64,000 bases of DNA, taken from the IMG/VR virus record IMGVR_UViG_3300025133_000019. One strand, written 5' to 3'. The DNA comes from a virus. Taxonomy: Duplodnaviria > Heunggongvirae > Uroviricota > Caudoviricetes. Below are positions 1 through 64,000 of the stretch, one piece after another. A program made the translations under genes and the position numbers. How positions within the stretch are numbered: position 1 is the stretch's first letter; each line of letters starts with the position of its first letter. A model generated the notes under the pieces. That model did no database searches. It was given only the letters and a program-made list of their open reading frames with translations, and was not told the DNA's origin.

Positions 1-1056
1 GAGAAAGAGGGTATTTCAGATAAATCCAGGTATATAAACGTTAGTAACGGTATCTGGGGAAATGAAGATTCTGTTAAAAGTGTTGGTTATGGTACTCAAT
101 TTTTTTGGTACAAACGAGTACCTATGAAAATAAGAGTTGAGAAAGAGGATTCTGATAATAGCAGGCCAAAAGAATTCATGCACATAACTAAATTAGGTAG
201 GAGTCATACTTTATTTGATGATATATTGACCGCAATAAAATCTACTAAGAAAAAAGATGAGATGTATTGTTACCAATTTACTGAGCATAAAGAGTTCATC
301 ACAAAACAATATGCCAGACCACTGGAATCTGTTATTCTCACCGAAAAAACTAAGAAGATGCTATTAAGTTATTTAGACTCCTTTGTTAAAAAAGAGGATT
401 GGTATATTGAACACGGCATACCTTATCAATTGGGAATATTTTTGCATGGTCCTCCTGGGACAGGCAAGACAACATTGATAAAAGCCATTGCGACTTACTT
501 AGGTAAGGATATTTGCTTTGCTAACACATCAGAAGGATTGGCTAAGGCTTCTTTAAGAATTAATGATTGTGTTATTGTGGTCGAAGAGATTGATACTCTT
601 GGATTAGACAATAGATCCAATGAGTTAAAGCCTGACCGCCAGAACCAGGATATAGCAGAATCTAGTAATACGGTTACAGCCGTATTAGAAAAACCTAAAG
701 ACCCTATTATACAATCACTGGATAAAGTATACGGTAAATATGCCTTAGGAGCTATATTAACGGCTTTAGATGGAGTTATTAGTAATCATGGTAGAGTGAT
801 AGTAATTACTAGCAACAACGGGGAAGACCTAGATCCTGCGTTAATGAGGCCCGGAAGAATAGACTTAAAGATAGAGATAGGATACCTAACTATAGAAACT
901 TTTAAACAGACCTTGAAAAAATTCTTTCCTAAGTATAAAATGAGAAAGAAGCTTGTGTTAAAAGAAAAAGTGGCTCCAGTTGATATCCAAAATAGAATAG
1001 TCAGAGGAGACGGGCCAGAGGCTTTGATTAAGGAATTCTGTTGGAGGAGTAAATAA
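1..1056 (+). CDS. AAA+ ATPase (BCS1-like), 5'-partial; the frame is open from window position 1
   Basis: Walker A GPPGTGKT and Walker B VIVVEEID. No SD before the ATG at 124, and the frame is open to the window edge. Confidence 0.8.
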   Translation, partial: EKEGISDKSRYINVSNGIWGNEDSVKSVGYGTQFFWYKRVPMKIRVEKEDSDNSRPKEFMHITKLGRSHTLFDDILTAIKSTKKKDEMYCYQFTEHKEFITKQYARPLESVILTEKTKKMLLSYLDSFVKKEDWYIEHGIPYQLGIFLHGPPGTGKTTLIKAIATYLGKDICFANTSEGLAKASLRINDCVIVVEEIDTLGLDNRSNELKPDRQNQDIAESSNTVTAVLEKPKDPIIQSLDKVYGKYALGAILTALDGVISNHGRVIVITSNNGEDLDPALMRPGRIDLKIEIGYLTIETFKQTLKKFFPKYKMRKKLVLKEKVAPVDIQNRIVRGDGPEALIKEFCWRSK

Positions 1057-1370
1057 TGGATCAATGTTTTTATGTTTTGTTTGTCAAAGGTGTTAATGCT
1101 CTTTCCACGAGTTTATTCACAGGAGATTCTTTAAAAGAGGTTGTTCAAAAATTTGGAAAAACGGAGGGGATTACAAGTTTTGAGGATATCTTGGCAGTTT
1201 TGGGGGAGTATGATTCTGATGGAAAATCCTGTGTCCTTACCGAATACACAGTTTCCCACGGATTTTTATCGCACTCTCACTTAGAAGATATTGTTGAGAA
1301 AAAGTTTAGAATTACAGATTCTAAGATTATAGTTGAGAGAACCGGAGAAGTTGTTAATCCAGCGTATTAG
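1056..1370 (+). CDS. hypothetical protein
   Basis: 104-aa ORF whose ATG overlaps the upstream stop (ATGA). Confidence 0.4.
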   Translation: MDQCFYVLFVKGVNALSTSLFTGDSLKEVVQKFGKTEGITSFEDILAVLGEYDSDGKSCVLTEYTVSHGFLSHSHLEDIVEKKFRITDSKIIVERTGEVVNPAY

Positions 1371-1680
1371 TTTTAAACCAGATAGTAAAGAGGATATATG
1401 TCAGATTTGAAAGATAGAGCTTTAGGAGCTATGTTTGGGCTAGCAGACCCAAACCTCCTCCGTATTCTGAACTCTGGGGAGCTGTTATTACAAAAGCGGA
1501 TTTACCTGATAGGTGTTTTATACTTTCTGGGGAACCAGAGCACGAACCAAATAAAGATTTAAGATCTGTAAATCCAGATCGGAATGTGCCTCACATCTTC
1601 ATGAAAACTGATGCAGAGACTCAAGAAGAACTAGATAAGTTCATAAAGGAAGAGGCACATAATTTTATACCATAATAAAC

Positions 1681-2511
1681 TCAGGAGTCCGGGTAAAACT
1701 TTATCTCAGATTTCTTTTTACAAACGCCTTTTTTAGTAGGAAAAATAACCCCTAACCTACATTCGAATTCTGTTATGTAGTCTGATACATGAGTACAGGT
1801 TTTACATTCTAAGGGTAGACCGAATTTATCTGTTAACACAGAGTTTCCGTTCTCTCGGTATTCTAGTATTTCCTCAACTGTTTTACAGGATAACACGTTT
1901 TCTTTTCTGAGTTCAAAAAAGGTGGCTTGAATGTGAGGCTCTTTCTCCACACCAAAACCAGGATCATAAAAGTCTAATTCCAACAGTCTATCCCAGGAAC
2001 AAATAATTTCTGCCCAGCTTCTTTTTAGATATAAGAAGTCGCAATGATCGTCAATACACTTTTCCTCTTCTTCCTCTGTACTAGTCTCTTTTATTTTATT
2101 GTAATAGCTTATCTGCTCTTCTTTTGAAGGTATATATCCGGATTCCATTGAAGCGTTTAAGCTCATACAAAACACTTCCCATGTATCATGTCTAGTTAAC
2201 AGTACTTGGGAATCTGGAATATCTATTTTCATGAGCACGAGATCTAGACTAGGATTTGGGTAAGCCCTTACGAAGTCAAAGCTTTCTCGTTCTCCCAGAA
2301 AAGTGTGCCAAGCCCAGACCGGAAATGCCTCAGATTCATTAGTACCCAAGTGCTTGTTCATCAGTTCAACCATACCTACGTATAATAACGAGAAATGGTC
2401 ATCTGAGTTAGGGTCCATATAATCAGGGTAATTCTTGATATAAGCCTTGTAAACTCCCTTTTCATAAAGGATGTCAACTACTTCTTGAGATTGAAGTGTG
2501 TACAGTATCAT
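1681..2511 (-). CDS. hypothetical protein
   Basis: 276-aa ORF with no recognisable motifs. Confidence 0.5.
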   Translation of the reverse strand: MILYTLQSQEVVDILYEKGVYKAYIKNYPDYMDPNSDDHFSLLYVGMVELMNKHLGTNESEAFPVWAWHTFLGERESFDFVRAYPNPSLDLVLMKIDIPDSQVLLTRHDTWEVFCMSLNASMESGYIPSKEEQISYYNKIKETSTEEEEEKCIDDHCDFLYLKRSWAEIICSWDRLLELDFYDPGFGVEKEPHIQATFFELRKENVLSCKTVEEILEYRENGNSVLTDKFGLPLECKTCTHVSDYITEFECRLGVIFPTKKGVCKKKSEIKFYPDS

Positions 2512-2558
2512 AATTCTAGTATACCAAGATTACTAGGTAATGTAAACACTTTCTAGAA

Positions 2559-2587
2559 TTGACTTTATCTTCATAACCTAGTAAAAT
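2559..2587 (+). promoter_or_regulatory. sigma70-like promoter TTGACT-N17-TAAAAT
   Basis: -35 at 2559-2564, 17-nt spacer, -10 at 2582-2587. Followed by an AGGAG SD and the ATG at 2605. Confidence 0.45.
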
Positions 2588-2604
2588 ATAATAAAGGAGA
2601 AGTT

Positions 2605-3912
2605 ATGTTGACTTTAGATTCTGAACGTGACCTAAAAAAGAGGAATGCCGAACGAAAAGTACCTTTACCTGTAGAGGAGATTTCTGACCAAGTTCATGTG
2701 TGCGAGACGGAAGGTAAAGCTTTATACCAAGCTTTACTAGATAAAAGAGTATTTATCTCTGGTCATGCTGTTGAAAGATTTGGAGAGAGGTTTGGCCTTC
2801 CAGAAGCCACGGGTAAACAGATCCTGTATTTTTTGAGGTACTCTAAACACGACTTTTCGGTCACAGTTATGAGGCGACCCTCTAACCATAGATACAAGAC
2901 AGTGAGACTAGGATTAAGGAGCAAGAAACTTAACATGTTTTTTGTGGCTGAGCGGGATTGTCAAGAAGATAATTTTGATTTTGTAATTAAAACTGTTTTA
3001 TCAGTACAGCAAAACAGGAGAGCCCCGTTGTTTCTAACAGAAGAGTTTCAAAAAGAGATTATCCCGTTTTTTACTAGCTTAAAATACTTGCCTAGTTTTG
3101 ATGTAATGGACAATAGAATAGTGTTTTATCTTACTGGTACTAATGGAAGGGTGTACGGAAAGGAGTCTAGAGCTTTATCTTTAAACCCTTTTAAGTTAAA
3201 ACAAGATTTATTGGAAACAGGGTTCATCAAATTTTACGACTCTGTGGAATATTCGCTATACAATCCCTTTTTTAGAGATAGTGACTTAGAGGTTCATGCG
3301 GACAATCTTTATTATGACCAGGATAAATGGTTTAAAGAGAGCGGACTAGAGAGTTATTTGAACTCGGTAACAGAAAAAGAGGTTAAGAAACCTGTGAAAC
3401 CAGTAAAGCCAGCTAAACTCGAAGCGCCCGTGGTCATAAAGCCTGAGAGATTTAATGTCAACGGAATAGATTACCCGCTTAAACGAATAGCCAAATTATT
3501 CAGAGACCCCATAAAAAATAAGATATCAGGGTATAATGGAGAAGGAGTGGAGGGGAAGATTATAGCCGAGAGTTATTTCTTGGGTCCTTATTACTTGGAA
3601 ACGGTTTATTGGGCGGAGAAAAAGGAATTACGTATAGATGTTCTAAATAAGGACAAATCAGAAATACTAAGAACTTATTTGGTCACTGGGTATTGTGTTC
3701 CTCAAGATATAAAGGACTTGGCATTAGCTCTTAGTTATGGTGAATTAGAATACGCTGATAAAGCGGGGTACAAAGGTGTTAATGCTTTAGGTCAGGCAAC
3801 ACAAATTGATGGCCCGGTGTGTAGTTTACCACGCAGATTGTTAAAAACTGTGAATGCTTGGCTTGACACTAGAAGTGAGGACATGTATAATCTAGATAAT
3901 TCAAATTCATAA
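2605..3912 (+). CDS. hypothetical protein
   Basis: 435-aa ORF with a strong SD (AAAGGAGAAG). Confidence 0.55.
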   Translation: MLTLDSERDLKKRNAERKVPLPVEEISDQVHVCETEGKALYQALLDKRVFISGHAVERFGERFGLPEATGKQILYFLRYSKHDFSVTVMRRPSNHRYKTVRLGLRSKKLNMFFVAERDCQEDNFDFVIKTVLSVQQNRRAPLFLTEEFQKEIIPFFTSLKYLPSFDVMDNRIVFYLTGTNGRVYGKESRALSLNPFKLKQDLLETGFIKFYDSVEYSLYNPFFRDSDLEVHADNLYYDQDKWFKESGLESYLNSVTEKEVKKPVKPVKPAKLEAPVVIKPERFNVNGIDYPLKRIAKLFRDPIKNKISGYNGEGVEGKIIAESYFLGPYYLETVYWAEKKELRIDVLNKDKSEILRTYLVTGYCVPQDIKDLALALSYGELEYADKAGYKGVNALGQATQIDGPVCSLPRRLLKTVNAWLDTRSEDMYNLDNSNS

Positions 3913-4149
3913 CGACTTGAGTTTGAGCCGAATACAGAATAGCTTACGAGTTTGAATGTATTTGGAACCGGGATTTCCACCTTATCTAAACGGAAAAACA
4001 GGTACACATGAACTGGCATGTACGGTGCATAAATGGTTGTGTGCGTAACAGGAAGCTCCTCCTGGCCTGATGAAGCTTAGGTTAGAATAAGTCTGGTGGC
4101 ACACCCGTGTTGTGACAGACTTAATTTAGCCAGTAGTTTGCCAGGATCT

Positions 4150-5700
4150 ACTATATCAAAGTCCTGGCCTGAAAAATTCTTTTAGACCTCAGAGAAATCT
4201 GGGGTCTAATTTTGTGTCTGTGGCAGAATGGATATGGACCGGAATGCGAATCCGGGGGAATACCCAATGCAAGTTTAGGAGGTTCCTTTGAATTTAAAGT
4301 ACAAAAAGCGCTTCAACTTAAAAATCCTTGTCGCTTTTTAAATATTGGTTATACTAAAAATATGGAGGTAACGAAAACTTACCAGTTTCGAATTTATCCG
4401 AACAAAGGCCAAGTAGTTTTAATGGCCCGTCATTTTGGATCAACTCGGTTTGTTTGGAACTATTTTCTTGCGCAAAGAAAGGACACATACCTTAATAGTA
4501 AAGGGGCACTAAATTACCATACCAACTCTAAGGCACTAACGTCCTTAAAAAAAGAGCCTGATTTTGAATGGCTTAAAAAAGTAAATTCCCAATCATTACA
4601 AGCATCGCTAAAGGATTTAGACACAGCCTACGGTCGGTTTTTTAAAAAGCAATCTAAGTTCCCCAACTTTAAATCTAAACACCACTCAAAAAACAGTTTT
4701 AGATGCCCCCAATCAGTAACCATAATAGAGGGTAAGTTAAGCCTTCCTAAATTCAAAACAGGGATTAAAATAAAACTCCACCGTGAGATAATAGGAGAAA
4801 TTTTATATGCCACGGTGACACAGAGACGAGCGGGGAAAATTCTTTGTGTCAATTACTTGTCAAGAAAAGCACCAGTCTCTTCCAAAGACAAGTAAACAAG
4901 TCGGTATTGATCTTGGAATTAAAGACTTAGTGGTATGTTCTGATGGGGTTGTTTTTAAAAACCCAAGGATAACAAAGAAACACGCCAAAAAATTGTCATA
5001 TGAACAAAGACAGCTCTCTAAAAAGAAAAGGGGTTCCGGCAAACGAAATAAACAAAAAAGAAGAGTCTCCTTGGTTCACGAAAGAATAAGAAACACCAGG
5101 AAAGATTACTTGCACAAAACCTCCCACAAACTCATAAGCGAAAACCAAGCTGTTGTGATTGAAGATTTGAACGTCGTAGGTATGATTAAAAATCGTTATT
5201 TGTCAAAATCAATTGCAGACGCTAGTTGGGGTGAACTAACTCGTCAACTGGAATACAAGTCTGCATGGAATGGAAGGCAGTTTGTCAAAATTGACAGGTG
5301 GTTTCCCTCCTCAAAAACTTGTCATGTTTGTGATTTCATAAAACAGGATCTCATTTTAAATGATCGTGAGTGGCAATGTCCTTCATGCAATTCTTTGTTA
5401 GATAGAGATTTGAATGCTGCTAAAAATATCCTGAAACAAGGACTAAAGATACTGTCTGGTTCTGGAGTCAGACACAAAACAAAAACCCGTGGAGGCGTTT
5501 GCATGAGCAGAGTCTATGAAACGGGAAGCTCAAAAGCTTTAGCTTTGGGTAGCTCATGTGATGTCCATTTCACCAGAGGTCTATTTTTCTTTGTAAACTT
5601 ATATGTTTACAAACCTGTAAAAAGTAAACTTATAAGTTTACTTTTTATAAACAAGTTGATTAACAAAATGTGGTGTGATAACATTGTTTTATAACGCACA
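4150..5700 (+). mobile_element. IS200/IS605-family TnpB-only element, copy 1 (approximate boundaries)
   Basis: TnpB ORF plus an upstream hairpin (AGACCTCAGAGAAATCTGGGGTCT, ~4186-4209). A 3' palindrome GTAAAC-TTATAT-GTTTAC and AAAGTAAACTTATAAGTTTACTTT lie in the RE/omega-RNA region. Confidence 0.5.
4362..5694 (+). pseudogene. tnpB: TnpB (OrfB) RNA-guided nuclease, split by a +1 frameshift near 4845-4870
   Basis: N-term MEVTKTYQFRIYPNKGQ; RuvC-I GIDLGIKDLVV; RuvC-II VIEDLNV; zinc finger CHVCDF...CPSC; RuvC-III RDLNAAKNI. The frame switches in a G4A4T3 homopolymer region, so this is either a genuine pseudogene or a sequencing error. Confidence 0.75.
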
Positions 5701-5893
5701 AAAAGGGATGTCCCCTAATGGGTTTGGCTACTTTTCTCAGGACAGGGAAAAAAGTAGTTATAAACTTGGTGCGTATGGGCATGAGTACAACTCTTTAAGC
5801 CCTTCTGCCTGTTCTAAAGGACAGATAGTGCCTAATTCGTTATAAGTTGCTGGCGCTTGTAGAAAAGCCAGTGTAAAAAATTTTAGGACCCAA

Positions 5894-6616
5894 GTGAATT
5901 TAAAAGAAACGCAAGACCATAAAGATGCGGTAGCTTTCATTATAAACTTTTTGGCTGATGCTCTAGGGTCAACGGATCGAAGTTTACCTGATGATAAAGA
6001 CTTGGAGTCTATGTCAGGCTCATTTCAAGTTTCTGGCACTAGCATTAGTGTGGCAGAGCAGGATAACCACTACTTGATTATCGTGAATAACCAGTCTAAA
6101 CAGAAATACTGCATACCAAATCAGGTTTTTGGTAAAGCATACAATGAAGTAGAGAAAGTTCTCTTAGGAATTTCAGAGTCTATAAAGCCTGTTTTGGAGT
6201 ATGGAGATCCCGTAGAAAATTCTATTAGTAAAACTGAGATTATTGATTTGGACTCTTTGACCACGACACACGGCCCTTGGGAATGGAATAGGAGTTCTCA
6301 TCAGGATCTAGCCAATGCAACCGTCAATTATGTTTTTGACATTACCAACAGGGAAAACGGGATGTGGTTACATTTATTAACATTATCAAGCCCCTATTAT
6401 GGCAGAGGCTATTCCAGTGCTACAGTGTATGATTTCTCCAGGCCGGAATCCATGGCACCGAGTTTGTATAATTCGATATGCGCTTATATTGCCCAAGAGA
6501 TTAGTAATCCCGATGTTACTGTGGATGCAGTTGGGGATATGGATTTAAAAGGGCTGACTAACTATGAAATATCTCAAAAGTTTTTAGCAGATAGGCTAGA
6601 ATCTGTTAGTTGTTGA
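5894..6616 (+). CDS. hypothetical protein
   Basis: 240-aa ORF. Confidence 0.5.
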   Translation: MNLKETQDHKDAVAFIINFLADALGSTDRSLPDDKDLESMSGSFQVSGTSISVAEQDNHYLIIVNNQSKQKYCIPNQVFGKAYNEVEKVLLGISESIKPVLEYGDPVENSISKTEIIDLDSLTTTHGPWEWNRSSHQDLANATVNYVFDITNRENGMWLHLLTLSSPYYGRGYSSATVYDFSRPESMAPSLYNSICAYIAQEISNPDVTVDAVGDMDLKGLTNYEISQKFLADRLESVSC

Positions 6617-6641
6617 CACTAGAGTTATTTTGTTATACAAT
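6613..6641 (+). promoter_or_regulatory. sigma70-like promoter TTGACA-N17-TACAAT
   Basis: TTGACA 6613-6618 and TACAAT 6636-6641, with an extended TATACAAT. An SD and the ATG at 6669 follow. Confidence 0.5.
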
Positions 6642-6668
6642 ATCAAAAATTTTATTTAAAAGGAAATT

Positions 6669-8072
6669 ATGACCCGAAGTTTATCAGATATAAGAGAAAA
6701 AGCAGAGCGTATAGTAAAACACATCAAAATCGTGGAGCAAGATCTTAGTGATCTAACAGACCAGGAAAATCGTGAGGTAGATTCTTATAATCCTGACCCA
6801 GATATTCATGAAGAAACTCCCGAAGCTTTTGAATTAGATGACGAAGTCTCTGCTCAAGAAGAAACTGTAGAAGTTCCTCTTTCGAGAGAGAAGGAACTGG
6901 CCTCTTTTCAAAAGGATCTCAACATGTTGTGTGAACAAGGAGACACAGATGTTGTAGTTGTTAGGAATAGCGAAGTTTATACAGGAGCTGTCCATGCCAT
7001 AGATCCTTACCTTTCTTTTACAATTGAGTCTAGGAACAAGGAGTACAAGACCTTTAAATCGGATGACGTGATAGACGGTAAAGTATTAATCTTTTGTAAA
7101 GGGCCTCTTTTAACTAGCTTTGATTCCTTGAGTAGAGGAGATTTAGTACTAGAATCCAGGATAGACCAGCTATCTATGGAAAAGGTATTAGACGTTCATG
7201 AGGAAACGTTAGTTCTTGATAGATACCATGCGTCTATCCTAGAGATTGCCGATTTATACGAAATAGACTTATATAGATTATCAGCAGTGTATCAAAAGAC
7301 TTCTGAATCCGACCCCCAATCTTCTAAGGCAACTGTGTCTGATGGCATGGAACTTAAAGCTTTATTTGAGGATTCTGGAGAATCGGGGGAAGAGCATTAT
7401 GATTATTCCGTTTTTAGGCCAAGTCCTGATCCTAAACTAATTAGAGTTAGTTTTCCTTCTGATCCAGACCTCTTTTTAGATGTGGAAGTGGGGGATGTGA
7501 AATCTATAGGGGATTTAGCTAATATTTTAGAGGAATGCAGAAATACTGGAAAGGCTCCTGAACTTCAAGGGGACGGAGATCCCAAAGACCTATTTTCAGA
7601 CCCTTTAGAGGGAAATGAACTCCCAGTTTCTGCTGTATCTGATTGGAGAACGGGAAGGATGGTTAAGCATCTTAAAGTCGGGGACTTGGTGGCGGTTAAA
7701 TACAGAGTACATCCTTGGGCTAACGCTGGAGAAATAGAGGCTATTGAGGGCTCCGGAGTAATTACATTTTCTGAAAAAGCTTACGGAATATATACATTAG
7801 AAAGTCATCACATAAACTATGGTTACGAAATTAAAAAGATTGAGGATTACGAAGCATCTCAGTTTCCTGTTATTCCAGAACAGGTTAATCCAGTTCTGGA
7901 TGATAAAAGTATTGCTAAGACTTTGGAGACAGTAAGAGATAATATACCCGAAGACTCTGGACTTATAAAGGTTGCTCATGGTAAAGTTAGAGTGTCCGAG
8001 TCTCCTTATAAGAGTGTACCCAAGTCTGCTGTAATTAACATTAAAGATCTTGTAAGCAAAGATTCTGTGTAA
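6669..8072 (+). CDS. acidic hypothetical protein
   Basis: 467-aa ORF, Asp/Glu-rich, SD AAGGAA. Confidence 0.55.
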   Translation: MTRSLSDIREKAERIVKHIKIVEQDLSDLTDQENREVDSYNPDPDIHEETPEAFELDDEVSAQEETVEVPLSREKELASFQKDLNMLCEQGDTDVVVVRNSEVYTGAVHAIDPYLSFTIESRNKEYKTFKSDDVIDGKVLIFCKGPLLTSFDSLSRGDLVLESRIDQLSMEKVLDVHEETLVLDRYHASILEIADLYEIDLYRLSAVYQKTSESDPQSSKATVSDGMELKALFEDSGESGEEHYDYSVFRPSPDPKLIRVSFPSDPDLFLDVEVGDVKSIGDLANILEECRNTGKAPELQGDGDPKDLFSDPLEGNELPVSAVSDWRTGRMVKHLKVGDLVAVKYRVHPWANAGEIEAIEGSGVITFSEKAYGIYTLESHHINYGYEIKKIEDYEASQFPVIPEQVNPVLDDKSIAKTLETVRDNIPEDSGLIKVAHGKVRVSESPYKSVPKSAVINIKDLVSKDSV

Positions 8073-8095
8073 ACTAATAGTACCGAGAGGAAAAC

Positions 8096-8296
8096 ATGAA
8101 AAATTTTGAGGGAGTAATCACAGGAAACAGATATAAATTCGTGAACAAAAAAACTAAAGAAGTCTTGAGTTTTAAGGTCACAAGTCAAAAACCTTTGCAA
8201 AGGAAATTCGGTTTCATCACTGATTCAGGAGAAGAACGGGACATGGAATTACATGACCTCCTAAGTAATTATGAGAATGTAGAGGATTTTCAGTAA
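8096..8296 (+). CDS. hypothetical small protein
   Basis: 66-aa ORF with SD GAGAGG. Confidence 0.4.
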   Translation: MKNFEGVITGNRYKFVNKKTKEVLSFKVTSQKPLQRKFGFITDSGEERDMELHDLLSNYENVEDFQ

Positions 8297-8511
8297 TCAG
8301 GTGTGATAATAAGTTTGAATTTAGACGAGAAATATCTGGAGCTTCTTAGTTCGTTTGAGAAGTCTCATATGATTGAGGTAGAATCTGCGGATGCTCTGAA
8401 TTTTGATGTTTGTTTTTGTCCTTGCAATACATGTCAAACCTCTCCTCCTGTACACACTTTTTTTGATTCTCATAGGAATAATTGATAAAGTCTTAGAGCA
8501 AAGGAATTATA

Positions 8512-8988
8512 ATGACAAGAGATCTTGATTACGATTGTGGGTTAGAAAACGATGCATCAGCAAATGAATTTGGTAATTCTTGGTCTGTGTCACTAGATCC
8601 TAGTGGCGAATATCAAGGAGTGGTCCCCAGAAGATTCCGAGGTGTTCATGCTCTACTAAAAAAGAGGAGAAATTCTACCTTTTGGTAGAGGATGACGGTA
8701 ACTTCTCTACAACAGGCATTTTAACTCTGGAGGAAGTCAAAGAGCTTAGGGATGCAATTTCACTGGCTTCTAAGTACGTTATCCTGGGAGGGAAAACCCC
8801 CTTTTAGATCCAGGTTGACCGATAGAGATGTTTTAAAGACTGGAGTTGACCATGAAACCTTTCCAATAAGGTTTTATGAAAACAGAAAAGATGAACATTA
8901 CTGGATAAAATTTGTTTGTCCAGAGCACCTAGAAAACACATTTGACGTTTACTTTATAGATGATATTCTTTGGGTACTAGATATTTGA
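8512..8988 (+). pseudogene. hypothetical gene broken by two homopolymer frameshifts (A6 near 8655, C5 near 8805)
   Basis: An SD and the ATG at 8512 are present. Coherent protein text continues across three frames, with each frame switch falling in a homopolymer. Confidence 0.35.
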
Positions 8989-9037
8989 CACGTACCCCCT
9001 TCTTTATGTTATAGTAGTATAACTAAAGGAGAAATTG

Positions 9038-9479
9038 ATGGAACAAGGACTATGGTTAAAAGAAGTTGGAGAGGAAGATAATTACTATCCGTGTGGTACT
9101 TCATTAGGACTGGATGATGATTATGCTTTTTTTTGAGAACTTTATGCCAGAGCATTTTTTTGGGGTCCACGGGCTAGTAAAATTAGAGAAGGAATATCAT
9201 TTAATGGGTTCCGATGATGGGCACTATTGGACTAAAGCCATTCTAGACTTGGAAGAGGTTATAGGTTTGAGGATAGCCTTGAAGAATTTGAACTACCTCT
9301 TAGAGAAGAATCCGGAGAAATGGAGATTCTCAGGCACTCTCATAGAGTTTCCTTTCAAAGTCTATACTAAGTATGACAAAAAGAGTGCTCATCATATTAT
9401 GGCCATAGAGATAAACGATAAGAAAGTTTCTTTTAGTCAATACTGGTTAAAAGATTTGATTAAAGCCTTGGTATTTTAG
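9038..9479 (+). pseudogene. hypothetical gene with a frameshift in a T8 run (~9120)
   Basis: SD AAGGAG and the ATG at 9038. A 30-aa N-terminal piece is followed by the 9114-9479 ORF in another frame. Confidence 0.35.
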
Positions 9480-9482
9480 TTG

Positions 9483-9797
9483 CTATTCTGGCTTATCTCT
9501 TTCTAAAACTTCTTCCCATTTATCTAGCTTTTTATACATCATATCTTTGAATTCTGAATCACGGAATTCTAGTTGACATAATATAGAACTGGCAACAATA
9601 ATTACATCACAAGCTTCTTGAAGAATATCTTCTCTGCTTGTGGTTTTGTATGTGCAGCCAGGAGCTTTGTCTAGGGTTAGCAATTCTTGAGCTAGCTCAC
9701 CTGTTTCTTCTGTAAGTTTAGCTAATCTTTGCATAAGATTTTTATTGTCTTTAGAAGTGTTTAGCTTTATTTTATCAGCAATTCTTTTTAAACTCAT
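9483..9797 (-). CDS. MazG-like nucleotide pyrophosphohydrolase domain protein
   Basis: EExGE-type motif LTEETGELAQE in an all-helical ~100-aa protein. Confidence 0.55.
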   Translation of the reverse strand: MSLKRIADKIKLNTSKDNKNLMQRLAKLTEETGELAQELLTLDKAPGCTYKTTSREDILQEACDVIIVASSILCQLEFRDSEFKDMMYKKLDKWEEVLERDKPE

Positions 9798-9827
9798 ATC
9801 TTATTGTATGAATTTAGACCGTAAAAG

Positions 9828-10358
9828 TCAAGATATTTTAGAGAAGACGGACACCATATGTCTTCCTTCTTGCTTGGTTTCTTCTTGGACAGCAATATCA
9901 GAGGTTCTCTCTTTTATAGTATTTAGAAGCTCTGACCCTAAATCCTTATGAACAATACCTCTCCCTTTAAAAGTTATTACCACTTTGACTTTATTACCAC
10001 TCTGAATAAATTTTCTTAAATGATTGAGTTTAGTATCTAAATCGTGGCTACCAATATTAGGACCCATTTTGATCTCTTTGGTAACTAATTTAGGTTGAGG
10101 TTTGACTTTCTTTTTCTGATCGAATTTGAATTTTCCGTAGTCTATTATTTTAGCTACTGGGGGATTAGAGGATGTTGACACTAGAACTAGGTCTAGACCT
10201 CTGTCTCTAGCCATAGATAATGCTGTTTCTCTGTCTATAACTGAGTTTGTTCCTGATTCAGGGTCTACGACTCTGAGCTTTGTTTCCTTGATGTGTTCGT
10301 TAATATTAGCTTTCTCTTCTCGGGAGTTCTCGTTTTGAAGCCTTTTTCTTTTTATCAT
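9828..10358 (-). CDS. infC: translation initiation factor IF-3 (bacterial type)
   Basis: N-domain INEHIKETKLRVVD...SVIDRETALSMARDRGLDLVLV; C-domain KEIKMGPNIGSHDLDTKLNHLRKFIQSGNKVKVVITFKGR. Confidence 0.85.
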   Translation of the reverse strand: MIKRKRLQNENSREEKANINEHIKETKLRVVDPESGTNSVIDRETALSMARDRGLDLVLVSTSSNPPVAKIIDYGKFKFDQKKKVKPQPKLVTKEIKMGPNIGSHDLDTKLNHLRKFIQSGNKVKVVITFKGRGIVHKDLGSELLNTIKERTSDIAVQEETKQEGRHMVSVFSKIS

Positions 10359-10412
10359 GAATGTTAATTTTTCTCCTTGTATGTTATAATATGCAATAAT
10401 GAATCAAAACAA

Positions 10413-10451
10413 GCCGGATTAGCTTAGTTGGCTAGAGCGCACCGTTCAATA
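10413..10451 (+). tRNA. 5' half of a class II tRNA-Leu(CAA)-like gene: acceptor GCCGGAT, D-arm, anticodon stem CACCG and loop TTCAATA
   Basis: A canonical 5' half folded by hand. The remainder is displaced by an insertion, and the matching 3' half lies at 11868-11925. Confidence 0.5.
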
Positions 10452-11867
10452 AAATCATGACATTTCCTGACATCCCCTTTAGGCGGTGCAGGATAGTCTA
10501 GATTCTATTTCTTGTTTCATAGACGAGGCCATTGCCTCGTCTCCACAAGCGTTACTTCCCCCAGAACTTGAGGTAGGATCGCAATGATCAAGGTAATAAT
10601 TTCTTAGATTATAACTGGCGTTTAAGTCTCGACAGAGACTTAAACCACACTCAGTACAATTGTAAACTCTTTCACTTAATTTTAATTTATCCTTCTTGTT
10701 TCCACAAGAAGAGCAAGTTTTAGAGGAAGGAAACCATCGGTCCACGACCATAAGGTCTACTACAAACCATTTAGATTTGTACTCAAATTGTCTTCGTATT
10801 TCACCGAAACTAGTATCAGCTAAACACCTACTTAACCTACGATTCTTAATCATATTCTTGACTGCCAAATCCTCGATGACCAAAGACCTTGGTTTGGCTT
10901 TCGCCAAGGTCGTAGTCATCTTATGGATTGAGTCTTTTCTAATGTTTGAAATTTTGTAGTGAAGTTTAGCTAATTTAGATGCTGATTTCTTTTTACTGTT
11001 AGAATTTTTTTTCTTTCTAGAATGCTTCTTGGAAAGTCTTTTAAGACTTTCCAAGTTAGATTTTAAAGCTTTAGGGTTCTCAAACCTCATAGAGTTAGAA
11101 GCTACAGCCAGTTCTTTAATTCCTAAATCAATCCCAATTACTTCTGAAGAAATCCCAAACTTAGGAAGAAAAAGAATTTCTTCTTCAACTTGGATAGCAA
11201 CAAACCACCGTCCCGCACGACTAGAGACTGAAGCCGAGAGAATTTTGATTCCTCCTTCTGGGAAGTATCCTTTTTCTTTAAGCTTTAGCACTCCTAGTCT
11301 AGGAAGCTGAATGTAACCATTACTAAGGACCTTAATGGTCCCAGTAAGTCTGAAGCTTTTCTTAGAATCATGCTTAGATTTAAACTTAGGAAATCCAGGG
11401 GCTTCAACCTTGGATTTCGCCCTCCTGAAGAAGGATTGGTAAGCTTTGTCCAAGTCCCTAAGAGCCTCCTGCGGAGCACATTTAGAGACTTGATACATCC
11501 AAGGATAACAGACTTTCTTTAAAGAGTTAATCTTTCTGTGGAGAGAAATTGCATTTAGTTTCTCTCTGGCTTTTAGCTCTTTTTCAAGCTCTCCTCTTTC
11601 TTTTCCAGAAACTGAAGCTATTTTTTCTTTTAGGATTTTAATTTCTGAGTAGTCTTTAATTTTGAGGTTTAAACCCCAGTCATAAGTGAATCGAGTCGAG
11701 CCACAATGCTGTTCCAGCAGTTGTTTTTGGCTCTTGTTAACCTTTAATTCAGTTTTATAGCCCCGGTTTCTAGTTTTCACAAAAACTAGCTAAAATCAAC
11801 TGATTACGATAAAATTAGTAATTAGTTAGATTTATCACTATTTTGTATGAAAGGTCAAGATTACCAA
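10452..11867 (-). mobile_element. IS200/IS605-family TnpB-only element, copy 2, lying between the two tRNA halves (approximate boundaries)
   Basis: Intact tnpB runs 11780-10479. The RE side abuts the tRNA anticodon loop and the LE side abuts the tRNA variable arm. Confidence 0.55.
10479..11780 (-). CDS. tnpB: TnpB (OrfB) RNA-guided nuclease, intact
   Basis: N-term YKTELKVNKSQKQLLEQHCGSTRF; RuvC-I GIDLGIKELAV; RuvC-II VIEDLAV; zinc finger CSSCGN...CTECG; RuvC-III RDLNASYNL. Confidence 0.85.
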   Translation of the reverse strand: MKTRNRGYKTELKVNKSQKQLLEQHCGSTRFTYDWGLNLKIKDYSEIKILKEKIASVSGKERGELEKELKAREKLNAISLHRKINSLKKVCYPWMYQVSKCAPQEALRDLDKAYQSFFRRAKSKVEAPGFPKFKSKHDSKKSFRLTGTIKVLSNGYIQLPRLGVLKLKEKGYFPEGGIKILSASVSSRAGRWFVAIQVEEEILFLPKFGISSEVIGIDLGIKELAVASNSMRFENPKALKSNLESLKRLSKKHSRKKKNSNSKKKSASKLAKLHYKISNIRKDSIHKMTTTLAKAKPRSLVIEDLAVKNMIKNRRLSRCLADTSFGEIRRQFEYKSKWFVVDLMVVDRWFPSSKTCSSCGNKKDKLKLSERVYNCTECGLSLCRDLNASYNLRNYYLDHCDPTSSSGGSNACGDEAMASSMKQEIESRLSCTA

Positions 11868-11925
11868 TCAACTGTTACTAACCCTGGTAAGGGTGAGGGC
11901 AGCGGTTCGATCCCGTTATTCGGCA
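11868..11925 (+). tRNA. 3' half of the split class II tRNA: variable arm ACCCTGGTAAGGGT, T-arm AGCGG-TTCGATC-CCGTT, acceptor ATTCGGC plus A
   Basis: The acceptor 3' strand pairs 7 of 7 (one G-U) with GCCGGAT at 10413-10419. Confidence 0.5.
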
Positions 11926-11990
11926 TTTTACTTTTCTTATTCTCTTTCTAGAATTGCTTGTTGCGCCTTATACTTGAGATCTTCCAGTTT

Positions 11991-12663
11991 CTACTGAGCT
12001 TCTTCAATTATTTCTATAGCTTTCTCTGGATTTTCGTGTGTCATTCCTCTAGGAAGTTTTACGGTTACGTGAGACGTTTCTTCAGCCGTAAACGTAAGAT
12101 CTATTTCAACTGGGCTAACCCGTTCCTTATTAACAGGAAAAGCTAGATCCCTGAAGGCTTCAATAATTTCCTCAAAATTTTTCCTTTCAGAACTACCAGG
12201 ATTGTAAAGATTCAGAGGATTATAATAATGAGAAGAGCTAAGGAAGCCGTTGATATCCTCTTTTAGTTGGTCTATTCTTTCGTCCCTGAGATTTAGATTA
12301 TAGAATAGGGGATTAGAGAGGTCTTCCTTTTCTTGGTTGGGATAGACAATTTCAATATGAGCTATATCTTTGGGAGATACGGTAATAACAACCGGGTTGC
12401 TTGGAGGAGCTTCAAAATGAAATCCGTCGTCCCAATCGCCCATACTAACTCTTTTATAGGGTTCGTCGGAATTGTAGGTAACGTCCTCTAGTTTACAAGG
12501 ATTTTCAGCCCACAAGTGCATTTCTATTCAGCCATATAGACCGTAATCTCTAAAAGATTCCCTTGTTATCCAAAATTGTGTGGGGGTTTCGAGTTTTTCG
12601 GTAGTTATAAGTTTCCTTATAGCTTCTTCGATTATTTCTTGCTGATATCCTGTAAAGTTCATT
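11991..12663 (-). CDS. hypothetical protein with an in-frame TGA at 12528-12530
   Basis: SD AAGGAG precedes the ATG at 12663. A 44-codon segment, then TGA, then the 176-codon ORF (ATG at 12521, no SD), all in one frame. Confidence 0.4.
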
Positions 12664-12749
12664 TTTCGTCTCCTTCACCTTTATTCTATTCTAACATTAA
12701 CCCACTGTCAACCCTTGTTTTTGAAGGACCATAGTTTTTTATTTTTAAG

Positions 12750-15700
12750 GTGTTTTATATGGATTCTGGTTATTTGTATTTTAAAGTTGATATAGACAGT
12801 AATTTGTCGAGACTAAATTTCTTGGCAACAAGAGATATTCTTAATACAGACGATATTCAGGAGTTTATTGATTATTTAGTAAAAGAATTGAAGAACAATG
12901 CTAATGTAGATCAAGACGACAGAAAAAAGATTACTTTGTGGTTAAATCGAAAGAAGCAAGGTCTTAAAGATTATTTTAAAAAGAATATCAAGGGAGACAG
13001 CTCTGACTTTTACAAGAAAGTGGAGCGAGTAACTCATACCCCCAGTGATGCTCCAGAATGGTTGCTATCAAAAATAGAAGAAAATCCTAGGTATCTTCAA
13101 GAAGAGGAAGTTTATAAGGTAAGGGCTCCTCTGAAAGCTGATACCGCTTTAGTAAATAAAATTAAGCACATTATAGACTATTTAGTGTGGTATTTAGACA
13201 AAAATCCGACTAAATCTTTGTTAAACACAACTTGGAAACAAGTACACGAAGGCATTAAAAAGTGGGAGAAGAGTTTTGAAGGAGAAGAGACCAGTGAACT
13301 TCTTCCTGGAGAAAAGGTTATTCTTACTTTAGGAGAATACTTTTGGGTTGAGCTGACTGACAAGGATTCTCTTAAAAACGAAGGCTCTAGAATGGGTCAC
13401 TGTGTAGGGGGATATTGCAGCGCAGTTACCTCTGGCGACATGAAAATATACAGTCTAAGAGGGCAGGGCAATATTCCAATAGCTACTCTAGAATTAGATT
13501 ATCATAGGGACACTTTCAAGCAAGCTAAAGGCAAATATAATAAGCCGGTGAGCCATAAGTACTCCTCGCAGATCATGTCTTTACTTAATTTTTTGAGAAG
13601 AGACTTCGGGTTATCCGATGACTTTAAACATACTTCTATTTTTAAACACGAAAAAAAGTTCTATAGACTAGAAAATAAAGTTCCTCTTAATGGCCAGCTC
13701 ATCGAGCCAGAGGACGTGACTCCAGATCTTATTGAGGAGTCGTTGTCTAGAAATCCTCAGTTAGCTTATTTTATTGAGAGTGAAGAGCTTGTTGATAAAA
13801 TGTATAATCTTCCTTACGCTGCGGTATCCGATATGATACCTTACTTACATAAGGCTGATCCTAAGGACGTAGTGAAGTATGTGGATGCTGCGGTGTTTTC
13901 GGATTCTCACGAAGTTTATAGAAATGACCCTACTATTTATAAAAAAGTTTTAAAAAATATGGAAGAAGACGAGTTTCATTTAGTATTGCCTGGATTACCC
14001 GACCATGTCAGAAATGATCCTGCTGTATGGGGTCCTATGCTATTAAAAGAGGGTTTGCAGCCACTTCAATACGTGGGATCTAAGTCTATCATAAAGGGAT
14101 TTAAGTACATAGATAAGTTTATTGAAAAATACGAAATAGTAGAGCAAAAGAGTTGGTCTGAACTAAGGTGGTTAGCCGAGAATATAAAGCCTAAGGATGT
14201 AGATAGACTTATAACAGATACTAACTTTAAAAATTATTTTGACCCTTTAGATTTAGCACGGATATTTGATGACCAGCGAGATTTTGTAAGCGCCTTACTT
14301 TTAAATTCTTACTATATAAATGAGTTTAAAGATATAGTTAAAGTAGAGCCTCTTAGATTCTTGTTGAGGATGAGTGAATCTCAGATTTCATTGGATATAA
14401 AGGTCAGGAATTCTATTATAACCGAGATATTTCCGGTTTTAGACGATTCTCTGTCCAAAGATCCTCGCCCTCTATTTAAAAACTTTGCTTACAATAGAGA
14501 TTCTGTAGCAGCAAAGTATATGGATAGAATCATAGATTCTAAAGAATCCAGAGTGAGAGATAAAATAGTTTCCCTGATTGAAACAGGCCAAGAAAATTAT
14601 TTAGAATTAGGGAGTAATGCCCGAGAGCTGCTGGAGAAGAGTAATATCAGTTCTGACGCTGTAAAACGCTCTTTACTGGAGTATTCTGAAACCACCTCGG
14701 TTAACCAAGATACTCAGACTCTCAATTTTAATCTATTATCAGAAGCAATAGATTCGGAGGTTATAGATTATTTTAAAAAGATGTTTTTAGAAGGAGATCT
14801 CATAAAAGTCAGGAGTCTTGTTTATAACTTGCCTATAGTTATAATTACTTCTGTGTTTGATCAGGATAACGAAGTACTGGATCACATTGCCAACTCTATA
14901 AGCCAAGCATTTTATGATATAAACACATATCAGTTTGTATATATGATTACAAATTTACTGGAAGATCCTGCTAGAGAAAGGCGTTTTGTTTTAAAATCTG
15001 TTAAGCCCATACTTCTTAGAGAGGGTATTTCAGGACTAACAAATCCAGATCCTTCGGTATCTGAGAATTGGGAGCATCTTAAAGATGATCCTCAAATAAT
15101 AGAACTAGTTAAAAACAATCTTAAATCTTTGGAGGACAAAGACCTTTTTAAGGTTCTTTCTTCTTTTCAGGGCACACATAATTTCATAACTCCAGATACA
15201 CTGAAGGATTTGGAAAGAAGGTTTGAGGAAAACGAAGAATTTTGGCTTAGGCCATTCAGGGCAAATTCAGAAGTTCAGATTTTATATGCTGATCTTTTAA
15301 AAGAATCTCAAAAGATATCAGATCTCCTTGTAGCTACCTGGAGCAAGGGAAATTCCGATTTAGGGTTTTTACTGGAGTTTAATAAGGGGTATCCTGAAAA
15401 TGTGAGGGAAGTTATTATAAAGGATTTAAGTCTATGGGGTAGTTTGCCTGAGTACGAGCTAGAAAATTTTTATTACCGAGATATTTACATGGACGCTGTA
15501 AAATACGACAGTAATAATGTCATGAAAACTCCACTCGAATATAACAGCCGTTTCATGTTTCCTAGTGATTTAGATGATGAGTCTATTCAAATAACATATG
15601 ATGTATTCAAGACAGAAGTAGCCAAGAAAACTGGAAGCCTGTTTAGGTTTAAAAACTTGTTTTCCGCATTTAATGCTAAATATAGCGACTTCAAGAAGTA

Positions 15701-16106
15701 CGCAGCCACGTATTTAGCTGACATTGCCGTAACCTCTAGACTAGCTGATTTTAATCAGGATGTCGCTATAGAGTATCTATTGGACAAAGAGTTTTTGGTA
15801 TTAATGGAGTCTGTGTCTCCAGACTCTTCTTTTCTGCTTCTTGACAATTTTGATGGATACCAAAAGGAGGAGATCGCTTCGCTTTACCAGATGTCCTTTA
15901 TACTCAGTGTAAAAAATCATCTCACCGACGACTATACATTTGAGATTGAGTATGGGAGCCCTCTTTTAAAGTCTACTAAAATTAGTGAATTTACAAAGAA
16001 AGTTAATAGAGAGCATCCAGGAAAGATTGATGTAACATTAAACACAGATTGGGCAGCTCAAGCCTCTCTGTATAAAATAGGTAGGTTGAAGAGTGTATTT
16101 TGTTAG
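12750..16106 (+). CDS. giant paralog A (1118 aa): shared N-terminal ~270-aa module with an HCVGGYC motif and a unique C-terminus
   Basis: Shares LSRLNFLATRDILNTDDIQEF, KKQGLKDYFKKNIK, HIIDYLVWYL, WVELTD...NEGSRMGHCVGGYCS...KIYSLR with the next two genes. Confidence 0.7.
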   Translation: MFYMDSGYLYFKVDIDSNLSRLNFLATRDILNTDDIQEFIDYLVKELKNNANVDQDDRKKITLWLNRKKQGLKDYFKKNIKGDSSDFYKKVERVTHTPSDAPEWLLSKIEENPRYLQEEEVYKVRAPLKADTALVNKIKHIIDYLVWYLDKNPTKSLLNTTWKQVHEGIKKWEKSFEGEETSELLPGEKVILTLGEYFWVELTDKDSLKNEGSRMGHCVGGYCSAVTSGDMKIYSLRGQGNIPIATLELDYHRDTFKQAKGKYNKPVSHKYSSQIMSLLNFLRRDFGLSDDFKHTSIFKHEKKFYRLENKVPLNGQLIEPEDVTPDLIEESLSRNPQLAYFIESEELVDKMYNLPYAAVSDMIPYLHKADPKDVVKYVDAAVFSDSHEVYRNDPTIYKKVLKNMEEDEFHLVLPGLPDHVRNDPAVWGPMLLKEGLQPLQYVGSKSIIKGFKYIDKFIEKYEIVEQKSWSELRWLAENIKPKDVDRLITDTNFKNYFDPLDLARIFDDQRDFVSALLLNSYYINEFKDIVKVEPLRFLLRMSESQISLDIKVRNSIITEIFPVLDDSLSKDPRPLFKNFAYNRDSVAAKYMDRIIDSKESRVRDKIVSLIETGQENYLELGSNARELLEKSNISSDAVKRSLLEYSETTSVNQDTQTLNFNLLSEAIDSEVIDYFKKMFLEGDLIKVRSLVYNLPIVIITSVFDQDNEVLDHIANSISQAFYDINTYQFVYMITNLLEDPARERRFVLKSVKPILLREGISGLTNPDPSVSENWEHLKDDPQIIELVKNNLKSLEDKDLFKVLSSFQGTHNFITPDTLKDLERRFEENEEFWLRPFRANSEVQILYADLLKESQKISDLLVATWSKGNSDLGFLLEFNKGYPENVREVIIKDLSLWGSLPEYELENFYYRDIYMDAVKYDSNNVMKTPLEYNSRFMFPSDLDDESIQITYDVFKTEVAKKTGSLFRFKNLFSAFNAKYSDFKKYAATYLADIAVTSRLADFNQDVAIEYLLDKEFLVLMESVSPDSSFLLLDNFDGYQKEEIASLYQMSFILSVKNHLTDDYTFEIEYGSPLLKSTKISEFTKKVNREHPGKIDVTLNTDWAAQASLYKIGRLKSVFC

Positions 16107-19100
16107 GCAAAAAAATAGCTTATTATCTGGTCTACATTTCCTGGCTACCAGAGATATCCTTAATACAGATGATATCCAAGAGTTTCTGGATTGGTTTGAA
16201 CTTAAAATTAGGAAAAAAAGAACAGAGGATGAGGTTAAGCACAAGATAATAAAGTGGTTTAACAAGAAAAAACAAGGTCTTAAGGATTACTTCAAAAAGA
16301 ATATTAAAAACGATAGCGCAGAGTTTTACAAGAAAGTAGAACGAGTACTACATGAACCTAGCGATTCTCCTGAATGGTTAACCGAGAAACTAAAAGAAGA
16401 TCCTCATTACTTATCTAGGAATGAGGTCTACAAGATTAGAGCCCCTTTAAAATCGGATACCAAACTAGTAACAAAGTTAGATCATATTGTTGACTACTTA
16501 ATTTACTACCTTAAGAACAATAAGGGCAAAGCTCTTGATAGTGTTACTTGGACTCACGTTAAAAGAGGAATCGAAAAATGGGAGAAATCTTTTGCGCTTA
16601 AAAAAGAGATCAAAGAAGTCTTACCAGGAGAAAAGCTGGTATTAAAATCTTCAGATGGATTCAGTTGGTATGAGCTTACTGATTCCTTATCATTAGCTAA
16701 TGAGGGTTCTAGGATGGACCATTGTGTGGGAGGGGCTTGTAGTGCCGTTATATCCGGAGGCACGAAAATATTTAGTCTTAGGGATCAAGACAATCTCCCT
16801 CATGCTACATTAGAGTATGATGTTCCGGACCACTCCTTCAATCAATTAAAAGGTAAAAATAACTCAGCTATATCTAAAAAATATTCTAAATATTTAAAAG
16901 AATTCCTAGAAAATTTTAAGCAGGAAAATCCTGATACCGAGTTCTCTATTGAGGCCAACGATTTTGAAGCCTCAGGTATTTATGAATACAAAGGTCAGTT
17001 AGCAGATGTTCATGAATTAATTCCATTTGATCATGAATTAGTTGATCCTAAAAGTTTGAATGATAAAGATCTTAAGAGAGCTGTCACCAGTTTTCCAAGA
17101 GCTATTATTCACTCAAGAGATTTAGCTACAGTGAGATCTGTGTTAGGTTTAGATAGAAGTCAGTTAGTATACGTCACTCATCTTAGTTATGAGGATGCTA
17201 GATTAATAATTAGGGACCAACCCATTTTTTATAAGTATCTTAACCCAAAATATAAGACAGACCCCGAGACCTTAGAAATGGCTGAGACCTTCATGAAAGA
17301 AACTAGAAGGTATGCTTTTATGTATGATGCTTTTCCTAAATCATACCGAGATGATCCTGACAATTGGGAGCCTATTTTAGAAGAGGACACTGCTTACTCT
17401 AGTATAGTTTCGCATATCAGTCCCGATGTAAAAGAGAGATATATGTCAACCTTTTTGAGACTCTTGGAAGATGTTCGTAAAACTAGTTTGTTTTTTAAGA
17501 TGACCCCTGAGCATATAGATTCCTTGTATTCTAACGAAGATTTCGTGGAGTATCTAGAGAACAAAGAGCTTCTTAGCGGATATCCAGATGATCTAACTGT
17601 CCCTCAGGTTTTACATACTCAAGCAAGACCAGAAAGATTAAGTCAGTGGAAACAAGCTATAAAAGATAATAACGGTTTCATCTCTAAAAATGGATTTAAT
17701 GTGGCAAGGCTTCCTTTAAAACACGCTGAGTTAAGAGATAATAAGGATGCCAAAATTCTTACAAAAGAGCTGTTTCCAATTCTGTCAAATAAAATTATGG
17801 AGGATGCCAAATTCCTTAGGACCATACACACGGAATCCACAAACTATGTACTAGGGACCTCTTATATACAAACTCTAGGCTCGGTTTTTATGGAGGCCGT
17901 TAAACCTGGAACAGATATATTTAATAGACTGGAAACAGGTATTTTAAATGGAGAACTCAGTTATTTTGACATCCCTGTAGAAGTAAGTCGAAGATGGCCT
18001 GTCGGTGCAATGCACGAGGCTATAGAGAAAGAGATGCTTGGTTACACGGATTTATTTGAGGATACCGAAGATTTTATGTTCTCAAAGAATATCAAATCTT
18101 TACTTGAAAATAGCTCTAAAATAAGAAATCACATAGTGTCCCTTTTAAACGAAGACAATGTAAAAAGATTTATAGATAGTAGGGGATCTGATTCGTTACC
18201 TAGGAATATATCTGCCGTAATTTATAACAGTTCTAAAGCTAGAGATTTATGCGTAGAGTACTTGAAGAATAATTTTAATGGGGTGTACTGGAGACAATAT
18301 CAGAGAGATGAGATGTTTGTCCATTTTAGAGATTTCCCTGTGGAAGAAGTAGAACTAAGAGCTTTGCAAGATGACTTCAAGGGTTCGTATAGATACGTGA
18401 ATGTGCCTTCCTATATAAACAACGATTTTGTGAAACAAGGAATGGACAAGATTATACTACAATCGGAATCAATAGAAAGTCTTTTTGAGAATATACATCA
18501 CTCTCTTTATTCCCCTAAGGTTTTAAGGGAGGTAGAAGGTATAGAGGATAGTTTCTCTGCTCTCTTTTTAGAGGCCAGCCCATACGAACTAAACGATTAC
18601 TCTGATAGGATAGGGAATATTTTTGGAGACGTAGTTGCTTCTGACCCAAAAATTGCGGTACAGCTCAAAAAATCCGTCATACATAACAAAGTTGTTTATC
18701 CTGAAGCAATTCTTGAGATGTTAGATGATGACTATAGGGTTTGGATTATCGAAGCTTTAACCAAAGATTTTGATAGATTCAATGAGTATTTCAGGGAATA
18801 CGGGGTAGTCAGAGAAGCAGGAGAATTCAAGCTTTTTATTTTAGCATTGAAAAACAACTACGATAATATAAAGTATCTACCCGTATATGAAACAAACAGG
18901 TTTAATACCAATATTTATAATGCACACGGGTTAATAGAGGTAGACCCTGAAATAGATTCTATATTATATAAAAGGTTCAAAGAAATTAAACCCGGAGAAC
19001 CGGATACTCCCATGTCTTTTTACTACGTTTTGGACTTGTTCGAGAAGCAACCCGATTTTTACGAAGTCGTAATAGACTATTATAGCAGTGCTAACGCAGA

Positions 19101-19911
19101 CTTCTCTGGATTATCGTACTTTCTGAGTAAACTGAAAAATCCGCTGAAAATTTTAATAGGTTTAAGAGCTAAGGGAGGAAATCTTTACAAGTTGTTCACA
19201 CTTAAACTGGGAGACCCAGAAGATTTATTAGAATACCCTAACTCGGAAGAGTTTTTGGTTGCCTATTCAGAGGACTACAAAGAAATTGTCGATGACTACT
19301 TAGAACAAAAAGGAACTAGATTGCTAACTCCGTTTAGATTCTCATTAAAGTATACTGAACCAACATTTATAGAGTCGTATAAAAATAGAATTTTAAAGGT
19401 TAAGGATTCCGGGAATCTGTGGACTGAGAAGCCTTCTATAGTACTAAGCATCTTAGGGGATGCTGATATACAAGAGTTTTTATTAGAAGATATTGTTAAT
19501 AGGATTAAAGTCAGACGGATATCCAGGAAGAACGCAGAAGTTTTGTTTTCGTTTCCGGTATACCAAGAAAGTGTGATAAGCTATATAAAGTCGTCTGACC
19601 CTAAAGATAGGTGGAGGAGGTTTGGCCAGGAGTTAGTATTAGAGTTGGTTAAACTTTCTCCAGAGATTGCTAATTTGTTATACCTAGATCTACAGAACCC
19701 AGATTTAAATTTAGTAAGAACAACTAGTAATGCAGGCGAAACCGTGTATTTCAGATATCGAGAAGAAATATATGAGCTATTTTCCAAAGATCCTTTTAAT
19801 AGCTTACTGAAGAAGGAAGAGTTTGGTCCTCTAGTAAATATAGTAAACCCAGAAGTGGAAATAAATTCTTCTTTACTAAAGAAATTGGCAGGCTTACATG
19901 ACGTACTTTGA
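16093..19911 (+). CDS. giant paralog B (1272 aa)
   Basis: Same N-terminal module (NEGSRMDHCVGGACS...KIFSLR). The 14-nt overlap with the upstream gene suggests translational coupling. Confidence 0.7.
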   Translation: MYFVRQKNSLLSGLHFLATRDILNTDDIQEFLDWFELKIRKKRTEDEVKHKIIKWFNKKKQGLKDYFKKNIKNDSAEFYKKVERVLHEPSDSPEWLTEKLKEDPHYLSRNEVYKIRAPLKSDTKLVTKLDHIVDYLIYYLKNNKGKALDSVTWTHVKRGIEKWEKSFALKKEIKEVLPGEKLVLKSSDGFSWYELTDSLSLANEGSRMDHCVGGACSAVISGGTKIFSLRDQDNLPHATLEYDVPDHSFNQLKGKNNSAISKKYSKYLKEFLENFKQENPDTEFSIEANDFEASGIYEYKGQLADVHELIPFDHELVDPKSLNDKDLKRAVTSFPRAIIHSRDLATVRSVLGLDRSQLVYVTHLSYEDARLIIRDQPIFYKYLNPKYKTDPETLEMAETFMKETRRYAFMYDAFPKSYRDDPDNWEPILEEDTAYSSIVSHISPDVKERYMSTFLRLLEDVRKTSLFFKMTPEHIDSLYSNEDFVEYLENKELLSGYPDDLTVPQVLHTQARPERLSQWKQAIKDNNGFISKNGFNVARLPLKHAELRDNKDAKILTKELFPILSNKIMEDAKFLRTIHTESTNYVLGTSYIQTLGSVFMEAVKPGTDIFNRLETGILNGELSYFDIPVEVSRRWPVGAMHEAIEKEMLGYTDLFEDTEDFMFSKNIKSLLENSSKIRNHIVSLLNEDNVKRFIDSRGSDSLPRNISAVIYNSSKARDLCVEYLKNNFNGVYWRQYQRDEMFVHFRDFPVEEVELRALQDDFKGSYRYVNVPSYINNDFVKQGMDKIILQSESIESLFENIHHSLYSPKVLREVEGIEDSFSALFLEASPYELNDYSDRIGNIFGDVVASDPKIAVQLKKSVIHNKVVYPEAILEMLDDDYRVWIIEALTKDFDRFNEYFREYGVVREAGEFKLFILALKNNYDNIKYLPVYETNRFNTNIYNAHGLIEVDPEIDSILYKRFKEIKPGEPDTPMSFYYVLDLFEKQPDFYEVVIDYYSSANADFSGLSYFLSKLKNPLKILIGLRAKGGNLYKLFTLKLGDPEDLLEYPNSEEFLVAYSEDYKEIVDDYLEQKGTRLLTPFRFSLKYTEPTFIESYKNRILKVKDSGNLWTEKPSIVLSILGDADIQEFLLEDIVNRIKVRRISRKNAEVLFSFPVYQESVISYIKSSDPKDRWRRFGQELVLELVKLSPEIANLLYLDLQNPDLNLVRTTSNAGETVYFRYREEIYELFSKDPFNSLLKKEEFGPLVNIVNPEVEINSSLLKKLAGLHDVL

Positions 19912-22585
19912 AGTAAACCCTGGATTACTGTCCAGATTAAATTTTATTGCTACCAGAGACATTCTTAATATGGACGCTGTAGACGAGTTTCTAGAGTTCT
20001 ATAGCGAAAAAATAAGCCATAAAGAGGGAATGTCTTCACGAGCTAAGAAAGAGATTAAGAATTGGTTACATAGAAAGAAACAGGGCTTTAAAGACTTCAT
20101 CAAAAAGAATATAAAGGGGGCACCCTCAGAATACTATAAGAAAGTTAAGAGAGTTACGGTTATCACAGATCCTAGAGGGCTTCCAGAGTGGTTGAGTAAG
20201 AAGCTAGATGATAATCCTAATTATCTTCATGAGAATGAGGTGTATGAAGTAAACGACCCACTAAAAAGTGACCAACAACTAATTGGTAAGATAGATCACA
20301 TCATAGATTATTTAGTTTGGTATTTAAAACAGAACCCCACAAAATCTCTGAAGAACACAACTTGGATTCAGGTTAAACAGGGGATAGAAGACTGGGAAGA
20401 ATACTTAGCTAATAAAAAAGGAACGGATGAAGTTTTAGATGGGGAAGATAAGGTTTTGTCTTTGTCGGGAGGGTATCATTGGGTTGAACTGACTGACCAG
20501 GAATCCTTGGATAACGAAGGTGCTAGAATGGGCCAGTGTGTAGGCGATTATTGTGACTACGTGTTATCAGGAACCACTAAAATTTATAGCTTAAGAGACG
20601 AGGTCAACAAGTCGTATTTAACAGTAGAGATAGATATCTCTGAGGACGGGCATTCTTTAAACCAAGTCAAAAAGAAATTTAATAAGCTACCCTCCACAGA
20701 AAACAAAACTCATATTCTAGCTCTTATTAAATGGTACTCAGATCATTATGATGTAAATTTGGACAATGAGACCGATGACCTTGAGTCTTCTGGAGTATTC
20801 CATCATAACGAGGAATTTCATAGTGTGGACGATGCTGTTTTGGTATACGATGAGCTTGTACACCCTGATACCCTGAGTCAAGAGGAGATATTCGGTCTTA
20901 CAGAGACATTTCCAATGGCACTGACTCACCTGACAGATATGAAATTAGTTAGGAATATTTTAAATAGTCCTGGTGTTAGTTACCATAACACATTTAGATA
21001 TATGACTGGATTAAGTGAAGATCAAATTTTAGAGCTGATTAAAGAAGATCCTCCCTTGTTTAGGAGTATGCCAGAGAAATTTGATGGGTCTAGAAAAATA
21101 ATAGGTTTTATTAAGAATTATATGATTAGCTCTGGTAAATTTAGTTTGTTTTACGGACTTTCTAAACAAGACCAAAAGGACATACCTTTTTTAGTAGATA
21201 TACTAAAAAACGGCAAGGGTATTGGTGACCACCCTCTTTATGATGATGTATTTAAAACGTCTGGAAGCAGTCTTTTGGCACGTAATTTTGATAGCTTTTT
21301 TCCGGTATTTAAGGGCGACCCGTCAAAAGCAGGATCGTATTTCAGCTACATTAAGACAGAGCACTATCATCTGTTTTCAGAATCCCCGGAATTTAAGAAT
21401 TTTGTTATTAATACAGTAACTGCTATAGGGGTTCCTTTGTATTTTGGTAAGGATACCGGAACATTTATACTAACTCATGATTATGTTACCGATAACATAC
21501 TTACTATCTTAAAAAGTTCCGGTCGCATAGATTTCATGAAAAGGTTTTTAAAGATGGAGGTTAATACTAAACCTAATACTAGATCTTATGATATCTTTTC
21601 AAAGAATATTTTTCCTGCTATGTCTGAGATAGTGTCTGTTAATCCTGGTCTATTTGGTATTCATGGAGTTATGAATAATAACTCTATAATATCTGGGTTG
21701 ATAGCGTATATGAAGGAGCACAGTGAGTTTGATGAATTAGTATTAGATGCGGTGAGAACAGAAAAACTCTCTCCTCTCAGTGTAACTCCTAGCGTAGTTA
21801 GTAACGATCTTATATTAGGTAATCCGGATATAAAAGAGAGATTCATAAAAGACATGATGGACAATTCTGATAACCTTCTCTCGGCCTTAGGTTTCCCTTA
21901 TAACAACAAGAGACTTGTTCTAATAGAAACTCATGCAGAAATACAACAAGAGTTTATTCGCAGTATTAGTTTTAAGGATATTGGATACCTGATATCCAAC
22001 TCTATAGAGCTTTCCGGATTACTAAGGGTTTTATCTGGCAACCCTCTTTTCCAGAAAAAGTTGTCTAAGATCTTTTCAGAGCACTTTAACGAGTCTATGT
22101 TTTATAAATTTTATGGGAACCTAAAAGGTGACATGAACCAGTTACCTCCTAAATATTCCTTTGTATACGATATTCTATTTGACTACTTGAACACGGATAC
22201 AACTTTGAAAATATCGGCTCTTTCCTCCGGGTTTTTTAAGAAGACTCTTGCACATATACTTTATGTCACTGAAAAAGAGGAAGAGATAGCTAATAAAATA
22301 GATGATTTTTGGGTGTTTTCCAGTTTATTTTTATCTGATTTTCACCGAGAATCCGATCCTGCTATAACAGAACTGGCTGTTAAGAAGTTTTTGCAATTAG
22401 ACTCGGAGGACTTGACGAGTAGCAACAGGTTCTACCAAAGCTCAGGTTATTTTGCTGGGATTATTTTGGAATCTCATAGAATTCAGGACTTTTTAAACGG
22501 CTTAGTTAAAAAGGGTGAACTAGAGGTAACTGGTAGGAACTACAGGCTATTTCGAGATATTGACAGAAGTAAGTTTATAGAGTAA
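19898..22585 (+). CDS. giant paralog C (895 aa)
   Basis: Same N-terminal module with an H-to-Q variant (NEGARMGQCVGDYC...KIYSLR). It again overlaps the upstream gene by 14 nt. Confidence 0.7.
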   Translation: MTYFEVNPGLLSRLNFIATRDILNMDAVDEFLEFYSEKISHKEGMSSRAKKEIKNWLHRKKQGFKDFIKKNIKGAPSEYYKKVKRVTVITDPRGLPEWLSKKLDDNPNYLHENEVYEVNDPLKSDQQLIGKIDHIIDYLVWYLKQNPTKSLKNTTWIQVKQGIEDWEEYLANKKGTDEVLDGEDKVLSLSGGYHWVELTDQESLDNEGARMGQCVGDYCDYVLSGTTKIYSLRDEVNKSYLTVEIDISEDGHSLNQVKKKFNKLPSTENKTHILALIKWYSDHYDVNLDNETDDLESSGVFHHNEEFHSVDDAVLVYDELVHPDTLSQEEIFGLTETFPMALTHLTDMKLVRNILNSPGVSYHNTFRYMTGLSEDQILELIKEDPPLFRSMPEKFDGSRKIIGFIKNYMISSGKFSLFYGLSKQDQKDIPFLVDILKNGKGIGDHPLYDDVFKTSGSSLLARNFDSFFPVFKGDPSKAGSYFSYIKTEHYHLFSESPEFKNFVINTVTAIGVPLYFGKDTGTFILTHDYVTDNILTILKSSGRIDFMKRFLKMEVNTKPNTRSYDIFSKNIFPAMSEIVSVNPGLFGIHGVMNNNSIISGLIAYMKEHSEFDELVLDAVRTEKLSPLSVTPSVVSNDLILGNPDIKERFIKDMMDNSDNLLSALGFPYNNKRLVLIETHAEIQQEFIRSISFKDIGYLISNSIELSGLLRVLSGNPLFQKKLSKIFSEHFNESMFYKFYGNLKGDMNQLPPKYSFVYDILFDYLNTDTTLKISALSSGFFKKTLAHILYVTEKEEEIANKIDDFWVFSSLFLSDFHRESDPAITELAVKKFLQLDSEDLTSSNRFYQSSGYFAGIILESHRIQDFLNGLVKKGELEVTGRNYRLFRDIDRSKFIE

Positions 22586-22594
22586 GCTTACTGT

Positions 22595-23218
22595 ATGCCC
22601 CAAAAAGTTAAGTACCCTAGAACGTACCACTTACCTTGGTCTCCAGGTCTTCAGAACGATGACAAGAAAATGGAAACCACGTCTTACCTAGAAGGTCAGA
22701 ATATAGTGGTAACCGAGAAATCAGACGGGGAAAATACTTCAATGTACCGAGACCACATACATGCCAGAAGTCTAGATAGCGGTTACCATGAATCCAGGGA
22801 CGCAGTAAAAAAGATTTGGGGAGACATAAAGCATAATATTCCCGAGAATTTCAGGGTCTGTGGCGAAAACATGTATGCAAAGCACTCCATTTTTTATGAT
22901 AACCTGGAATCTTATTTTCTTGTTTTCTCGGTATGGGACGGCTTGACCTGTTTGTCCTGGGAAGATACGTTAGAATGGATTGAATTACTGGGCCTTAGTA
23001 GTGTTACCGTTTTATACCAAGGAATATATGACGAAAATGTGTTACAAGGTCTATACAAGGACAGTATGGAGGGTTATGTGGTAAGGGTTACTGATTCCTT
23101 TGAGCACAGCGAATTCCCCGTTAAAGCGGGTAAATTCGTGCGAAAAGGTCATGTCCAGACTTCAGAGCATTGGATGTCCCAAGCAATTGTTAAAAATGAG
23201 GTAAAAAATGAAACTTAA
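22595..23218 (+). CDS. small ATP-dependent RNA-ligase-like nucleotidyltransferase
   Basis: Motif I EKSDGEN (KxDGxN), motif IV EGYVVRV, motif V KAGKFVRK, and an N-terminal YPRTYHL. Confidence 0.5.
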   Translation: MPQKVKYPRTYHLPWSPGLQNDDKKMETTSYLEGQNIVVTEKSDGENTSMYRDHIHARSLDSGYHESRDAVKKIWGDIKHNIPENFRVCGENMYAKHSIFYDNLESYFLVFSVWDGLTCLSWEDTLEWIELLGLSSVTVLYQGIYDENVLQGLYKDSMEGYVVRVTDSFEHSEFPVKAGKFVRKGHVQTSEHWMSQAIVKNEVKNET

Positions 23219-23711
23219 AGCTATGTTAATACTGTTTTTCGTAACTGGATTACTAGGAGGAGTTCCGGGTTCTTTAGTAGAAATCAAAACTACTTATTGG
23301 GATGTTTTCACACTAGACGTTTCTATTTATATTGAAGATATAGCTTCTTATAAAAGAAAAGATAAGGCATGGGTGGTTACTGAGTCGGGGGACTACGTTT
23401 TAAAAACTAAGTTTTTGTACGAGATTAATGGGAATCCTGTTACCCATTTAGGTGTTAAAATGGCTAGATCTTATGGGTCGGTTATTACTAAAGAATATCC
23501 GCATCTATCTTTATACGAAGAGAGTACTCAGTTTTACCAGGATAACTTAGGATTGAGAACAAACTCATTTTGCGGTATCCTAGTACACAGTAAGCCCCAC
23601 TTCATAAATTGCGAGACTTATCCAGCTTTTAAAGTTTTACGAGAGAGTAACAAAAAATTGAGAGTTGTGTATCACTATAACAGCATAAAAACTGTAGAAC
23701 CAGCGGAATGA
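23208..23711 (+). CDS. secreted or membrane-anchored hypothetical protein
   Basis: N-terminal hydrophobic signal-like segment MKLKAMLILFFVTGLLGG. Confidence 0.5.
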   Translation: MKLKAMLILFFVTGLLGGVPGSLVEIKTTYWDVFTLDVSIYIEDIASYKRKDKAWVVTESGDYVLKTKFLYEINGNPVTHLGVKMARSYGSVITKEYPHLSLYEESTQFYQDNLGLRTNSFCGILVHSKPHFINCETYPAFKVLRESNKKLRVVYHYNSIKTVEPAE

Positions 23712-24111
23712 CTGCGTTTAATTGGGTTATCCAAGAGCCAGTTTTTGATAAAAGGCTCTACGAAGCCAAAGACACTTTAGAGTCTTGTGGTGACCAAGTA
23801 TTTGTTTATCCAACAGGTTCCGCAGGATTTGATTTAGTTCCTATTCCTTTTGTTCACTCGTCTAATCCTACTATAGTAATGGGCTCCATATTTTTGTGTT
23901 CATTACTTATTTGGCTAACAAGATAGCTGGGTTGAACAGGGATTATTTTCCTGATACTTGTTTCACTTTGGATCTGTGTTTAAGTGACAACAAACCTTAT
24001 GTGGTGGAACTGAATTCACTTAGCGCTAGCGGAGTCTATTTGTGTGATTTGAACACTCTTTTTGAAGACTTGAGAATTAACCACTTGAAAGAGCTATTTG
24101 GTTCTTTCTAA
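23708..24111 (+). CDS. hypothetical protein, probably one gene split by a T5-run frameshift (~23885)
   Basis: ORFs 23708-23926 and 23896-24111 are adjacent in different frames. Confidence 0.3.
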
Positions 24112-24327
24112 GCGTTTTTCAGTTTCTTTAAGTATTTTCTTCTTACATTCCTCGTCGCTATCTGATTCACTGCACTCTTGGCCCGGAAAAGGCCCTGGAA
24201 CAGGTCCTGGGAACACAGCTCCTCGTGGCGGTGGATTAACAGCAACTGGAATTTCTGTGGCTAAAACCTTTGATTTTATGCTATCAAGGAAGATAAATTG
24301 TTGGATTAATTTTTCGGTTTTGTCCAT
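24094..24327 (-). CDS. hypothetical charged Pro/Gly-rich small protein
   Basis: 77-aa ORF. The alternative plus-strand ORF 24098-24337 is less protein-like. Confidence 0.3.
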   Translation of the reverse strand: MDKTEKLIQQFIFLDSIKSKVLATEIPVAVNPPPRGAVFPGPVPGPFPGQECSESDSDEECKKKILKETEKRLERTK

Positions 24328-24547
24328 CTTGTTTTAACCATTTAATAAATTGTTATTACGTGCGAAAAGAGATTAAAGTCAGTAGTTTAATTAAAACATG
24401 TCTATCAACAGATCTCAGCCCTTTTTTATCTCCTCCAAATTTTAGCTCCAGTTTGAAGTGCGGTGTTATTCTAGATTCGGCACTCCTCTTCTATTGGTTA
24501 CTAGGTTTGAAAGCGTTGAAATAATCTGAGCTGGCTATATATCTTTC

Positions 24548-24576
24548 TTGACACATCTTCCAGAACATGATAAGAT
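24548..24576 (+). promoter_or_regulatory. sigma70-like promoter TTGACA-N17-TAAGAT
   Basis: Lies immediately upstream of the ATG at 24586. Confidence 0.45.
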
Positions 24577-24585
24577 GTTCTGATT

Positions 24586-25272
24586 ATGAAATTAAAGATC
24601 AAGAAGTCCTTTCTTGAAGTTCGTAACGGAAGAAGGTACGTAGCTATATCCTCTGACGAGTGGTTTTTGTTCGTCAAGTCTTTACGAAGAGCCCGTGAAC
24701 TCCTGAGGTATATCAGTAAATTTACTCGTGTTAGGAGTAGATCGAGAAGAACTCAAAACAATAATGAATACAAAATTATTGCGGAGAGTGAGTTTAATAT
24801 TATTAAGAGACTCCTGCAAAATCCTATTGGAAGATCTGGTATAGAAGACGTAGATTTTCTAGGTTTTTATCACGCCATAAGAGACAGAGACACTCAGCTA
24901 CCCCCCAGCCTAAAGAATTTAGGAGAAAAAGTAGGAGTTTCTGAGGCCATGGCTTATCAGTGGTACATCGGAAAGAAAAGTCCAAGTCTTCGAGTAATAA
25001 AATGCTTTTATGAGCTTTATCCTAAAATAGCTCCCAAATTTTTTGTAGATCCTGATATTCCAAGAGATCCAGATATAAAAGCTTTCATGGCTGCTATAGA
25101 CGATACTCCTTATAGAGTTTCCAAGAGAATAAAAGTTACTCCTGCTACCGTGTATTCTTGGCTTAACAATGGAAGAACGCCACATATAACGCAGCTCAGA
25201 AAATTAATTAAGGTATACGGAGAAGAATACAAGGAAATACTCTTACCCTATACAAAGGAGAAACTGGAATGA
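24586..25272 (+). CDS. putative DNA-binding protein with two HTH-like segments
   Basis: GVSEAMAYQWYIGKK and VTPATVYSWLNNGRTPHITQLRKL. Confidence 0.45.
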   Translation: MKLKIKKSFLEVRNGRRYVAISSDEWFLFVKSLRRARELLRYISKFTRVRSRSRRTQNNNEYKIIAESEFNIIKRLLQNPIGRSGIEDVDFLGFYHAIRDRDTQLPPSLKNLGEKVGVSEAMAYQWYIGKKSPSLRVIKCFYELYPKIAPKFFVDPDIPRDPDIKAFMAAIDDTPYRVSKRIKVTPATVYSWLNNGRTPHITQLRKLIKVYGEEYKEILLPYTKEKLE

Positions 25273-25375
25273 CAGTATTATTTATTATATCCATACTAGG
25301 ATTAATAGTAGCTGACCAGATTACCATAAGGTATTTAAAAGGAGTGTTTGCCTCTTTGATAGCAGCTTTATAAGC

Positions 25376-25777
25376 ATGGATTTAATAACTGTATTCCTTA
25401 TTTCTTTGTCAATGTCTTTAATAGGGACGATCACTCTTTGTGCTTCTGATAATAGGGACGATGCGTTTTTCTTTATGGACTACCATCCTGTTTTATTTCT
25501 ATTTCTTTTAACTTTATCTCATAGTATAGGGGCTACAGCCCTTTCTCAATGGTCCGCAGTCTATAGTTCTTTGGGATCAGCGATCTATTTTTTTCCGTTT
25601 CTAGCGGTATTCCCAGGAAGTGCTGGGACACACTTTATATCCTCCTCTCTAGTAGGAAGAAATTCTATTTTTAGATCACTATTTTTTGCGTTTGCATTGT
25701 CTAGCACAGTGAATTTAGGGGTCTGCACGATCTTTTTAACTGAGATACTTAGAATACCTGTTGTTGGCGTGGGCTAA
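25376..25777 (+). CDS. polytopic membrane protein
   Basis: Multiple hydrophobic helices. Confidence 0.45.
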   Translation: MDLITVFLISLSMSLIGTITLCASDNRDDAFFFMDYHPVLFLFLLTLSHSIGATALSQWSAVYSSLGSAIYFFPFLAVFPGSAGTHFISSSLVGRNSIFRSLFFAFALSSTVNLGVCTIFLTEILRIPVVGVG

Positions 25778-25826
25778 ACTGCAAATTTCTGTTGATTTCG
25801 TGGTTTAAAAGGTTTATCATAGAAAC

Positions 25827-26036
25827 ATGAAATCATCCAAAGAAGCAACTATTGAGTACTGTAGAGTAAGTGAGTGTTCTGTCCAAGCAACTATAGATAG
25901 ACACATGGAGAATGACGGTTCTATCGAAGAATTAAAAATGATCAAGGATTCCCATTGTACTAGATGCAATGTGTATAAGCTCAGAAAGTATTTTGAATCC
26001 AGGGGATATGAAATACATGATCCCAAAGAGGAATAA
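25827..26036 (+). CDS. hypothetical small Cys/His-containing protein
   Basis: 69-aa ORF. Confidence 0.35.
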   Translation: MKSSKEATIEYCRVSECSVQATIDRHMENDGSIEELKMIKDSHCTRCNVYKLRKYFESRGYEIHDPKEE

Positions 26037-26038
26037 TT

Positions 26039-26455
26039 ATGTTAGCTGTTTACTTACTTTTAAGTTTTTCGTTAGTTTCTATATTTGGGTATTGGTACTA
26101 TAGAATGGACCAAGGAATAAGGCTAAATGTCTATTACAGTTTATTACGAGAATCTTTAGTGTATTTTTTATATGTAATAGCATTTGCATGTGGAATCTTT
26201 GCGTTAAACTCTTTTAACACGAGTGTTTATGATGTAACAGCATTTTGTAGTCCGTATATAGCGTCTTCCATGCTTGAGAATATCGCAGCAATTGCAGGAG
26301 TCTTTTTGGCGTGTTGTATGAACGGGCTAGTATTTTTCAGGGAGAGACCTGTAACAACTATGCTGGTGGAAGCTGGATTCGTGGGGGTACTCGTATCAAC
26401 ATTACTCTCTTTGTACAGATTATCTGGAGAGCTGTTACCGTTGATAATAAAATAA
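26039..26455 (+). CDS. membrane protein
   Basis: Four predicted TM helices. Confidence 0.45.
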   Translation: MLAVYLLLSFSLVSIFGYWYYRMDQGIRLNVYYSLLRESLVYFLYVIAFACGIFALNSFNTSVYDVTAFCSPYIASSMLENIAAIAGVFLACCMNGLVFFRERPVTTMLVEAGFVGVLVSTLLSLYRLSGELLPLIIK

Positions 26456-26681
26456 GGATAACAAATGAATTATATAAGCAAAGCCAAAGCTGTTAATTAT
26501 AGAGATTATGTTGACCTTGTTTATATGAACGGCACAACTGCTCTTCATATGCTCGGTGATATTTCCAGGGATGAAGGTGATTTATTTACTGCATCAGGAG
26601 TAATACTCAGGCAACATAATTGTACTTAGGTATCTTCAAAGGTGTTTATAATACTCACTCCAGATAAAAACACTATAAATA

Positions 26682-26710
26682 TTGACAAGCCCAAGAATTT
26701 AGTGTAAACT
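26682..26710 (+). promoter_or_regulatory. sigma70-like promoter TTGACA-N17-TAAACT
   Basis: No ORF with a start codon follows. The downstream hairpin is at ~26775-26790. Confidence 0.4.
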
Positions 26711-26716
26711 AAGAAG

Positions 26717-26797
26717 TCTTTTAAGTGACGAGAACCAAGTTATCTTAGAAAACTGCAAAAAATAAGTGTAAATACCGCAGGCCCTGCGGGATTTTAA
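26717..26797 (+). ncRNA. candidate small RNA (~80 nt), promoter to hairpin
   Basis: Promoter, no start codon, then the CCGCAGG-CC-CTGCGG hairpin followed by ATTTTAA. Confidence 0.25.
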
Positions 26798-26931
26798 GCT
26801 CGTGGAGAAATCAGCTCTGGTTTTGAATGGTTAATTTTAAACGAAACTGCTTCTGTGAAGCGAGAATCTAAAGCATACTATTAAGTACACTTTGAAAGGC
26901 AGAATCAGAAGATTCATATTATGGGGCATGG

Positions 26932-27153
26932 GTGACTGGACAAGGTTTTATTCATGTAATGTTTCCTAAGAACTCAGCCAGAAATCTTAGTGTTGAAGAG
27001 ATTGATAGATACATTGGGATGCAGGTTTCTATTAATAATAATGCGCCACTCCCTCCTATAGAGAAAGAAAGGTTGGAAAGGACTGCTGAGTTCAGCGAAG
27101 AGGCTCCTGTGCTAGAAGTTTCTGAGAGATCTGAGATTGAGTTTGAAGATTAA
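26932..27153 (+). CDS. hypothetical small protein
   Basis: 73-aa ORF. Confidence 0.35.
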   Translation: MTGQGFIHVMFPKNSARNLSVEEIDRYIGMQVSINNNAPLPPIEKERLERTAEFSEEAPVLEVSERSEIEFED

Positions 27154-27177
27154 GAGAGTTTTATTTTTATAAAGTTC

Positions 27178-27206
27178 TTGACACTAATAATTTTTTGATA
27201 TACAAT
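27178..27206 (+). promoter_or_regulatory. sigma70-like promoter TTGACA-N17-TACAAT (extended TATACAAT)
   Basis: Identical in architecture to the promoter at 6613. Confidence 0.5.
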
Positions 27207-27215
27207 AAGTACATA

Positions 27216-27260
27216 ATGAAAAAAGTAATTTTTAGAAATAGTTCATCCTCCTCGTCCTAA
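27216..27260 (+). CDS. 14-codon leader-like mini-ORF MKKVIFRNSSSSSS
   Basis: ATG ~10 nt after the -10, so it is near-leaderless. Six consecutive Ser codons, with the stop inside the hairpin 27248-27267. Confidence 0.25.
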   Translation: MKKVIFRNSSSSSS

Positions 27261-27286
27261 CGAGGGGTTTGTTCTATTCTTTTAAA

Positions 27287-27322
27287 GATCCCCCTCCTGC
27301 TATCGGAGGGGGATCTTTTTTT
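27287..27322 (+). terminator. rho-independent terminator
   Basis: AGATCCCCCTCC-TGCTATC-GGAGGGGGATC followed by T7. Confidence 0.75.
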
Positions 27323-27457
27323 ATTGGTAGCGTACACTAATTGGTAAGTGAACAGTCTGGAAAACTGTGGACGGTAAAGCTTTGGAATACCACACCTTCG
27401 GGATGAGGTTTTAAAGTGATAAGTCTTAGAAGTTCAAGTCTTCTCGCTACCGTATAT

Positions 27458-27545
27458 GGAGGGTTGTCCGAGTGGATTAAGGAGCCAGCCCTGAAACCTG
27501 GAGATCGTGAGTATAAGATCCATCAGTTCGAATCTGATACCCTCC
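27458..27545 (+). tRNA. class II tRNA, probably Ser(UGA), with an irregular anticodon loop
   Basis: Acceptor GGAGGGT/ACCCTCC, T-arm ATCAG-TTCGAAT-CTGAT, 3-bp D stem, long variable arm. The anticodon stem closes only as 4 bp (CCAG/CTGG), leaving an 8-9-nt loop containing TGA. Confidence 0.55.
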
Positions 27546-27555
27546 TTTACAAAAT

Positions 27556-27641
27556 GGAAAGTTGAATGAGTCTGGCTTAAATTGCTTCGCTGCTATCGAA
27601 GATGCTCGCAAGGAACGGGGGTTCGAATCCCCCACTTTCCT
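27556..27641 (+). tRNA. tRNA-Ser(GCU)
   Basis: Acceptor GGAAAGT/ACTTTCC, anticodon stem CTTCG/CGAAG with loop CTGCTAT, T-arm GGGGG-TTCGAAT-CCCCC, long variable arm. Confidence 0.75.
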
Positions 27642-27690
27642 CTAATTCGAGTCTTTTATACTTCTTTTAAGTAGAACCTTACTAAGGAGT

Positions 27691-28467
27691 ATGATGTCTA
27701 CAAGAAAAATAAGTATAGAAGAGTTAAGGGATATAGTGGCCAACTCCACTGGAGTTAAAAATTTAATTCAGAATTTAGGTTTGTCTTATTCTATGAGGTA
27801 TAGGAAAAGGTTACATCTTTGGCTAAGAGATTTTCAAATAGATATATCCCATTTTCTTCCTGACGAAGATTTTAAGTCTGTCTATTCATTACAAGAGATT
27901 TTAGTAAAAAATAGTACCTATACAGATTCCACTCTTTTGAAGAAGAGACTAATAAAAGAAGACATTCTGGAAAACAAGTGCTATATCTGCAATATCGACA
28001 GCATGTGGCAGGGTAAGACTATGGTCATGATTTTAGATCATATAAATGGAGACCATTTCGATAATAGACTGGAAAACTTGAGAATAGTTTGCAGGAATTG
28101 CGACGGTCAGCTAGATACTTTTTGTAGGGGAAAACCGATTCCTATTAAAAAGACTAAAAGGATTTCAAAAGCTAGACTAGTGTGTCTTAAAAAAGGTTGT
28201 AACAATTTGATTCTTTCCTACACCGTTATATATTGTTCTAAGGAGTGTTTTCCTAATAGATCTATGGTCAGACCCTCCCAAGAACAGCTTCAAGAAGACC
28301 TTAACACATTATCTTGGACAGCCGTAGGTAAAAAATATGATGTCAGCGATAACGCAGTTCGAAAATGGGCAAAGTCGTATGGAATAACACCGCCAGAAAA
28401 CCATACTAAAATAGTCTATCAAAACACTTCAGAGGAAGTAAGAGAGATCAATTCAAAGATTGAGTGA
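27691..28467 (+). CDS. HNH homing endonuclease
   Basis: HNH motif LDHINGDHFDNRLENLRIVCRNC and a C-terminal HTH. It sits immediately downstream of the tRNA genes. Confidence 0.7.
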   Translation: MMSTRKISIEELRDIVANSTGVKNLIQNLGLSYSMRYRKRLHLWLRDFQIDISHFLPDEDFKSVYSLQEILVKNSTYTDSTLLKKRLIKEDILENKCYICNIDSMWQGKTMVMILDHINGDHFDNRLENLRIVCRNCDGQLDTFCRGKPIPIKKTKRISKARLVCLKKGCNNLILSYTVIYCSKECFPNRSMVRPSQEQLQEDLNTLSWTAVGKKYDVSDNAVRKWAKSYGITPPENHTKIVYQNTSEEVREINSKIE

Positions 28468-28645
28468 AGTTAGAAAGCATGGTTCGGATTCTTCTAATTC
28501 TAAAATAACTGAGAAGGACGTAATAGAAATCCGTAAAAGATATGAAGAGGGAGAGAAATCTCCTAGAATTGCTTATGACTACAATATAACTCCCAGAAAC
28601 ACAAGAAAAGCGGTTTTTTGGCTTGACAAAATCAGTCTTCTCTGA
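28460..28645 (+). CDS. small putative HTH protein
   Basis: 61-aa ORF, basic. Confidence 0.3.
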   Translation: MSEVRKHGSDSSNSKITEKDVIEIRKRYEEGEKSPRIAYDYNITPRNTRKAVFWLDKISLL

Positions 28646-28651
28646 TAACAT
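28623..28651 (+). promoter_or_regulatory. sigma70-like promoter TTGACA-N17-TAACAT
   Basis: Upstream of the gene starting at 28780. Confidence 0.35.
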
Positions 28652-28779
28652 GGTAGTATAAAAGACTATATTGACCCGGACTACGAAGATATAACAGTAG
28701 TTAGTATGAATGAAATAAACACCGTAATATGGGAGATGGAGACTGTTGCAACAATCACTATTCCCAAAAGAGAGAAACA

Positions 28780-29190
28780 ATGATTACTGTATTTTTAGGC
28801 GGAACTTTAGGCGATGACTGGAGATCCGAGTTTGTAGAAAGTCTTGGTAGTAATGTAAACCCGTTCAATCCTATTGTAGAAGATTGGAATGAAGGGGCAC
28901 AAAAAATAGAAGAGCAAAAGAAAGCTACCTCCGATTATAATTTATACGTAATAACTCCTAGTATGAAAGGGGTTTTTTCGATTTGTGAAGTTGTTGATGA
29001 TTCTAACAAGAAACCCGAGCAAACAATTTTTGTACCTCTCTTTGAATACAACAACAAAAAGTTTCTAAAAGATGAGTGGAAGTCTCTAGTAGCTGTAGCT
29101 AAAGTAGTGGATAAAAATGGAGCTTATGTGTTTTCGACACTGGAAAAGGCATCTACCGCTTTAAATGGCTTAGGTAAATTAGCAAAGTAA
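28780..29190 (+). CDS. hypothetical protein (possibly nucleoside 2-deoxyribosyltransferase-like)
   Basis: Starts MITVFLGGTLGDDW. The family call rests only on this weak N-terminal resemblance. Confidence 0.4.
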   Translation: MITVFLGGTLGDDWRSEFVESLGSNVNPFNPIVEDWNEGAQKIEEQKKATSDYNLYVITPSMKGVFSICEVVDDSNKKPEQTIFVPLFEYNNKKFLKDEWKSLVAVAKVVDKNGAYVFSTLEKASTALNGLGKLAK

Positions 29191-29197
29191 CTTTGTA

Positions 29198-29911
29198 ATG
29201 CATAAAGCATTAATTCAAACGAATAAGCTGGGATTCCCGGTTAACTCGTCCGTATATAACGCTTATCAAGGACTTGATTCCTTGGGCTATGAAATAAACC
29301 CTGTTAAACGTGTGTTAAGCAAGCACAAAGGTCCAGTTATAGCTTCTGGAACAATAGAGTTCATAGACAAACTCCTGGGTATCAATGAAGTTAAGTTATC
29401 AGAGTTTAACCAGTTAACCCGGTATACCCCATTTTTAAAAAGGCAGGTTTTTAAATCTACTTTAGAAAAAGCGTTTTCTCTAGCCCATGAGGGTAATAAG
29501 TTTTCCGTTAAACCTGTGGGACATAAAATTTTTAATGGTACAGTAGTTCTTGAGGAAAAGGACTTACTTTGTTTAGCAGGAATTCCTGTAGAAACAGAGG
29601 TACTTATCTCTGAATATCTGGATATAACTTCAGAGTTTAGAGTCTATATAAGTGATTCGGAAATATTAGGGACCAAGTCCTACCGAGGCAGCTCCATTTT
29701 TTCTCCCAGCGGTTCCTTCATAAGGGATGTCATGGATTACCAGGATAACATGCCTAGATCCTATGCTCTAGACATTGGAATATGTCGTAATTCCCAAGAG
29801 GTTCTTATCGAAGTCACAGAAGCTGTGTACGCAGGTAATTACGGCTTACCAAGCATGTTGTACGCACAATTCTTGGAAACCCGCTACCAAGAACTTTTCA
29901 ATATTTCTTAG
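29198..29911 (+). CDS. hypothetical protein
   Basis: 237-aa ORF. Confidence 0.5.
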   Translation: MHKALIQTNKLGFPVNSSVYNAYQGLDSLGYEINPVKRVLSKHKGPVIASGTIEFIDKLLGINEVKLSEFNQLTRYTPFLKRQVFKSTLEKAFSLAHEGNKFSVKPVGHKIFNGTVVLEEKDLLCLAGIPVETEVLISEYLDITSEFRVYISDSEILGTKSYRGSSIFSPSGSFIRDVMDYQDNMPRSYALDIGICRNSQEVLIEVTEAVYAGNYGLPSMLYAQFLETRYQELFNIS

Positions 29912-30033
29912 AAAAACGCAAAAAGTTCTTGGAATTTCCTTTTCCGTAGTGGTAAACTAATACAAAGGCATTAGAGTATTGATCTAGAGATTATGTAATT
30001 CTTGTATAATCGAAGTACATTGTTAAGGAAGGT

Positions 30034-31503
30034 ATGAATATGGGATCTAAACTACCCGCACTAATTGGATTTTTGTATAGTATAAGTGGAACGCTGACTA
30101 GCTTGATGTCCAATTTAGCCACTATTTTTGTAGAGACTTTCGTAGTAGACAACAAGCTAAGACAGCCTATTGATTACTTTTTATGGCATAATTGTAAACG
30201 CTCTAAAGTAGGGATTAAACAGTATTACGGGATGTATCTTTACGTTAAAAAGATGAAAGAATTTCAGTTAAGCGCTTTAGAAGACAGCAGTAATGATGTA
30301 CACAACCTTTTCTGGTTTGGTTTAATTCCTATTATCTTGGTCAAAGACGCTGATAAAAGTTTTACTAGGATCTTATTCATTAAGGGGTCTATAAAGATAG
30401 ATGACTTCCTGTGGAATTGTCTAGAAAACTTTAATGAAAAAAGAACTGAGAAAAAATCTCAGATGAGTAATAACCGTTCCAGGTTTAAGATTCAATATAT
30501 CTTAGGATCTAATGTATCCAGATCTCTTAAAGTGGAAGCACAAAAGAATGAGAAAGAGCTAAATTCCGGTGGGGGTTACTCGGACAGTGAGCACCTCGAA
30601 GATTTTAACCTCTTTATGCACAGGGTTGTCGGGTGGAATCCGGAAGAAATCGGGCTCGAAGATGTGGTAGCCAAAAAATCTTTAGACACCCTTTATATTA
30701 ACAATACAGCCCAAGAGTTTATTGATGATGTAAACAATTGGATTGAGCACCGAGAATGGCATATAGAAAAAGATATACCTTGGAAACGGGGCTATCTACT
30801 TTACGGAAGACCCGGTACTGGAAAGACTTGTATCGTAAGAGCTTTGGGACAAGACCTGGATTTACCTATCTATGCCTTTGATCTAGGAAGTCTTACTAAC
30901 GAAGAGCTGTTTAATCACTGGATTAACATGGATGAAGATACTCCTTGTATAGCGCTGTTTGAGGATATTGACACTGTTTTTAAAGGCAGAGAGAATATCA
31001 GCAGAGGAAACGCAGCAGAATCAGTTACTTTCGACATATTTTTGCAGTGTTTAGACGGAATTAAAGAGTGTTCTGGTTTACTAGTGTTTTTGACCACAAA
31101 TAACATCGAGTCCGTTGACTTAGCCTTAGGTGCTGGGGAAGAAGCTATTAAGACAGGTGTTAGCTCCCGTCCAGGTCGTATTGACAGGCTATATGATTTC
31201 GGACTTCTGGATGAGACTGGCAAAGACTTTTTGGCTAGAAGGTTCCTTGAAGATGAGGAAGCTATTCAGGAAGTTATTAGTACTAGTGGCGACATGACTC
31301 CAGTGCAATTCAGAGAGCTTTGTAGGTCAAAAGTAGCGTGGGATAATAACCCTCTCGGTGATAGAGCTGACTTAAATGCCGACTACTCTGAGGATTACGC
31401 TAAAGAAGAGGAATCTACTGAAGAATCAGTTGAAAGTAGTTCTAATGAAGAGGATGTTCCTCTTGATGATGATTACGACGATTCCAACGATTTGATAACA
31501 TAG
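30034..31503 (+). CDS. AAA+ ATPase with an acidic C-terminal tail
   Basis: Walker A YGRPGTGKT and Walker B IALFEDID. A paralog of the ATPase at 1-1056. Confidence 0.8.
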   Translation: MNMGSKLPALIGFLYSISGTLTSLMSNLATIFVETFVVDNKLRQPIDYFLWHNCKRSKVGIKQYYGMYLYVKKMKEFQLSALEDSSNDVHNLFWFGLIPIILVKDADKSFTRILFIKGSIKIDDFLWNCLENFNEKRTEKKSQMSNNRSRFKIQYILGSNVSRSLKVEAQKNEKELNSGGGYSDSEHLEDFNLFMHRVVGWNPEEIGLEDVVAKKSLDTLYINNTAQEFIDDVNNWIEHREWHIEKDIPWKRGYLLYGRPGTGKTCIVRALGQDLDLPIYAFDLGSLTNEELFNHWINMDEDTPCIALFEDIDTVFKGRENISRGNAAESVTFDIFLQCLDGIKECSGLLVFLTTNNIESVDLALGAGEEAIKTGVSSRPGRIDRLYDFGLLDETGKDFLARRFLEDEEAIQEVISTSGDMTPVQFRELCRSKVAWDNNPLGDRADLNADYSEDYAKEEESTEESVESSSNEEDVPLDDDYDDSNDLIT

Positions 31504-31507
31504 GAGA

Positions 31508-32506
31508 GTGGGGATGAAACAGTTATTAATTGGATTAGCAATAGTGGCAGGTCTTTTACTACTGTTTGTAGGAATAGAAGGTTATGTCCAGGTTGAAGAC
31601 GGTACAGTAGTAGTGGTGAAACGGTTAGGAAGGTATTCTGAGACCGTTTTAGAGCCAGGACCTAATTGGAAGATTCCTATGCTAGATACGGCGGTTATTT
31701 TATCCACCAAAATCCAGAGGGTTGATTACTCCAGTTCTAACAAGGTAAATCAAGATCGACCACTAGAGTTCTTGAGACCTAGTATTATCGCTAACGATAA
31801 GAGATCTTTAGAAGTTGGGGTGGACGTTACGGTTCAGTTCTTCATTGATAAAGAACGTGCTTATCTCATTTTTAGGAAGCAGGGCGAAGACTTTTTTGAG
31901 AAGTTGAATCCTATTTTTAGGGAAGAGATTAGAAATTCGTTTTCTGCCTATAATGCGGAAAATATAGCGGATAAAAGGTCTGATATCAGTACGTCTATTT
32001 TAACTTCTTTGGAGTTAAAGATGAAGGCAGACGATCTTCCTTTCGTCATTAAGAGTGTACAACTAAGGAAGTTTGACCTTCCTGATTCAGTAACAGTCAA
32101 TGTCGAAAGGGTTCAGAAGGCTTCTCAAGAAGAGCAGAAGCTGGTAATTGATAAAGAGCAAGAGAAGTTGAAGCTTGATATCGAGAAGACTAAGCTTGAG
32201 AGAATCACTGCTGAAAAGGGTCAGCAAGCTAGCGGTATGAAGTTGTTAGAGCAAGTACACTCCTCAGTCCTGGTTTTCCAGTTAATGGAAACTGCGTTGG
32301 CTAAATGGGATGGTAAGCTGCCTAAGGTGCTAGTAACCTCTGGTTCAGACGAAGAAAATCCCATGTCAGCAGTAATTAGTGCTCTCTTGATGGACAGAGT
32401 TTCTGAAGATCCAGTGAGCAAAGATTTACCAGTTGTTTCTGTGGTAAACACAGAAACTTCATCTAGTGAGGTGTCAGTAGCACGAGAAGCTGTGACCACT
32501 AACTAG
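31508..32506 (+). CDS. SPFH/band-7 (stomatin/prohibitin-like) membrane protein
   Basis: N-terminal TM helix, then VVVVKRLGRYSETVLEPGPNWKIPMLDT and a coiled-coil region. Confidence 0.7.
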   Translation: MGMKQLLIGLAIVAGLLLLFVGIEGYVQVEDGTVVVVKRLGRYSETVLEPGPNWKIPMLDTAVILSTKIQRVDYSSSNKVNQDRPLEFLRPSIIANDKRSLEVGVDVTVQFFIDKERAYLIFRKQGEDFFEKLNPIFREEIRNSFSAYNAENIADKRSDISTSILTSLELKMKADDLPFVIKSVQLRKFDLPDSVTVNVERVQKASQEEQKLVIDKEQEKLKLDIEKTKLERITAEKGQQASGMKLLEQVHSSVLVFQLMETALAKWDGKLPKVLVTSGSDEENPMSAVISALLMDRVSEDPVSKDLPVVSVVNTETSSSEVSVAREAVTTN

Positions 32507-32532
32507 ACTCCAGTCACTTTGTTGTTGAGTTT

Positions 32533-32564
32533 TAAGGGCCATAAATTATGGCCCTTATTTTTTA
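32533..32564. terminator. bidirectional rho-independent terminator
   Basis: Palindrome AAGGGCCATAAATTATGGCCCTT plus ATTTTTT, between convergent genes. Confidence 0.65.
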
Positions 32565-33617
32565 TAGAAAATTATAATATCGACTTTTTCTAAACCTTTT
32601 TGGCGGTTTGAAGTTGTCTAGATCATCAAGCTTAATATCCATATAGATAACTCGGTTCTTTCTATAAACTTTAAGTTTGATTTTTGTTCCAATAGGATAC
32701 TCTTGTAAGTAACCTCGTAGTATTTTAGAATTGTACACTGTTCTTCCATTTACAGCCACAATTCTGTCGTGCCTACGTAACCCGCTCTCTTTACCAGGAA
32801 GTCCTGCGTGGGCATGGGTGACTAATACACCGAATCTGTTTGCATAACCATACTTTCTTGCGTATAGCTCAGTCATTAGCTTCACCTCTATCCCTAGAAT
32901 GCTTAGTTTGGACTCTTTATACGTATCGTAGTCGTGTAAACATCGTTTTAGTATGTTAGAGGGTATGGCTAAGTCGATCTGCCCACCAACAAGCGGATTT
33001 GAGATCAAGAGAGTGTTTATTCCTATTATTTCACCTTCTATATTTAGCATGGGACTTCCGCTTACTCCAGGAGCATAATTTAAATTGCTTTGTATCATGT
33101 TTTCGTATATAACGTTACCTTCAGCAGTTGAGGCTCTGTTGAGCCCAGATACTACTCCACTGTGAAAGGAGTTGAAGTAGCCCCCAGGACTTCCCACAAA
33201 GAATACAGGATCTCCAACACTTATTTTAGAGGAATCACCTATATCAAGGACTCTAGAACTAGGGAACCCCTTAAATATTTTATCTTCAATTTTTAGGAAG
33301 GCTATGTCTTTTAGACTGTATTCAAAAACTAGTTTAGCATTAAATCTAGTTCCAGTGTAGTCTCCCACTTTAAAAATGGCATCCTTAAATTCTTTTTTAG
33401 CTGCTCTGATAACATGATTATTAGTAGCTATTAGCCCGTCTGCTCTTATGATAAAGCCACTACCGTATGAGAGTTCTCGGTTAGACCTTATAGTGCTCTT
33501 ATGTTCGGGGTCTTCCGCCATTATCAGCACAACTTGTTTTTGAGCTGTTGCAAAAAGAGCTTGTATGTCTTGCGAAAAACTGTTGATGCATAGTACTAAA
33601 AAAATTATGTATTTCAT
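32562..33617 (-). CDS. HtrA/DegP-like trypsin-fold serine protease with a C-terminal PDZ domain
   Basis: GSGFIIRADGLIATNNHVI (His), DIAFLKI (Asp), GVSGSP (Ser), and an N-terminal signal. Confidence 0.75.
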   Translation of the reverse strand: MKYIIFLVLCINSFSQDIQALFATAQKQVVLIMAEDPEHKSTIRSNRELSYGSGFIIRADGLIATNNHVIRAAKKEFKDAIFKVGDYTGTRFNAKLVFEYSLKDIAFLKIEDKIFKGFPSSRVLDIGDSSKISVGDPVFFVGSPGGYFNSFHSGVVSGLNRASTAEGNVIYENMIQSNLNYAPGVSGSPMLNIEGEIIGINTLLISNPLVGGQIDLAIPSNILKRCLHDYDTYKESKLSILGIEVKLMTELYARKYGYANRFGVLVTHAHAGLPGKESGLRRHDRIVAVNGRTVYNSKILRGYLQEYPIGTKIKLKVYRKNRVIYMDIKLDDLDNFKPPKRFRKSRYYNFL

Positions 33618-33625
33618 AAAAATCC

Positions 33626-34876
33626 TTATTCTGTATAAAATTCAAAGATGTAGGGTGAGCCCCGGAATCCGGGAGGTAGCAGAAAAGGAGGCAAATAAAC
33701 AGGAGCAGATTTTAAACCTACTATATAAAGTTCTTGCTTCTCAGCCTCCTTTTTTGTAATTAATTTAATTTTGTAAGTCTTTTTCTTGGAGTCTCGTAGA
33801 ATCTCTAGTTCTACTTCCCCGTTTTTTTCTATCTCCATTACCAGCCCTCTGGCAGTGGTAGGATTGTAAGGCTTTTCACCGTTGATAGAGAGTATTATAT
33901 CGCCCATTTTAATCTTGCTTTTATCAGCGGGGCTGTTCTCTCCGATTTGTCCTACTGCAACATATTCTCCGGAATCTAGGCCATATCCCCATACCTCATC
34001 GTCAAACAAGGCTCTAAACCTTATTCCCAAGTAATTAAAATATGGAGTTATTTTACTTTTATAGTCCTTTAGAACTCGTTTAGCCAAGTTTACGGGAATA
34101 GCGAATCCCAGATTATTTCCATTCATTTTAAGCGATACAACTCCTATCACATTACCTTCTATAGAAATTACAGGGCCACCGCTATTTCCTGGGTTTACCG
34201 GAGCAGATATCTGGATTAAGTTGTCGTAATACTTATTCCACGGAAGTGGTTCCATGTGTCTATGTAAACCAGATATTGATCCTGAAGCTATAGTATGTTT
34301 TAATCCGTTCCCAGAGCCAACAACAATCACGGGCTGTGCTAAACTGAGTTTATTAGAATCCCCTAACCTAGAAATGTAGCTAGATCTAAATCTCTTAAAG
34401 TTTTTGTCCTTTATCTTCAAGATAGCTAAGTCTAGCTTTGGTCTTATGTATACTGTAGATGTTTTGTACCTTCTCCCATTATAAAGAGAGACGTATGTAG
34501 TTTCTGTTGACCCGAATCCTTTGATCACATGGTAGTTGGTTATTATAAGACCATGTTTGTCTACTATGAACCCTGTTCCCACTGATTGAGCGTTTTCTAT
34601 TTCAACCGATACGACTGGTTTTATATAAGATATTGACTCTTTCGGTTGCCTTGGGTATAATGAAGATGATACAGTAAAACAAGATAAGAATAACAAAGTT
34701 TTCAGGACAAAGGAAGACACAAATAGATTATATAACAAAAAAGTATGGAAGTCAACATGTTTATTACTATTTTTCATTTTATTTTTTTGGTGTGTGTAAT
34801 CACAGGCATGATTCATCTGGAAAGATACCTTTTTTATGAACGTGCTTTTTCCGACAACACCAAAGCTAAGTGTCAT
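33626..34876 (-). CDS. HtrA/DegP-like serine protease with a PDZ domain
   Basis: GTGFIVDKHGLIITNYHVI, DLAILKI, GNSGGPV; a PDZ segment follows. Confidence 0.8.
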   Translation of the reverse strand: MTLSFGVVGKSTFIKKVSFQMNHACDYTHQKNKMKNSNKHVDFHTFLLYNLFVSSFVLKTLLFLSCFTVSSSLYPRQPKESISYIKPVVSVEIENAQSVGTGFIVDKHGLIITNYHVIKGFGSTETTYVSLYNGRRYKTSTVYIRPKLDLAILKIKDKNFKRFRSSYISRLGDSNKLSLAQPVIVVGSGNGLKHTIASGSISGLHRHMEPLPWNKYYDNLIQISAPVNPGNSGGPVISIEGNVIGVVSLKMNGNNLGFAIPVNLAKRVLKDYKSKITPYFNYLGIRFRALFDDEVWGYGLDSGEYVAVGQIGENSPADKSKIKMGDIILSINGEKPYNPTTARGLVMEIEKNGEVELEILRDSKKKTYKIKLITKKEAEKQELYIVGLKSAPVYLPPFLLPPGFRGSPYIFEFYTE

Positions 34877-35070
34877 AGATATCTCAAAGCTTGGATATTT
34901 TTTGTAAATTACTGGGCAGAATCCGCTATGAGAAAGATCTTGATAACTCTTTTGGGGTGGCCTCTTCTACCTTTCCTTTTTGCTTATATGGAAGCTAGCG
35001 TTCTTCTTATTAACAAGGTACACGGCGACAAGAAAGATTAGGTAAAACTCCGGCTTGGTTAAGGGATCTT

Positions 35071-35250
35071 ATGAGTACAAAAGAAATAGACGGACAGACC
35101 TATGACACCGAAGATCTCGATTGTAATGGAAATCTTTATGTTGATGCTATTCCTTATTATACGCATCAGGAGATAGTAAACTGGTTCGACGGTTTAGTAA
35201 AAAAGGTGCAAGAGATTTCGCAAAGCAGTCCCAAGAATAATGGCAAGTAA
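35071..35250 (+). CDS. short DLDCNGNPY-family member
   Basis: MSTKEIDGQTYDTEDLDCNGNLYVDAIP. Confidence 0.4.
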   Translation: MSTKEIDGQTYDTEDLDCNGNLYVDAIPYYTHQEIVNWFDGLVKKVQEISQSSPKNNGK

Positions 35251-35962
35251 TATATGGTTCATAAGTGATACTCATTTTTGGCATCACAAAGTAATTCAGT
35301 ACCAAAGACCGTGTTTCAAAAATGTTGTCGAAATGAATGAGACAATAATTTCGAATTGGAATAGCGTAGTAAAGCCTAGTGACTTAGTTTACTTTTTAGG
35401 GGATTTTAGTTTTTGTGGCACCAATAGATCTTTGGATATTCTTAATGTTTTAAACGGTAAAATCCACTTGATAAAGGGTAATCATGACAGAAAGATGTCA
35501 GCCAACCTTCGTGACCGATTCGAATGGGTCAAGGATATTTATCCGCTAAGAATAGACCATGATTTATACAAGGGATATATCGAGCTGTGTCATTTTCCTT
35601 TTTTAAGTTGGGCAGCGAGTGGTAGAGGCAGATATCATTTATTTGGTCATGCTCACGGTAAACTGGAAACAGATATGTTATCATTAGATGTTAGTGTTGA
35701 AAGGTGGAATTACTTTCCGGTTAACTTAGATACCGTGTTAGCAGAGCTTGAAAAGAAGAAAGAGAGGTTTGAGATGGAAAAGAAGAAAGAGAGGTTTGAG
35801 ATGGAAAAGAGTATAGAAACCACTGGATACGAACCCGTAGGCCCTAATGATGACCCTGGAACAGTGGCTCTCAAAAAGGTCAGAGACAAGCTTCTTAAGA
35901 TGACCCCAACAGAATATGAAGAGCTCTGCGAACGAGCTAAACGAGAGGGATTTACAGGATGA
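35240..35962 (+). CDS. calcineurin-like metallophosphoesterase
   Basis: ISDTHF, GDFSF and GNHD motifs. Contains a tandem EKKKERFEM duplication. Confidence 0.75.
   Translation: MASNIWFISDTHFWHHKVIQYQRPCFKNVVEMNETIISNWNSVVKPSDLVYFLGDFSFCGTNRSLDILNVLNGKIHLIKGNHDRKMSANLRDRFEWVKDIYPLRIDHDLYKGYIELCHFPFLSWAASGRGRYHLFGHAHGKLETDMLSLDVSVERWNYFPVNLDTVLAELEKKKERFEMEKKKERFEMEKSIETTGYEPVGPNDDPGTVALKKVRDKLLKMTPTEYEELCERAKREGFTG
35750..35803 (+). repeat. perfect 27-bp tandem duplication inside a CDS
   Basis: gaaaagaagaaagagaggtttgagatg, two copies. Confidence 0.85.
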
Positions 35963-36639
35963 TTGAAAAGCTCTTTTTTATCGGGGGGAAAGATCTGTGT
36001 GATGACGGGTTAGTACGTAGGGCTAATTGCGTAGGGTTTAGCTTAGAATCTTTGACTTTCTCTAGATTTTATATAACCCATTCCGAGACTAGTTCAGTCT
36101 TTTATACTTATTCTCCCGAGTTTATGGATAAGAATAATCCAAATCATCAATTAGTAAGACCTTTTATAACGTATCCTGCTATATCTTTATATGAAGCCTT
36201 CGTAAATCAGTATAACAAATTCTCTAAAAAGGTTAGTACTGAAGTTCATAATACCCTTGTACTTCCAGAGGCTGTTAAAAATCTGTGGGACCAAGAATCA
36301 GTATCACTAGATAAAGCCTACCAGAAATACGAGGTGAGCGCCGTACCCCTTCTTTTTGGACCTATGATTTTAGTGTGGATTCATGGTGATTTTGTTTACA
36401 TAAAATGGGACCCTACTTCTTACCATGGACAACGAGCTGAAGATTGGTGGATGAGCCATGAGATACTTGAGATACCTTTATCAGACTATGAGGTATGTTT
36501 ACAAAGATTTAGAGATGATGTTGCTAGTTTAGCAGAAATCAAAATTAAGGCTCTGTGTGCCGTGAATCCAGAGTTTGGCAAACTTTCTAAGGAAGTTAAT
36601 AAGCTTCCTGGGGTTAAGAGTAAAAAGGATTTGGCGTAG
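35959..36639 (+). CDS. hypothetical protein
   Basis: 226-aa ORF. Confidence 0.5.
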   Translation: MIEKLFFIGGKDLCDDGLVRRANCVGFSLESLTFSRFYITHSETSSVFYTYSPEFMDKNNPNHQLVRPFITYPAISLYEAFVNQYNKFSKKVSTEVHNTLVLPEAVKNLWDQESVSLDKAYQKYEVSAVPLLFGPMILVWIHGDFVYIKWDPTSYHGQRAEDWWMSHEILEIPLSDYEVCLQRFRDDVASLAEIKIKALCAVNPEFGKLSKEVNKLPGVKSKKDLA

Positions 36640-36640
36640 C

Positions 36641-38713
36641 CTATTCGAACGTGTAACCGTAATCTAGGTTACTATATTTCTTTTTGGCTAAAACCCAAAC
36701 TGAGTTTCCGTTAACCTTATCATGGAAATCATTTAATTCTGTTTTCTTAAACCTTAATTTTTGAGGCACAGAAGTATAAGGCGGAGAATAAGTTTGACCT
36801 CTGGAATACAAGTGGGACGCTAGTCCTAGAGTAGGGAGATAGATTTTCTCAAATCCTTTAGCTCTTATAAATTTAATGGATTTTTTAAGGAGTAAATAGG
36901 AAATCTTGTCAACAGGAAAAACTTGCTTCATATTTTCTTTTCCGAATACAGAGGAGAAATCTGTTTGAACTTCGTCGATCCAAACATCTTCATTGTCCTT
37001 ATCCCCAGTAATATCTTTTCCTAGTGTGTATCTGATCCATCCAATTGTTAGATTTCCTTTTATAAACGGATGGCTTGATTGAGAAGTCATGGCATTTATT
37101 TTCTTTCTATTAAGATCGTACAATATTGGAGGAATAATATCTTTAGGGATAACAAGCATCATAACGTGATTTGTGCTAGGAAATATTTTTTGAGCCCCAG
37201 TCCAAGTTTTATGCTTTATCACACTTTTATTCAGAATTATGTTTCTAAATTCTTTTATAGCTTCACTTATTTCTGGATCACTGATGTCTAGAGTTTTTAT
37301 TTCCAATTGTTCTTCTGTCTTGGATATCTCGCTTTTAGGTTGTTTCAAACCTTCTGGGCCAAGTTTCTCTGAGTGAAAACTTCGAGATTCAACTATAAAC
37401 TCCACAGGAATTTTGAATTCAGAATTTAATTTTCCACGGTATTCCTTGATTTTTTGTTGCTGTTCTTGCTTTGATAATTTAGGATCTAGGTTTTGAACAA
37501 ATTTCTTAACAAGAGGAGATACATGAGTTTGATTATATTCCCGGATTAAATTATTTGTGTGTTTGTCTTCTGTTAAATCAAGCTTTTCTATAGTTTCCCA
37601 GCTTACCTCTTCCAATCCACTTTTTTCAAGGTGTCTTACCAAATTGTAAAGAGAAAAAGGTGTGTTTTTTGATATTTCTATTTGCTCAGGGGACTTATGA
37701 GGATCATGAAAGGAAGTTTCAGATAGTTTGTTTTGTAGTTCCTCGGAAATGTATTTTAGATTTCCAGGATCTTTCTCAACAGCTAGCCGAGCCAGTTCTA
37801 AATTATTTTTTAATTCATCAGAAACATATTCTAAATTCCTAGGATCTTCCTCAACCGCAATTTTCGCTAGTTCTAAGTTCCCTTTTAATTCCTCAGAAAC
37901 ATAAAAGAAATTATAAGGCTCTTCCCCAACCGCATACTTAGCTAGCTCTAAATTATTTTTTAATTCATCAGAAACATATTCTAAATTCCTAGGATCTTCC
38001 TCAACCGCAATTTTCGCTAGTTCTAAGTTCCCTTTTAATTCCTCAGAAACATATTCGAAATAGTAAGGACTTTTCCCAACAGCTAGCCGAGCCAGTTCTA
38101 AATTATTTTTTAATTCATCAGAAACATATTCTAAATTCCTAGGATCTTCCTCAACCGCAATTTTCGCTAGTTCTAAGTTCCCTTTTAATTCATCAGAAAC
38201 CTGTCCGAAATTGTCAGGATGTTTGCCAACCGCTAGTTTAGCTAGTTCTAAACTATTTTTCAATTCATCAGAAACATACTGGAAATTCTCAGGGCCTTTC
38301 TCAATCACCCACTTAGTAAACTCTAAATCGTTTCTTAATTCATCAGAAGCATATCCGAAATTTCCAGGGTATGCCTCAACCGCTAGTTTAGCAAATTCTA
38401 AATTGTTTTTTAATTCCTTGGAAACGGACTCGAAAAGATGCGGGTATGCTTTCACTGCCCATGTAGCAAACTCTAAATCGTTTTTTAATTCCTTAGAAAC
38501 ATGTTCGAAATTATAAGGACTCAGCTTAACCGCAATTTTAGCCAGTTCTAAGTCATTTTTTAATTCCTCAGAGACATATCTGAAATTATAAGGATCTTTC
38601 TCAATCATTAATTTAGCTTGTTCTATTTCCTCAGAACTAGCCGAGAATTTTAGTTCTTCTTGAATTAATCTAGATATTTCTTGGTCTATTAATTTCATCT
38701 TAATTCCAATCAA
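36641..38713 (-). CDS. DUF4116-like ~37-aa tandem-repeat protein with a conserved ~330-aa C-terminal domain (690 aa)
   Basis: Repeats of NFxYVSDELKNNLELAKLAV. The C-terminal domain is near-identical to that of the next gene. Confidence 0.65.
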   Translation of the reverse strand: MIGIKMKLIDQEISRLIQEELKFSASSEEIEQAKLMIEKDPYNFRYVSEELKNDLELAKIAVKLSPYNFEHVSKELKNDLEFATWAVKAYPHLFESVSKELKNNLEFAKLAVEAYPGNFGYASDELRNDLEFTKWVIEKGPENFQYVSDELKNSLELAKLAVGKHPDNFGQVSDELKGNLELAKIAVEEDPRNLEYVSDELKNNLELARLAVGKSPYYFEYVSEELKGNLELAKIAVEEDPRNLEYVSDELKNNLELAKYAVGEEPYNFFYVSEELKGNLELAKIAVEEDPRNLEYVSDELKNNLELARLAVEKDPGNLKYISEELQNKLSETSFHDPHKSPEQIEISKNTPFSLYNLVRHLEKSGLEEVSWETIEKLDLTEDKHTNNLIREYNQTHVSPLVKKFVQNLDPKLSKQEQQQKIKEYRGKLNSEFKIPVEFIVESRSFHSEKLGPEGLKQPKSEISKTEEQLEIKTLDISDPEISEAIKEFRNIILNKSVIKHKTWTGAQKIFPSTNHVMMLVIPKDIIPPILYDLNRKKINAMTSQSSHPFIKGNLTIGWIRYTLGKDITGDKDNEDVWIDEVQTDFSSVFGKENMKQVFPVDKISYLLLKKSIKFIRAKGFEKIYLPTLGLASHLYSRGQTYSPPYTSVPQKLRFKKTELNDFHDKVNGNSVWVLAKKKYSNLDYGYTFE
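37690..38640 (-). repeat. tandem ~111-bp coding repeats, several near-identical
   Basis: ttcatcagaaacatattctaaattcctaggatcttcctcaaccgcaattttcgctagttctaagttccc recurs at ~37780, ~37960 and ~38110. Confidence 0.7.
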
Positions 38714-41708
38714 AAATATATCCTGTATCCAGTTTTTTCTTGGCTAAAACCCAAACTTGATTTCCGTCAACTTTTTTGTGAAAACCATTTAATCCCTCTT
38801 TCTTAAACCTCAGTTTTTGTGGGATAGATGTATAAGGAGGAGAATAAGTTTGACCTCTATTATATAAATTAGACGCTAGACTCAGAGTGGGTAAATAAAT
38901 CTTTTCAAATCCTTTAGCCCTTATAAATTTAATGAAGTTTTTCAGGAGTAAGTAAGAGATTTTTTCTATCGGAAAAACTTGTTTCATATTCTCTTTTCCA
39001 AATATATGAGAAAAATCTGTTTGAATCTCGTCAATCCAAACAGACTCATTATCCTTATCCCCAGTAATATCTTTTCCTAGCGAATAACGCACCCATCCTA
39101 TTGTTAAGTTTCCTTTTACGAATGGATGACTGGATTGATTTACCATAGCGTCTATTTTCTTTTCGTTCAATTTGTGTAATTTTGGTGGGATTAGACTTCT
39201 GGGGATTACAAGCATCATAGCGTGGTTCGTGGTAGGAAATATTTTTTGCATCCCAGACCATATAACATGCTTTATCACTCCTTTGTTTAGTATTAAGTTT
39301 CTTAATTCTTTTATTTCCGAGGCTATCTCAGGGTCGCTTATATCTAGAGTTTTGGTCCCTAGGTCTTGTTCATTTCTAGATAAATCTGGTTTAGGCTGTT
39401 TTAAACCTTCGGGCTCAAGTTTCTCGGAGTGAAAGCTACGAGATTCAACTATAAACTCCACAGGAATTTTGAATTCAGAATTTAATTTTCCACGGTATTC
39501 CTTGATTTTTTGTTGTTGCTCGTTTTTTGGTAGACTCTTGTCTAAGTTTTGAACAAATTTCTTAACAAGAGGAGATACATGGGTTTGGTTGTACTCTCTG
39601 ATTAAATTATTTGTGTGCTTGTCTTCTGTTAAATCAAGCTTTTCTATAGTAACCCAATCCACAAACCCAAGATTGTTTTTCTTTAGATATCGTACTAAAT
39701 CATATAAAGAAGCCGGAGTGTTTTTCGAGATTTCTACTTGTTCAGGGGATTTGTGCGGTTTATGGAGAGGATTTTCGGCAAGTTTGTTTAGAATTTCATC
39801 AGAAACAAACTTAAGGTTTTCGTGGCTCTTTTCCACTGCAAATCTAGCCAGTTCTAAGTTCTCTTTCAGTTCATCGGAGGCATACTGGAAGTTAGTATGA
39901 AATTTTTCAATCGCATGCTTAGCGAGGTCGAAATTATTTTTCAATTCATCTGAAACGTACTCAAAATTATAAGGATTTCTATTAATCGCCCGCCAAGCCA
40001 GTTCAAAGTTCCCTCTTAATTCATCGGAAGTATATCGGAAATTGTGAGACCTTTCTTTAACTGCCCATGTAGCAAATGCTAAATTATTTTTTAATTCATC
40101 AGAAACAAATTCGAAATTGCTGGGTTCTAGTTGAATAGCCCATGTAGCCAGATTTACGTCCCCTTTCAATTCATCAGAAACATGCTGGAAATTGTATGGA
40201 TAGTCTTTAATCGCCAGTTTAGCAATCTCTAAGTTATTTTTTAATTCCTCAGAAATAAATTGTAAACTATAAGGATCTTTTTCAATTGCCCACTTAACCA
40301 GTTCGAAATTATTTTTCAACTCATCGGAAATGTTATTGAAATTATAAGAATTTTTTCCAATCGCTAGTTTAGCCAGTTCAAAGTTTCCTTTTAACTCCTC
40401 AGACACATACTGGAAGTTCTTAAAATTTCTTTCAACTGCGTATACAGCCAATGCTAAATTATTCTTCAACTCATTAGAGACTTGCTCGTAATTATAAGAA
40501 CTCTCTCCAACCGCTAGTTTAGCTAGTTCTAAATTATTTTTCAACTCATCGGAAACATACTGGAAGTTATGGGGATTTCTGGTAACAGCGAATTTAGAGA
40601 ACTCTAGGTGCCCTTTCAATTCATCAGAAACGGACTCAAAATTGTGGGGGTCTAATCTAATAGCTATTGTAGCAAGTTCTAGGTTCCCTTTCAACTCATC
40701 AGAAACAGTGCGGAAATTACCGGAAGACTGACTAACCGAAATTCTAGCAAGTTCTAGGTTCCCTTTCAACTCATCAGAAACATTCCAGAAATTAGAAGGA
40801 CTTTTCCCAATCGCATACTTAGCTAGCTCCAGATCCCCTTTCAACTCATCGGAAACATACAAGAAATTCTCAGGATCTTTCCCAACCGCCCACGTAGCAA
40901 ATTCTAAATTTCCTCTCAATTCATCAGAAACAAATTGGAAACTATCAGGATCTTTTCCAATCGCTAGTTTAGCCAGTTCTATATTCCCTCTTAATTCCTC
41001 AGAAACGTATTCAAAATTCTTAGGGCTTTTTTTAACCGCAAGTGTAGCGAGTTCTAGGTTCCCTCTCGATTCCAGGGGGACAAGACGGAAATTGTAAGCG
41101 TATTTTTCGGTTGCGTACTTGGCTAGCTCTATGTTTCCTCTGGCTTCCTCAGAGACGTGCTCAAAATTACCATAATAATAACTAACCGCAAATTTAGCCA
41201 GTTCTAAGTTGCCTTTCAATTTATCGGAAACATGTTGGAAGTTCTTAGGGCTCTTTTCAATCGCTAACTTAGCCAGCTCTAAATTGTTCTTTAACTCATA
41301 GGATACATACCAGTAGTTCTTAGGGCTCTTTTCAATCGAATATTTAGCCAGCTCTAAATTATCCCTCAATTCCTCAGAAACGTGTTGGTAATTATGATAA
41401 TTCTCTGTAATCGCTACTTTAGCCAGTTCTAAGTTATTCTTCAACTCGTCGGACACATACTGAAAATTATAAGTGTTTTCCCCAATCGCAAATTTAGCCA
41501 GTTCTAAATTATTCCTAAGTCTCTCAGAAACATGCTGGAAATTGAAAGTCCCCATTTTAATAGCTAGTTTAGCCAGTTCTAGATTATCTTTATATTCTTC
41601 GGGGAACTTTCCAAAAGAGCGTGAGTCTTTGTTCAGTTCTTTTTTATAGTGATCCAGGCTTTCAGCCAGTCTTACTAATCTAGATATTTCTTGTTCAATG
41701 GATTTCAC
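38700..41708 (-). CDS. DUF4116-like tandem-repeat protein, larger paralog (1002 aa)
   Basis: About 17 repeat units plus the same C-terminal domain (HKSPEQ(I/V)EISKNTP...GQTYSPPYTS). Confidence 0.65.
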   Translation of the reverse strand: MKSIEQEISRLVRLAESLDHYKKELNKDSRSFGKFPEEYKDNLELAKLAIKMGTFNFQHVSERLRNNLELAKFAIGENTYNFQYVSDELKNNLELAKVAITENYHNYQHVSEELRDNLELAKYSIEKSPKNYWYVSYELKNNLELAKLAIEKSPKNFQHVSDKLKGNLELAKFAVSYYYGNFEHVSEEARGNIELAKYATEKYAYNFRLVPLESRGNLELATLAVKKSPKNFEYVSEELRGNIELAKLAIGKDPDSFQFVSDELRGNLEFATWAVGKDPENFLYVSDELKGDLELAKYAIGKSPSNFWNVSDELKGNLELARISVSQSSGNFRTVSDELKGNLELATIAIRLDPHNFESVSDELKGHLEFSKFAVTRNPHNFQYVSDELKNNLELAKLAVGESSYNYEQVSNELKNNLALAVYAVERNFKNFQYVSEELKGNFELAKLAIGKNSYNFNNISDELKNNFELVKWAIEKDPYSLQFISEELKNNLEIAKLAIKDYPYNFQHVSDELKGDVNLATWAIQLEPSNFEFVSDELKNNLAFATWAVKERSHNFRYTSDELRGNFELAWRAINRNPYNFEYVSDELKNNFDLAKHAIEKFHTNFQYASDELKENLELARFAVEKSHENLKFVSDEILNKLAENPLHKPHKSPEQVEISKNTPASLYDLVRYLKKNNLGFVDWVTIEKLDLTEDKHTNNLIREYNQTHVSPLVKKFVQNLDKSLPKNEQQQKIKEYRGKLNSEFKIPVEFIVESRSFHSEKLEPEGLKQPKPDLSRNEQDLGTKTLDISDPEIASEIKELRNLILNKGVIKHVIWSGMQKIFPTTNHAMMLVIPRSLIPPKLHKLNEKKIDAMVNQSSHPFVKGNLTIGWVRYSLGKDITGDKDNESVWIDEIQTDFSHIFGKENMKQVFPIEKISYLLLKNFIKFIRAKGFEKIYLPTLSLASNLYNRGQTYSPPYTSIPQKLRFKKEGLNGFHKKVDGNQVWVLAKKKLDTGYIFDWN

Positions 41709-42217
41709 TCAGTCAATTCCCCTATCGCTTCAACAAGGTCTTTAGGCAAGGTTCTGGTGCTGACCGCCTTAAGGTCCATTAGTCTGATGAAAATCCCTGT
41801 AATCTCGGGGTCATTATATAATACCTCTCTTATTTCCTTAGGAGTATTGTATATATCATTCCAATGCTTTTTTACAGCTTCCCTGAAGATTTCTATTATA
41901 TCTGGGTCCTTGCTCAGTTGTTGCGTTAATTCTTCAGACATATAGGTTATAACGTACCAGTTAGCCAGTACACATTTCTTAGCCATCAAGTATAAATCAG
42001 GCTCTTTATATATCTGTTCTTTAAACTTTGGGGGTATGTAATCTATGTTTCTCCAGTGGTTTTCTACGCATTTCTTAGCTATAAGGCATACTTCAGGACT
42101 TTTTTCTAACTCTTCTCTTATATTATCTGGGATATAGTGTATTCTCGACCAATTATTCTGTACAGCCCTAATAGCAAGTGCGTACTCTCTTTGGGAGTTA
42201 GTTTTTAGTTCTGTCAT
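41705..42217 (-). CDS. repeat protein with four ~32-aa units (NHWRNIDYIP...LYLMAKKCV)
   Basis: Internal repeats visible in the translation. Confidence 0.5.
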   Translation of the reverse strand: MTELKTNSQREYALAIRAVQNNWSRIHYIPDNIREELEKSPEVCLIAKKCVENHWRNIDYIPPKFKEQIYKEPDLYLMAKKCVLANWYVITYMSEELTQQLSKDPDIIEIFREAVKKHWNDIYNTPKEIREVLYNDPEITGIFIRLMDLKAVSTRTLPKDLVEAIGELTE

Positions 42218-42283
42218 TTTTCTAGCCTTAATGAAGTTTATACACTATATTCTTACTGCATATAAAAAAATTACTCGAAGTTC

Positions 42284-42312
42284 TTGACAAAACCTAGATA
42301 CTAGTTTATTAT
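42284..42312 (+). promoter_or_regulatory. sigma70-like promoter TTGACA-N17-TATTAT
   Basis: Upstream of the first family gene in the 42.4-55.6 kb island. Confidence 0.35.
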
Positions 42313-42458
42313 TGTTATAAGATTAGAAAAAAGGATATACCATGATTTCAGTAACACTATATAACGAACTTGAGGAAGGCGGATTGTAACGATCTCTTAC
42401 ATATCATCGTTTGAGATCCGTTTGGTATTACCAACGGATTTTTTTATGCCTATAAAAA

Positions 42459-42713
42459 TTGGGGGACAAAACATATAACACCGAAGACCTGGATTGCCAC
42501 GGTAAACCTTATGACGATGCAGTAGCACTAGAGGATAAAGTAGAAGACCTAAGAGGATCACTAGAACACATGATTCTTTTGGACGATTGCTGGGGGTGGG
42601 ACGACTATAGCTATATGGTAAGATCGCCAGGAGTAGAATTATATGTTGGTTCTGAGGTGTCGTCTAAATACATTATGGGTTTTATCAACAAAACAGCAAA
42701 GGAAGTTGTATAA
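42459..42713 (+). CDS. DLDCNGNPY-family small protein (divergent)
   Basis: TEDLDCHGKPYDDAVAL. Confidence 0.5.
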   Translation: MGDKTYNTEDLDCHGKPYDDAVALEDKVEDLRGSLEHMILLDDCWGWDDYSYMVRSPGVELYVGSEVSSKYIMGFINKTAKEVV

Positions 42714-42865
42714 AAAATATGCCGAGGTCGTATAATTAGGAGAGGTTAACCTCTCAGGACACTATCTGGATTATAGAGGTGGCGGTGGGACCCCGTTCCT
42801 TGGCTCTAAAAAATAGGAAAACGTAGTAAACAGAAGTAAACGCTAGTAATAGCGACGTAATTCGG

Positions 42866-42951
42866 TGCAGGATAGAGAAGTCTGGTATCTCGGGTGTCTC
42901 ATAAGCACTTTACTTGTAGTGAGTACGAAGGTTCGAATCCTCCTCCTGCCT
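42866..42951 (+). tRNA. class II tRNA-like gene with a CAU anticodon (Met-type loop CTCATAA)
   Basis: D-arm GAGA/TCTC, anticodon stem GGTGT/GCACT, variable arm TACT-TGTAGTG-AGTA, T-arm GAAGG-TTCGAAT-CCTCC (one A-C mismatch), acceptor TGCAGGA/TCCTGCC (T-C at positions 1-72). Confidence 0.45.
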
Positions 42952-42954
42952 TAG

Positions 42955-42990
42955 AAAAACCCTGTGATAGACTCGTATCACAGGGTTTTT
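42955..42990. terminator. bidirectional rho-independent terminator
   Basis: AAAAA-CCCTGTGATA-GACTCG-TATCACAGGG-TTTTT. Confidence 0.7.
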
Positions 42991-43060
42991 CTCTTCCTAT
43001 AAGTTTGATAGTTATTTAGTAACCCGTTGGTTCGAATCCGGACCCTGCAAGGAATATTAA

Positions 43061-43912
43061 ATGACACAAGAAAGAGAGACTCTGGACGAGTACAAAGAAA
43101 ATCCCAATCACTGCGAAGAGTGCGCAAAACCCATACTTTTAGAAGAAACCTCTATTTATTACCTGAGAGCAACAAGATTTTGTAGTAATAAGTGTATAAG
43201 CGACTTTGTTTTAAAAGAAAACAGAGCTGGGAGCACCAATGGCGGGAGGGTCATGGCGATAAGATCACGCCAAGAAGCTTTATTTAAGTATTACGAGAAT
43301 CCTAAAGAATGCAAACACTGTGGCTCTGTTATTCAGGTTAAGGGGAATCAGAAACTGGGTGAGGTTAGGGCTAAGAAATTTTGCTGCAAATCTTGCGCAG
43401 CTAAATTTAATAATAGAGCTTATCCAAAAAGGAGGGGTATTTTTAGTGGCTTCTGTAGGGAATGCGGAGATTCTGTTTCTTACACGTATAATCTTAAAAG
43501 TAAAAGTTACAGCAAAAGAAAGTATTGTATAAAATGCCTCTCGGAAGTAAGATCTAAGTTGGCCCGAGCGAACCAGTCGGTGAGGTATTCTAAGCCTGAG
43601 TTACCTAAAAGAACCAAGGGAAGTCTGAAGGTTAACTCCAAATATTGGGTTCAATACAGGTCTAAAATACAGAAACATGCTAAACAATCTCTTTTAAAAG
43701 CAAACCTCCCAAAAGTTTGTGCTTATTGTGGATATTCCTTACATGTTGACACCTGCCACATTAAAGATGTAAAAGATTTTCCTGATACAGCTACAGTAGA
43801 GGAAATCAATTCCATGGATAATTTAGTTTACCTGTGCAAGAACCATCAGTGGGAGTTTGATAATGGGTATATAACCAAGGAAGATATTTCCCGAGATCTT
43901 GACACCCCTTAA
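43061..43912 (+). CDS. zinc-ribbon-rich HNH endonuclease
   Basis: Multiple CxxC pairs. C-terminal HNH motif DTCHIKD...NLVYLCKNHQWEFDNG. Confidence 0.6.
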   Translation: MTQERETLDEYKENPNHCEECAKPILLEETSIYYLRATRFCSNKCISDFVLKENRAGSTNGGRVMAIRSRQEALFKYYENPKECKHCGSVIQVKGNQKLGEVRAKKFCCKSCAAKFNNRAYPKRRGIFSGFCRECGDSVSYTYNLKSKSYSKRKYCIKCLSEVRSKLARANQSVRYSKPELPKRTKGSLKVNSKYWVQYRSKIQKHAKQSLLKANLPKVCAYCGYSLHVDTCHIKDVKDFPDTATVEEINSMDNLVYLCKNHQWEFDNGYITKEDISRDLDTP

Positions 43913-44381
43913 ATCCCTAGTTAAACTTATTGGTAACAAGGCGGAATTTATGAAACTCTGTAACGAAATTTTGGAGTCTGTATGGTTTCCAAGGGGCAAT
44001 GACTGGTTTATAAAAAATGGATTGCTAGGGATACCTCTTGATCTGATAGACAAAATAGAAGGTGACTACGAGGGACATATAGATTATTTGAAAATGGAGA
44101 TTGAGGGTAAAACCTTTGACGAGCACGGAAACCTTAGAAAGTGGCGCAAAGGCCCAGAAGGATTCCCTAGCGAGGAGACCTACGACGAACACGGAAACAT
44201 CACAAGGTATAGATCTTCTTTGGGCATGAATTATGACAAGGTTTATGATGAACACAGAAATCTAACATACTATAAAGACTATAATACCTCAGAAGAGTGG
44301 GAAAGAGACTATGACGAACTGGGGAATATCTTGGTTCACCGAGATTCTGATGGTAACTGTGATAACTATGAATACAAATAA
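43899..44381 (+). CDS. repeat protein (YDEHGN-type short repeats)
   Basis: DEHGNLRKW, YDEHGNITRY, YDEHRNLTYY, YDELGNILVH. Confidence 0.45.
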   Translation: MTPLKSLVKLIGNKAEFMKLCNEILESVWFPRGNDWFIKNGLLGIPLDLIDKIEGDYEGHIDYLKMEIEGKTFDEHGNLRKWRKGPEGFPSEETYDEHGNITRYRSSLGMNYDKVYDEHRNLTYYKDYNTSEEWERDYDELGNILVHRDSDGNCDNYEYK

Positions 44382-44488
44382 ACTGAGAAAAACAAGGATA
44401 GCTAACTTCTACATAAAACAAAGAGATAACTTTGAAAATTCCGGAGTTTAGTTTACAATAGAAATAACAGTAAATTTTAGGAGGACAC

Positions 44489-45313
44489 ATGAGTCACTTT
44501 GTATTATTAGTAGTAGGCGATAATATAGACAAACAATTAGAGCCTTATAACCAAGATGTTAGCGGAACAGAACCGTGGGCTGAATTCTTAGATCAAAGAG
44601 CAGATCCGGATACCCAAGAAGACTATAAATCAGGGTCTGCCCAATTTTATTATTGTTCGTTACGTGAGAAATGGATTTCCAAATACCGCCTTGCAGATGA
44701 ACGTATACCCAAAGATTCGGTTACTTTAGAAGAAAAGTTTTATAGAGATGTAATGACTTTTACTGAATATTTGGAAAATTGGTGTGGGTTTTCCTTTCAC
44801 GAAAACCTGGATACGTATGGTTACCACAGAAATCCTAATGCTCAATGGGATTGGTACGAAGTAGGAGGAAGATGGGACGGAACTTTACTTTTGAAGGAGG
44901 GTTTAAAAGGAACCCTTGGAGTGGTAGGAAGACACGGAAGAGATGAGAACCTTACGGAACGTCGTACATCTATAGCAAGAGTAGGAGACGTGGATTGGGC
45001 GGGAATGGCTCAAGAAGGGCTAGATCAAGGCGAGAAATCTTGGAGTGAAGCAGCCGGGGAAGATCCGGGAACACGTTATTTTAGGTATGGGATAGACCAA
45101 GACGATACCAAAGAATCTTACCTAAAAAAATGCTCTGGCCCTTCGTTTTTCGCTTACCTAAAAGATGGAAAATGGTTTAGCAAAGGTGACATGGGCTGGT
45201 TTGGAATCAGTTATAATGAGTGCGATCCTGATGTATGGAGAGGTGACTTAACAGGGATGCTAGAATCTTTAGACCCTGATACCACAATCACAGTAGTAGA
45301 TTGTCATATATAA
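44489..45313 (+). CDS. hypothetical protein
   Basis: 274-aa ORF with a strong SD (AGGAGG) and a WDWYEVGGRW motif. Confidence 0.55.
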   Translation: MSHFVLLVVGDNIDKQLEPYNQDVSGTEPWAEFLDQRADPDTQEDYKSGSAQFYYCSLREKWISKYRLADERIPKDSVTLEEKFYRDVMTFTEYLENWCGFSFHENLDTYGYHRNPNAQWDWYEVGGRWDGTLLLKEGLKGTLGVVGRHGRDENLTERRTSIARVGDVDWAGMAQEGLDQGEKSWSEAAGEDPGTRYFRYGIDQDDTKESYLKKCSGPSFFAYLKDGKWFSKGDMGWFGISYNECDPDVWRGDLTGMLESLDPDTTITVVDCHI

Positions 45314-45329
45314 CGGAAGAAAAAAGGTT

Positions 45330-45614
45330 TTGATAACACAAGGAGATATGATGAGTACACAAAAGTTAAAAGAACTAGAACAACTAGAACCAAGATTAAT
45401 AGAGTTGATAAATCAAGTTGGAGCTGGACGAGCCATGAAGCTAGCGCAGCAACAATGGAAGAAGCTTTTGGAGACTTACGGAGGGGAACTTTCGATAGGC
45501 CCTTGTGTGTCTATGCTAGTTCCTTGTGAATGTGAAGTGAGTCCCTATAATTGTGACTGGTGCTGTGGTTCACAACAGGTGACCAGAAAAGTCAAGGAAG
45601 CCAAAAGCAAATAA
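45330..45614 (+). CDS. hypothetical small Cys-rich protein
   Basis: 94-aa ORF with SD AAGGAG. Confidence 0.4.
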   Translation: MITQGDMMSTQKLKELEQLEPRLIELINQVGAGRAMKLAQQQWKKLLETYGGELSIGPCVSMLVPCECEVSPYNCDWCCGSQQVTRKVKEAKSK

Positions 45615-45676
45615 ACCGGGATTACAAAGAGTTAAATTCTTGTTAATACAAAGAAACCGGGATTAAGAAAGGTATT

Positions 45677-46054
45677 ATGCAAAGAAAAGTAATATTAGCA
45701 GAACAGCCTAAGGACTCTATTAATATAAATGATCCAGAAATAGATTACCGTTTACTAGTAGCCTTTCGAACCGGAGAGTACCCCACTTTTTTCACGTTTT
45801 CCTTTGGTGGTTATGAAGAAGAGGAGTGGCATTGGATTGCCACTAGTTTTGAGGGTAACTCTACAGGATTCCCTAGTCTACCAGACAAAAAATCGGAGAA
45901 CGGAGGATTAAAGGAAGCTGTCAGAACAGTGACTGAAGAAGACCCTGAGGATTGGGAAGTTGTTCTTTATGATACCATGGAACTAAAGCACCAAGCGCTA
46001 ATAGAGTTTATACAATCCAAAGGACCTTACATTATAAAACTTTTCTCGGAGTAA
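45677..46054 (+). CDS. small acidic protein, full-length member of 'family E'
   Basis: Homologous fragments lie at 48147-48300 (N-terminal) and 50033-50268 (C-terminal). Confidence 0.5.
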   Translation: MQRKVILAEQPKDSININDPEIDYRLLVAFRTGEYPTFFTFSFGGYEEEEWHWIATSFEGNSTGFPSLPDKKSENGGLKEAVRTVTEEDPEDWEVVLYDTMELKHQALIEFIQSKGPYIIKLFSE

Positions 46055-46056
46055 CT

Positions 46057-46377
46057 ATGGAATATAATCTAGAAGACCTAGACTGCAACGGAAATCCTTA
46101 TGCTGATGCTATACCGCTAGGAGAGCAGGCCAGTAAAGTTTCTGGTTTTAATAAACCTGTTCACTGGCCTTTTATGCCTGTAATAGGGGAGCGAATTATA
46201 ATAGAATCTGTGAGAGGCCGTTATTCCGAAGAAGTTGTTAAAATAGACTTGGTTAATGAATGGATTCATACTACTCATGAACCTCACAGACATTGGACTT
46301 TTTGTTCTCGTTCGTGGAGTCCTGATAATAGGTTTTCTAGAGACACTTATCAACTCGGAGTAATGGTAAGACCGTGA
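46057..46377 (+). CDS. DLDCNGNPY-family small protein
   Basis: EDLDCNGNPYADAIPLG...KPVHWPFMPVIGERIIIE. Confidence 0.6.
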   Translation: MEYNLEDLDCNGNPYADAIPLGEQASKVSGFNKPVHWPFMPVIGERIIIESVRGRYSEEVVKIDLVNEWIHTTHEPHRHWTFCSRSWSPDNRFSRDTYQLGVMVRP

Positions 46378-47036
46378 GAACAGAGATAGACTTTACACTT
46401 CAAAAGCAGTCAATTCTAGGGGAGTCTCCTTTGGACCCCAATCTTATGTTAGCTGCTAGCAAAGATAGCAAGTTTGTATGGGTGTTCGCACAACCAGGAC
46501 CCAAAAGTTCTATTGTAGCTGAGAAGTTATCCACAACTTTAGAGGTATTGGAATCTGTTTGTCTAGAAGATAAGTATGAAATGCAAGAAATGTTGAAAAT
46601 TTCTCATAAAGAACTTACCATATTGCAATATTCGTTATACCCTATGAAACGTAACGCACTAAAGGATTTTGGAGAGAACAGGGAAGTAAGTGCTCGGTGC
46701 AGCGAACAGGTGCTTGTCAGACGCTCAGATGTCTTATACCATGATGATCCAAGCATAAATCCCTGTAGAGTTCTTATTTATACCAGAGAACTTGCTCCGT
46801 GTACACTTAAATTACCTGGAGCAGAATCTTTAAATTCTCAGGTTCATTTAGTTGACATAAATGGAAATTTGAATTCTCGTATGTATTGGGTGGGGTTTAA
46901 AGAAGAAGGAAGGTTGTCAACTTATTCTTTTTTAGATATACTGGCTGGAATAGGTTATATTAGAAAAGCCTATTTGTATAGTTCTCAAAAAAATATGAAC
47001 AAAGAGATAAAAGTTATAAAACAGGAGTTGAAGTGA
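46374..47036 (+). CDS. hypothetical protein
   Basis: 220-aa ORF. Confidence 0.5.
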   Translation: MRTEIDFTLQKQSILGESPLDPNLMLAASKDSKFVWVFAQPGPKSSIVAEKLSTTLEVLESVCLEDKYEMQEMLKISHKELTILQYSLYPMKRNALKDFGENREVSARCSEQVLVRRSDVLYHDDPSINPCRVLIYTRELAPCTLKLPGAESLNSQVHLVDINGNLNSRMYWVGFKEEGRLSTYSFLDILAGIGYIRKAYLYSSQKNMNKEIKVIKQELK

Positions 47037-47356
47037 GAGATCAAAAGTATAAACTAGAAGACCTGGATTGCAATGGTAACCCTTATCCAGATGCTATACC
47101 ACTGGGCTTGAGTTGTAGAGTTAAACCAGCTCATTGGCCTTTTGTTCCTGGGGAGAGGATTATAATAGAAGTTCCAGATTATAGGAACATAATTAATTAT
47201 TTCTCCGAAGAGGTTATTAAAGTTGATTTATCGCAAATGCGTGTATACACCACTTATGGTGATACTGGAAATTATTGGGGATATACTTTGGATTATTGGG
47301 GTATAGGATATAAATTCTCAAAAGATACAGGACAACCAGGAGTAACAAAGAGATGA
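47033..47356 (+). CDS. DLDCNGNPY-family small protein
   Basis: EDLDCNGNPYPDAIPLG...KPAHWPFVPGERIIIE. Its C-terminal 20 aa are identical to those of the next gene. Confidence 0.6.
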   Translation: MRDQKYKLEDLDCNGNPYPDAIPLGLSCRVKPAHWPFVPGERIIIEVPDYRNIINYFSEEVIKVDLSQMRVYTTYGDTGNYWGYTLDYWGIGYKFSKDTGQPGVTKR

Positions 47357-47688
47357 AATTAGAATATAAACTGGAAGACTTAGACGCTAACGGAACTCCT
47401 TATAGCGATGCGGTTCCTATTGGATCAGAACCTGTAGCTTCAGGGCAAAAACCTGCTCATTGGCCTTTTGTTCCTGTTCCTGGGGAGAGAATTGTAATAG
47501 AACTTCCTAGGAGTTCTGGAACCCTTTATTACTCGGAAGAAGTTGTTAGGGTTGATTTATCACTGAATCATTATAGTGTATATACTACTTATAATCCAGA
47601 AAGTTATTGGGATTATAGCTTGACTTATTGGGGTATAGGATATAAATTCTCAAAAGATACAGGACAACCAGGAGTAACAAAGAGATGA
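47353..47688 (+). CDS. DLDCNGNPY-family small protein
   Basis: EDLDANGTPYSDAVPIG...KPAHWPFVPVPGERIVIE. Confidence 0.6.
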   Translation: MKLEYKLEDLDANGTPYSDAVPIGSEPVASGQKPAHWPFVPVPGERIVIELPRSSGTLYYSEEVVRVDLSLNHYSVYTTYNPESYWDYSLTYWGIGYKFSKDTGQPGVTKR

Positions 47689-47697
47689 AACTAGTAG

Positions 47698-47853
47698 ATA
47701 TGACTAGTGATGATATAAAGTACAATCCAGAAGACTTAGATTGCCTTATAAAGATGCTGTACCTATTTTTATGACATGGCCTTTAAAAGTGGTTATAGGG
47801 GATATAATTGTGAATCCTAAGGGAATAGCTAGTATAAAATTGGAGGGAGAAGA
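47698..47853 (+). pseudogene. decayed DLDCNGNPY-family copy (internal deletion and frameshift)
   Basis: Reads YNPEDLDC in one frame and PYKDAVPI in another. Confidence 0.4.
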
Positions 47854-48105
47854 ATGAGCGCAACTTTTTTAGGTATATACGGATACTTTCTTTCAAGCTT
47901 GTTTTTTATTTCAGTATGCGCTTTTTTTGACAAAAAGTGGCCCATAGAGTCCAGGAAGGACTTGGCGATTCTCACCTTAGCGGGTGGGATTGCCCTTTGT
48001 CTTTTGCCAATAACGTGTATTCCTGGGATTAGCGATGAAACCTTTTCATTCCAGGAATCAGTTGAATATTGGGTTTATGAATTTCCGTGGGAACAAGAAA
48101 GTTGA
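47854..48105 (+). CDS. small membrane protein, YWFxEYP-family
   Basis: Two TM helices and a C-terminal EYWVYEFPW. Confidence 0.5.
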   Translation: MSATFLGIYGYFLSSLFFISVCAFFDKKWPIESRKDLAILTLAGGIALCLLPITCIPGISDETFSFQESVEYWVYEFPWEQES

Positions 48106-48146
48106 CTCGTACTGGTTACTGTGCCATAATACAAATAAGGAGTAAT

Positions 48147-48300
48147 AATGCCTAGAAAAATATTTTTTCCAGAAACACCTGATAATTCTGTTAGTATAGA
48201 GAGTCCAGAGATGGACTTTAGACTAATAGTAGCGTATCGTAGGGGAAAGTTCCCCACTTTTAACACTGTTGTTTATAGTGGGTTCACAACAGCTAACTAA
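48147..48300 (+). CDS. family E N-terminal fragment (51 aa)
   Basis: SD AAGGAG. Sequence PEMDFRLIVAYRRGKFPTF is homologous to the N-terminus of the 45677 gene. Confidence 0.4.
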
Positions 48301-50030
48301 AAATCTTGATATTTACAGACAAATCCTGTAAAATCAATTTCAATTGAAACACCTGACAATTTAATTATATAAATCGCTTTAAACATTCAAATGAATAAAG
48401 ATCTAACACTAACCCTAGAATCCAAGATCCCAAATCTTGGAGACACATATCAAAAACTGGAGTCATACTCCAGTTTTTACGGTCATCTGGAAAGAATTCT
48501 TTTTCAAATTCTAGTAAAAACCCCTGTAATTGATTCTGAGTTCAGAAAAAACTTGAAAAAAAAGTTTCACTCGTAAATATAATATTCAAGCAAGAATTTT
48601 TAATGCGCTTTGGATTCAAGTTAAAGGTAAATTAGATTCTTTTAAAGAGAGCAAGAAAAGGGAAGAAAAACAACTAAAATCTAAAATAAAAAATTTAAAA
48701 TCTGGCATCAAAAAAGTTAGTAAAGAGCTTGATAACAAGAAAAGAAAACATGGTAAAGGATTCATTAAGCTAAAACCTCATGAAATTAAGCTCAAAAGAC
48801 AAAAGCTTCATTTCCAGAACTCAAAACTAAACAAACTAGAAAATTTTGTTAAAAACAAGAATCTAACATTTGGCGGTTATTCCTTTTTCTTAAAACAGTA
48901 TACTAACCCGGAATATATAGAAAATCATGATTCCTGGTTAACCGAGTGGAAAAGACGGAGAAACAACCACTTTTACTTCATAGGAAGTAAAGACGAGGTC
49001 AGCCAAAATCAACATTCCCAATATAATTTAGATGAAACTGGATTAGAAACACTTAGATTAACTCTTCCTTATCACGTAGAAAAAGAGTTAGGAAAACATC
49101 TTGTTATCCCGGTTAAATTCAGTTCTCACCTGGAAAAGAAAAACGAAAGATACTACAATTACTTTCAGGAAGCAAGAAATCAAAAAGTAGCTTTAAGTTA
49201 TAATTTTTTAAAAAGAGAAAACGGAGTTTGGTATGTTCAAGTAACTTTTAGTATAAAAAAGAAAGTTTATGAAAATAAAAATGGATTTATAGGAATAGAT
49301 TTAAACTACGATCTCATAGCTACTGCTAGTAGCAATAGCTCCGGGAATTACGTTGGATTTAAAAACTACAATTTTAATTCAGAAAACAAAACTGCTGGTC
49401 AAACCAAAAATGAACTTTCCCTTATAATTAACGAAATAGTTAAACTAGCAAAACAAGAGAGCCGGGGAATAGTTATAGAAAAACTGGATTTCAGTAATTT
49501 GAAATTAAAACCGAGATCCAAAACTACTAACAGGAAATTAAACCTGATTCAATATTCAGTTTTCAGAGTTTTATTGGAATCTAGATGCCTAAAACAAGGT
49601 GTACAATTAAAGTTAGTGAATCCAGCTTACACCTCGGTCATAGGAAAATATAAATATGCTAAAAGGTATGGGATAAATTCTCATACCTCAGCAGCATTAG
49701 TAATAGCCCGAAGGGGCTTTTACTCGGCTAAAGAGAGATTACCTGTTCAGTTGACCGATATCCTCCGCAGAGGAGAAGAACAAAAATTTGAAAAAATTTT
49801 TAGATATCGACACCACTGGAGCGCTTGGAATTATCTCTCTAAAAATCTTGAAAAATGTTTGAAGTATGTTATAATGATATACGGAGATTCTTTTAATACT
49901 GGAAATAATTTTAGAATTACGGAAGGAATTAACATGAACTATCTAACCTCAAGATTTAATCCTGAGAAGAAGTCGTTCCTTCTTAGGTATCACGGATTTT
50001 CTGCGAATCAGGAAACGCCATGATTTTTTT
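48301..50030 (+). mobile_element. TnpB-like insertion element, copy 3 (approximate), splitting a family E gene
   Basis: Flanked by the N- and C-terminal family E fragments. The TnpB stop lies within ~8 nt of the right boundary. Confidence 0.5.
48391..50023 (+). pseudogene. divergent TnpB-like protein lacking the zinc finger, frameshifted in an A8 run (48555-48562)
   Basis: Frame 1 runs 48391-48576 and frame 2 runs 48557-50023 with no ATG. RuvC-I IGIDLNYDLIA; RuvC-II IVIEKLD; VNPAYTSVIG without Cys; RuvC-III-like INSHTSAALVIARRG with the Asp replaced. Confidence 0.55.
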
Positions 50031-50032
50031 GA

Positions 50033-50268
50033 ACGGTTTGGTTTACGCCTGATTTTAAGAGTTGTTCTGACGGTTTCAATGAGCAGGAGTACTATGAACA
50101 CAGCTCCGAATCAACGGGCAGAGAAGGTTTAAAAGAGACTATTCAACATCTTACCAGAATAGACCCTAGTGAATGGGAAGTCGTGTTACACGACAATTTA
50201 GTAGAGAAGTACGAAACTATGTTGAAATTTATAAAAGACCATAATTTATCAGTAAATTCAAATCATTA
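50033..50268 (+). pseudogene. family E C-terminal remnant without a start codon
   Basis: EWEVVLHDNLVEKYETMLKFIKDHN aligns with DWEVVLYDTMELKHQALIEFIQSKG of the 45677 gene. Confidence 0.4.
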
Positions 50269-50279
50269 AGGGAGATGTA

Positions 50280-50576
50280 ATGTTGGAGGAAGTTTACAAT
50301 TTAGTAAAAGAAAATCGTATTGATGCAGCTATAGATGTAGCCTTTGAAGGTGTAGATAACTTATGTTCTGCTGAAGACTTTGGAGAAGTAGATAAAGTTT
50401 TAAAAAGTTTGGACCTAGTTAAACTAGATATAAATTTAACTGTCGCTTTTTTATCTATAACTCTAGCAGCAAAAGACGAGTTAAAATACAGAGAAACCTT
50501 TTACGAAAGATGCCGAGAAAGACTGTTAGTTTTATGTCCGGAAAGGTTAGATAAGGTTTTGGGTGGATTGAGGTAA
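50280..50576 (+). CDS. hypothetical protein
   Basis: 98-aa ORF. Confidence 0.4.
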   Translation: MLEEVYNLVKENRIDAAIDVAFEGVDNLCSAEDFGEVDKVLKSLDLVKLDINLTVAFLSITLAAKDELKYRETFYERCRERLLVLCPERLDKVLGGLR

Positions 50577-50854
50577 TGGATATTATAATTACTATTTTGG
50601 GTTGGTATCTTTTTGGCCATTTGATAATAGGATTTTTGACTTTGCTCTCGGTGCTTTTCTTAAATGCGGACGGCGGTTTTGGTGCAAAGGAATTTTCTTG
50701 CGTTTTCGGGACCTGCGTTATATTAGGGCCTATTTCTACTATACTTACTACTCTAGCTATTCTTGATGAAGAGGGTTTGCTCACTAGACAGTTTAAAGTA
50801 GCTTTAAATTATTGGTTTTTTAGGTTACCTAAAAAATATTTGTTTAGAGGTTGA
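50576..50854 (+). CDS. small membrane protein, YWFxEYP-family
   Basis: TM helices and a C-terminal NYWFFRLPKKY. Confidence 0.5.
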   Translation: MDIIITILGWYLFGHLIIGFLTLLSVLFLNADGGFGAKEFSCVFGTCVILGPISTILTTLAILDEEGLLTRQFKVALNYWFFRLPKKYLFRG

Positions 50855-50867
50855 AGAAGGAGTTTTA

Positions 50868-51236
50868 ATGGGCAATCATCCAAGTTTTGTTTTATATTAC
50901 GGAGTTACAGCAGGGGAATTAGTTTCTGAATACGACAGTGACTTAGAAGAAATAGTATTCGAGTTTGACGGGAAACCAGTCGTGTATGATGAGGGGAATG
51001 GAACAGGTTTACCAGAGGAATTATCCGATTTATGTATTACCTGTCCTATAAGGTTTTGTGATGATCCTGGTGAAGAAACAGTTGTTGGATTCAGGGTATT
51101 TGGAGTTGACGGGTCTTGTGAATTAGTTAGTGATGTCACTATAGATCAAGAAAAATTAATGGAGTTTGAAGAGCTGTTTAGTAGGATTAACACAGAGCTT
51201 AGCCCTAGGCTTATTGGGATGGTGGATGTGTCATGA
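50868..51236 (+). CDS. acidic hypothetical protein
   Basis: 122-aa ORF. Confidence 0.4.
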   Translation: MGNHPSFVLYYGVTAGELVSEYDSDLEEIVFEFDGKPVVYDEGNGTGLPEELSDLCITCPIRFCDDPGEETVVGFRVFGVDGSCELVSDVTIDQEKLMEFEELFSRINTELSPRLIGMVDVS

Positions 51237-51442
51237 GTAGAGGCATCCCAACAAAGATGACACTACGAGAGTTTATTATCAAAATAATGACTAAATATCC
51301 TGATTACTTAGAGGATGAATTAAGCTTCAGTACTTATGTAAAGAACGGTGATTCAGTTGACTCGGAGTTCAGAGAAATAAGTGAGTGTGGAATGGGATTT
51401 TGCACTATTGTTTTAGATCAGAAAGAAGAAGAGGAAGAGTGA
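51233..51442 (+). CDS. hypothetical small protein
   Basis: 69-aa ORF with overlapping start and stop. Confidence 0.35.
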   Translation: MSRGIPTKMTLREFIIKIMTKYPDYLEDELSFSTYVKNGDSVDSEFREISECGMGFCTIVLDQKEEEEE

Positions 51443-51766
51443 GTGGGAATCTATAACGAGTTTTCTGTTATAATAGGGGTTTGTTCTGGTGAAGTCATTC
51501 AAGAGACAAAAACTGTGCTAACAGTTTTTGGGAATAAAGTTGAGTACCCCGAAGATTATTTAGAAGAAAAAGGATTAGAGGCAGTCACTTCTTATAACGG
51601 GGAGTATCTTTATGTGGGCCACATGATTAAAAGGCTAACTGAAGAGGACTCTGGAACATTAACCAGAGATGAATTAGATGAAGTTTTTTCATTAGCTCAA
51701 TCTAAATTCGAGTCAGAAGGATACACCGGGCCACTGCGATTGATATATTGTTGGGAGCAGCATTAA
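51443..51766 (+). CDS. hypothetical protein
   Basis: 107-aa ORF. Confidence 0.4.
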   Translation: MGIYNEFSVIIGVCSGEVIQETKTVLTVFGNKVEYPEDYLEEKGLEAVTSYNGEYLYVGHMIKRLTEEDSGTLTRDELDEVFSLAQSKFESEGYTGPLRLIYCWEQH

Positions 51767-51787
51767 TTTGAGGGTATAGTTTAGGTT

Positions 51788-52009
51788 GTGAGCATAAAAG
51801 TTATAGACGGCAAAGAATATCACATCGAAGATTTAGATCCCTACGGAAATCCCTATGAAAATATGTTACCAACAGAAGAAAGCACCGCTGAGTCCATGAG
51901 CTACATGATATCCGATAATATAGTAACTAACTTTTATACCGGAGAAAAGTGGTTTTTAACCAAAAAAGATGATGTTTATAGTTACATTAGTGAAAAGAAT
52001 CTGGTTTAG
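51788..52009 (+). CDS. divergent DLDCNGNPY-family member
   Basis: IEDLDPYGNPYENMLP. Confidence 0.4.
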   Translation: MSIKVIDGKEYHIEDLDPYGNPYENMLPTEESTAESMSYMISDNIVTNFYTGEKWFLTKKDDVYSYISEKNLV

Positions 52010-52047
52010 TTTTAATACTTGGTTTAATACTTGGTTTAATACTAAAC
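52000..52047 (+). repeat. 12-nt tandem repeat (TTAATACTTGGT, ~3 copies)
   Basis: Direct repeats spanning a gene boundary. Confidence 0.7.
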
Positions 52048-52058
52048 AGGAGATCTTT

Positions 52059-52328
52059 ATGGAAACCTCAAGAAAAGTTGTAATAACAAATCGAAATAAA
52101 TTGGGAATAGATTCTGAATACCTAGACTTAACTTTATCCCTAGCCTTTAGTCCAGACCACCACTACAAAGAATTTTCTTGTGCCCACCACAATAACACTT
52201 TTTCAATATTTAGCTCAGAAGATGGCTCTTCTGTTGATATAGTAGGGGAAGAGGCTATATACAAAGAAATAAAAAATTACTTGACCAAAACTGGCTTATA
52301 CATCAATATGATACTAGAGGAGACCTAG
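52059..52328 (+). CDS. hypothetical protein
   Basis: SD AGGAG and ATG at 52059 (METSRKVV...). Confidence 0.4.
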   Translation: METSRKVVITNRNKLGIDSEYLDLTLSLAFSPDHHYKEFSCAHHNNTFSIFSSEDGSSVDIVGEEAIYKEIKNYLTKTGLYINMILEET

Positions 52329-52665
52329 TTAATACCCTAGATATCTTTGATGATACATATTATTCTAGTGTCCCTGATAAAGGAAAATTTAGGTCTATAA
52401 TAAATATTGGTTCCAAGGAAATTAGCTCCTACGGTGTTGGCAAGTTCGATCTTTGTCAGGTAGTATTATATACTTCTAAAGAGGCATTTTTGTTCTTTAA
52501 GGTTGAAAACAATTCTAGAGTAAGCTGGTACGTTGTGAACGGAACCGGGGCTTTTTCTGACGTTTTAGACAGGATATCTACTCAATTAGGAGATGTTCAA
52601 GAAATTGTTCAGTATAGCGATCATCATAAAAAGTATAAGGAGCTTGCTAACTTTTTAAAGTAGGT

Positions 52666-53040
52666 TTGATGGATATGGAAGAGAAAAAATACAGCCCATG
52701 TGACCTAGACGTTAACGGGAATCCCTATTCCGATGCTATACCACTAGGGGACCAAGAGTTTTCAGCCGAAGAGGATTTTGCTAAAGCGAAAGCAACTACG
52801 GTATCCATATATAAACCAGCTCATTGGCCTTTTATTCCTTCGCCAGGAGAAACTATTGTTATTCAAAGCAGCAGTTCAATGTCTAGTGCAGTAGAGAAAG
52901 TAGTTAAAGTAGATTTAGCTGGAGAGCGTATCTTCACTACTTATACTGGGGTATTGTCATGGCTTTTCGATACCAGATTTTGGAACTCTGGGTTCCAATT
53001 CTCCAGGTATTCCGGCCAAAAAAATATATTAGTAAGGTAA
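52666..53040 (+). CDS. DLDCNGNPY-family small protein
   Basis: CDLDVNGNPYSDAIPLG...KPAHWPFIPSPGETIVIQ. Confidence 0.6.
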   Translation: MMDMEEKKYSPCDLDVNGNPYSDAIPLGDQEFSAEEDFAKAKATTVSIYKPAHWPFIPSPGETIVIQSSSSMSSAVEKVVKVDLAGERIFTTYTGVLSWLFDTRFWNSGFQFSRYSGQKNILVR

Positions 53041-53041
53041 T

Positions 53042-53329
53042 ATGCTGAGTCCTATAGTATCGGTCTTAGAACTATTTCTCGCAGCACATACTGTACTAGG
53101 TCTGCTAGGATTTTTAACAGGCATCTTGGCAGGCAGAGACTATGCACTATCTAGGTCCTTGTTTCAAACGTTCTATCTGTGCATGTTTTTAGGTCCTTTA
53201 GCATTCTTTATTTTCCTCCAGTCGGATAAAAATACTGGCTATAGAGATACTATTTGTGATACTATTAAAGCAGGGCTAGATAAAGTAAGGTATTGGCCTC
53301 TCCAAGAAAAAGTAGAGCTTTATGTCTGA
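53042..53329 (+). CDS. small membrane protein
   Basis: Two or three TM helices. Confidence 0.45.
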   Translation: MLSPIVSVLELFLAAHTVLGLLGFLTGILAGRDYALSRSLFQTFYLCMFLGPLAFFIFLQSDKNTGYRDTICDTIKAGLDKVRYWPLQEKVELYV

Positions 53330-53621
53330 ACATATTTTTTATTATATAGGAAGCTTTGTTACCTATTATTCAATGTTTTCTTTACTAACCGGATTTCTTT
53401 ATGTTTTTTGGGAAGGCCCTTATTTGAAGATACTAGGGAGTATAGAGGAACTGGTTATGAGAATGGTTCTCTGGCCTGTGGCATGGATCACCGCTGTTAT
53501 AAGCATATTCCGGCACGGAATAACTCTTGATTCAGTTAAAATAGTTTTTTCATTCTGGTTTTTGACTGTGCATGAAGCAATCACGGCAAAGAGCAAAAGT
53601 GTTCAAAAAGATAAGAAGTAA
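53322..53621 (+). CDS. small membrane protein
   Basis: TM helices and a C-terminal FSFWFLTVHE. Confidence 0.45.
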   Translation: MSEHIFYYIGSFVTYYSMFSLLTGFLYVFWEGPYLKILGSIEELVMRMVLWPVAWITAVISIFRHGITLDSVKIVFSFWFLTVHEAITAKSKSVQKDKK

Positions 53622-53696
53622 ATTTAAAGAGTTTAAATTCTGGTTATCAGAGTTATTCTTTGATATAATTTACTACCGTTTTAATAAGTAGGTGTA

Positions 53697-53999
53697 ATGA
53701 TTGATACAGCGATTTGGTGGGTAGGAGTTCTCGGGATTCTCCATTTCACAACAGGATTTCTATTGTATGGCGTTATTCTTTTTCTGGATAAGCACACAAT
53801 CTTTTCCCATACCATAGGACACCACTTGCTAGCCTTTGTTGGCTCTGTTCTATTGGGGTTCTTCTGCGTACTCGTTATAGCGGAGCATGTGGTCGAATCC
53901 GAAGAACCCTTAAAAGTTCATTTACAAAAAAGCTTTAAATTCTGGTTTTCAGAGTTCCCTAAGTATTTTATTATGAGGATAAAAGAAAAATGGCTGTAG
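53697..53999 (+). CDS. small membrane protein, YWFxEYP-family
   Basis: C-terminal SFKFWFSEFPKYF. Confidence 0.5.
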   Translation: MIDTAIWWVGVLGILHFTTGFLLYGVILFLDKHTIFSHTIGHHLLAFVGSVLLGFFCVLVIAEHVVESEEPLKVHLQKSFKFWFSEFPKYFIMRIKEKWL

Positions 54000-54226
54000 A
54001 AACCCTATTAATAGCGTGGGGATACGTACTTTCAGGGGTGTTTTCTGTTATCATAATTTATTTCCTCTCCGAAGGTTTCCCAGAAACGAGTAGTTTCGAG
54101 TGGTCAGTTTGTTTTGTGTTGGGTCCTTTTATATTAGCGTTATTTTTTGGATTCTTGGTTTTTGAGCACAGCAACTGTAAACAAGCCTTTGATTACTGGT
54201 TTTATGAGTATCCTATTCATGTTTAG
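53990..54226 (+). CDS. small membrane protein, YWFxEYP-family
   Basis: C-terminal FDYWFYEYPIHV. Confidence 0.5.
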   Translation: MAVETLLIAWGYVLSGVFSVIIIYFLSEGFPETSSFEWSVCFVLGPFILALFFGFLVFEHSNCKQAFDYWFYEYPIHV

Positions 54227-54232
54227 AAAGGT

Positions 54233-54514
54233 ATGATTATGTTAATATATTCTTTGGCAGGAATTGCGGTGTGGATACTGAGCCTGATTTTGTGTAACGA
54301 CGAAGATCTTGATACCCCCTTTTTATGGTTAAGTCCTGGATGGTTTTTTACGGTAGTGGTGTTCTGGCCTATTCATATATTAATGGTTTCTATAGAATTT
54401 ATTAAGAAAAAGTATTACCTTGTTCCCAAGGAAGTTTTGGGGTATCATTGGAAGTCTGCTAATCTTTTTATTACTAGGTTTATTAGGGATATCAAGAGTA
54501 TTTTAGTGTCTTAG
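54233..54514 (+). CDS. small membrane protein
   Basis: Two TM helices. Confidence 0.45.
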   Translation: MIMLIYSLAGIAVWILSLILCNDEDLDTPFLWLSPGWFFTVVVFWPIHILMVSIEFIKKKYYLVPKEVLGYHWKSANLFITRFIRDIKSILVS

Positions 54515-54524
54515 AGAGAAAAAA

Positions 54525-54875
54525 ATGAAAGAGATAGAGGTAAATGGGGAACGCTATAGTCCAGAAGACTTAGATTGCAACGGTAATCCTTACTCGGATG
54601 CGAGACCAGCTAACCAAAGCTCTGTTCTTTCTACTCCCAACTCCCACTGGCCTTTCACGCCAGCTCCGGGTGATATAATCACGATAAGCTCTTATAACAA
54701 TCCAGCCACGTTTGCTGAAGAGGTTTTATCGGTGGATACAGCTAGGTTTGAAATACAGCCCTCAAGGTTTTTAGGGACCTCTAGTTACTGGTGCTTTTGT
54801 TTGACATGCTGGACTAATGGTAGCACTTTTGAAAAGTATGACCCTAACAGTGGGGTAAGAGTTTTAAAATCTTAG
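54525..54875 (+). CDS. DLDCNGNPY-family small protein
   Basis: EDLDCNGNPYSDARP...NSHWPFTPAPGDIITIS. Confidence 0.6.
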   Translation: MKEIEVNGERYSPEDLDCNGNPYSDARPANQSSVLSTPNSHWPFTPAPGDIITISSYNNPATFAEEVLSVDTARFEIQPSRFLGTSSYWCFCLTCWTNGSTFEKYDPNSGVRVLKS

Positions 54876-54883
54876 GAAAAGCT

Positions 54884-55333
54884 ATGGAAATTATTTGTAA
54901 ATTCTGTGTCTCTAGTGATTTACATTGTGCGGTATGCAATAACAAGGGAACTGTTTTACTGCATAAGTTATCAGAACCTTTATCTCTACGGACTATTCTT
55001 GATAATTATGAGCTAGTCCATTTTTTAGATATTGACAAAGAGTATAATGTTAAGTGTGGAAAACCGTGTTCTGAATGCGGAGGAAGTGGTACTACTTTTG
55101 AGAACAGTGGTCTTGGTATAACTGAAGAAAAATGTTTTAGCTGCGGTGGCTACGGATCAGTCGCTATGGAGTTAGGAAATCTTGAAATCGTGTGCGTTGA
55201 GAAGAGACTTCGAAAAACAATAATGGGTCTCTTAGACGAGCTTCAGCACACTCCTTTGGACAGACCAGAAGACAGGTGCAAGCTAAAATTAAAGGTTGAT
55301 TTGTTGGGTGAGATAATGGAGAGCTTTCATTAA
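54884..55333 (+). CDS. DnaJ-type zinc-finger (CxxCxGxG, two copies) small protein
   Basis: CSECGGSG and CFSCGGYG, plus an N-terminal CKFC...CAVC. Confidence 0.5.
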   Translation: MEIICKFCVSSDLHCAVCNNKGTVLLHKLSEPLSLRTILDNYELVHFLDIDKEYNVKCGKPCSECGGSGTTFENSGLGITEEKCFSCGGYGSVAMELGNLEIVCVEKRLRKTIMGLLDELQHTPLDRPEDRCKLKLKVDLLGEIMESFH

Positions 55334-55573
55334 ATGGAATACCTAGGGATTACGAGTTTAGTATTAGTTTCCTGTATATTCCCCAGATTCTCTCTTTTGT
55401 TTTTGGGTCCTGGCGTAGGTATTCTTAGTTTTTTTAGTTTGCTTGTCCTGCCTTATACTACGGTAGCTATAACTGTCAGTCTGGTTTCGTGGTTAAATCA
55501 TCCTGCGATAGTTATAATGTTTTGGACTTTAGCTGTAGCAGAAATTTTAACTCTTCTAGAACTTTTAGATTGA
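55334..55573 (+). CDS. small membrane protein
   Basis: Three hydrophobic helices. Confidence 0.4.
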   Translation: MEYLGITSLVLVSCIFPRFSLLFLGPGVGILSFFSLLVLPYTTVAITVSLVSWLNHPAIVIMFWTLAVAEILTLLELLD

Positions 55574-55615
55574 GATCTATTTACACTACCCACATTTTAT
55601 GTCATACTCATTAAT

Positions 55616-56638
55616 ATGAGTGGATTCCGAAAATTTAATTCTATAAAAGAAGTTGTCCTCCAAAAATACCTTGATCGAGTCTACAGAGAAGGTTATGGAG
55701 ACGAGGTTTTTGTGGTTCTCGAAAAATACCACGGAGCCAACTTCGGTGTAATTGTAGACGACCAAGGGGTCAGGTGTCAATCCAGAGAGCTGTTGTTGGA
55801 AGAGGATGCCAGCTTCTATGATTACGAGCACATACTAGAAAGAGACCGTGAAAAATTCAAACAGGTATTCGATTTCTTTAAATCTTCTTTTCAAGGAGTA
55901 AACTCTATAATTTTATACGGGGAATTAGTAGGCGGGGTCTATGACCATCCCGAGTATAACAAAAAAATAAGGGACAACATAATTCAGCACGAAGTCCACT
56001 ATGCTCCTGACACGGATTGTGTATTCTTTGACATTTTTATTAGAGGGGATAGAGAACACTATCTAAATCACCTTGACGTAGTTACTATGATAAATTCTTA
56101 TGAGCTTAAATACTCAGAAGTTCTGTTTGAGGGAAGTCTTAAGGATTGCTTGGAATTCTCAGCTAAAACTAATGGAGACCCTTCTCTTGGGTTCAAGAAG
56201 TGGGGTTTACCCGAGATAGCTGACAACATCAGAGAGGGTAATGTAATAAAACCATTGAAATCCCTATTTTTCAAAGACGGTAGAAGGATCATTTTTAAGG
56301 ATAAAAATGATAAATTCAGAGAGACCTTGGCAAGAAAGAAGCCGGATCTGGGGGCCACTGAGAGATCAAAGGAAGCCAGAGAACTGATAAAGGACTTTGT
56401 CACGGAAGCTAGGCTCAAAAGTGTTTTAAGCAAGCATTCCAGGTTTAGTCAAAAGGATTTTGGAAAGCTAATGGGACTTTATATGAAAGACGTGATTGAA
56501 GATTTTAGAGATCATTATCCCGATGTTTTTTCTGATACCTCTAAAAAAGAAAGAAGCTCTATCACAAAACATGCTACAGGGTTAGCACAGCGTCTTATAA
56601 TGAGCAGTTTTGCAAAAATTGTAGACGGAACTTACTAA
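55616..56638 (+). CDS. Rnl2-family ATP-dependent RNA ligase
   Basis: Motif I EKYHGANFG (KxHGxN) and motif III ILYGELVGG. About 340 aa, matching the T4 Rnl2 layout. Confidence 0.8.
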   Translation: MSGFRKFNSIKEVVLQKYLDRVYREGYGDEVFVVLEKYHGANFGVIVDDQGVRCQSRELLLEEDASFYDYEHILERDREKFKQVFDFFKSSFQGVNSIILYGELVGGVYDHPEYNKKIRDNIIQHEVHYAPDTDCVFFDIFIRGDREHYLNHLDVVTMINSYELKYSEVLFEGSLKDCLEFSAKTNGDPSLGFKKWGLPEIADNIREGNVIKPLKSLFFKDGRRIIFKDKNDKFRETLARKKPDLGATERSKEARELIKDFVTEARLKSVLSKHSRFSQKDFGKLMGLYMKDVIEDFRDHYPDVFSDTSKKERSSITKHATGLAQRLIMSSFAKIVDGTY

Positions 56639-56646
56639 GGGGGACT

Positions 56647-56892
56647 ATGACTTTTTATAGATCGTATATAAAAGTTTTACATGATTGGATGCAGGTTAAC
56701 GGAATTGAGTCTATTCCTTTGCCTTATAGAGACGGAGCTTCCATCAAAGCCAGGAGAACAGCTTTAGCAGAGATGCTAGAGATGACTTGTCCCGAAAGAG
56801 ACAAGGAAATTCCTGCATTATGCGTAATAGGCTTTGCCTCTATTACAGAAGAAGATATAACATGGGCAAAAAAGGCTTTGAGAAATGAGTAA
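56647..56892 (+). CDS. hypothetical small protein
   Basis: 81-aa ORF. Confidence 0.35.
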   Translation: MTFYRSYIKVLHDWMQVNGIESIPLPYRDGASIKARRTALAEMLEMTCPERDKEIPALCVIGFASITEEDITWAKKALRNE

Positions 56893-57097
56893 AACCAAAA
56901 AAGATTGTACATACGATATTAATGTAGATGATTTTTTCGACGCTGTCTCAGAATTTACGGCGGGTGTGAAATCTGCTTTAGAATCTAATACTTTGAAAGT
57001 CATTGTAGACAGAGAAGAAGATTCTGTTCAAGTAATAAGAGAGCTGGAAACCCTGGAAATAATTCCTCCAGAAAGTTTAGAATCAATGTTTCTTTAA
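56885..57097 (+). CDS. hypothetical small acidic protein
   Basis: 70-aa ORF. Confidence 0.35.
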   Translation: MSKTKKDCTYDINVDDFFDAVSEFTAGVKSALESNTLKVIVDREEDSVQVIRELETLEIIPPESLESMFL

Positions 57098-57252
57098 AAA
57101 GTGGAGTTAGATGAGGTTTCCGGGCAATTCGTGTTCCATTTATTAGGAGGATTCGAGGAGGTGGATTCTGATGATAGTAGCTAGTTCAAAAAAATCAGGA
57201 CTTGGACCTATTTTAGGTTGACATACTTTAAATTTTGTATTAACATAAAACT

Positions 57253-57642
57253 ATGGAAAACAAAAACGAGTATATAGTTGTGGCCAGGAGAAACAAATTT
57301 AAAGAGTCTCTTGATGCTAGACTTGTAGACGGGTTTGTTGTAGGTAATGCTAGAAAGTTTGCTAGTGTGATAGGAGATGAGACCACTTTGATAAGCCAAG
57401 CAGGAAAAGAAGAGGAAGATATACTTCATCTTATTGACCTAGGGTTTACAGATGACTTTAATCACAATATAAAAGTTATTCTAGAAGAGCGTATGAAATC
57501 TTTTAGAACTGGCAAGGCAAACCGAAAATATGAGCCCTTTATAGCTAGACGTTCTGCGAGTAGTTCAGATGTCATAAAGTTCTCCAGGAAATTAAGAAAA
57601 CAAGGACTTTTAACCAAAGTAGTAGAATTAACTCTTGAATAG
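57253..57642 (+). CDS. hypothetical protein
   Basis: 129-aa ORF. Confidence 0.4.
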   Translation: MENKNEYIVVARRNKFKESLDARLVDGFVVGNARKFASVIGDETTLISQAGKEEEDILHLIDLGFTDDFNHNIKVILEERMKSFRTGKANRKYEPFIARRSASSSDVIKFSRKLRKQGLLTKVVELTLE

Positions 57643-57682
57643 GTATAAGAGTTAGTGCTATCCTAATATAGGAGGAGAAAAC

Positions 57683-58621
57683 ATGGACACAGATATTTTA
57701 CAAGATATTGACGAGCTAGCTGAGTATAATTGGACTGATAAACTGGATGACCACAAAAAAGAGATTGTGGAGAAGCACAACTCTCAAATCAAGAGAGAGC
57801 TTATGGGGGTTGATAAGCAAAGAATGTTTTCCAACCTGTTCGCTAGTGGATACGGGCTAGGTGCAATTAGCTTGTCTACATTAATGATCTATTTCTTTAT
57901 AGCCGGAAGTGTTCCATGGGGACTGGGAGTGGCAACTGCTTTTGCTTTTTATAGCCTTTCCTTTGGGGGCCTTTGCAAATTTTCGAAGGCTAAATTTCAA
58001 AATTTTGTTTATAGCACCCATGCCAAAGAGTTCTTGAATATCAGTGAGTATGATCTCACTCCTCAGGATCTTATCGGGTTTTATGACAGTCAAGTAACTG
58101 ATACTCTCAGGGAAAAAACTGATAAACTGAAGACCTACAGAGAAGATATAGCTACTAATATCAGTGAGTGTGAAGAAGCAATTCGACAATGCACCGAGAT
58201 TTCGGACTCCACTATAGATAAAAGTGTGATTTACGATCTTGAAGCTCGAAAAAATGAGCTTAAAGTAGCCGAAGAAGAGTTGGGCTCCTATAGAACAGTG
58301 ATGAGGAAGCTGGAAGTTAGCTTTGAGAACAAAGTAGAAGATCTCAAAGGGATCATGAACAGAGAAAAAGAGCTTGAGAAGAAATACGAAGAGTACGAGA
58401 ACCTTAGCAATAAGGTGTCTCACCTGCTTGGTAAGTCTAAAGTTTCCTTGGTGAAGTGGGAAGAAGAAAAAGAAAAGCTTCAAACCGAAATTGCTGAAAT
58501 GGTCGGAGGATTTCAACAGCAGCTTTCATATGCGGGTCAAACCGTTAAAGAGTCTTTGTTAATAGATTGTTCCGTGGAAGTAGAAGTCGAGGCCGAGCTA
58601 GAGAGGAGTGCGGGGGCATGA
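57683..58621 (+). CDS. membrane-anchored coiled-coil protein
   Basis: Two TM helices followed by a long charged helical region. Confidence 0.5.
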   Translation: MDTDILQDIDELAEYNWTDKLDDHKKEIVEKHNSQIKRELMGVDKQRMFSNLFASGYGLGAISLSTLMIYFFIAGSVPWGLGVATAFAFYSLSFGGLCKFSKAKFQNFVYSTHAKEFLNISEYDLTPQDLIGFYDSQVTDTLREKTDKLKTYREDIATNISECEEAIRQCTEISDSTIDKSVIYDLEARKNELKVAEEELGSYRTVMRKLEVSFENKVEDLKGIMNREKELEKKYEEYENLSNKVSHLLGKSKVSLVKWEEEKEKLQTEIAEMVGGFQQQLSYAGQTVKESLLIDCSVEVEVEAELERSAGA

Positions 58622-58872
58622 TAATATTCGCAATACTCGGCATCGCTGTAGCCATGGTAGCAACAGTCGATTATATTAATCTGTTTTGTAAGAGAAGCTC
58701 ATTAACATCTCCAGAACTGTTTGTTCTGGAGCACCGAGATGACAGAGGAAGGGTCTATTTTCACAGGGACGAGATTATAGCGAAACTTCCCGATCTTCAG
58801 GATAACGAGGGCAACAGACTTTTTTATACCGAGGATCAGTTAATAAACCAGCTATTAGAAGAGAACAAGTAA
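58567..58872 (+). CDS. small single-pass membrane protein
   Basis: 101-aa ORF with an N-terminal TM helix. Confidence 0.35.
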   Translation: MFRGSRSRGRAREECGGMIIFAILGIAVAMVATVDYINLFCKRSSLTSPELFVLEHRDDRGRVYFHRDEIIAKLPDLQDNEGNRLFYTEDQLINQLLEENK

Positions 58873-58881
58873 AGCATTGAA

Positions 58882-58916
58882 CAGGACTCCTAATGAGGAG
58901 TCCTGTATTATTATTT
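58882..58916 (+). terminator. rho-independent terminator
   Basis: CAGGACTCCT-AATG-AGGAGTCCTG followed by TATTATTATTT. Confidence 0.65.
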
Positions 58917-59279
58917 AAGGAATTAGTTATGGAAAAGCCTAGAGTATTAGGTTCTAATTTATCAGTAAGTTTTGGATTTGGGTACGGGTACGGTGGATGT
59001 GTCCAATCTCCTACAACTATTACCATCGAAATAAAGAGCACAGCAGAATTGTACTTGATTAATTTATATTTTAATTTAGATAGCAAGCCCTTTCATGTAT
59101 TAGGAATGGGGAAAATAAGTGAAAACCAATCTTTATTGTGTAAACAAGCCTTAGATTCAGGTTCTAGCGAGGTAATGTTAGACTTGCTAAGGACAGTTGG
59201 TTCTCTACAAGAACTAGAGATTCTGAAAGAATCTAAAGATTCGGGAGTAAGCGTAAGAAATGTACACGTCATTGAATGA
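58893..59279 (+). CDS. hypothetical protein
   Basis: 128-aa ORF. Confidence 0.4.
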   Translation: MRSPVLLFKELVMEKPRVLGSNLSVSFGFGYGYGGCVQSPTTITIEIKSTAELYLINLYFNLDSKPFHVLGMGKISENQSLLCKQALDSGSSEVMLDLLRTVGSLQELEILKESKDSGVSVRNVHVIE

Positions 59280-59862
59280 TATACACGGTGTTTTTTGGTC
59301 TGGCACAGTTGCAGCAGTGTTAGGACCTAGTGATTCAGGAAAAACAGAGCTGTCCGTATTAGAAGCAGTTAAACTAGCTAATGAAAGAATGAGTGTTGCT
59401 TATATAAGTTTTGACACTGTTCAAGATAAGCTGGAAACCTTATCCAATAGGTTCTTTGACCTCAAGACTGATACAAAAGTTCCTATATATCTTAAATTGG
59501 TCTCTCAGTTTGATTGCTATTCTTTAGATGAATGTTTCTCCCATAATTCAAGTCTTGTAATATTAGATCCGATAGATAAATTGGCTGAGTACCTAAGGAT
59601 AGATGAAAACACTTTGTTTAAGAGTTTGAAGGAGAAAGTGAGGCAGAAGAGAGTCGCTGTTCTGGCTGTTAAACAAGTGTCTTCCTCTTTAGATATTTCC
59701 CAGGAGTTTGATAAATTGGGTTTGGAACCTGGACTGTCTTTGCATGTGGATAATATTTTCAATTGTGACAAAAGAAATATGTCTTGCAATCTACAAGTCC
59801 TAAAGTCAAATGCTCATGGAGCAGGGTTTAATTTTAACGTTCATTTAGTCCCGATAAAATGA
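59260..59862 (+). CDS. RecA-superfamily P-loop ATPase (Sak4-like or KaiC-like)
   Basis: Walker A GPSDSGKT and Walker B-like LVILDPID. Confidence 0.5.
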   Translation: MYTSLNDIHGVFWSGTVAAVLGPSDSGKTELSVLEAVKLANERMSVAYISFDTVQDKLETLSNRFFDLKTDTKVPIYLKLVSQFDCYSLDECFSHNSSLVILDPIDKLAEYLRIDENTLFKSLKEKVRQKRVAVLAVKQVSSSLDISQEFDKLGLEPGLSLHVDNIFNCDKRNMSCNLQVLKSNAHGAGFNFNVHLVPIK

Positions 59863-60317
59863 GTAAGAAGTTTAGCCAGAAGCTTTACGATCAAAACGAT
59901 CTAAAAACTAAAGAACTGGTTTATAAGTTCTTGTCTCTTTACTTTCCTTGCTATAAACTAATTCCCATAGCAGACCAGGAAGAGTGCTATAAATCCCATG
60001 ACTTAGTTATTATAGATACTCGTACTAACAAGCAGGTTCTTTTAGAAGTGGAACGGAAAGCAGTTTGGTATAAAAGAGGGGAGTGGCAGGGCTGGGATAC
60101 AGTTGACATTCCTTACAGAAAAAAAGACTCTAAAGCCAAGTACTTCTTTATGGTCAACAAGTGGTTTGATACCTTGCTGGTTATAAAAATGTCTAAAATT
60201 TTAGAGTCTTCTGTTATTACAAAATCAACTATATATACTCAGGAAGAGAAATTCTTTAGAATCCCGGTTTCAGAGTTTAAACTTGTTTGCTTACCTTCCG
60301 AACTTCATGGTTCCTAA
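59859..60317 (+). CDS. hypothetical protein
   Basis: 152-aa ORF whose stop lies in the first iteron unit. Confidence 0.45.
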   Translation: MSKKFSQKLYDQNDLKTKELVYKFLSLYFPCYKLIPIADQEECYKSHDLVIIDTRTNKQVLLEVERKAVWYKRGEWQGWDTVDIPYRKKDSKAKYFFMVNKWFDTLLVIKMSKILESSVITKSTIYTQEEKFFRIPVSEFKLVCLPSELHGS

Positions 60318-60407
60318 AAAAGGAACTTCATGGTTCCTAAAAAAGGAACTTCATGGTTCCTAAAAAAGGAACTTCATGGTTCCTAAAAAAGGAACTTCGT
60401 AAAACGG
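60298..60407. repeat. array of four and a half 23-bp direct repeats, each holding the palindrome GGAAC-TTCATG-GTTCC plus A6
   Basis: aaaaaaggaacttcatggttcct repeated. It lies between convergent genes. Confidence 0.85.
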
Positions 60408-61262
60408 AGCCTCGTAGTTAAAAGCTGTTCCTAGTAACGGTTGATTCCCATAAAGATTTCCGAAAAGGTATTGGTCAAACTGAAGATCGAAAAGCTCCTG
60501 GGAAAAATAAGGTCTGGGAGTACCGTACAAATTGTATTCCGTGCTATTATACCTTGAGCTATATTCTTGGTTATTTTCAAAATTGAAATTGAATTCAAAA
60601 TTTAAGGAAGGACTATCAGCAGGTTCTCTGTCGTTAAGCAACTCCTGTATCATATCCTTCAATTCGCCTAACGAACTGTCAGGAAGGTTATTGAGAGAAT
60701 CCTTCAATTCTGACAGGGTATTGTTGAATTCCTCTAGGATACCTTCGAAAAGACCAGGAAGACCTGCCATACCATCTGAAATGCCTCCTAAAGAGTCTTG
60801 TAGCCCATCAAGAGAGTCATTGATCCCTCCCAAGGAATCTCCGAGACCTCCTACAGTGTTTTCAAGACCATCAAGAGAGTCGGTAATCCCTCCTAAAGAG
60901 TCTCCAAGATCTCCTACGGTATCGTTAAGATCCTCGACTGAGTCTTCTAACTCATCAAGAGTCTCGCTTATATCGTCAAGAGCAGGTATATCTATAGTTC
61001 CTCCAGACCCACCTTTTTTACTGGGTGAGGCATTGATTTCTAGATCTGGTTGACCTAGATCTTCTATTGGAGTAGTAGAAGGCGTTGGCTGCTGAGTCCT
61101 GGGGTCTTTATAAGTGACACCTTGATCCACATTTGTTTTGGGTTGACTAGGAGCTTTGGGCTGCTCGGTTTGCTTGGGCTGTTTTGGGGTAGAGGACTTA
61201 CCGCTTCCCTTGGTTCCTGGTATATTTAATGAGCTGTCAATTTTCATCTTTACTTCTTTCAA
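60360..61262 (-). CDS. low-complexity Gly/Asp/Leu-repeat protein (DSLGG(I)xDSLDGL repeats)
   Basis: 300-aa ORF with a Pro/Lys/Gln-rich N-terminal region. Confidence 0.5.
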   Translation of the reverse strand: MKEVKMKIDSSLNIPGTKGSGKSSTPKQPKQTEQPKAPSQPKTNVDQGVTYKDPRTQQPTPSTTPIEDLGQPDLEINASPSKKGGSGGTIDIPALDDISETLDELEDSVEDLNDTVGDLGDSLGGITDSLDGLENTVGGLGDSLGGINDSLDGLQDSLGGISDGMAGLPGLFEGILEEFNNTLSELKDSLNNLPDSSLGELKDMIQELLNDREPADSPSLNFEFNFNFENNQEYSSRYNSTEYNLYGTPRPYFSQELFDLQFDQYLFGNLYGNQPLLGTAFNYEAPFYEVPFLGTMKFLF

Positions 61263-61343
61263 AAAGTTATAATATAGTTATCGGCATTTCTTCGGTTTTT
61301 CTTTAGCATTGATTTTTTATCTTTTACATGCTATAATGAAAGT

Positions 61344-62120
61344 ATGATAGAAAAACTAACAGCGAAACAAATAAAGAACAGACTAGAAAGATACCAACAA
61401 AGCCCGTATACACACTCTTTTACCTGTAGAGTAGAGTCCTGCCCAACTGATTTAACTCCTATTATAAAGCATAACAAAGTTTTTTTAAAGTGCGGGGTTT
61501 GTGGGCATACTCAAAACGATTTCACGGTTCCGGAAATCTCTGCTTTAGACAGTCTAGAATTAGCAGTCACAAAACTAGATCCTAAAAAAACAAAAAAGAT
61601 AAGCAAATATCTAAGCAAGGTTCTTAGGCACAAACCGGATTCTATAGAGCTAAAACTTGATTCTCAAGGGTGGGCTTGTGTAAACGAACTAATCAAAAAG
61701 TCTGGCGTGTTTATGACACCAGAGATTATTAACTGGGTCGTTCAGAATAATGATAAGCAAAGATTCGCTTTGAGTAAAGACGGCAGGAAGATAAGAGCTA
61801 ACCAAGGCCACACGATAAAAGTGGATTTAGGGTTGGAACCTAGTATTCCTCCCTCAATTTTATATCACGGGACAGCCACTAAGAATTTGGAGCAAATTTT
61901 CAAATATGGATTGCAGCCTTGCCAAAGAACCCATGTCCATTTAACCGAGAATTACGAAACCGCTGTTAACACAGGAAAACGACACGGAACCCCTATAGTA
62001 TTATTGATAGACGCTGAGTCAATGGTAAAAGAAATAGAATCTTCTTTCTTTTTAACAGAAAATAATGTATGGTTAACTGAAACCGTTTTGCCAAAGTATT
62101 TAAAGATTGAGGGGGAGTAA
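61344..62120 (+). CDS. Tpt1/KptA RNA 2'-phosphotransferase with an N-terminal zinc-ribbon extension
   Basis: LSKVLRHKPDSIELKLDSQGWACVNELI, the HGT motif (LYHGTATKNLEQI) and RTHVHLTE. The N-terminal extension has CRVESC...CGVCGH. Confidence 0.8.
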   Translation: MIEKLTAKQIKNRLERYQQSPYTHSFTCRVESCPTDLTPIIKHNKVFLKCGVCGHTQNDFTVPEISALDSLELAVTKLDPKKTKKISKYLSKVLRHKPDSIELKLDSQGWACVNELIKKSGVFMTPEIINWVVQNNDKQRFALSKDGRKIRANQGHTIKVDLGLEPSIPPSILYHGTATKNLEQIFKYGLQPCQRTHVHLTENYETAVNTGKRHGTPIVLLIDAESMVKEIESSFFLTENNVWLTETVLPKYLKIEGE

Positions 62121-62467
62121 TGAACTTAGCAGAGGTTAAAAGAGAGCTTAAGAAAAAAGGGTTTATACTCAATAGAGATAAATCTAAGGGATCTTCATCG
62201 GTGTTTATGAAGTTGAAAGAAGATGTTAACAAGGAAGTAGAGATTCGCCCTACTAAGATAAGGGGAAGGTTTCAGATCCTATGTCTTCTTGATGACCAAA
62301 CTATTTCGTGTGATAGAAATGAACGAGGTCTAGACTCTGTTAAAGCTTTAGTAGAGCATACTAAACCGGGAATTTCGTTAATTGAGGTTATCACGGAAAT
62401 AGACGATTCCATTAAAAGATTGAATTCTCTTAAAAAAATTCTTAAGTCAGAAGGAATAAAAGGTTGA
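62120..62467 (+). CDS. hypothetical protein
   Basis: 115-aa ORF with overlapping stop and start. Confidence 0.4.
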   Translation: MNLAEVKRELKKKGFILNRDKSKGSSSVFMKLKEDVNKEVEIRPTKIRGRFQILCLLDDQTISCDRNERGLDSVKALVEHTKPGISLIEVITEIDDSIKRLNSLKKILKSEGIKG

Positions 62468-62489
62468 CTTTCATTCCCGAGGTAGTGTA

Positions 62490-62630
62490 GTATAGTAATT
62501 GGTACGGTAGTTCAGCGGTAGAACATCTGGCACAGAGTTCTCGGTTCGATTTTTTGGCCAATTAGACTGTAGGATTGAGGTTATCGGATACAAACCCGAA
62601 AGAGAAAGTTCGAATCTTTCCGGCCCTCTT
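62490..62630 (+). ncRNA. intergenic tRNA-like region with two T-arm-like hairpins (noncanonical)
   Basis: D-arm-like GTTC-AGCGGTA-GAAC, then CTCGG-TTCGAT and GAAAG-TTCGAAT-CTTTC. No full cloverleaf could be folded by hand. Confidence 0.25.
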
Positions 62631-62639
62631 TTAATTATT

Positions 62640-63011
62640 ATGGCAGAATTTAATTTAGTTTTAGGATTACCGCTTAAACAGGTAGCCAGTTTTAATTTGA
62701 GCAGCTCGGGTGTTTTAATTGAATTGTTCAATAAAACTTTCGATCCTAACAGTTTAACAAATCCCAAAGTCAATTCATTTGGTATATTCATGGATTCAGA
62801 TTCTCACAAGAGTTTAGAAACCAAAGTAGTGAATTCGATATTAGGAATACGGGTTGACCATTTAACTATAGACAGTATAGGTGGCAGTAGTTTCGATAAA
62901 CTGGACCTCACCCAACTTAATTCTAAGATATCCAGAGCTAAAAAAGAATTTGCTAAGAAAAACATAGATTTACAAGAATTGCAGGTTTACAAATATCTAA
63001 AGAACTGTTAA
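62640..63011 (+). CDS. hypothetical protein
   Basis: 123-aa ORF. Confidence 0.4.
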   Translation: MAEFNLVLGLPLKQVASFNLSSSGVLIELFNKTFDPNSLTNPKVNSFGIFMDSDSHKSLETKVVNSILGIRVDHLTIDSIGGSSFDKLDLTQLNSKISRAKKEFAKKNIDLQELQVYKYLKNC

Positions 63012-63020
63012 TATAGTTAC

Positions 63021-63356
63021 ATGGATATTGGAAGTAACCCGGTCTATGATCTAATCATAGACTTGTGTAGAACACCTAATGAACGGGATATTGAAGCTAT
63101 CCACAGATTAAAGTTCGATAAAAAAACCCCTAGAGAAACAGTGCGTGAAGTGCAGAACGCATTACCAGAATTCTTTGACGCAGTTGTTCCTGATAAGAAA
63201 TACAGACGGAGCACCGAGGACCAAGAAGAAGGTATTCTAGTAGAAGTAGCTAGATACGGGGATACTAACGACGAACTATACGTGGCGGTTGCCATTTTGT
63301 GTGGTCAAAAAAGGAGTAATAGTGAAAACAACTATAGAAAAAACAGGATTACCTAA
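63021..63356 (+). CDS. hypothetical protein, paralog of the 63289-63672 gene
   Basis: Shared NPNERD(I/R)EA(I/F)xRL...LP(E/D)FFD(A/D)VVP. Confidence 0.4.
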   Translation: MDIGSNPVYDLIIDLCRTPNERDIEAIHRLKFDKKTPRETVREVQNALPEFFDAVVPDKKYRRSTEDQEEGILVEVARYGDTNDELYVAVAILCGQKRSNSENNYRKNRIT

Positions 63357-63672
63357 ATTAAGGTCTGGAGTTATGGGAAGCGATGAGATTAGAGGGAATA
63401 AAATCGCTGCCATTAAAGCTGGCCTTAGCAGGAATCCCAATGAGCGAGACCGAGAAGCATTTAACAGGTTAGTATATGATGAAAATGGGAGAATGGTACG
63501 ATTAGTGGGAGATCTGTTGGATAAGCTCCCCGATTTCTTTGACGATGTTGTGCCCAAGCCTTACGAAAGGCTAGAAGAAGATCAGGATGACTCTACCCAT
63601 ATTCAAGCTGCTGTTCATGACGACAGACAAGATAAGTCTTATGCGGTAGTAATGATTGAGCACCGACCTTAA
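63289..63672 (+). CDS. hypothetical protein, paralog of the upstream gene
   Basis: Overlaps the upstream paralog by 68 nt in another frame. Confidence 0.4.
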   Translation: MPFCVVKKGVIVKTTIEKTGLPKLRSGVMGSDEIRGNKIAAIKAGLSRNPNERDREAFNRLVYDENGRMVRLVGDLLDKLPDFFDDVVPKPYERLEEDQDDSTHIQAAVHDDRQDKSYAVVMIEHRP

Positions 63673-63681
63673 GGATTTTTT

Positions 63682-63999
63682 ATGGCCTCAACCCTTATAA
63701 TTTTTACAGGCAAGAGCTACAGTGACGGTGAGGCTGGTGATATTGATGCTGACACTGTAGTACTAGGGGTTATTAGAGACAATATTGTTGGGTATGCTTG
63801 TGAAAACGACGGTTTAACCGTGTACTTTACAGGTGGATCTCACTGTTTTTCTTTGCCCATAGAGTTTGACTCCAATCAGGATGCTAGGGTATCTTTGATA
63901 ACTCATCTTCACGAGGTATCTGACCTTAGAGTGTCTTCAGGCATGGAGAGCATTGAGATAGATATAACAGGAATTGCCACGGAGATTTTACAATATTAG
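63682..63999 (+). CDS. hypothetical protein
   Basis: 105-aa ORF. Confidence 0.4.
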   Translation: MASTLIIFTGKSYSDGEAGDIDADTVVLGVIRDNIVGYACENDGLTVYFTGGSHCFSLPIEFDSNQDARVSLITHLHEVSDLRVSSGMESIEIDITGIATEILQY

Positions 64000-64000
64000 G

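Follow-up and report, generated by a model that had tools for sequence, protein, structure and literature searches.

Which tRNA gene is interrupted at positions 10413–11925 of the 64,000-nucleotide stretch of DNA analysed here (the window), by what kind of element, and can it still give a tRNA? The first-pass annotation had proposed a class II tRNA-Leu(CAA) gene whose anticodon loop is broken by a TnpB-only element of the IS200/IS605 family, and it had offered three outcomes: an inactivated tRNA, an intron-like insert removed by RNA processing, or a TnpB guide directed at a tRNA sequence. Its core idea, two tRNA halves flanking a tnpB-only element, is borne out, as are both outer limits, 10413 and 11925. 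The identity of the tRNA, the point of insertion and the family of the element have to be revised. We think that an IS607-family element carrying tnpB and a predicted omega-RNA, with no tnpA, very probably inserted in antisense orientation in a phage tRNA-Thr(GGU) gene and inactivated it, so that the first of the three outcomes is the supported one.

Most of the tRNA arms had been recognised correctly. The acceptor strands GCCGGAT and ATTCGGC form seven of seven pairs, one of them G-U, and the D arm (GCTT-AGTTGGCTA-GAGC), the T arm (AGCGG-TTCGATC-CCGTT) and the discriminator A are all present in the sequence. What had been taken for a variable arm, ACCCTGGTAAGGGT, is instead the true anticodon stem-loop of a tRNA-Thr: CC-CTGGTAA-GGGTG (11883–11895) supplies the remainder of the anticodon stem and a 7-nt loop, with the anticodon GGT at 11886–11888. 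When 10443 is joined to 11883, ARAGORN reports a canonical 74-nt class I tRNA-Thr(ggt), in which U8, A14, G18G19, U33 and the G53-T54-T55-C56 motif are kept. The features that define a class I tRNA-Thr(GGU), namely a 7-bp acceptor, a 4-bp D stem, a 5-bp anticodon stem, a 7-nt loop with U33 and GGU, a 5-nt variable loop, a 5-bp T stem and a T54-T55-C56 loop, come together only once 10444–11882 has been removed in silico. Moreover, no gaps are needed to align this join with genuine bacterial tRNA-Thr(GGT) genes; 57 of the 74 columns are invariant, and compensatory changes are seen in both the acceptor stem and the T stem. The 5' part has 31 nt because the D loop has 9 nt, and its last two bases (CC, 10442–10443) serve at the same time as the GG core of the insertion on the right-end side; the 3' part has no encoded CCA. 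The break separates positions 30 and 31, both in the 5' strand of the anticodon stem, and is not in the anticodon loop.

A search with tRNA finders had been recommended, and here the outcome depends on how they are used. At the native locus neither the default mode of ARAGORN nor the Rfam tRNA model gives a match, and only the manual join yields the canonical gene. The intron mode of ARAGORN returns a "tRNA-Val(cac)" with a 1420-nt intron, a forced and poor solution with a mismatched anticodon stem that we consider an artefact. A strict split-tRNA scan of the present locus and 83 related TnpB loci matched the present locus and no other, which places the two tRNA halves far above chance expectation.

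The tRNA-Leu(CAA) reading arises because CACCG-TTCAATA can be read as a stem strand followed by a CAA loop, and ARAGORN accepts many arbitrary joins of the halves, some of them as Leu(caa). However, the right flank holds no CGGTG as 3' strand, position 37 would be T, where a purine is required, and the arm assigned to the variable region is a perfect Thr anticodon arm. From the CACCG strand, only CACC (10440–10443) belongs to the tRNA; the sequence from 10444 is that of the element, and the supposed TTCAATA loop is its right end. Read on the opposite strand, GTTCAATAAAATCATG, starting at 10444, becomes ...CATGATTTTATTGAAC, a right end that relatives conserve, with TTCAAT as the conserved terminus. 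The CGGTG at 10484–10488, put forward as a partner for the anticodon stem, is irrelevant. The canonical Thr(GGT) join and the element boundaries together refute the Leu assignment, to which we give practically no credence.

The limits of the element are well defined. Its body has 1438 bp, or 1440 bp for the inserted DNA with one GG copy. On the minus strand, the left end, TTAGTAACAGTTGATT..., begins at 11881 and the right end, ...CATGATTTTATTGAAC, stops at 10444. These ends are conserved in loci L010, L011, L012 and L020 and in 49 of 83 related loci. Another element within the window has the last 30 nt of the right end in common with the present one, up to GAAC/GG (slashes mark junctions). The possibility that ATTGAACGG at 28861–28869 is a solo right end was also considered and dismissed as a chance match. 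The left end is abutted by AGGG at 11885–11882 and the right end by GG at 10443–10442; among related loci, NGGG/ stands at the left junction in all 11 examined, and GAAC/GG at the right end in 49 of 83. This junction rule, NGGG on the left and GG on the right, is verified by a pair of alleles: the vacant one (L095) reads CTCTGGGGG/TAAAACC, and the occupied one, the closest relative (L010), reads CTCTGAGGG/element/GG/TAAAACC. No inverted pair joins the two ends as terminal inverted repeats would, and within the left end CAGTTGAT is present as a direct repeat, its two minus-strand copies starting at 11874 and 11802. The features are collected in the table.

Table. Coordinates of the interrupted tRNA gene, the inserted element and their parts within the window
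Feature	Coordinates	Strand	Remarks
Possible tRNA promoter, extended -10-like motif TGTTATAAT	10382..10390	+	read from sequence only
tRNA-Thr(GGU), 5' part	10413..10443	+	acceptor 5' strand, D arm, G26, C27-C30; from sequence, ARAGORN on the join and gapless alignment
Predicted 16-nt guide TGCGCTCTAGCCAACT	10426..10441	-	assigned by position under the TnpB/IS607 model
Non-autonomous (tnpB-only) IS607-family element, body	10444..11881	-	ends conserved in relatives
Predicted omega-RNA scaffold	10444..10600	-	overlaps tnpB 3' end, stops at right-end boundary
tnpB	10479..11780	-	433 aa, GTG start, reading frame intact
Left end	11781..11881	-	101 nt; two direct CAGTTGAT copies upstream of tnpB start
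AGGG target / transposon-adjacent motif at left-end junction	11882..11885	-	complement of C30/31-C-C-U33
tRNA-Thr(GGU), 3' part	11883..11925	+	C31, loop CTGGTAA, GGGTG, variable loop AGGGC, T arm, acceptor 3' strand, A73

The anatomy of the element is that of the IS607 family. IS607 inserts at (G)GG, leaving GG at both termini and no target-site duplication, and short direct repeats at the ends are one of its described features (PMC6188088). The present locus has a TnpB with RuvC and zinc ribbon, insertion at (G)GG with GG at both junctions, neither inverted repeats nor target duplication, and direct repeats in the left end. In all of this it resembles IS607 of Helicobacter pylori and the elements and IStrons of Clostridium botulinum and C. 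senegalense, to which it is also similar in its type of TnpB, in a predicted omega-RNA across the right end and in an NGGG motif comparable to the published TGGG TAM. Relatives at 35–60% identity encode a MerR+Resolvase TnpA directly upstream of tnpB (L012, L015, L016, L018, L021, L028 and L036), that is, a serine recombinase of the IS607 type. No tnpA of this kind (serine recombinase with MerR-like HTH and resolvase) is found in the 64-kb window; since the gene is missing here and present in relatives, this copy is a non-autonomous derivative. Unlike the known IS607 elements and IStrons, it lacks both tnpA and a group I intron, and it sits in a very large phage-like genome, within a tRNA gene. 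Derivatives of IS200/IS605 with tnpB only are common, and elements such as ISDra2, IS608 and Geobacillus IS605 also have a TnpB that is an RNA-guided nuclease with a guide derived from the right end. Nevertheless, that family has a Y1 TnpA and single-stranded hairpin ends and enters the DNA 3' of a TTAC- or TTGAT-type motif with no GG shared, none of which is seen here or in the relatives: their TnpA are serine recombinases, and the junctions obey the GG rule.

If the insert could be removed at the RNA level, the tRNA would remain functional. An intron-like insert (a group I intron, an IStron or another self-splicing RNA) would leave the pre-tRNA, and deletion of exactly 10444–11882 does restore a canonical tRNA; besides, IS607-family IStrons exist, and bacterial tRNA genes commonly hold group I introns. 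A long insert near the anticodon is common to those introns and to the present locus, and IStrons carry tnpB too. Against this, the check for a group I core that had been suggested gave no Rfam match to group I or II introns on either strand of 9800–12600 at E<=10, and none at the gathering score in the whole window. The ribozyme of an IStron occupies the left end and shares its strand with both tnpB and the host gene; the present insert has a left end of just 101 nt, and its tnpB runs antisense to the tRNA. Moreover, the insertion is in a stem and not in a loop, and the termini of the insert are unpaired on the tRNA-sense RNA (-23.6 kcal/mol vs -19.8 ± 3.6 for shuffles). We find splicing very unlikely; this is an ordinary insertion and not an intron.

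The halves might also be made apart, anneal through the acceptor and anticodon stems and have the nick sealed, for instance by an Rnl2-like ligase. As they stand, they form a perfect tRNA with ends at C30 and C31. Rnl2-type ligases seal nicks in duplex RNA, and the genome encodes an Rnl2-like RNA ligase at 55616–56638. A possible promoter, TGTTATAAT, precedes the 5' half, 23 nt ahead of the start of the tRNA; the consensus promoter scan does not list it because it has no -35 match. That scan gave no promoter-like site ahead of the 3' half, however, and precise trimming at both ends would be required without a known bacterial or phage activity. Archaeal split tRNAs (Nanoarchaeum and others) are likewise encoded as two separate halves, but in these a complementary leader and trailer pair into the bulge-helix-bulge motif on which the splicing endonuclease acts. 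The present locus has no pairing of this kind, the co-fold of the termini is no better than that of shuffles, and the genome has a bacterial-type IF3. As IS607 insertion accounts fully for the layout, functional assembly from two transcripts seems scarcely credible to us. The TGTTATAAT promoter, if real, might now transcribe antisense to the omega-RNA and tnpB.

The nuclease itself has been well preserved. The intact minus-strand reading frame noticed at first sight matches three TnpB Pfam domains (HTH_OrfB_IS605, OrfB_IS605 and Cas12f1-like_TNB) and phrog_506 at 4.9e-101. In an alignment of 24 sequences, the RuvC residues D218, E303 and D385 and the zinc cysteines C356, C359, C375 and C378 are invariant; judged by its sequence, TnpB is catalytically intact. 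The two other TnpB-like genes in the window are frameshifted. Across 18 loci the right-end region has a conserved block, AGTTC...AACGCTTGTGGAGA-hairpin-TGAAGCAAGAA...AGATTT...GAAC, with compensatory changes at 10 of 42 consensus pairs (four sequences) and a fold z-score of -3.15 for the omega-RNA. Since the predicted omega-RNA scaffold ends at 10444, the predicted guide would be the antisense of tRNA positions 13–28. It comes after the right-end GG (10443–10442), is antisense to the 3' portion of the D arm, G26 and C27-A28, and its sequence is unique in the window. At L010, the equivalent flank is an exact match to the vacant allele L095, after a GGGG motif. A structured RNA over the 3' end of tnpB, its stop at the right end and a predicted guide derived from the flank make up the layout of TnpB–omega-RNA homing, and the early suggestion that the guide corresponds to a tRNA flank is true by position.

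The history of the locus can be proposed on these grounds with known mechanisms, which suffice; none new is required. The element would have entered at the GGG that complements the CCC of the anticodon stem 5' strand. A serine recombinase, probably supplied in trans, would have exchanged strands at the GG dinucleotide, hence the NGGG next to the left end and the GG past the right end. The tRNA gene, split at 30/31 by an insert with no capacity for splicing, is most likely dead. Cutting of the element-free site has been demonstrated experimentally for the TnpB of both IS605 and IS607. For IS607 TnpB, a TGGG TAM and right-end-derived guides for homing have been reported (10.1101/2023.11.20.567912). 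By analogy, TnpB and omega-RNA, guided by the ~16 nt of flanking DNA, may cut this site, NGGG plus TGCGCTCTAGCCAACT, where it is free of the element, as in a sister genome or in a relative infecting the same cell; through recombinational repair, the cut site would then regain a copy of the element.

Applied to this locus, the junction rule gives a predicted vacant site of 73 nt with CACCC-TGGTAA-GGGTG, which is 1 nt short of a canonical tRNA. With its 6-nt loop, precise excision would probably leave no normal tRNA. The shortfall calls for an extra assumption, either that 1 nt was lost after insertion or that the tRNA was defective beforehand. A vacant allele reading GCACCCCTGGTAA or GCACCCTTGGTAA would indicate that a canonical tRNA was struck and 1 nt lost afterwards, and GCACCCTGGTAA that the gene was defective before insertion.

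Other alleles were searched for in several ways. Exact-protein look-ups gave nine metagenomic contigs from seven samples, namely JGI 3300008050, 3300006923 and 3300025066, SRR5467136, SRR5701579, SRR3880533 and ERZ27249139; the contigs are all 100% identical and all occupied, so the insertion event itself is not observed in them. For an element-free allele, exact 5'-half and 3'-half patterns had no match in IMG/VR, a gapped junction pattern had none in JGI metagenomes, neighbour-protein and IF3 searches returned nothing, and cluster look-ups gave singletons. A phage database DNA search with 9000–14000 also had no match. The pattern of right end plus flank was not matched in IMG/VR, and the flank occurs in no other relative. 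The vacant sites of related loci, rebuilt under the GG rule, contain no other tRNA, and attempts to derive an interrupted tRNA from the flanks of L011 and L026 gave none. Several relatives are located within phage tRNA arrays.

A further role for the same machinery, beyond selfish homing, would be that of a weapon, kept to cut tRNA-Thr(GGU) genes, whether those of the host or those of competing phages, since conserved tRNA-Thr sequence underlies the predicted guide and the conserved CCC provides the NGGG. TGGG with a 16/16 guide match is present in two Saccharibacteria tRNA-Thr(GGT) genes, this TnpB has stayed intact while the other two have not, and a nuclease gene adjoins every tRNA locus in the window. 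T4 SegB, a nuclease acting on a phage tRNA region, is a precedent. On the other hand, the pattern occurs in only 2 of 185,579 species representatives, both unlikely hosts of a 374-kb phage, the flank is not shared by relatives, and every TnpB element has, by default, a guide identical to its flank. Such a use is thus improbable in our opinion; if true, it would make TnpB an exclusion or host-cutting nuclease, the RNA-guided counterpart of T4 SegB. For the homing element that we prefer, the comparison with SegB and other free-standing homing endonucleases is also useful. These are selfish nuclease genes in phage tRNA regions, expected, like TnpB here, to cleave the nuclease-free allele in a relative that infects the same cell, whereupon repair would copy them in. 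SegB lies between tRNA genes and recognises its DNA through protein contacts, whereas the present element would be RNA-guided and interrupts the tRNA gene itself.

This locus is of value mainly because it corrects an annotation and serves as a clear worked example: the gene entirely escapes standard tRNA finders, and a plausible "Leu(CAA) loop" turns out to be a transposon end. The IS607 target and TAM, NGGG, matches the conserved CCC of the tRNA-Thr anticodon stem, and such genes are therefore natural landing sites; landing there automatically supplies a predicted guide directed at conserved tRNA sequence. The view of phage tRNA regions as nests for selfish nucleases gains a further case here. 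In this same window, HNH genes adjoin the other tRNAs, and TnpB is inside the tRNA-Thr gene.

In this window, an IS607-family, tnpB-only element has split a phage tRNA-Thr(GGU) gene. The 5′ half, at 10413, reads GCCGGAT-TA-GCTT-AGTTGGCTA-GAGC-G-CACC and the 3′ half includes AGCGG-TTCGATC-CCGTT-ATTCGGC-A at 11901-11925; the features that the first-pass annotation had named in both halves are indeed present at its coordinates. Neither ARAGORN in default mode nor Rfam finds a tRNA at the native locus. When 10443 is joined to 11883, the sequence obtained (GCCGGATTAGCTTAGTTGGCTAGAGCGCACCCCTGGTAAGGGTGAGGGCAGCGGTTCGATCCCGTTATTCGGCA) is folded by ARAGORN without a flaw into a tRNA-Thr(ggt) of 74 nt (stem CACCC/GGGTG, loop CTGGTAA, variable loop of 5 nt). 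Its alignment with two genuine Saccharibacteria tRNA-Thr(GGT) genes, obtained by pattern scan, is gap-free, with 57 of the 74 columns invariant; where the acceptor and T stems differ, the changes are compensatory. Thus, the interrupted gene is tRNA-Thr(GGU), and the earlier identification as tRNA-Leu(CAA) has to be abandoned. The insert interrupts the anticodon stem on its 5′ strand, separating position 30 from position 31, and does not lie in the anticodon loop as had been proposed: the insert begins with the supposed loop TTCAATA, GTTCAATAAAATCATG being the reverse complement of the element right end, and the supposed variable arm ACCCTGGTAAGGGT is in fact the true anticodon arm. The suggested check with the intron mode of ARAGORN, which permits introns in the loop only, forced a 'tRNA-Val(cac)' with mismatches.

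The minus-strand tnpB reported between the halves is confirmed by matches of its ORF to three TnpB domains (HTH_OrfB_IS605, OrfB_IS605 and Cas12f1-like_TNB), besides a match to phrog_506 'transposase' at 4.9e-101. The RuvC residues D218, E303 and D385 and the zinc cysteines C356, C359, C375 and C378, all invariant in a 24-sequence alignment, are present in this TnpB. Its homologues number in the thousands, the nearest being those of the related loci L010 and L011 (P0003 and P0004, ~67-70% identity) and that of L012 (P0005, ~60%). The gene directly upstream of tnpB in L012 has MerR and Resolvase domains, and a serine-recombinase TnpA is also found upstream of tnpB in L015, L016, L018, L021, L028 and L036; within the 64-kb window no serine recombinase is encoded. 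In this element, as in L010-L012 and 49/83 related loci, the right end closes with ...GAAC and GG comes next. The left flank is NGGG in all 11 junctions (N is A in seven of them, T in two, and C and G in one each), followed by a TTAGTAACAGTTGATT-like sequence. Moreover, CAGTTGAT is present twice within the 101-nt left end, and no terminal inverted repeats were found between the two ends. In IS607, GG is invariant at the target and at both termini, (G)GG being preferred, without duplication or inverted repeats (PMC6188088), and 5′-TGGG-3′ is both target motif and TAM of Clostridium IS607 elements (10.1101/2023.11.20.567912). Given the serine-recombinase TnpA of the relatives and the IS607-like GG junctions, the insert belongs to the IS607 family, as an element with tnpB only, and the initial IS200/IS605 assignment does not hold.

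The loci L095 and L010 provide a natural reference for the junction rule and the TAM (GGGG or AGGG) of this IS607-type tnpB-only subfamily. L095 was reached from the FtsH-like protein next to the L010 element, used as query; the neighbour protein in L095 is 97% identical, and an intergenic terminator hairpin is intact in L095 and interrupted in L010. With slashes at the junctions, L095 reads ...CTCTGGGGG/TAAAACCTCAGAGTC and L010 reads ...CTCTGAGGG/TTACC...TTGAAC/GG/TAAAACCTCAGAGTC; therefore, the vacant site consists of the left flank through NGGG and, directly behind it, whatever follows the right-end GG. The flank of L010, which is also the guide of that element, matches the vacant site exactly past a GGGG motif, the layout expected for TnpB homing.

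At the tRNA locus this rule comes out one nucleotide short. The left end starts at 11881, with AGGG at 11885-11882 on the minus strand, and the right end finishes at 10444, with GG at 10443-10442. The predicted vacant site would be ...GAGCGCACCC/TGGTAAGGGTG..., 73 nt long and with only 6 nt in its anticodon loop, and ARAGORN calls it 'tRNA-???'; the canonical 74-nt tRNA results only if both CC core copies are kept, i.e., if 10444-11882 is removed. The missing nucleotide may have been lost after insertion from the G/C run or the loop, or the gene may have been already one nucleotide short before insertion, and under either reading excision of the recombinase type would be unlikely to give back a normal tRNA. 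None of the collections searched holds a vacant allele of this locus, and nine contigs from seven samples are all 100% identical to the window. Most likely, the insertion has inactivated the tRNA-Thr(GGU) gene.

The insert could otherwise be an intron or an IStron, the former having been among the options raised at first, with a group I check suggested. Neither strand gives an Rfam match to a group I or group II intron and, for an IStron, the strand orientation is wrong and the left end too short. The halves might also be separate at the RNA level and later rejoined, as in a split tRNA. The insert ends, however, are unpaired on the tRNA-sense RNA (−23.6 kcal/mol vs −19.8 ± 3.6 for shuffles), and a promoter-like site was not found before the 3′ half; we keep a very small probability for such rejoining because the window encodes an Rnl2-like ligase. 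The first-pass observation stands in its essentials, corrected in tRNA identity, insertion point, IS family and intron option. In our opinion, the split gene is a further case of a known type of event, of modest interest.

The last ~160 nt before the right-end boundary form an RNA conserved across 18 loci, in the order AGTTC..., AACGCTTGTGGAGA, a hairpin, TGAAGCAAGAA, a long stem and then GAAC. Compensatory changes are seen in 10/42 consensus pairs, from four sequences only, and folding of the single sequence gives a z-score of −3.15. By position, the predicted guide of the element is antisense to the tRNA 5′ part, namely the 3′ portion of the D-arm, G26 and C27-A28, and its sequence is unique in the window. 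That TnpB acts as a tRNA-directed weapon would agree with TGGG plus a 16/16 guide match in the two Saccharibacteria tRNA-Thr genes, yet these are the sole matches among 185,579 species representatives, and this flank is common to no relative. Nor is it supported that the lineage targets tRNAs in general: several relatives are situated in phage tRNA arrays, but a scan of the related loci found a split tRNA at this locus only.

Coordinates of features in the window and in related loci
Feature	Coordinates	Strand	Remarks
Third TnpB gene, region	4213-5694	+	HTH 4359-4895; RuvC/zinc 4846-5694
IF3	9828-10358	−	IF3_N + IF3_C; divergent from split tRNA
Predicted guide TGCGCTCTAGCCAACT	10441-10426	−	assigned by position
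tnpB ORF	10479-11780	−	433 aa
T-arm-like hairpins	27428-27450, 62560-62630	+	AGAAG-TTCAAGT-CTTCT and GAAAG-TTCGAAT-CTTTC
HNH endonuclease ORF	27691-28467		directly downstream of tRNA-Ser pair (region 27458-28467); phrog_10822 at 2.9e-41
tRNA with anticodon CAT	42865-42952	+	88 nt; Rfam tRNA score 39 bits
HNH endonuclease ORF	43061-43912		directly downstream of tRNA-Met (region 42865-43912); HNH_2
Second IS607-type element	48283-50036	+	ORF 48391-50023
RNA ligase, T4 Rnl2-like	55616-56638	+	RNA_ligase + T4_Rnl2_C; phrog_548 at 1e-57
L095/L010 pair	L095 5000-5030; L010 2915-2925 + 4285-4300		element in terminator-hairpin loop downstream of phage FtsH-like gene
L011 element	471-537 and 1824-1870		within phage tRNA array
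L026 element	3741-3765		within tRNA array

In L011, which has the second-closest TnpB, the right-end flank is a tRNA-Thr(GGT)-like 3′ part from about position 29, in sense orientation, for which there is no matching 5′ part, and upstream of the short left end there is a degenerate tRNA-Arg(CCT)-like sequence without variable region. The anticodon-stem region concerned is that of the window, but in opposite orientation. IS607-type TnpB elements also lie within tRNA arrays of large viral contigs in L026, L085, L024, L058 and L016; the L026 right end is followed by GG and TTCGACTCCCTACGGTCCCA, which looks like a tRNA T loop plus acceptor end.

The genome is probably that of a very large phage or of a similar element, since the longest recovered contig has 374 kb, the ORFs are mostly without homologues, the PHROG matches include IF3, HNH endonucleases, an RNA ligase and AAA ATPases, and a search of the phage DNA collection gave no match. 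The IF3 is complete and of bacterial type.

The second IS607-type element has a left junction TGGG/TTCACAACAGCTAAC and a right end ...CAGGAAACGCCATGATTTTTTTGAAC/GG, finishing at 50034; the last 30 nt of this end are 90% identical to those of the tRNA-Thr element, and similarity stops just past GAAC/GG. Its ORF is continuous only with a frameshift, at an A8 run near 48555-48565. The encoded product has IGIDLN, VIEKLDF and NPAYTS motifs, lacks the zinc ribbon, has an altered RuvC-III region (NSHTSAALVIARRG) and gives no Pfam match and only a partial phrog_506 match (2.6e-12). This TnpB relative may have decayed or lost its nuclease activity. The third TnpB gene is ~43% identical and is split by a frameshift near 4846-4895. 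Just upstream of it, at 4213-4262, there is a sequence (GTGTCTGTGGCAGAATGGATATGGACCGGAATGCGAATCCGGGGGAATACCC) similar to two-thirds of a long-arm tRNA, counted from the 5′ end; no T arm was found downstream, and this may be a second tRNA remnant beside a TnpB element. The two T-arm-like hairpins, where no tool calls a tRNA, may be degenerate tRNA-like elements. Unusually for a tRNA of the Met/Ile2 type, the one with anticodon CAT bears a long extra arm. Each tRNA locus in the window has a mobile-type nuclease adjoining or inside it.

What the first reader, a model, noticed from the sequence alone, without database searches (positions are those of the whole stretch)
42459..55573. Accessory island of at least 9 'DLDCNGNPY' small-protein paralogs interleaved with a second family of small membrane proteins ending in YWFxEYP
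Genes at 42459, 46057, 47033, 47353, 51788, 52666 and 54525 share a conserved N-terminal half: (Y/K)x(E/C)DLDCNGNPY(S/A)DA(I/V)PLG, a variable linker, then KPAHWPF(V/I)PxPGE(R/T)IxIE and EEVVKVDL. A decayed copy lies at 47698 and an outlier at 35071. Their C-terminal ~50 aa are unrelated. Between them sit 7 or more small 2-3-TM proteins (47854, 50576, 53042, 53322, 53697, 53990, 54233, 55334), several ending in aromatic-W-F-x-E-(F/Y)-P. Repeated soluble-plus-membrane pairings with variable tails resemble effector/immunity or injected-protein/partner arrangements. Alternatively the conserved head could be a capsid-targeting or propeptide region, like the T4 internal proteins, fused to diversified payloads. 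I know of no described family with this N-terminal motif.
Basis: seen in the sequence. Interest (0 to 1): 0.8.

Follow-up and report, generated by a model that had tools for sequence, protein, structure and literature searches.

The report
Megaphage small proteins sharing one head
An uncultivated marine giant phage carries a dozen or more small acidic proteins that all begin with the same 28-residue folded "head", joined either to a tiny beta-barrel or to unrelated tails, next to an array of tiny two-pass membrane proteins; both families are real and undescribed, their function is unknown, and the suggested toxin/antidote pairing is not supported.

Summary
The core motif [DE]-L-D-x-x-G-x-P-Y occurs 8 times in the window, against 0.07 expected. 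Every copy is on the + strand at the N-terminus of an ORF, and there is also one frameshifted pseudogene.

The five long members are homologous over their whole length: head, then a 7-39 aa linker, then an SH3/Tudor-like beta-barrel. ORF 55334 is not part of the membrane family.

The family is confined to a few related marine megaphage contigs. It has 34 clusters among 1.84 billion representative proteins. It has no match in Pfam, PHROGs, NCBIfam, PADLOC, PDB, GenBank phages, IMG/VR or GTDB genomes.

Across relatives the head is attached to about 15 tail classes. It is twice as conserved as the barrel (62% against 30%) and is modelled with high confidence (pLDDT 87-94).

Seven 2-TM proteins form a real, divergent family. 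They are not paired 1:1 with head genes: there are six head genes in tandem without any TM gene, seven TM genes in tandem, and copy ratios of 12:7, at least 7:7, and 7:2. Effector/immunity pairing is therefore not supported.

My best reading is a fast-evolving accessory family in which the head is a portable docking module for one common partner. A capsid-targeting role stays open. Function is untested.

The parts
35071..35250 (+). Head-only gene (59 aa) outside the island, next to the HtrA-like protease genes
   Evidence: Motif at residue 15. The tail falls in no tail class shared with other members.
42459..42713 (+). Head gene (84 aa, TTG start) with a divergent or degenerate tail
   Evidence: The same gene is called in the near-identical contig L010.
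45677..46054 (+). 125-aa 'fam3' gene directly upstream of a head gene; third repeated family of the island
   Evidence: HMM hit E 1.5e-62. Homologues are L001 6905 and the split copy at 48148.
46057..46377 (+). Head + linker + SH3-like barrel gene (106 aa)
   Evidence: Barrel HMM E 1.2e-22.
47033..47356 (+). Head + barrel gene (107 aa, GTG start)
   Evidence: It is 67% identical to 47353, which points to a recent tandem duplicate.
47353..47688 (+). Head + barrel gene (111 aa, = P0001)
47685..47856 (+). Decayed head + barrel copy (pseudogene): 10-nt deletion in the motif and a truncated barrel
47854..48105 (+). 2-TM family member (83 aa), ends YWVYEFP
   Evidence: (marginal with the L001-only HMM).
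48148..50270 (+). fam3 gene split by a ~1.75-kb TnpB-related insertion (~48286-50032)
   Evidence: 5' piece E 1.1e-25; TIGR01766, 46 bits. The gene is intact in relative L001 6905-7285.
50576..50854 (+). 2-TM family member (92 aa)
   Evidence: E 4.7e-8 with the L001-only HMM.
51788..52009 (+). Head gene (73 aa, GTG start) with a short divergent tail
52675..53040 (+). Head + long linker + barrel gene (121 aa from the ATG; 124 aa from the TTG at 52666)
   Evidence: (P0004).
53042..53329 (+). 2-TM family member (95 aa), marginal
53322..53621 (+). 2-TM family member (99 aa)
   Evidence: E 6.5e-6.
53697..53999 (+). 2-TM family member (100 aa), has FWFSEFP
   Evidence: E 2.4e-8.
53990..54226 (+). 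2-TM family member (78 aa), ends YWFYEYPIHV
   Evidence: E 1.8e-3.
54233..54514 (+). 2-TM family member (93 aa). Its orthologues precede the last head+barrel gene in all three lineages.
   Evidence: BLASTP against L001 9295, E 1.3e-25. L022 821 is the orthologue in the third lineage.
54525..54875 (+). Head + barrel gene (116 aa, = P0005), with the full head including the N-terminal beta-hairpin
54884..55333 (+). CxxCxGxG zinc-finger protein (149 aa) that follows the head+barrel gene here and in L001
   Evidence: The link to the barrel rests only on the P0028 fusion and is weak.
55334..55573 (+). Separate 3-4-TM protein (79 aa), not part of the 2-TM family
   Evidence: Its orthologue is L001 10843 (E 7e-20).

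Best explanation
This is a lineage-specific, fast-evolving multigene family of small acidic cytoplasmic proteins from a clade of uncultivated marine megaphages.

The ancestral architecture has three parts:
- an N-terminal 'head' of about 28 residues, with consensus (V/I)E(V/I)(N/D)GKxYxxEDLDxNGxPYxDAxP;
- a flexible linker of 7-39 residues;
- a five-stranded SH3/Tudor/KOW-like beta-barrel.

Tandem duplication in hyperplastic regions has produced at least 12 copies per genome. In many copies the barrel has been replaced or truncated, while the head is kept under strong purifying selection.

Inferred mechanism: the head is an autonomous, portable docking module that plugs every family member into one common partner. 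That partner could be a phage or host protein or machine, and the contact may be metal-stabilised. The barrel or other tail supplies a variable second function. Each protein would therefore act as a tether or adaptor, or as cargo addressed to one place, during host takeover or counter-defence.

The 2-TM proteins are a second, independently expanding accessory family that shares the same hyperplastic region. They are not cognate partners of individual head genes.

Shown here: the architecture, selection pattern, copy number, taxonomic restriction, fold, and lack of pairing. Inferred: that the head docks to anything, and the identity of any partner.
For: - Reality of the motif: 8 copies against 0.07 expected, all N-terminal and all on the + strand. 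Synonymous sites vary and upstream DNA is not conserved.
- Whole-length homology of the five long members.
- A wider family of 18 head+linker+barrel proteins has invariant residues in both parts. Pairwise identity is 62% in the head and 30% in the barrel, and linkers run 7-39 aa.
- The head is attached to about 15 BLAST-separable tail classes in relatives. Some tail classes are conserved between lineages, for example the CDDxFCDC tail in L007 and L012, so the short forms are genes and not debris.
- AF2: head pLDDT is 88/94/87, with a beta-hairpin and a short helix; the linker scores 60 and the barrel 93-96. pTM is only 0.62, which fits two rigid modules on a flexible tether.
- The barrel also occurs without a head, in L007 1741 and in P0028, P0031 and P0033. 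The head occurs twice in P0040. The two are therefore separable modules.
- At least 12 intact copies lie in two loci of one phage type.
- The island is dispensable and plastic: it holds a pseudogene, a TnpB-related insertion that splits a gene, and large content differences between relatives.
Against: - No partner has been identified, and nothing here shows that the head binds anything.
- High pLDDT could also mean the head packs on its own barrel as a structural cap.
- The alignments are shallow (8-18 sequences, from a few genomes).
- Expression, timing and localisation are unknown. Promoter and terminator scans were no better than chance.
- The 'phage' assignment rests on gene content and contig size, not on structural genes. 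None lie in the window.
Confidence: 0.4

Rival explanations
1. Capsid-targeting model, analogous to the T4 internal proteins. The head directs a diversified set of small proteins into the prohead. They are then injected with the DNA to counter host defences, and a prohead protease may remove the head.
For: - A conserved N-terminal segment sits on otherwise unrelated small proteins encoded in a hyperplastic cluster. This is the pattern described for the T4 IP/CTS system (PMC9026906).
- A Glu is conserved just before DLD in most members.
- Megaphages are known to package many ejection proteins (titles and abstracts).
Against: - The head is 22-28 aa and is modelled as a folded hairpin-plus-loop. 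A T4 CTS is a 10-19 aa propeptide.
- The residue at P3 before the conserved Glu is K, N, S, H or D, not L or I. Two members have Cys in place of Glu.
- The most conserved residues (DLDxxGxPYxDAxP) lie after that Glu, so they would remain on the mature protein.
- The proteins are acidic, pI 4.3-5.7.
- P0040 carries a second, internal head.
- No structural or protease genes lie in the window.
Confidence: 0.17
2. The head is not a docking tag. It is an intramolecular structural element, for example a Ca2+-binding DxDxNG-type cap that stabilises very small proteins. On this view each paralogue acts alone as a diversified binder or decoy for host targets.
For: - D-L-D-x-N-G-x-P-Y-x-D resembles DxDxDG / EF-hand-like loops. 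Asp at position 1 and Gly at position 6 are invariant.
- The head is strongly acidic, net charge -2 to -6.
- Head and barrel are conserved together in 18 proteins.
Against: - Loop position 5 is freely variable (N, Y, L, T, H, G). Position 3 is S, M or K in distant members. Position 12 is Ala, with the acidic residue at position 11.
- The linker to the barrel varies from 7 to 39 aa. That is hard to reconcile with a fixed cap.
- The head persists on about 14 tails that have no barrel.
- No sequence match to any Ca-binding family.
Confidence: 0.2
3. Effector/immunity (or injected protein/partner) cassettes: each soluble head protein is paired with a cognate small membrane protein.
For: - Both families are interleaved in the window.
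- One adjacency, the 54233-type TM gene followed by the 54525-type head+barrel gene, is conserved in three lineages.
Against: - L009 has six head genes in tandem without TM genes. L019 has four head genes without a TM array. L001 has seven TM genes in tandem.
- Copy ratios are 12:7, at least 7:7, and 7:2.
- No toxin, immunity or defence family matches.
- Some head genes lie far from any TM-family gene (35071, 42459).
Confidence: 0.06
4. RiPP-like precursors: the head is a leader peptide recognised by a modifying enzyme, and the tails are variable core peptides.
For: - There are many paralogues with a conserved N-terminus and variable C-terminus.
- One tail class is Cys-rich (CDDxFCDC).
Against: - No radical-SAM, YcaO, LanM-type or peptidase/exporter genes were detected in the window or in the loci examined.
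- The dominant tail is a folded 70-aa barrel.
- Most tails are not rich in Cys, Ser or Thr.
Confidence: 0.02

Closest known systems
T4 internal proteins (IPI, IPII, IPIII) with the capsid targeting sequence (CTS)
   Same: A short conserved N-terminal segment is shared by otherwise divergent small proteins. The genes lie in a hypervariable accessory locus and evolve fast, presumably under an arms race (PMC9026906).
   Different: - A CTS is a 10-19 aa propeptide ending in a gp21 L/I-x-E site and is removed. Here the module is 22-28 aa, predicted folded, lacks that site, and is conserved mostly after the candidate Glu.
- The proteins here are acidic.
- One relative has an internal copy of the head.
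- There are no virion data.
Tethered adaptors such as SspB (substrate-binding domain, flexible linker, short conserved ClpX-docking peptide); from my own knowledge, not tested here
   Same: A constant short docking element is joined by a variable flexible linker to a small beta-rich binding domain. The module order is modular and separable.
   Different: - No sequence or demonstrated structural relationship.
- In SspB the docking peptide is C-terminal and unstructured.
- No partner is known here.
- SspB is single-copy, whereas this family has a dozen paralogues.
SH3-like small beta-barrels (KOW / L24 / L19 / Tudor / chromo)
Polymorphic toxin / immunity cassettes
   Same: A conserved N-terminus with variable C-termini, tandem arrays, and small neighbouring genes.
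   Different: There is no toxin domain, no one-to-one gene pairing and no secretion-related domain. The proteins are only 59-141 aa.
Small phage membrane proteins such as T4 Imm/Sp and class II holins (for the 2-TM family); comparison from my own knowledge
   Same: Size of 78-116 aa, two predicted TM helices, and location in an accessory region.
   Different: There is no sequence match to any Pfam or PHROG family. Tandem arrays of 2-7 divergent paralogues are not typical of holins or Imm.

Membership tests
T4-type capsid targeting sequence (CTS) proteins | N-terminal propeptide of 10-19 residues | tested here: inconclusive
   The conserved head is N-terminal in all 8 window genes but spans 22-28 residues. 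P0040 also has a second, internal copy.
T4-type capsid targeting sequence (CTS) proteins | Propeptide ends at a prohead-protease site (L/I-x-E for T4 gp21) | tested here: not met
   The residues before the conserved Glu are YKLE, YNLE, YSPE, YNTE, YHIE and YDTE, so P3 is not L or I. Two members have Cys in place of Glu. The specificity of this phage's own protease is unknown.
T4-type capsid targeting sequence (CTS) proteins | Proteins are present inside the virion and are processed | not testable with these tools
   The phage is uncultivated. No proteomics exist and no structural genes lie in the window.
Effector/immunity (polymorphic toxin-like) cassettes | Each effector gene is adjacent to its own cognate immunity gene | tested here: not met
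   Six head genes lie in tandem in L009 and four in L019 without TM genes. Seven TM genes lie in tandem in L001.
Effector/immunity (polymorphic toxin-like) cassettes | Copy numbers of the two families co-vary across related genomes | tested here: not met
   The head:TM ratio is about 12:7 (window phage), at least 7:7 (L001/L016 lineage) and 7:2 (L009/L022 lineage). The genomes are incomplete, so the counts are minimums.
Effector/immunity (polymorphic toxin-like) cassettes | C-terminal region is a recognisable toxin domain | tested here: not met
   No Pfam, NCBIfam or PADLOC hit. The dominant tail is an SH3-like barrel.
SH3-like small beta-barrel fold (KOW/Tudor/L24 class) | Five-stranded, highly bent antiparallel barrel of about 60 residues | tested here: met
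SH3-like small beta-barrel fold (KOW/Tudor/L24 class) | Sequence membership in a curated SH3/KOW/Tudor family | tested here: not met
   No Pfam hit at E<=1 apart from a chance bPH_9 match at 0.22. The PDB profile search gave nothing below E 1.4.
EF-hand-like / DxDxDG calcium-binding loop | Oxygen ligands at loop positions 1, 3 and 5, Gly at 6, and an acidic bidentate residue at 12 | tested here: inconclusive
   Position 1 (Asp) and position 6 (Gly) are invariant, and position 3 is mostly Asp. Position 5 is variable and position 12 is Ala, with Asp at position 11. No family match. Geometry could not be inspected.
RiPP precursor peptides | Leader-recognising modification enzyme encoded nearby | tested here: not met
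   No such domains were found among the annotated neighbours in the window or in loci L001, L007, L009 and L018-L020.
Holin / T4 Imm-type small membrane proteins (2-TM family) | Sequence match to a described holin or superinfection-exclusion family | tested here: not met
   No Pfam or PHROGs hit at E<=0.1, apart from one unknown-function PHROG at 0.04. No PADLOC hit.

The most novel reading that the evidence does not exclude
The 28-residue head is a new kind of portable address tag. It is a folded, acidic mini-domain that delivers a diversified repertoire of at least 12 small proteins per genome to one phage machine. The most interesting candidate is the prohead, so that the proteins would be injected with the DNA. 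This would be a megaphage counterpart of the T4 CTS/internal-protein system, built on an unrelated signal.
Probability: 0.17. Interest if true: 0.65.

Novelty: new variant of a known kind. Interest (0 to 1): 0.38.

Why it matters
If the head is a shared docking or address module, it gives an experimental handle on dark-matter genes of marine megaphages. It is a short, transferable tag, so its partner can be fished out. It could also be used to deliver cargo, as the T4 CTS has been. In addition, it defines a clean example of modular evolution in phage accessory regions: one constant module, and about 15 tails.

If it is only a structural cap, the finding is one more ORFan family. Either way, the toxin/antidote reading that made the first-stage score high is not supported.

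Tried and rejected
- Known-family searches of head proteins, barrel, 2-TM proteins and neighbouring ORFans gave nothing: Pfam, PHROGs, NCBIfam and PADLOC. PDB sequence profiles also gave nothing.
- No homologues in GenBank phages by tblastn, in IMG/VR or in GTDB genomes.
- The broad alignment A7 was too divergent for the search for related loci.
- DNA repeat or shared promoter as the cause of the conserved head: rejected. Synonymous sites vary and the upstream DNA is unrelated. Promoter and terminator scans were at chance level.
- Large multi-domain hits from the exhaustive search were dismissed as spurious. These were P0027 (Big_5/subtilase), P0036 (low complexity) and P0039 (KWG repeats).
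- Foldseek against viral predicted structures gave no hit below E 0.03. The afdb50 library was unavailable.
- A Rosetta-stone link between the barrel and the neighbouring CxxCxGxG zinc-finger protein through P0028: only the zinc-knuckle motif matches (E about 0.1). I kept this as a lead only.
- ORF 51969/52059 as a fourth fam3 copy: not supported by the HMM.
- YD/RHS-repeat, choline-binding-repeat and WW-domain resemblance of the head was considered by eye. No profile match supports any of them.

Full report
**Context**

The window looks like part of a very large uncultivated phage.
- It contains three tRNAs, T4-type RNA ligase 2 and Tpt1 and three PcfJ-like giant paralogues.
- It also contains DUF4116 repeat proteins, TnpB-type transposases, and a module of an AAA ATPase, an SPFH protein and HtrA-like proteases.
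- No structural genes lie in the window.
- Proteins identical to window ORFs occur on metagenomic contigs of 374,268 and 347,103 bp.
- Related loci come from marine JGI metagenomes.
- The closest GenBank phage match to its Rnl2 is only 32% identical.

Yes, for the most part.
- The core motif [DE][LIVM]D..G.[PLA][YFW] occurs 8 times in the six-frame translation. Every copy is on the + strand, 7-15 residues from an ORF start.
- 100 shuffles of the window gave a mean of 0.07 and a maximum of 1.
- A ninth copy at 47685-47856 is a pseudogene with a 10-nt deletion in the motif.
- A DNA alignment of the nine starts shows varying synonymous positions and unrelated upstream sequence. Selection therefore acts on the peptide, not on a DNA repeat or promoter.

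- 46057, 47033, 47353, 52666 and 54525 are homologous over their whole length, with 25 invariant columns. These include the C-terminal W..W..G..F motif.
- Only 35071, 42459 and 51788 share just the head.
- For the membrane proteins, an HMM built solely from a relative's seven 2-TM proteins retrieves five of the window's seven (E 1e-9 to 2e-3). The reciprocal model retrieves all seven of the relative's.
- The membrane family is recognised by (Y/H)xxxG in TM1, (W/G)P in TM2 and a C-terminal aromatic FW patch.
- 55334 belongs to a different family.

**How widespread is the soluble family?**

It is extremely restricted.
- A word-seeded search of 5.8 billion proteins found 9 proteins.
- A head-only profile found 10 small proteins.
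- An exhaustive HMMER search of 1.84 billion cluster representatives found 34 clusters at E<=1e-3 and 16 at E<=1e-10. Several of the weakest are spurious.
- There are no hits in Pfam, PHROGs, NCBIfam, PADLOC or PDB sequences.
- There are also none in GenBank phages, IMG/VR or GTDB genomes.

**Architecture**

- Eighteen proteins share head + linker + barrel. The invariant residues are Y, D, G, P and D in the head, WP..P..G at the barrel entry, and W..F at the end.
- Mean pairwise identity is 62% in the head against 30% in the barrel. Among the window paralogues it is 78% against 43%. Linker length ranges from 7 to 39 residues.
- AF2 with a 12-sequence alignment gives pLDDT 88.7 for the product of 54525. 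The head scores 88/94/87 and has a beta-hairpin (residues 4-6 and 9-11) and a short helix. The linker scores 60 and the barrel 93-96. pTM is only 0.62.
- The modules are separable. The barrel occurs without a head in L007 1741 and in P0028, P0031 and P0033. P0040 has two heads, one of them internal.
- Clustering the tails of 47 non-redundant head proteins gives 16 BLAST classes, about 15 if the two CDDxFCDC tails are merged. The largest class, with 23 members, is the barrel.
- The proteins have no predicted TM segment in their sequences and are acidic, pI 4.3-5.7. Net head charge is -2 to -6.

**Genomic behaviour**

- The island lies between conserved Metallophos/DUF5984 genes and Rnl2. Its content differs greatly between relatives.
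- It contains a pseudogene and a 1.75-kb TnpB-related insertion that splits a gene which is intact in a relative. It is therefore dispensable and plastic.
- A second locus of the same phage type (L019, on a 347,103-bp contig) holds four further head genes. This gives at least 12 intact copies per genome.

**Are the soluble and membrane families paired?**

They are not.
- L009 has six head genes in tandem with no TM gene.
- L019 has four head genes without a TM array.
- L001 has seven TM genes in tandem.
- Minimum head:TM counts are about 12:7, at least 7:7, and 7:2 in three lineages.
- The only adjacency conserved in all three lineages is the 54233-type TM gene followed by the 54525-type head+barrel gene.
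- No tail or TM protein matches a toxin, immunity or defence model.

**Interpretation**

The pattern is a small, highly conserved, confidently folded module on a flexible tether of variable length, kept while its partner domain is swapped or lost, in a dozen copies per genome. That is what one expects of a portable docking or address module that connects diverse payloads to one common partner.

I commit to that reading at a confidence of about 0.4. The docking itself and the partner are inferred, not shown.

The T4 CTS/internal-protein system (PMC9026906) is the nearest described precedent. It stays open as a special case, at about 0.17. Five points count against membership:
- the length of the head;
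- its predicted fold;
- the missing L/I-x-E context;
- the fact that conservation lies mostly downstream of the candidate Glu;
- the internal head in P0040.

A metal-binding structural cap is the main alternative, at about 0.2. The DxDxNG-like loop is only partly canonical. RiPP precursors and effector/immunity cassettes are unlikely.

**Verdict**

Both families are real, undescribed and narrowly distributed, and the soluble family has a neat modular architecture. Function is unknown, and the most exciting first-stage interpretation is not supported. Interest is moderate at 0.38. I rate novelty as a new variant of a known kind: a conserved N-terminal module on diversified small phage proteins.

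Noticed in passing
window 48148-50270: A ~1.75-kb insertion (~48286-50032) splits a 125-aa 'fam3' gene that is intact in relative L001 (6905-7285). The inserted ORF is itself frameshifted (48391-48576, then 48599-50023). It matches the TnpB-related domain TIGR01766 at 46 bits and has no Pfam hit.
   Followed up: partly
window 45677-46054; 48148-48300 plus ~50033-50270; L001 6905-7285: A third repeated family of about 125 aa, with the motif SVESPExDYRLIVAYRRGxFP, sits directly upstream of head genes. It has no family match.
   Followed up: partly
window 4212-5694 and 10479-11780 (-): Two more transposase-type elements: a split phrog_506 transposase, and an intact IS605-type TnpB (OrfB_IS605 plus Cas12f1-like TNB). 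That makes three such elements in 64 kb.
   Followed up: no
window 12750-22585: Three consecutive giant paralogues of 1118, 1272 and 895 aa, each with a PcfJ-like domain near residue 190-275. The rest of each protein is unannotated.
   Followed up: no
window 36641-42217 (-): Three DUF4116-repeat genes of 690, 1002 and 170 aa on the opposite strand. The two large ones share a conserved non-repeat C-terminal region. Alpha-solenoid repeats like these could be peptide binders.
   Followed up: no
window 30034-34876: A module of an AAA ATPase, an SPFH/Band-7 protein and two HtrA-like trypsin-PDZ proteases lies next to head gene 35071. The same module occurs in relative L009.
   Followed up: no
window 22595-23218, 29198-29911, 55616-56638, 61344-62120: An RNA-repair-type gene set: an RNA-ligase-like protein (phrog_24030), an R2K ATP-grasp protein, T4-type Rnl2 and Tpt1/KptA. 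Relatives add Thg1, RNase T, an IF-1-like protein, NADAR and Macro domains.
   Followed up: no
window 43899-44381; L001 3114-6837: A short YD/RHS-repeat-like protein (160 aa) lies at the edge of the island. In relative L001 it is expanded to three genes of 383-497 aa that share an N-terminal domain.
   Followed up: no
window 54884-55333; L001 10354-10800; P0028: A protein with DnaJ-type CxxCxGxG zinc knuckles always follows the last head+barrel gene. The metagenomic protein P0028 has such a knuckle fused to two headless barrels. Similarity is limited to the knuckle (E about 0.1).
   Followed up: partly
window 27458-27642 and 42865-42952: Two adjacent tRNA-Ser genes (anticodons TGA and GCT), and a tRNA-Met located at the start of the island.
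   Followed up: no

Follow-up and report, generated by a model that had tools for sequence, protein, structure and literature searches.

A short phage gene in the 64,000-nucleotide stretch of viral DNA analyzed here (the window) is split by an insert encoding a divergent TnpB-like protein, which raises the question of what kind of element this insert is and whether its unusual protein still serves a transposon. The first-pass annotation, pointing to the missing zinc finger and the altered RuvC-III motif, suggested a domesticated guide-RNA-directed repressor. Our preferred answer, with a probability of roughly 0.8, is that the insert is a non-autonomous IS607-family insertion sequence with a RIIIr-4-type TnpB gene and a predicted omega-RNA but no tnpA, which landed in a phage gene, was frameshifted and is now, in all likelihood, a relic that lost its activity recently.

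An insertion splits a family-E gene

The split gene belongs to a paralogous phage family (family E) with an intact 125-aa member on the plus strand at 45677–46054, found in the ORF list and related to both fragments by tblastn and pairwise alignments. The parts of the split gene and of the insert described below are likewise on the plus strand. The N-terminal part, at 48148–48281, aligns with residues 1–45 of an uninterrupted ortholog, P0121, and is preceded by the SD sequence AAGGAG at 48138–48143; its ORF of 50 aa (48148–48300) enters the element and terminates at the stop codon at 48298–48300. The C-terminal part, at 50037–50269, likewise identified by tblastn and alignment with P0121, reads (V)WFTPDF...NSNH in frame 2, which stays open from position 50033 as far as the stop codon at 50267–50269. 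With the 125-aa protein as query, tblastn matches the window at 48148–48285 (46% identity, E 7e-12) and at 50039–50236 (35% identity, E 7e-8), with no further significant match in the window, which bears out the proposed homology of the flanking fragments. All the features described at first pass are present, with coordinates shifted by about 1 nt. The insert between the fragments is about 1755 bp long (about 48282–50036).

A search with the restored family-E protein yields a single uninterrupted match, the 121-aa P0121 (55% identity, 98% coverage, E 4e-37), whose sequence over the junction is ...VYCGIEEWVWLMPDF... and whose contigs are syntenic with the window at 44–57 kb. P0121 is a genuine empty site for the insertion, providing the comparison with related genomes that had been proposed at first pass. 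Exact-pattern scans of viral contigs yielded no empty-site allele, a local search yielded no empty sites for the insertions of relatives, and blastn of the window at 45–52 kb against known phages yielded no DNA match.

The encoded protein matches the RIIIr-4 clade of TnpB

The tnpB-like gene spans 48391–50023 in two frames, starting in frame 1 at 48391 and ending in frame 2 with the stop codon at 50021–50023, and specifies 543 aa if one A is removed. Once frame-repaired, the product can be aligned along its whole length (98%) with homologs of 537–549 aa at 60–66% identity. Among sequence profiles, TIGR01766 (TnpB-related) scores 46.2 bits against a cut-off of 32, whereas NF040570 (guided_TnpB; 46.7 bits, cut-off 100), Cas12f1-like_TNB of Pfam (15.6 bits, cut-off 26.3) and the Pfam TnpB domains remain below their thresholds. 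An AF2 model (pLDDT 82.5; below 50 for ORF residues 500–543) has Cas12f (Foldseek E 1e-10), Cas12k and CasX as its best PDB matches, and its core matches RuvC. The initial description of the protein as TnpB-like is upheld by full-length homologs, by TIGR01766 among the profiles, and by fold. The likeness to Cas12f and Cas12k is one of overall fold (E 1e-10 to 1e-7, probability 1.0); identity is about 10–12%, and a CRISPR array and a zinc finger are both absent. A PDB sequence search with the family profile gave nothing significant, so sequence reveals no relative of solved structure, and the sole matches to the protein among phage records are TnpB genes of Thermus phages, at 27% identity. The family is large, with 3,364 representatives (50% identity) at E<=1e-3 and 852 at 1e-30.

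RuvC-I (IGIDLNYD, D303, codon 49298–49300) and RuvC-II (VIEKLD, E363, codon 49478–49480) are present, as first noted. By hhalign of the family with canonical TnpB, IGIDLN and VIEKLD align with IGIDLG and VIEDLA, and the alignment ends before RuvC-III. In the RuvC-III region, INSHTSAALVIARRG, His431 (codon 49682–49684) stands where Asp is expected (DRDxNAAxNI); HTSAALVIARRG matches residue for residue DLNAAKNILKQG of a canonical TnpB encoded in the same window, the equivalence of His and Asp resting on this motif alignment and on the published description of the clade. Where a C4 zinc finger would be expected, between RuvC-II and RuvC-III, the sequence VNPAYTSVIGKYKY contains no Cys. D303, E363 and H431 are invariant in 25 diverse family members aligned, none of which has the Cys pairs of a C4 zinc finger; judged from these members, the absence of the finger and the His at RuvC-III are therefore a trait of the clade, not decay. 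The first-pass observations on both motifs were correct, but their reading as losses on the way to a nuclease-dead state is not supported.

These features match a major TnpB clade, RIIIr-4, which has His in place of the RuvC-III Asp, lacks the C4 zinc finger and is enriched in viruses (Altae-Tran 2023, PNAS, PMC10691335), and on these published traits the window protein would belong to RIIIr-4. The likeness extends to the conserved D and E, a size of about 500–550 aa, above that of typical TnpB, occurrence in viruses, an RHH-like gene 5' of some members and association with a serine-recombinase TnpA. The window copy differs in that it is frameshifted and alone. Nuclease activity of RIIIr-4 is a prediction (PMC10691335), no biochemical test of any member was found in the literature searched, and activity of the D-E-H RuvC site is an assumption here.

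The reading frame is broken at an A8 run

The frame changes inside an A8 run at 48556–48563 (given at first pass as 48555–48562). Frame 1 spans 48391–48576 and frame 2 is open at 48557–50023, so that the gene as written encodes a 61-aa N-terminal peptide only; the full-length family reading requires A7, that is, removal of one A. In seven close relatives the corresponding sequence is AAAGCTCAATTC or a close variant of it; they have no A-run there and read straight through. A contig from JGI sample 3300008050, 99.98% identical to the window (1 nt difference in 6,186), carries this A8 too, and the frameshift is therefore probably a real inactivating mutation.

Were the A8 instead an assembly or sequencing error, tnpB would be intact and active. 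Homopolymer indels are a classic error and the remaining ORF is intact and conserved, which leaves this reading a minor chance; it is opposed by the shared A8 of the second contig, the independence of the two assemblies being unproven, and by the intactness of other frames in the window with 7–8-nt runs, one of them the canonical tnpB with a run of 8 nt. Somewhat less probable still is a functional gene in which transcriptional slippage or +1 ribosomal frameshifting at the A8 is programmed to titrate TnpB; programmed slippage was one of the options named at first pass. The break does coincide with the longest A-run that the gene has, none of the 44 residues invariant in the family is missing downstream of it and the A8 is reproduced in the second contig, but the A-run is absent from the seven close relatives, and by this comparison the A8 is therefore not a conserved slippery site. 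In addition, no conserved downstream stimulator was found (a match to eiav_FSE at 16 bits is noise), and the frame is restored by losing one A, unlike the usual -1 ribosomal shift. A second TnpB of the window is likewise frameshifted, at an A4 too short for slippage.

Termini, target site and linkage to TnpA

The termini of the element are IS607-like, GG/GTTnnnAACAG ... TTGAACGG/T (slashes mark the junctions). On the left, the GG at 48280–48281, the target or core dinucleotide, directly precedes the left end (LE), and GG stands before GTTnnnAACAG in all nine left ends compared. The LE of the window copy, GTTCACAACAGCTAAC..., occupies 109 bp (48282–48390), shows the pattern GG-T...AACAG-T that is invariant in the LE alignment (A5), and contains no tnpA gene according to tblastn with TnpA. 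It includes a promoter-like TTGATA-17-TAAAAT at 48306–48334; in the promoter scan the regional count of such sites is not above chance. Another promoter-like match, a strong one within the ORF (49848–49875), was dismissed as chance, as it is not conserved in the related locus L046 and the site count does not exceed that of shuffles.

On the right, the core of the right end (RE), TCAGGAAACGCCATGATTTTTTTGAACGG at 50008–50036, terminates in GG and is followed by an invariant T. The sequence GAACGGT, with the junction between GG and T, is found in 16/16 relatives, and conservation drops sharply 3' of it. An alternative end at TTTGG (50041), allowing an in-frame excision of 1759 bp, was rejected, as the sequence past GAACGGT is unconserved in the 16 relatives. 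There is no target duplication, inverted repeats are limited to GTT/AAC, and the left flank is (T/A)GGG. Together with GG at both junctions, this agrees with IS607 elements, for which GG is the insertion site (PMC6188088), and with CboIStron, for which TGGG is the target and TAM (PMC10690162). If the element is removed together with one GG (1755 bp), the family-E reading frame stays broken, whereas removal of 1753 bp, leaving GGGG, restores it; this is 2 nt more than the GG-exchange rule leaves. GGGG is also needed at L045 and for a tRNA-Thr gene that a sister element splits. When viral contigs were scanned by exact pattern, no more copies of the window LE emerged.

In relatives, a TnpA with MerR-HTH and Resolvase domains is encoded directly upstream of the TnpB homolog (L002/L046, L042, L043, L045, L047, L052 and L004); at L044 another ORF intervenes, and at L049 the hit region contains a stop codon. 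A TnpA match is present in 36 of the 124 loci fetched. In L041/L045, and likewise in L042/L043/L046, REs that are nearly identical lead into flanks unrelated to each other, and relatives of the insert occupy different sites in different contigs. No TnpA was detected by tblastn in the 64-kb window. As judged from this comparison, the window copy is therefore a non-autonomous derivative of an IS607-type element, and because TnpA is absent from the window, its mobility is something that we infer.

A 3' region typical of an omega-RNA

A conserved region at 49936–50036, which overlaps the end of the ORF, is typical of an omega-RNA scaffold, and is predicted to be one. In two alignments (A3 and A4) it comprises the motif GAACnAnCUAA..UCAAGAUUUAAUCC and a terminal UUGAACGG, and it contains two hairpins. 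Hairpin P1 pairs 49961–49969 with 49979–49987 around the loop AAGUCGUUC (49970–49978) and covaries: 89–91% of positions are paired, the covariation score is 0.58–0.61 vs. 0.16 in shuffles (0/500 reach it) and at most 0.18 when the pairing is slid, and compensatory changes occur in 7/9 pairs, alongside G-U pairs. Hairpin P2, at about 49990–50026, is variable: every copy has it, and the sequences that form it are unrelated. Folded as a single sequence, the region shows no unusual stability (z = -1.15). P1, P2 and the conservation drop past GAACGGT are the features of a candidate omega-RNA at this 3' end, where the first pass had suggested predicting one.

A covariance model (R1) searched over 98 sources adds only L051; the 3' RNA therefore appears to be specific to a subfamily with roughly 39% or more identity. 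Rfam contains no known RNA family matching 47500–51000 at E<=5 or the whole window at the gathering score, and no group I intron was found in these searches. In a read-through omega-RNA, the putative guide would be the first ~16–20 nt right of the RE, TTTGGTTTACGCCTGA...; the 20-mer there occurs once in the window, matching only its own flank, so a guide match elsewhere in the window, as the first-pass reading had envisaged, was not obtained.

Transposon or domesticated protein

These results bear directly on the possibility that the protein is a nuclease-dead, TldR-like TnpB derivative, domesticated as a guide-RNA repressor of a target gene. TldRs are truncated proteins whose lost catalytic residues have no conserved substitute; they are immobile, with a link to fliC/oppF targets (Wiegand et al., PMC10705468). 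The window protein resembles them as a TnpB relative deviating from the canonical RuvC-III and zinc-finger region, with no Asp at the RuvC-III position and no TnpA beside its gene. It differs from them in being full length, with no C-terminal truncation, and in having an invariant D-E-H set in a family of about 3,400 representatives whose published clade is predicted to be active. Furthermore, the gene lies between transposon ends, disrupts a host gene and is itself frameshifted; its relatives adjoin TnpA at varied sites, and the putative guide matches its own flank only. Domestication as a repressor is therefore very improbable. Equally improbable is that the protein is the toxin of an RHH/MazE–TnpB toxin-antitoxin-like pair, or another nuclease outside transposon maintenance: some members of RIIIr-4 are associated with RHH/MazE and have been put forward as TA systems, and small RHH-like ORFs (with weak Pfam hints) lie directly upstream in L041 and L051, but the 109-bp LE of the window copy has none, the RHH proteins of IS605 elements, 'Arc', repress promoters (bioRxiv 10.64898/2026.09.24.754181), and the RHH gene itself is an accessory inside the transposon, because L041 shares the family LE and RE, its RE being the same as that of the TnpA-bearing L045.

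The insert is thus best regarded as a non-autonomous IS607-family element, laid out as left end, tnpB, 3' omega-RNA-like scaffold and right end. By analogy with characterized IS607 elements, the serine recombinase TnpA of related elements would act in trans for excision and integration, and integration would target G-rich (T/A)GGG...T sites, leaving the target unduplicated. TnpB with its omega-RNA, guided by the DNA just right of the RE, might then cut the empty site beside the GGG motif, and recombination would restore a copy of the element at the cut site, resulting in homing or retention. The window copy landed in a dispensable phage gene, splitting it, and the extra A leaves only the N-terminal peptide.

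Among known elements, IS607, IS1535 and CboIStron are close to the insert, sharing the TnpA upstream of tnpB in relatives, the lack of notable terminal inverted repeats and the overlap of the predicted omega-RNA with the RE. Differences from IS607 are the missing tnpA and the restored targets, which apparently need GGGG, not GG; unlike IStrons, the window element has no group I intron by Rfam and an LE of only 109 bp. With solo tnpB elements of the IS1341 type, which are non-autonomous derivatives of IS200/IS605/IS607, it shares a tnpB that is the sole gene between the ends and is presumably mobilized in trans, but its ends are of the serine-recombinase (IS607) type and not of the Y1 hairpin type.

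Neither the family of the transposon nor the unusual clade of its TnpB is new to the literature, and the window copy is probably dead. The value of the locus lies in its relatives. For the zinc-finger-less clade with His, they define where the element begins and ends, a hairpin of the predicted omega-RNA that covaries, a likely TAM, (T/A)GGG, and the guide start. The intact relatives P0001 and P0006 make the question of D-E-H RuvC activity directly addressable.

A canonical TnpB element with common ends

The canonical TnpB of the window, encoded at 10444–11882, has a zinc finger and a D-E-D set. The RE of its element, at 10441–10470, is 90% identical over 30 nt to that of the D-E-H element, and the two elements have common ends. 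Phage genomes, as this analysis shows, gather several non-autonomous TnpB elements, and the same serine-recombinase ends can carry two TnpB clades. A more speculative extension, which we consider possible but doubtful, is that one IS607 'chassis', with the LE, the final ~30 nt of the RE and presumably the TnpA in common, carries two deeply different nuclease modules, each with its own omega-RNA scaffold; that the D-E-H enzyme is an active, uncharacterized RNA-guided homing nuclease; and that integration into GGGG goes beyond the simple GG-exchange model. If so, the scaffold (P1, P2 and GAACGG), the TAM (NGGG) and the guide start could now be specified.

Interruption of a family-E gene

The insert at 48282-50036 is a non-autonomous IS607-family element carrying a TnpB of a known zinc-finger-less clade with the RuvC residues D-E-H, and is apparently inactivated. 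It lies in a member of the small phage gene family E. The intact 125-aa paralog encoded by ORF 45677-46054 matched only two further places in the window by tblastn, 48148-48285 (46% identity, E 7e-12), at the beginning of a 50-aa ORF that has its own Shine-Dalgarno sequence, and 50039-50236 (35% identity, E 7e-8), which belongs to a start-less open frame with a stop codon at 50267-50269. When the gene was rebuilt without the insert and the rebuilt protein was searched against a large protein collection, a single match was obtained: P0121, a protein of 121 aa that is 55% identical across 98% of the query (E 4e-37). At the junction P0121 reads ...VYCGIEEWVWLMPDF..., and the window reads ...VVYSG + insert + VWFTPDF.... 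Four metagenomic contigs encode P0121, and the genes downstream of it, including that for a T4 Rnl2-type RNA ligase, are collinear with 50-57 kb of the window. Because P0121 is uninterrupted and its contigs are collinear with the window, the family-E gene is broken by insertion, rather than represented by two chance fragments; the tblastn matches and this empty site thus bear out the first-pass annotation, which had placed family-E fragments on both sides of a TnpB-like gene.

The family-E paralog is followed at 46057-47688 by tandem paralogs of a ~106-111-aa family (M..YKLEDLD(C/A)NG.PY.DA(I/V)P(L/I)G...). Further copies occur downstream at about 51800-54700, and also in syntenic contigs L121-L124.

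Identity of the TnpB-like protein

The TnpB-like reading frame between the fragments consists of two pieces, one in frame 1 (48391-48576) and one in frame 2 (open from 48557 to a stop at 50021-50023); removal of one A from a run of eight (A8) yields 543 aa. All the motifs quoted from the sequence beforehand are present. A Pfam scan gave no match above threshold, NCBIfam TIGR01766 (IS200/IS605 family accessory protein TnpB-related) scored 46.2 bits against a cut-off of 32, and the guided_TnpB model scored 46.7 bits, well under its cut-off of 100. Homologs of 537-549 aa with 60-66% identity span 98% of the joined protein, frameshift included. More than 200 homologs are more distant, several being labelled IS605 OrfB or TnpB-related by their sources, and in an exhaustive profile search 3,364 cluster representatives passed E<=1e-3 and 852 passed E<=1e-30. 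Sequence search detected no relatives of solved structure; an AlphaFold model derived from the family alignment has a pLDDT of 82.5 and is nearest to Cas12f (E 1e-10), Cas12k and CasX, and its core resembles RuvC resolvases.

In alignments of 25 diverse and 19 closer members, D303 (RuvC-I), E363 (RuvC-II) and H431 are invariant, and the zinc-finger Cys pairs occur in no member. H431 lies in HTSAALVIARRG; aligned position by position, this corresponds to DLNAAKNILKQG in a canonical TnpB from the same window. These are the traits by which Altae-Tran et al. (2023; PMC10691335) describe RIIIr-4, a major TnpB clade with the RuvC-III aspartate "mutated to histidine" that "lacks the C4 zinc finger". 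Members associated with RHH/MazE belong to it, it is over-represented in viruses, and it was judged catalytically active on the ground that the Asp-to-His change is conserved. On these defining features, the present TnpB would be a RIIIr-4 member; the seemingly lost zinc finger and RuvC-III aspartate are clade traits. The proposal of a domesticated, nuclease-dead guide-RNA regulator is not supported, as zinc-finger absence and H431 are common to all members aligned.

Frame change at the A8 run

The TnpB-like frame changes at A8 as first read, with coordinates shifted one base to the right (48556-48563). A8 represents a +1 insertion, because the family-length reading requires A7 (K-N-L-K-K-S-F vs K-N-L-K-A-Q/E-F), and is most likely a real inactivating mutation. 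All 44 family-invariant residues are kept, indicating that the break is recent. An error of sequencing is improbable; the same A8 is present in Ga0098052_1000052 (L125; 63,883 bp), a contig of another JGI data set (3300008050) that matches the window with 99.98% identity across the 6.2 kb compared (45391-51576; one mismatch in 6,186 bases), and 7-8-nt runs in other open frames of the window leave those frames intact. Functional slippage is slightly less probable still, since the A-run is absent from all seven close relatives and A8 is therefore not a conserved slippery site.

TnpA and element ends

At L002/L046, a 207-aa protein with a MerR-type HTH followed by a Resolvase domain is encoded directly upstream of a 61%-identical homolog; this inverted domain order is typical of IS607 TnpA. 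A TnpA gene also immediately precedes the homolog in L042, L043, L045, L047, L052 and L004; it is upstream with another ORF between in L044, and upstream with a stop codon inside the tblastn hit region in L049. TnpA-like matches were found in 36 of 124 fetched loci, and the domains of L043 and L004 were confirmed by Pfam. As for L049, the stop codon within its TnpA-like frame (446-1045) may reflect a decayed tnpA or inexact coordinates.

Left ends align as GG^GTTnnnAACAGTT(G/A)A (nine loci; caret, junction), and right ends are invariant as ...TT(A/T)TTGAACGG^T (sixteen loci), beyond which similarity ceases entirely. The GG at both junctions, the lack of duplication and the (T/A)GGG left flank agree with IS607 (PMC6188088), and fit the IS607-family CboIStron, in which TGGG is both TnpA target and TnpB TAM (PMC10690162). 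In L041 and L045, and in L042, L043 and L046, right ends that are almost identical run into unrelated flanks, so these elements have moved recently. The window copy is a non-autonomous derivative, with merely 109 bp between left end and tnpB start; tnpA is missing there, and none was found in the 64-kb window.

In L041 (=L001; 1116-1283) and L051 (upstream of 460), a small ribbon-helix-helix (RHH)-looking ORF occupies, within the same ends, the place of tnpA just upstream of tnpB. Pfam support is weak for L051 (RelB/Antitox_RHH, E 0.03-0.08) and absent for L041. These ORFs are reminiscent of the association between RHH/MazE and TnpB, and of the Arc repressors found in IS605 elements.

An omega-RNA-like 3' region

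The final ~45 residues of TnpB are predicted to be disordered (pLDDT < 50), and the DNA encoding them is the best-conserved part of the element. It contains a strongly covarying 9-bp hairpin (arms 49961-49969 and 49979-49987, loop AAGUCGUUC) with compensatory changes in 7 of 9 pairs. Of the hairpin cells, 89-91% are paired (62-65% in shuffles). For covariation the hairpin scores 0.58-0.61, a level reached by 0 of 500 shuffles; shuffles score 0.16, and sliding the partner gives <=0.18. G-U pairs indicate folding on the sense-strand RNA. In every copy a second hairpin, unrelated in sequence and variable in length, follows, and then an invariant UUGAACGG; base pairing between the loop CGUUC and the terminal GAACG, both of them invariant, is possible. 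The layout is that of TnpB omega-RNAs, whose scaffold overlaps the ORF 3' end and right end, conservation ending where the guide would begin, and the region is a putative omega-RNA-like structure. A covariance model of the region has matches solely within the subfamily that shares roughly 39% identity or more. As no Rfam family matches the element and no group I intron was found in it, identity as an IStron was rejected.

Other TnpB elements and target-site G count

At least three TnpB elements are present in this large phage genome. The second, at 10444-11882 (minus strand), encodes an intact canonical TnpB (10479-11780; 433 aa; HTH_OrfB, OrfB_IS605 and Zn-ribbon domains) and splits a tRNA-Thr(GGU) in the anticodon loop (halves 10413-10443 and 11883-11925, plus strand). 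Its left end, GG^GTTAGTAACAGTTGAT, and the final ~30 nt of the right end, TCAGGAAATGTCATGATTTTATTGAACGG, resemble those of the family-E insert, and its right end is identical over 33 nt to that of the D-E-H-type L044, suggesting that one IS607 chassis is common to two TnpB clades.

Removal of the family-E insert with one GG (48282-50036, 1755 bp), following the IS607 GG-exchange model, did not restore the family-E frame. The frame was restored only when four G were left (1753 bp removed; 48280-48283 / 50033-50038), giving ...YSGVWFTPDF..., in agreement with VW of P0121. Likewise, the split tRNA folds properly only with CACCCCUGG, GGGG on the other strand (10442-10444 / 11882-11884), and in L045 an ORF crosses the site (2089-2091 / 4630-4633) only in the 4-G reconstruction; L043 is ambiguous between G counts. 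GGGG is 2 nt beyond what the model leaves. Joined element ends would give the palindrome AAC^GTT (TGAAC^GTTCA in three elements). Žedaveinytė et al. reported non-matching left- and right-end dinucleotides and called the TnpA mechanism unresolved (PMC10690162).

The third tnpB (4362-5694, plus strand) is canonical (GIDLG, VIEDL, CxxC..CxxC, DRDLNAAKNI), but one additional A within an A4 run (4836-4839) divides it into two ORFs; with this A removed, it encodes 443 aa, 36% identical to the TnpB of 10479-11780. Upstream lies a comparatively GC-rich, 450-nt non-coding stretch (3913-4361) with no Rfam match, and palindromes GTAAACTTATA(T/A)GTTTAC are found downstream at 5593-5650.

Phage genome

The phage-like context of the window rests on PHROG matches (RNA ligase, Tpt1, HNH endonuclease and clamp-loader-like ATPase). 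The offset of Ga0098052_1000052 puts about 35.6 kb past the window end, so that the genome is at least ~99.6 kb. RNA/translation-related genes lie at 9828-10358 (minus), 55616-56638 (plus), 61344-62120 (plus) and 27458-28467 (plus). An ORF resembling translation initiation factor IF-3, judged by eye only, a T4 Rnl2-type RNA ligase, an RNA 2'-phosphotransferase (Tpt1) and an HNH endonuclease gene adjoining two tRNA-Ser genes together suggest a tRNA/RNA-repair theme. Giant-gene regions occupy 12750-22585 (plus) and 36641-41708 (minus); giant paralogs of 1118, 1272 and 895 aa, three in a row, each have a PcfJ-like domain, and two proteins next to each other (1002 and 690 aa) have DUF4116 repeats.
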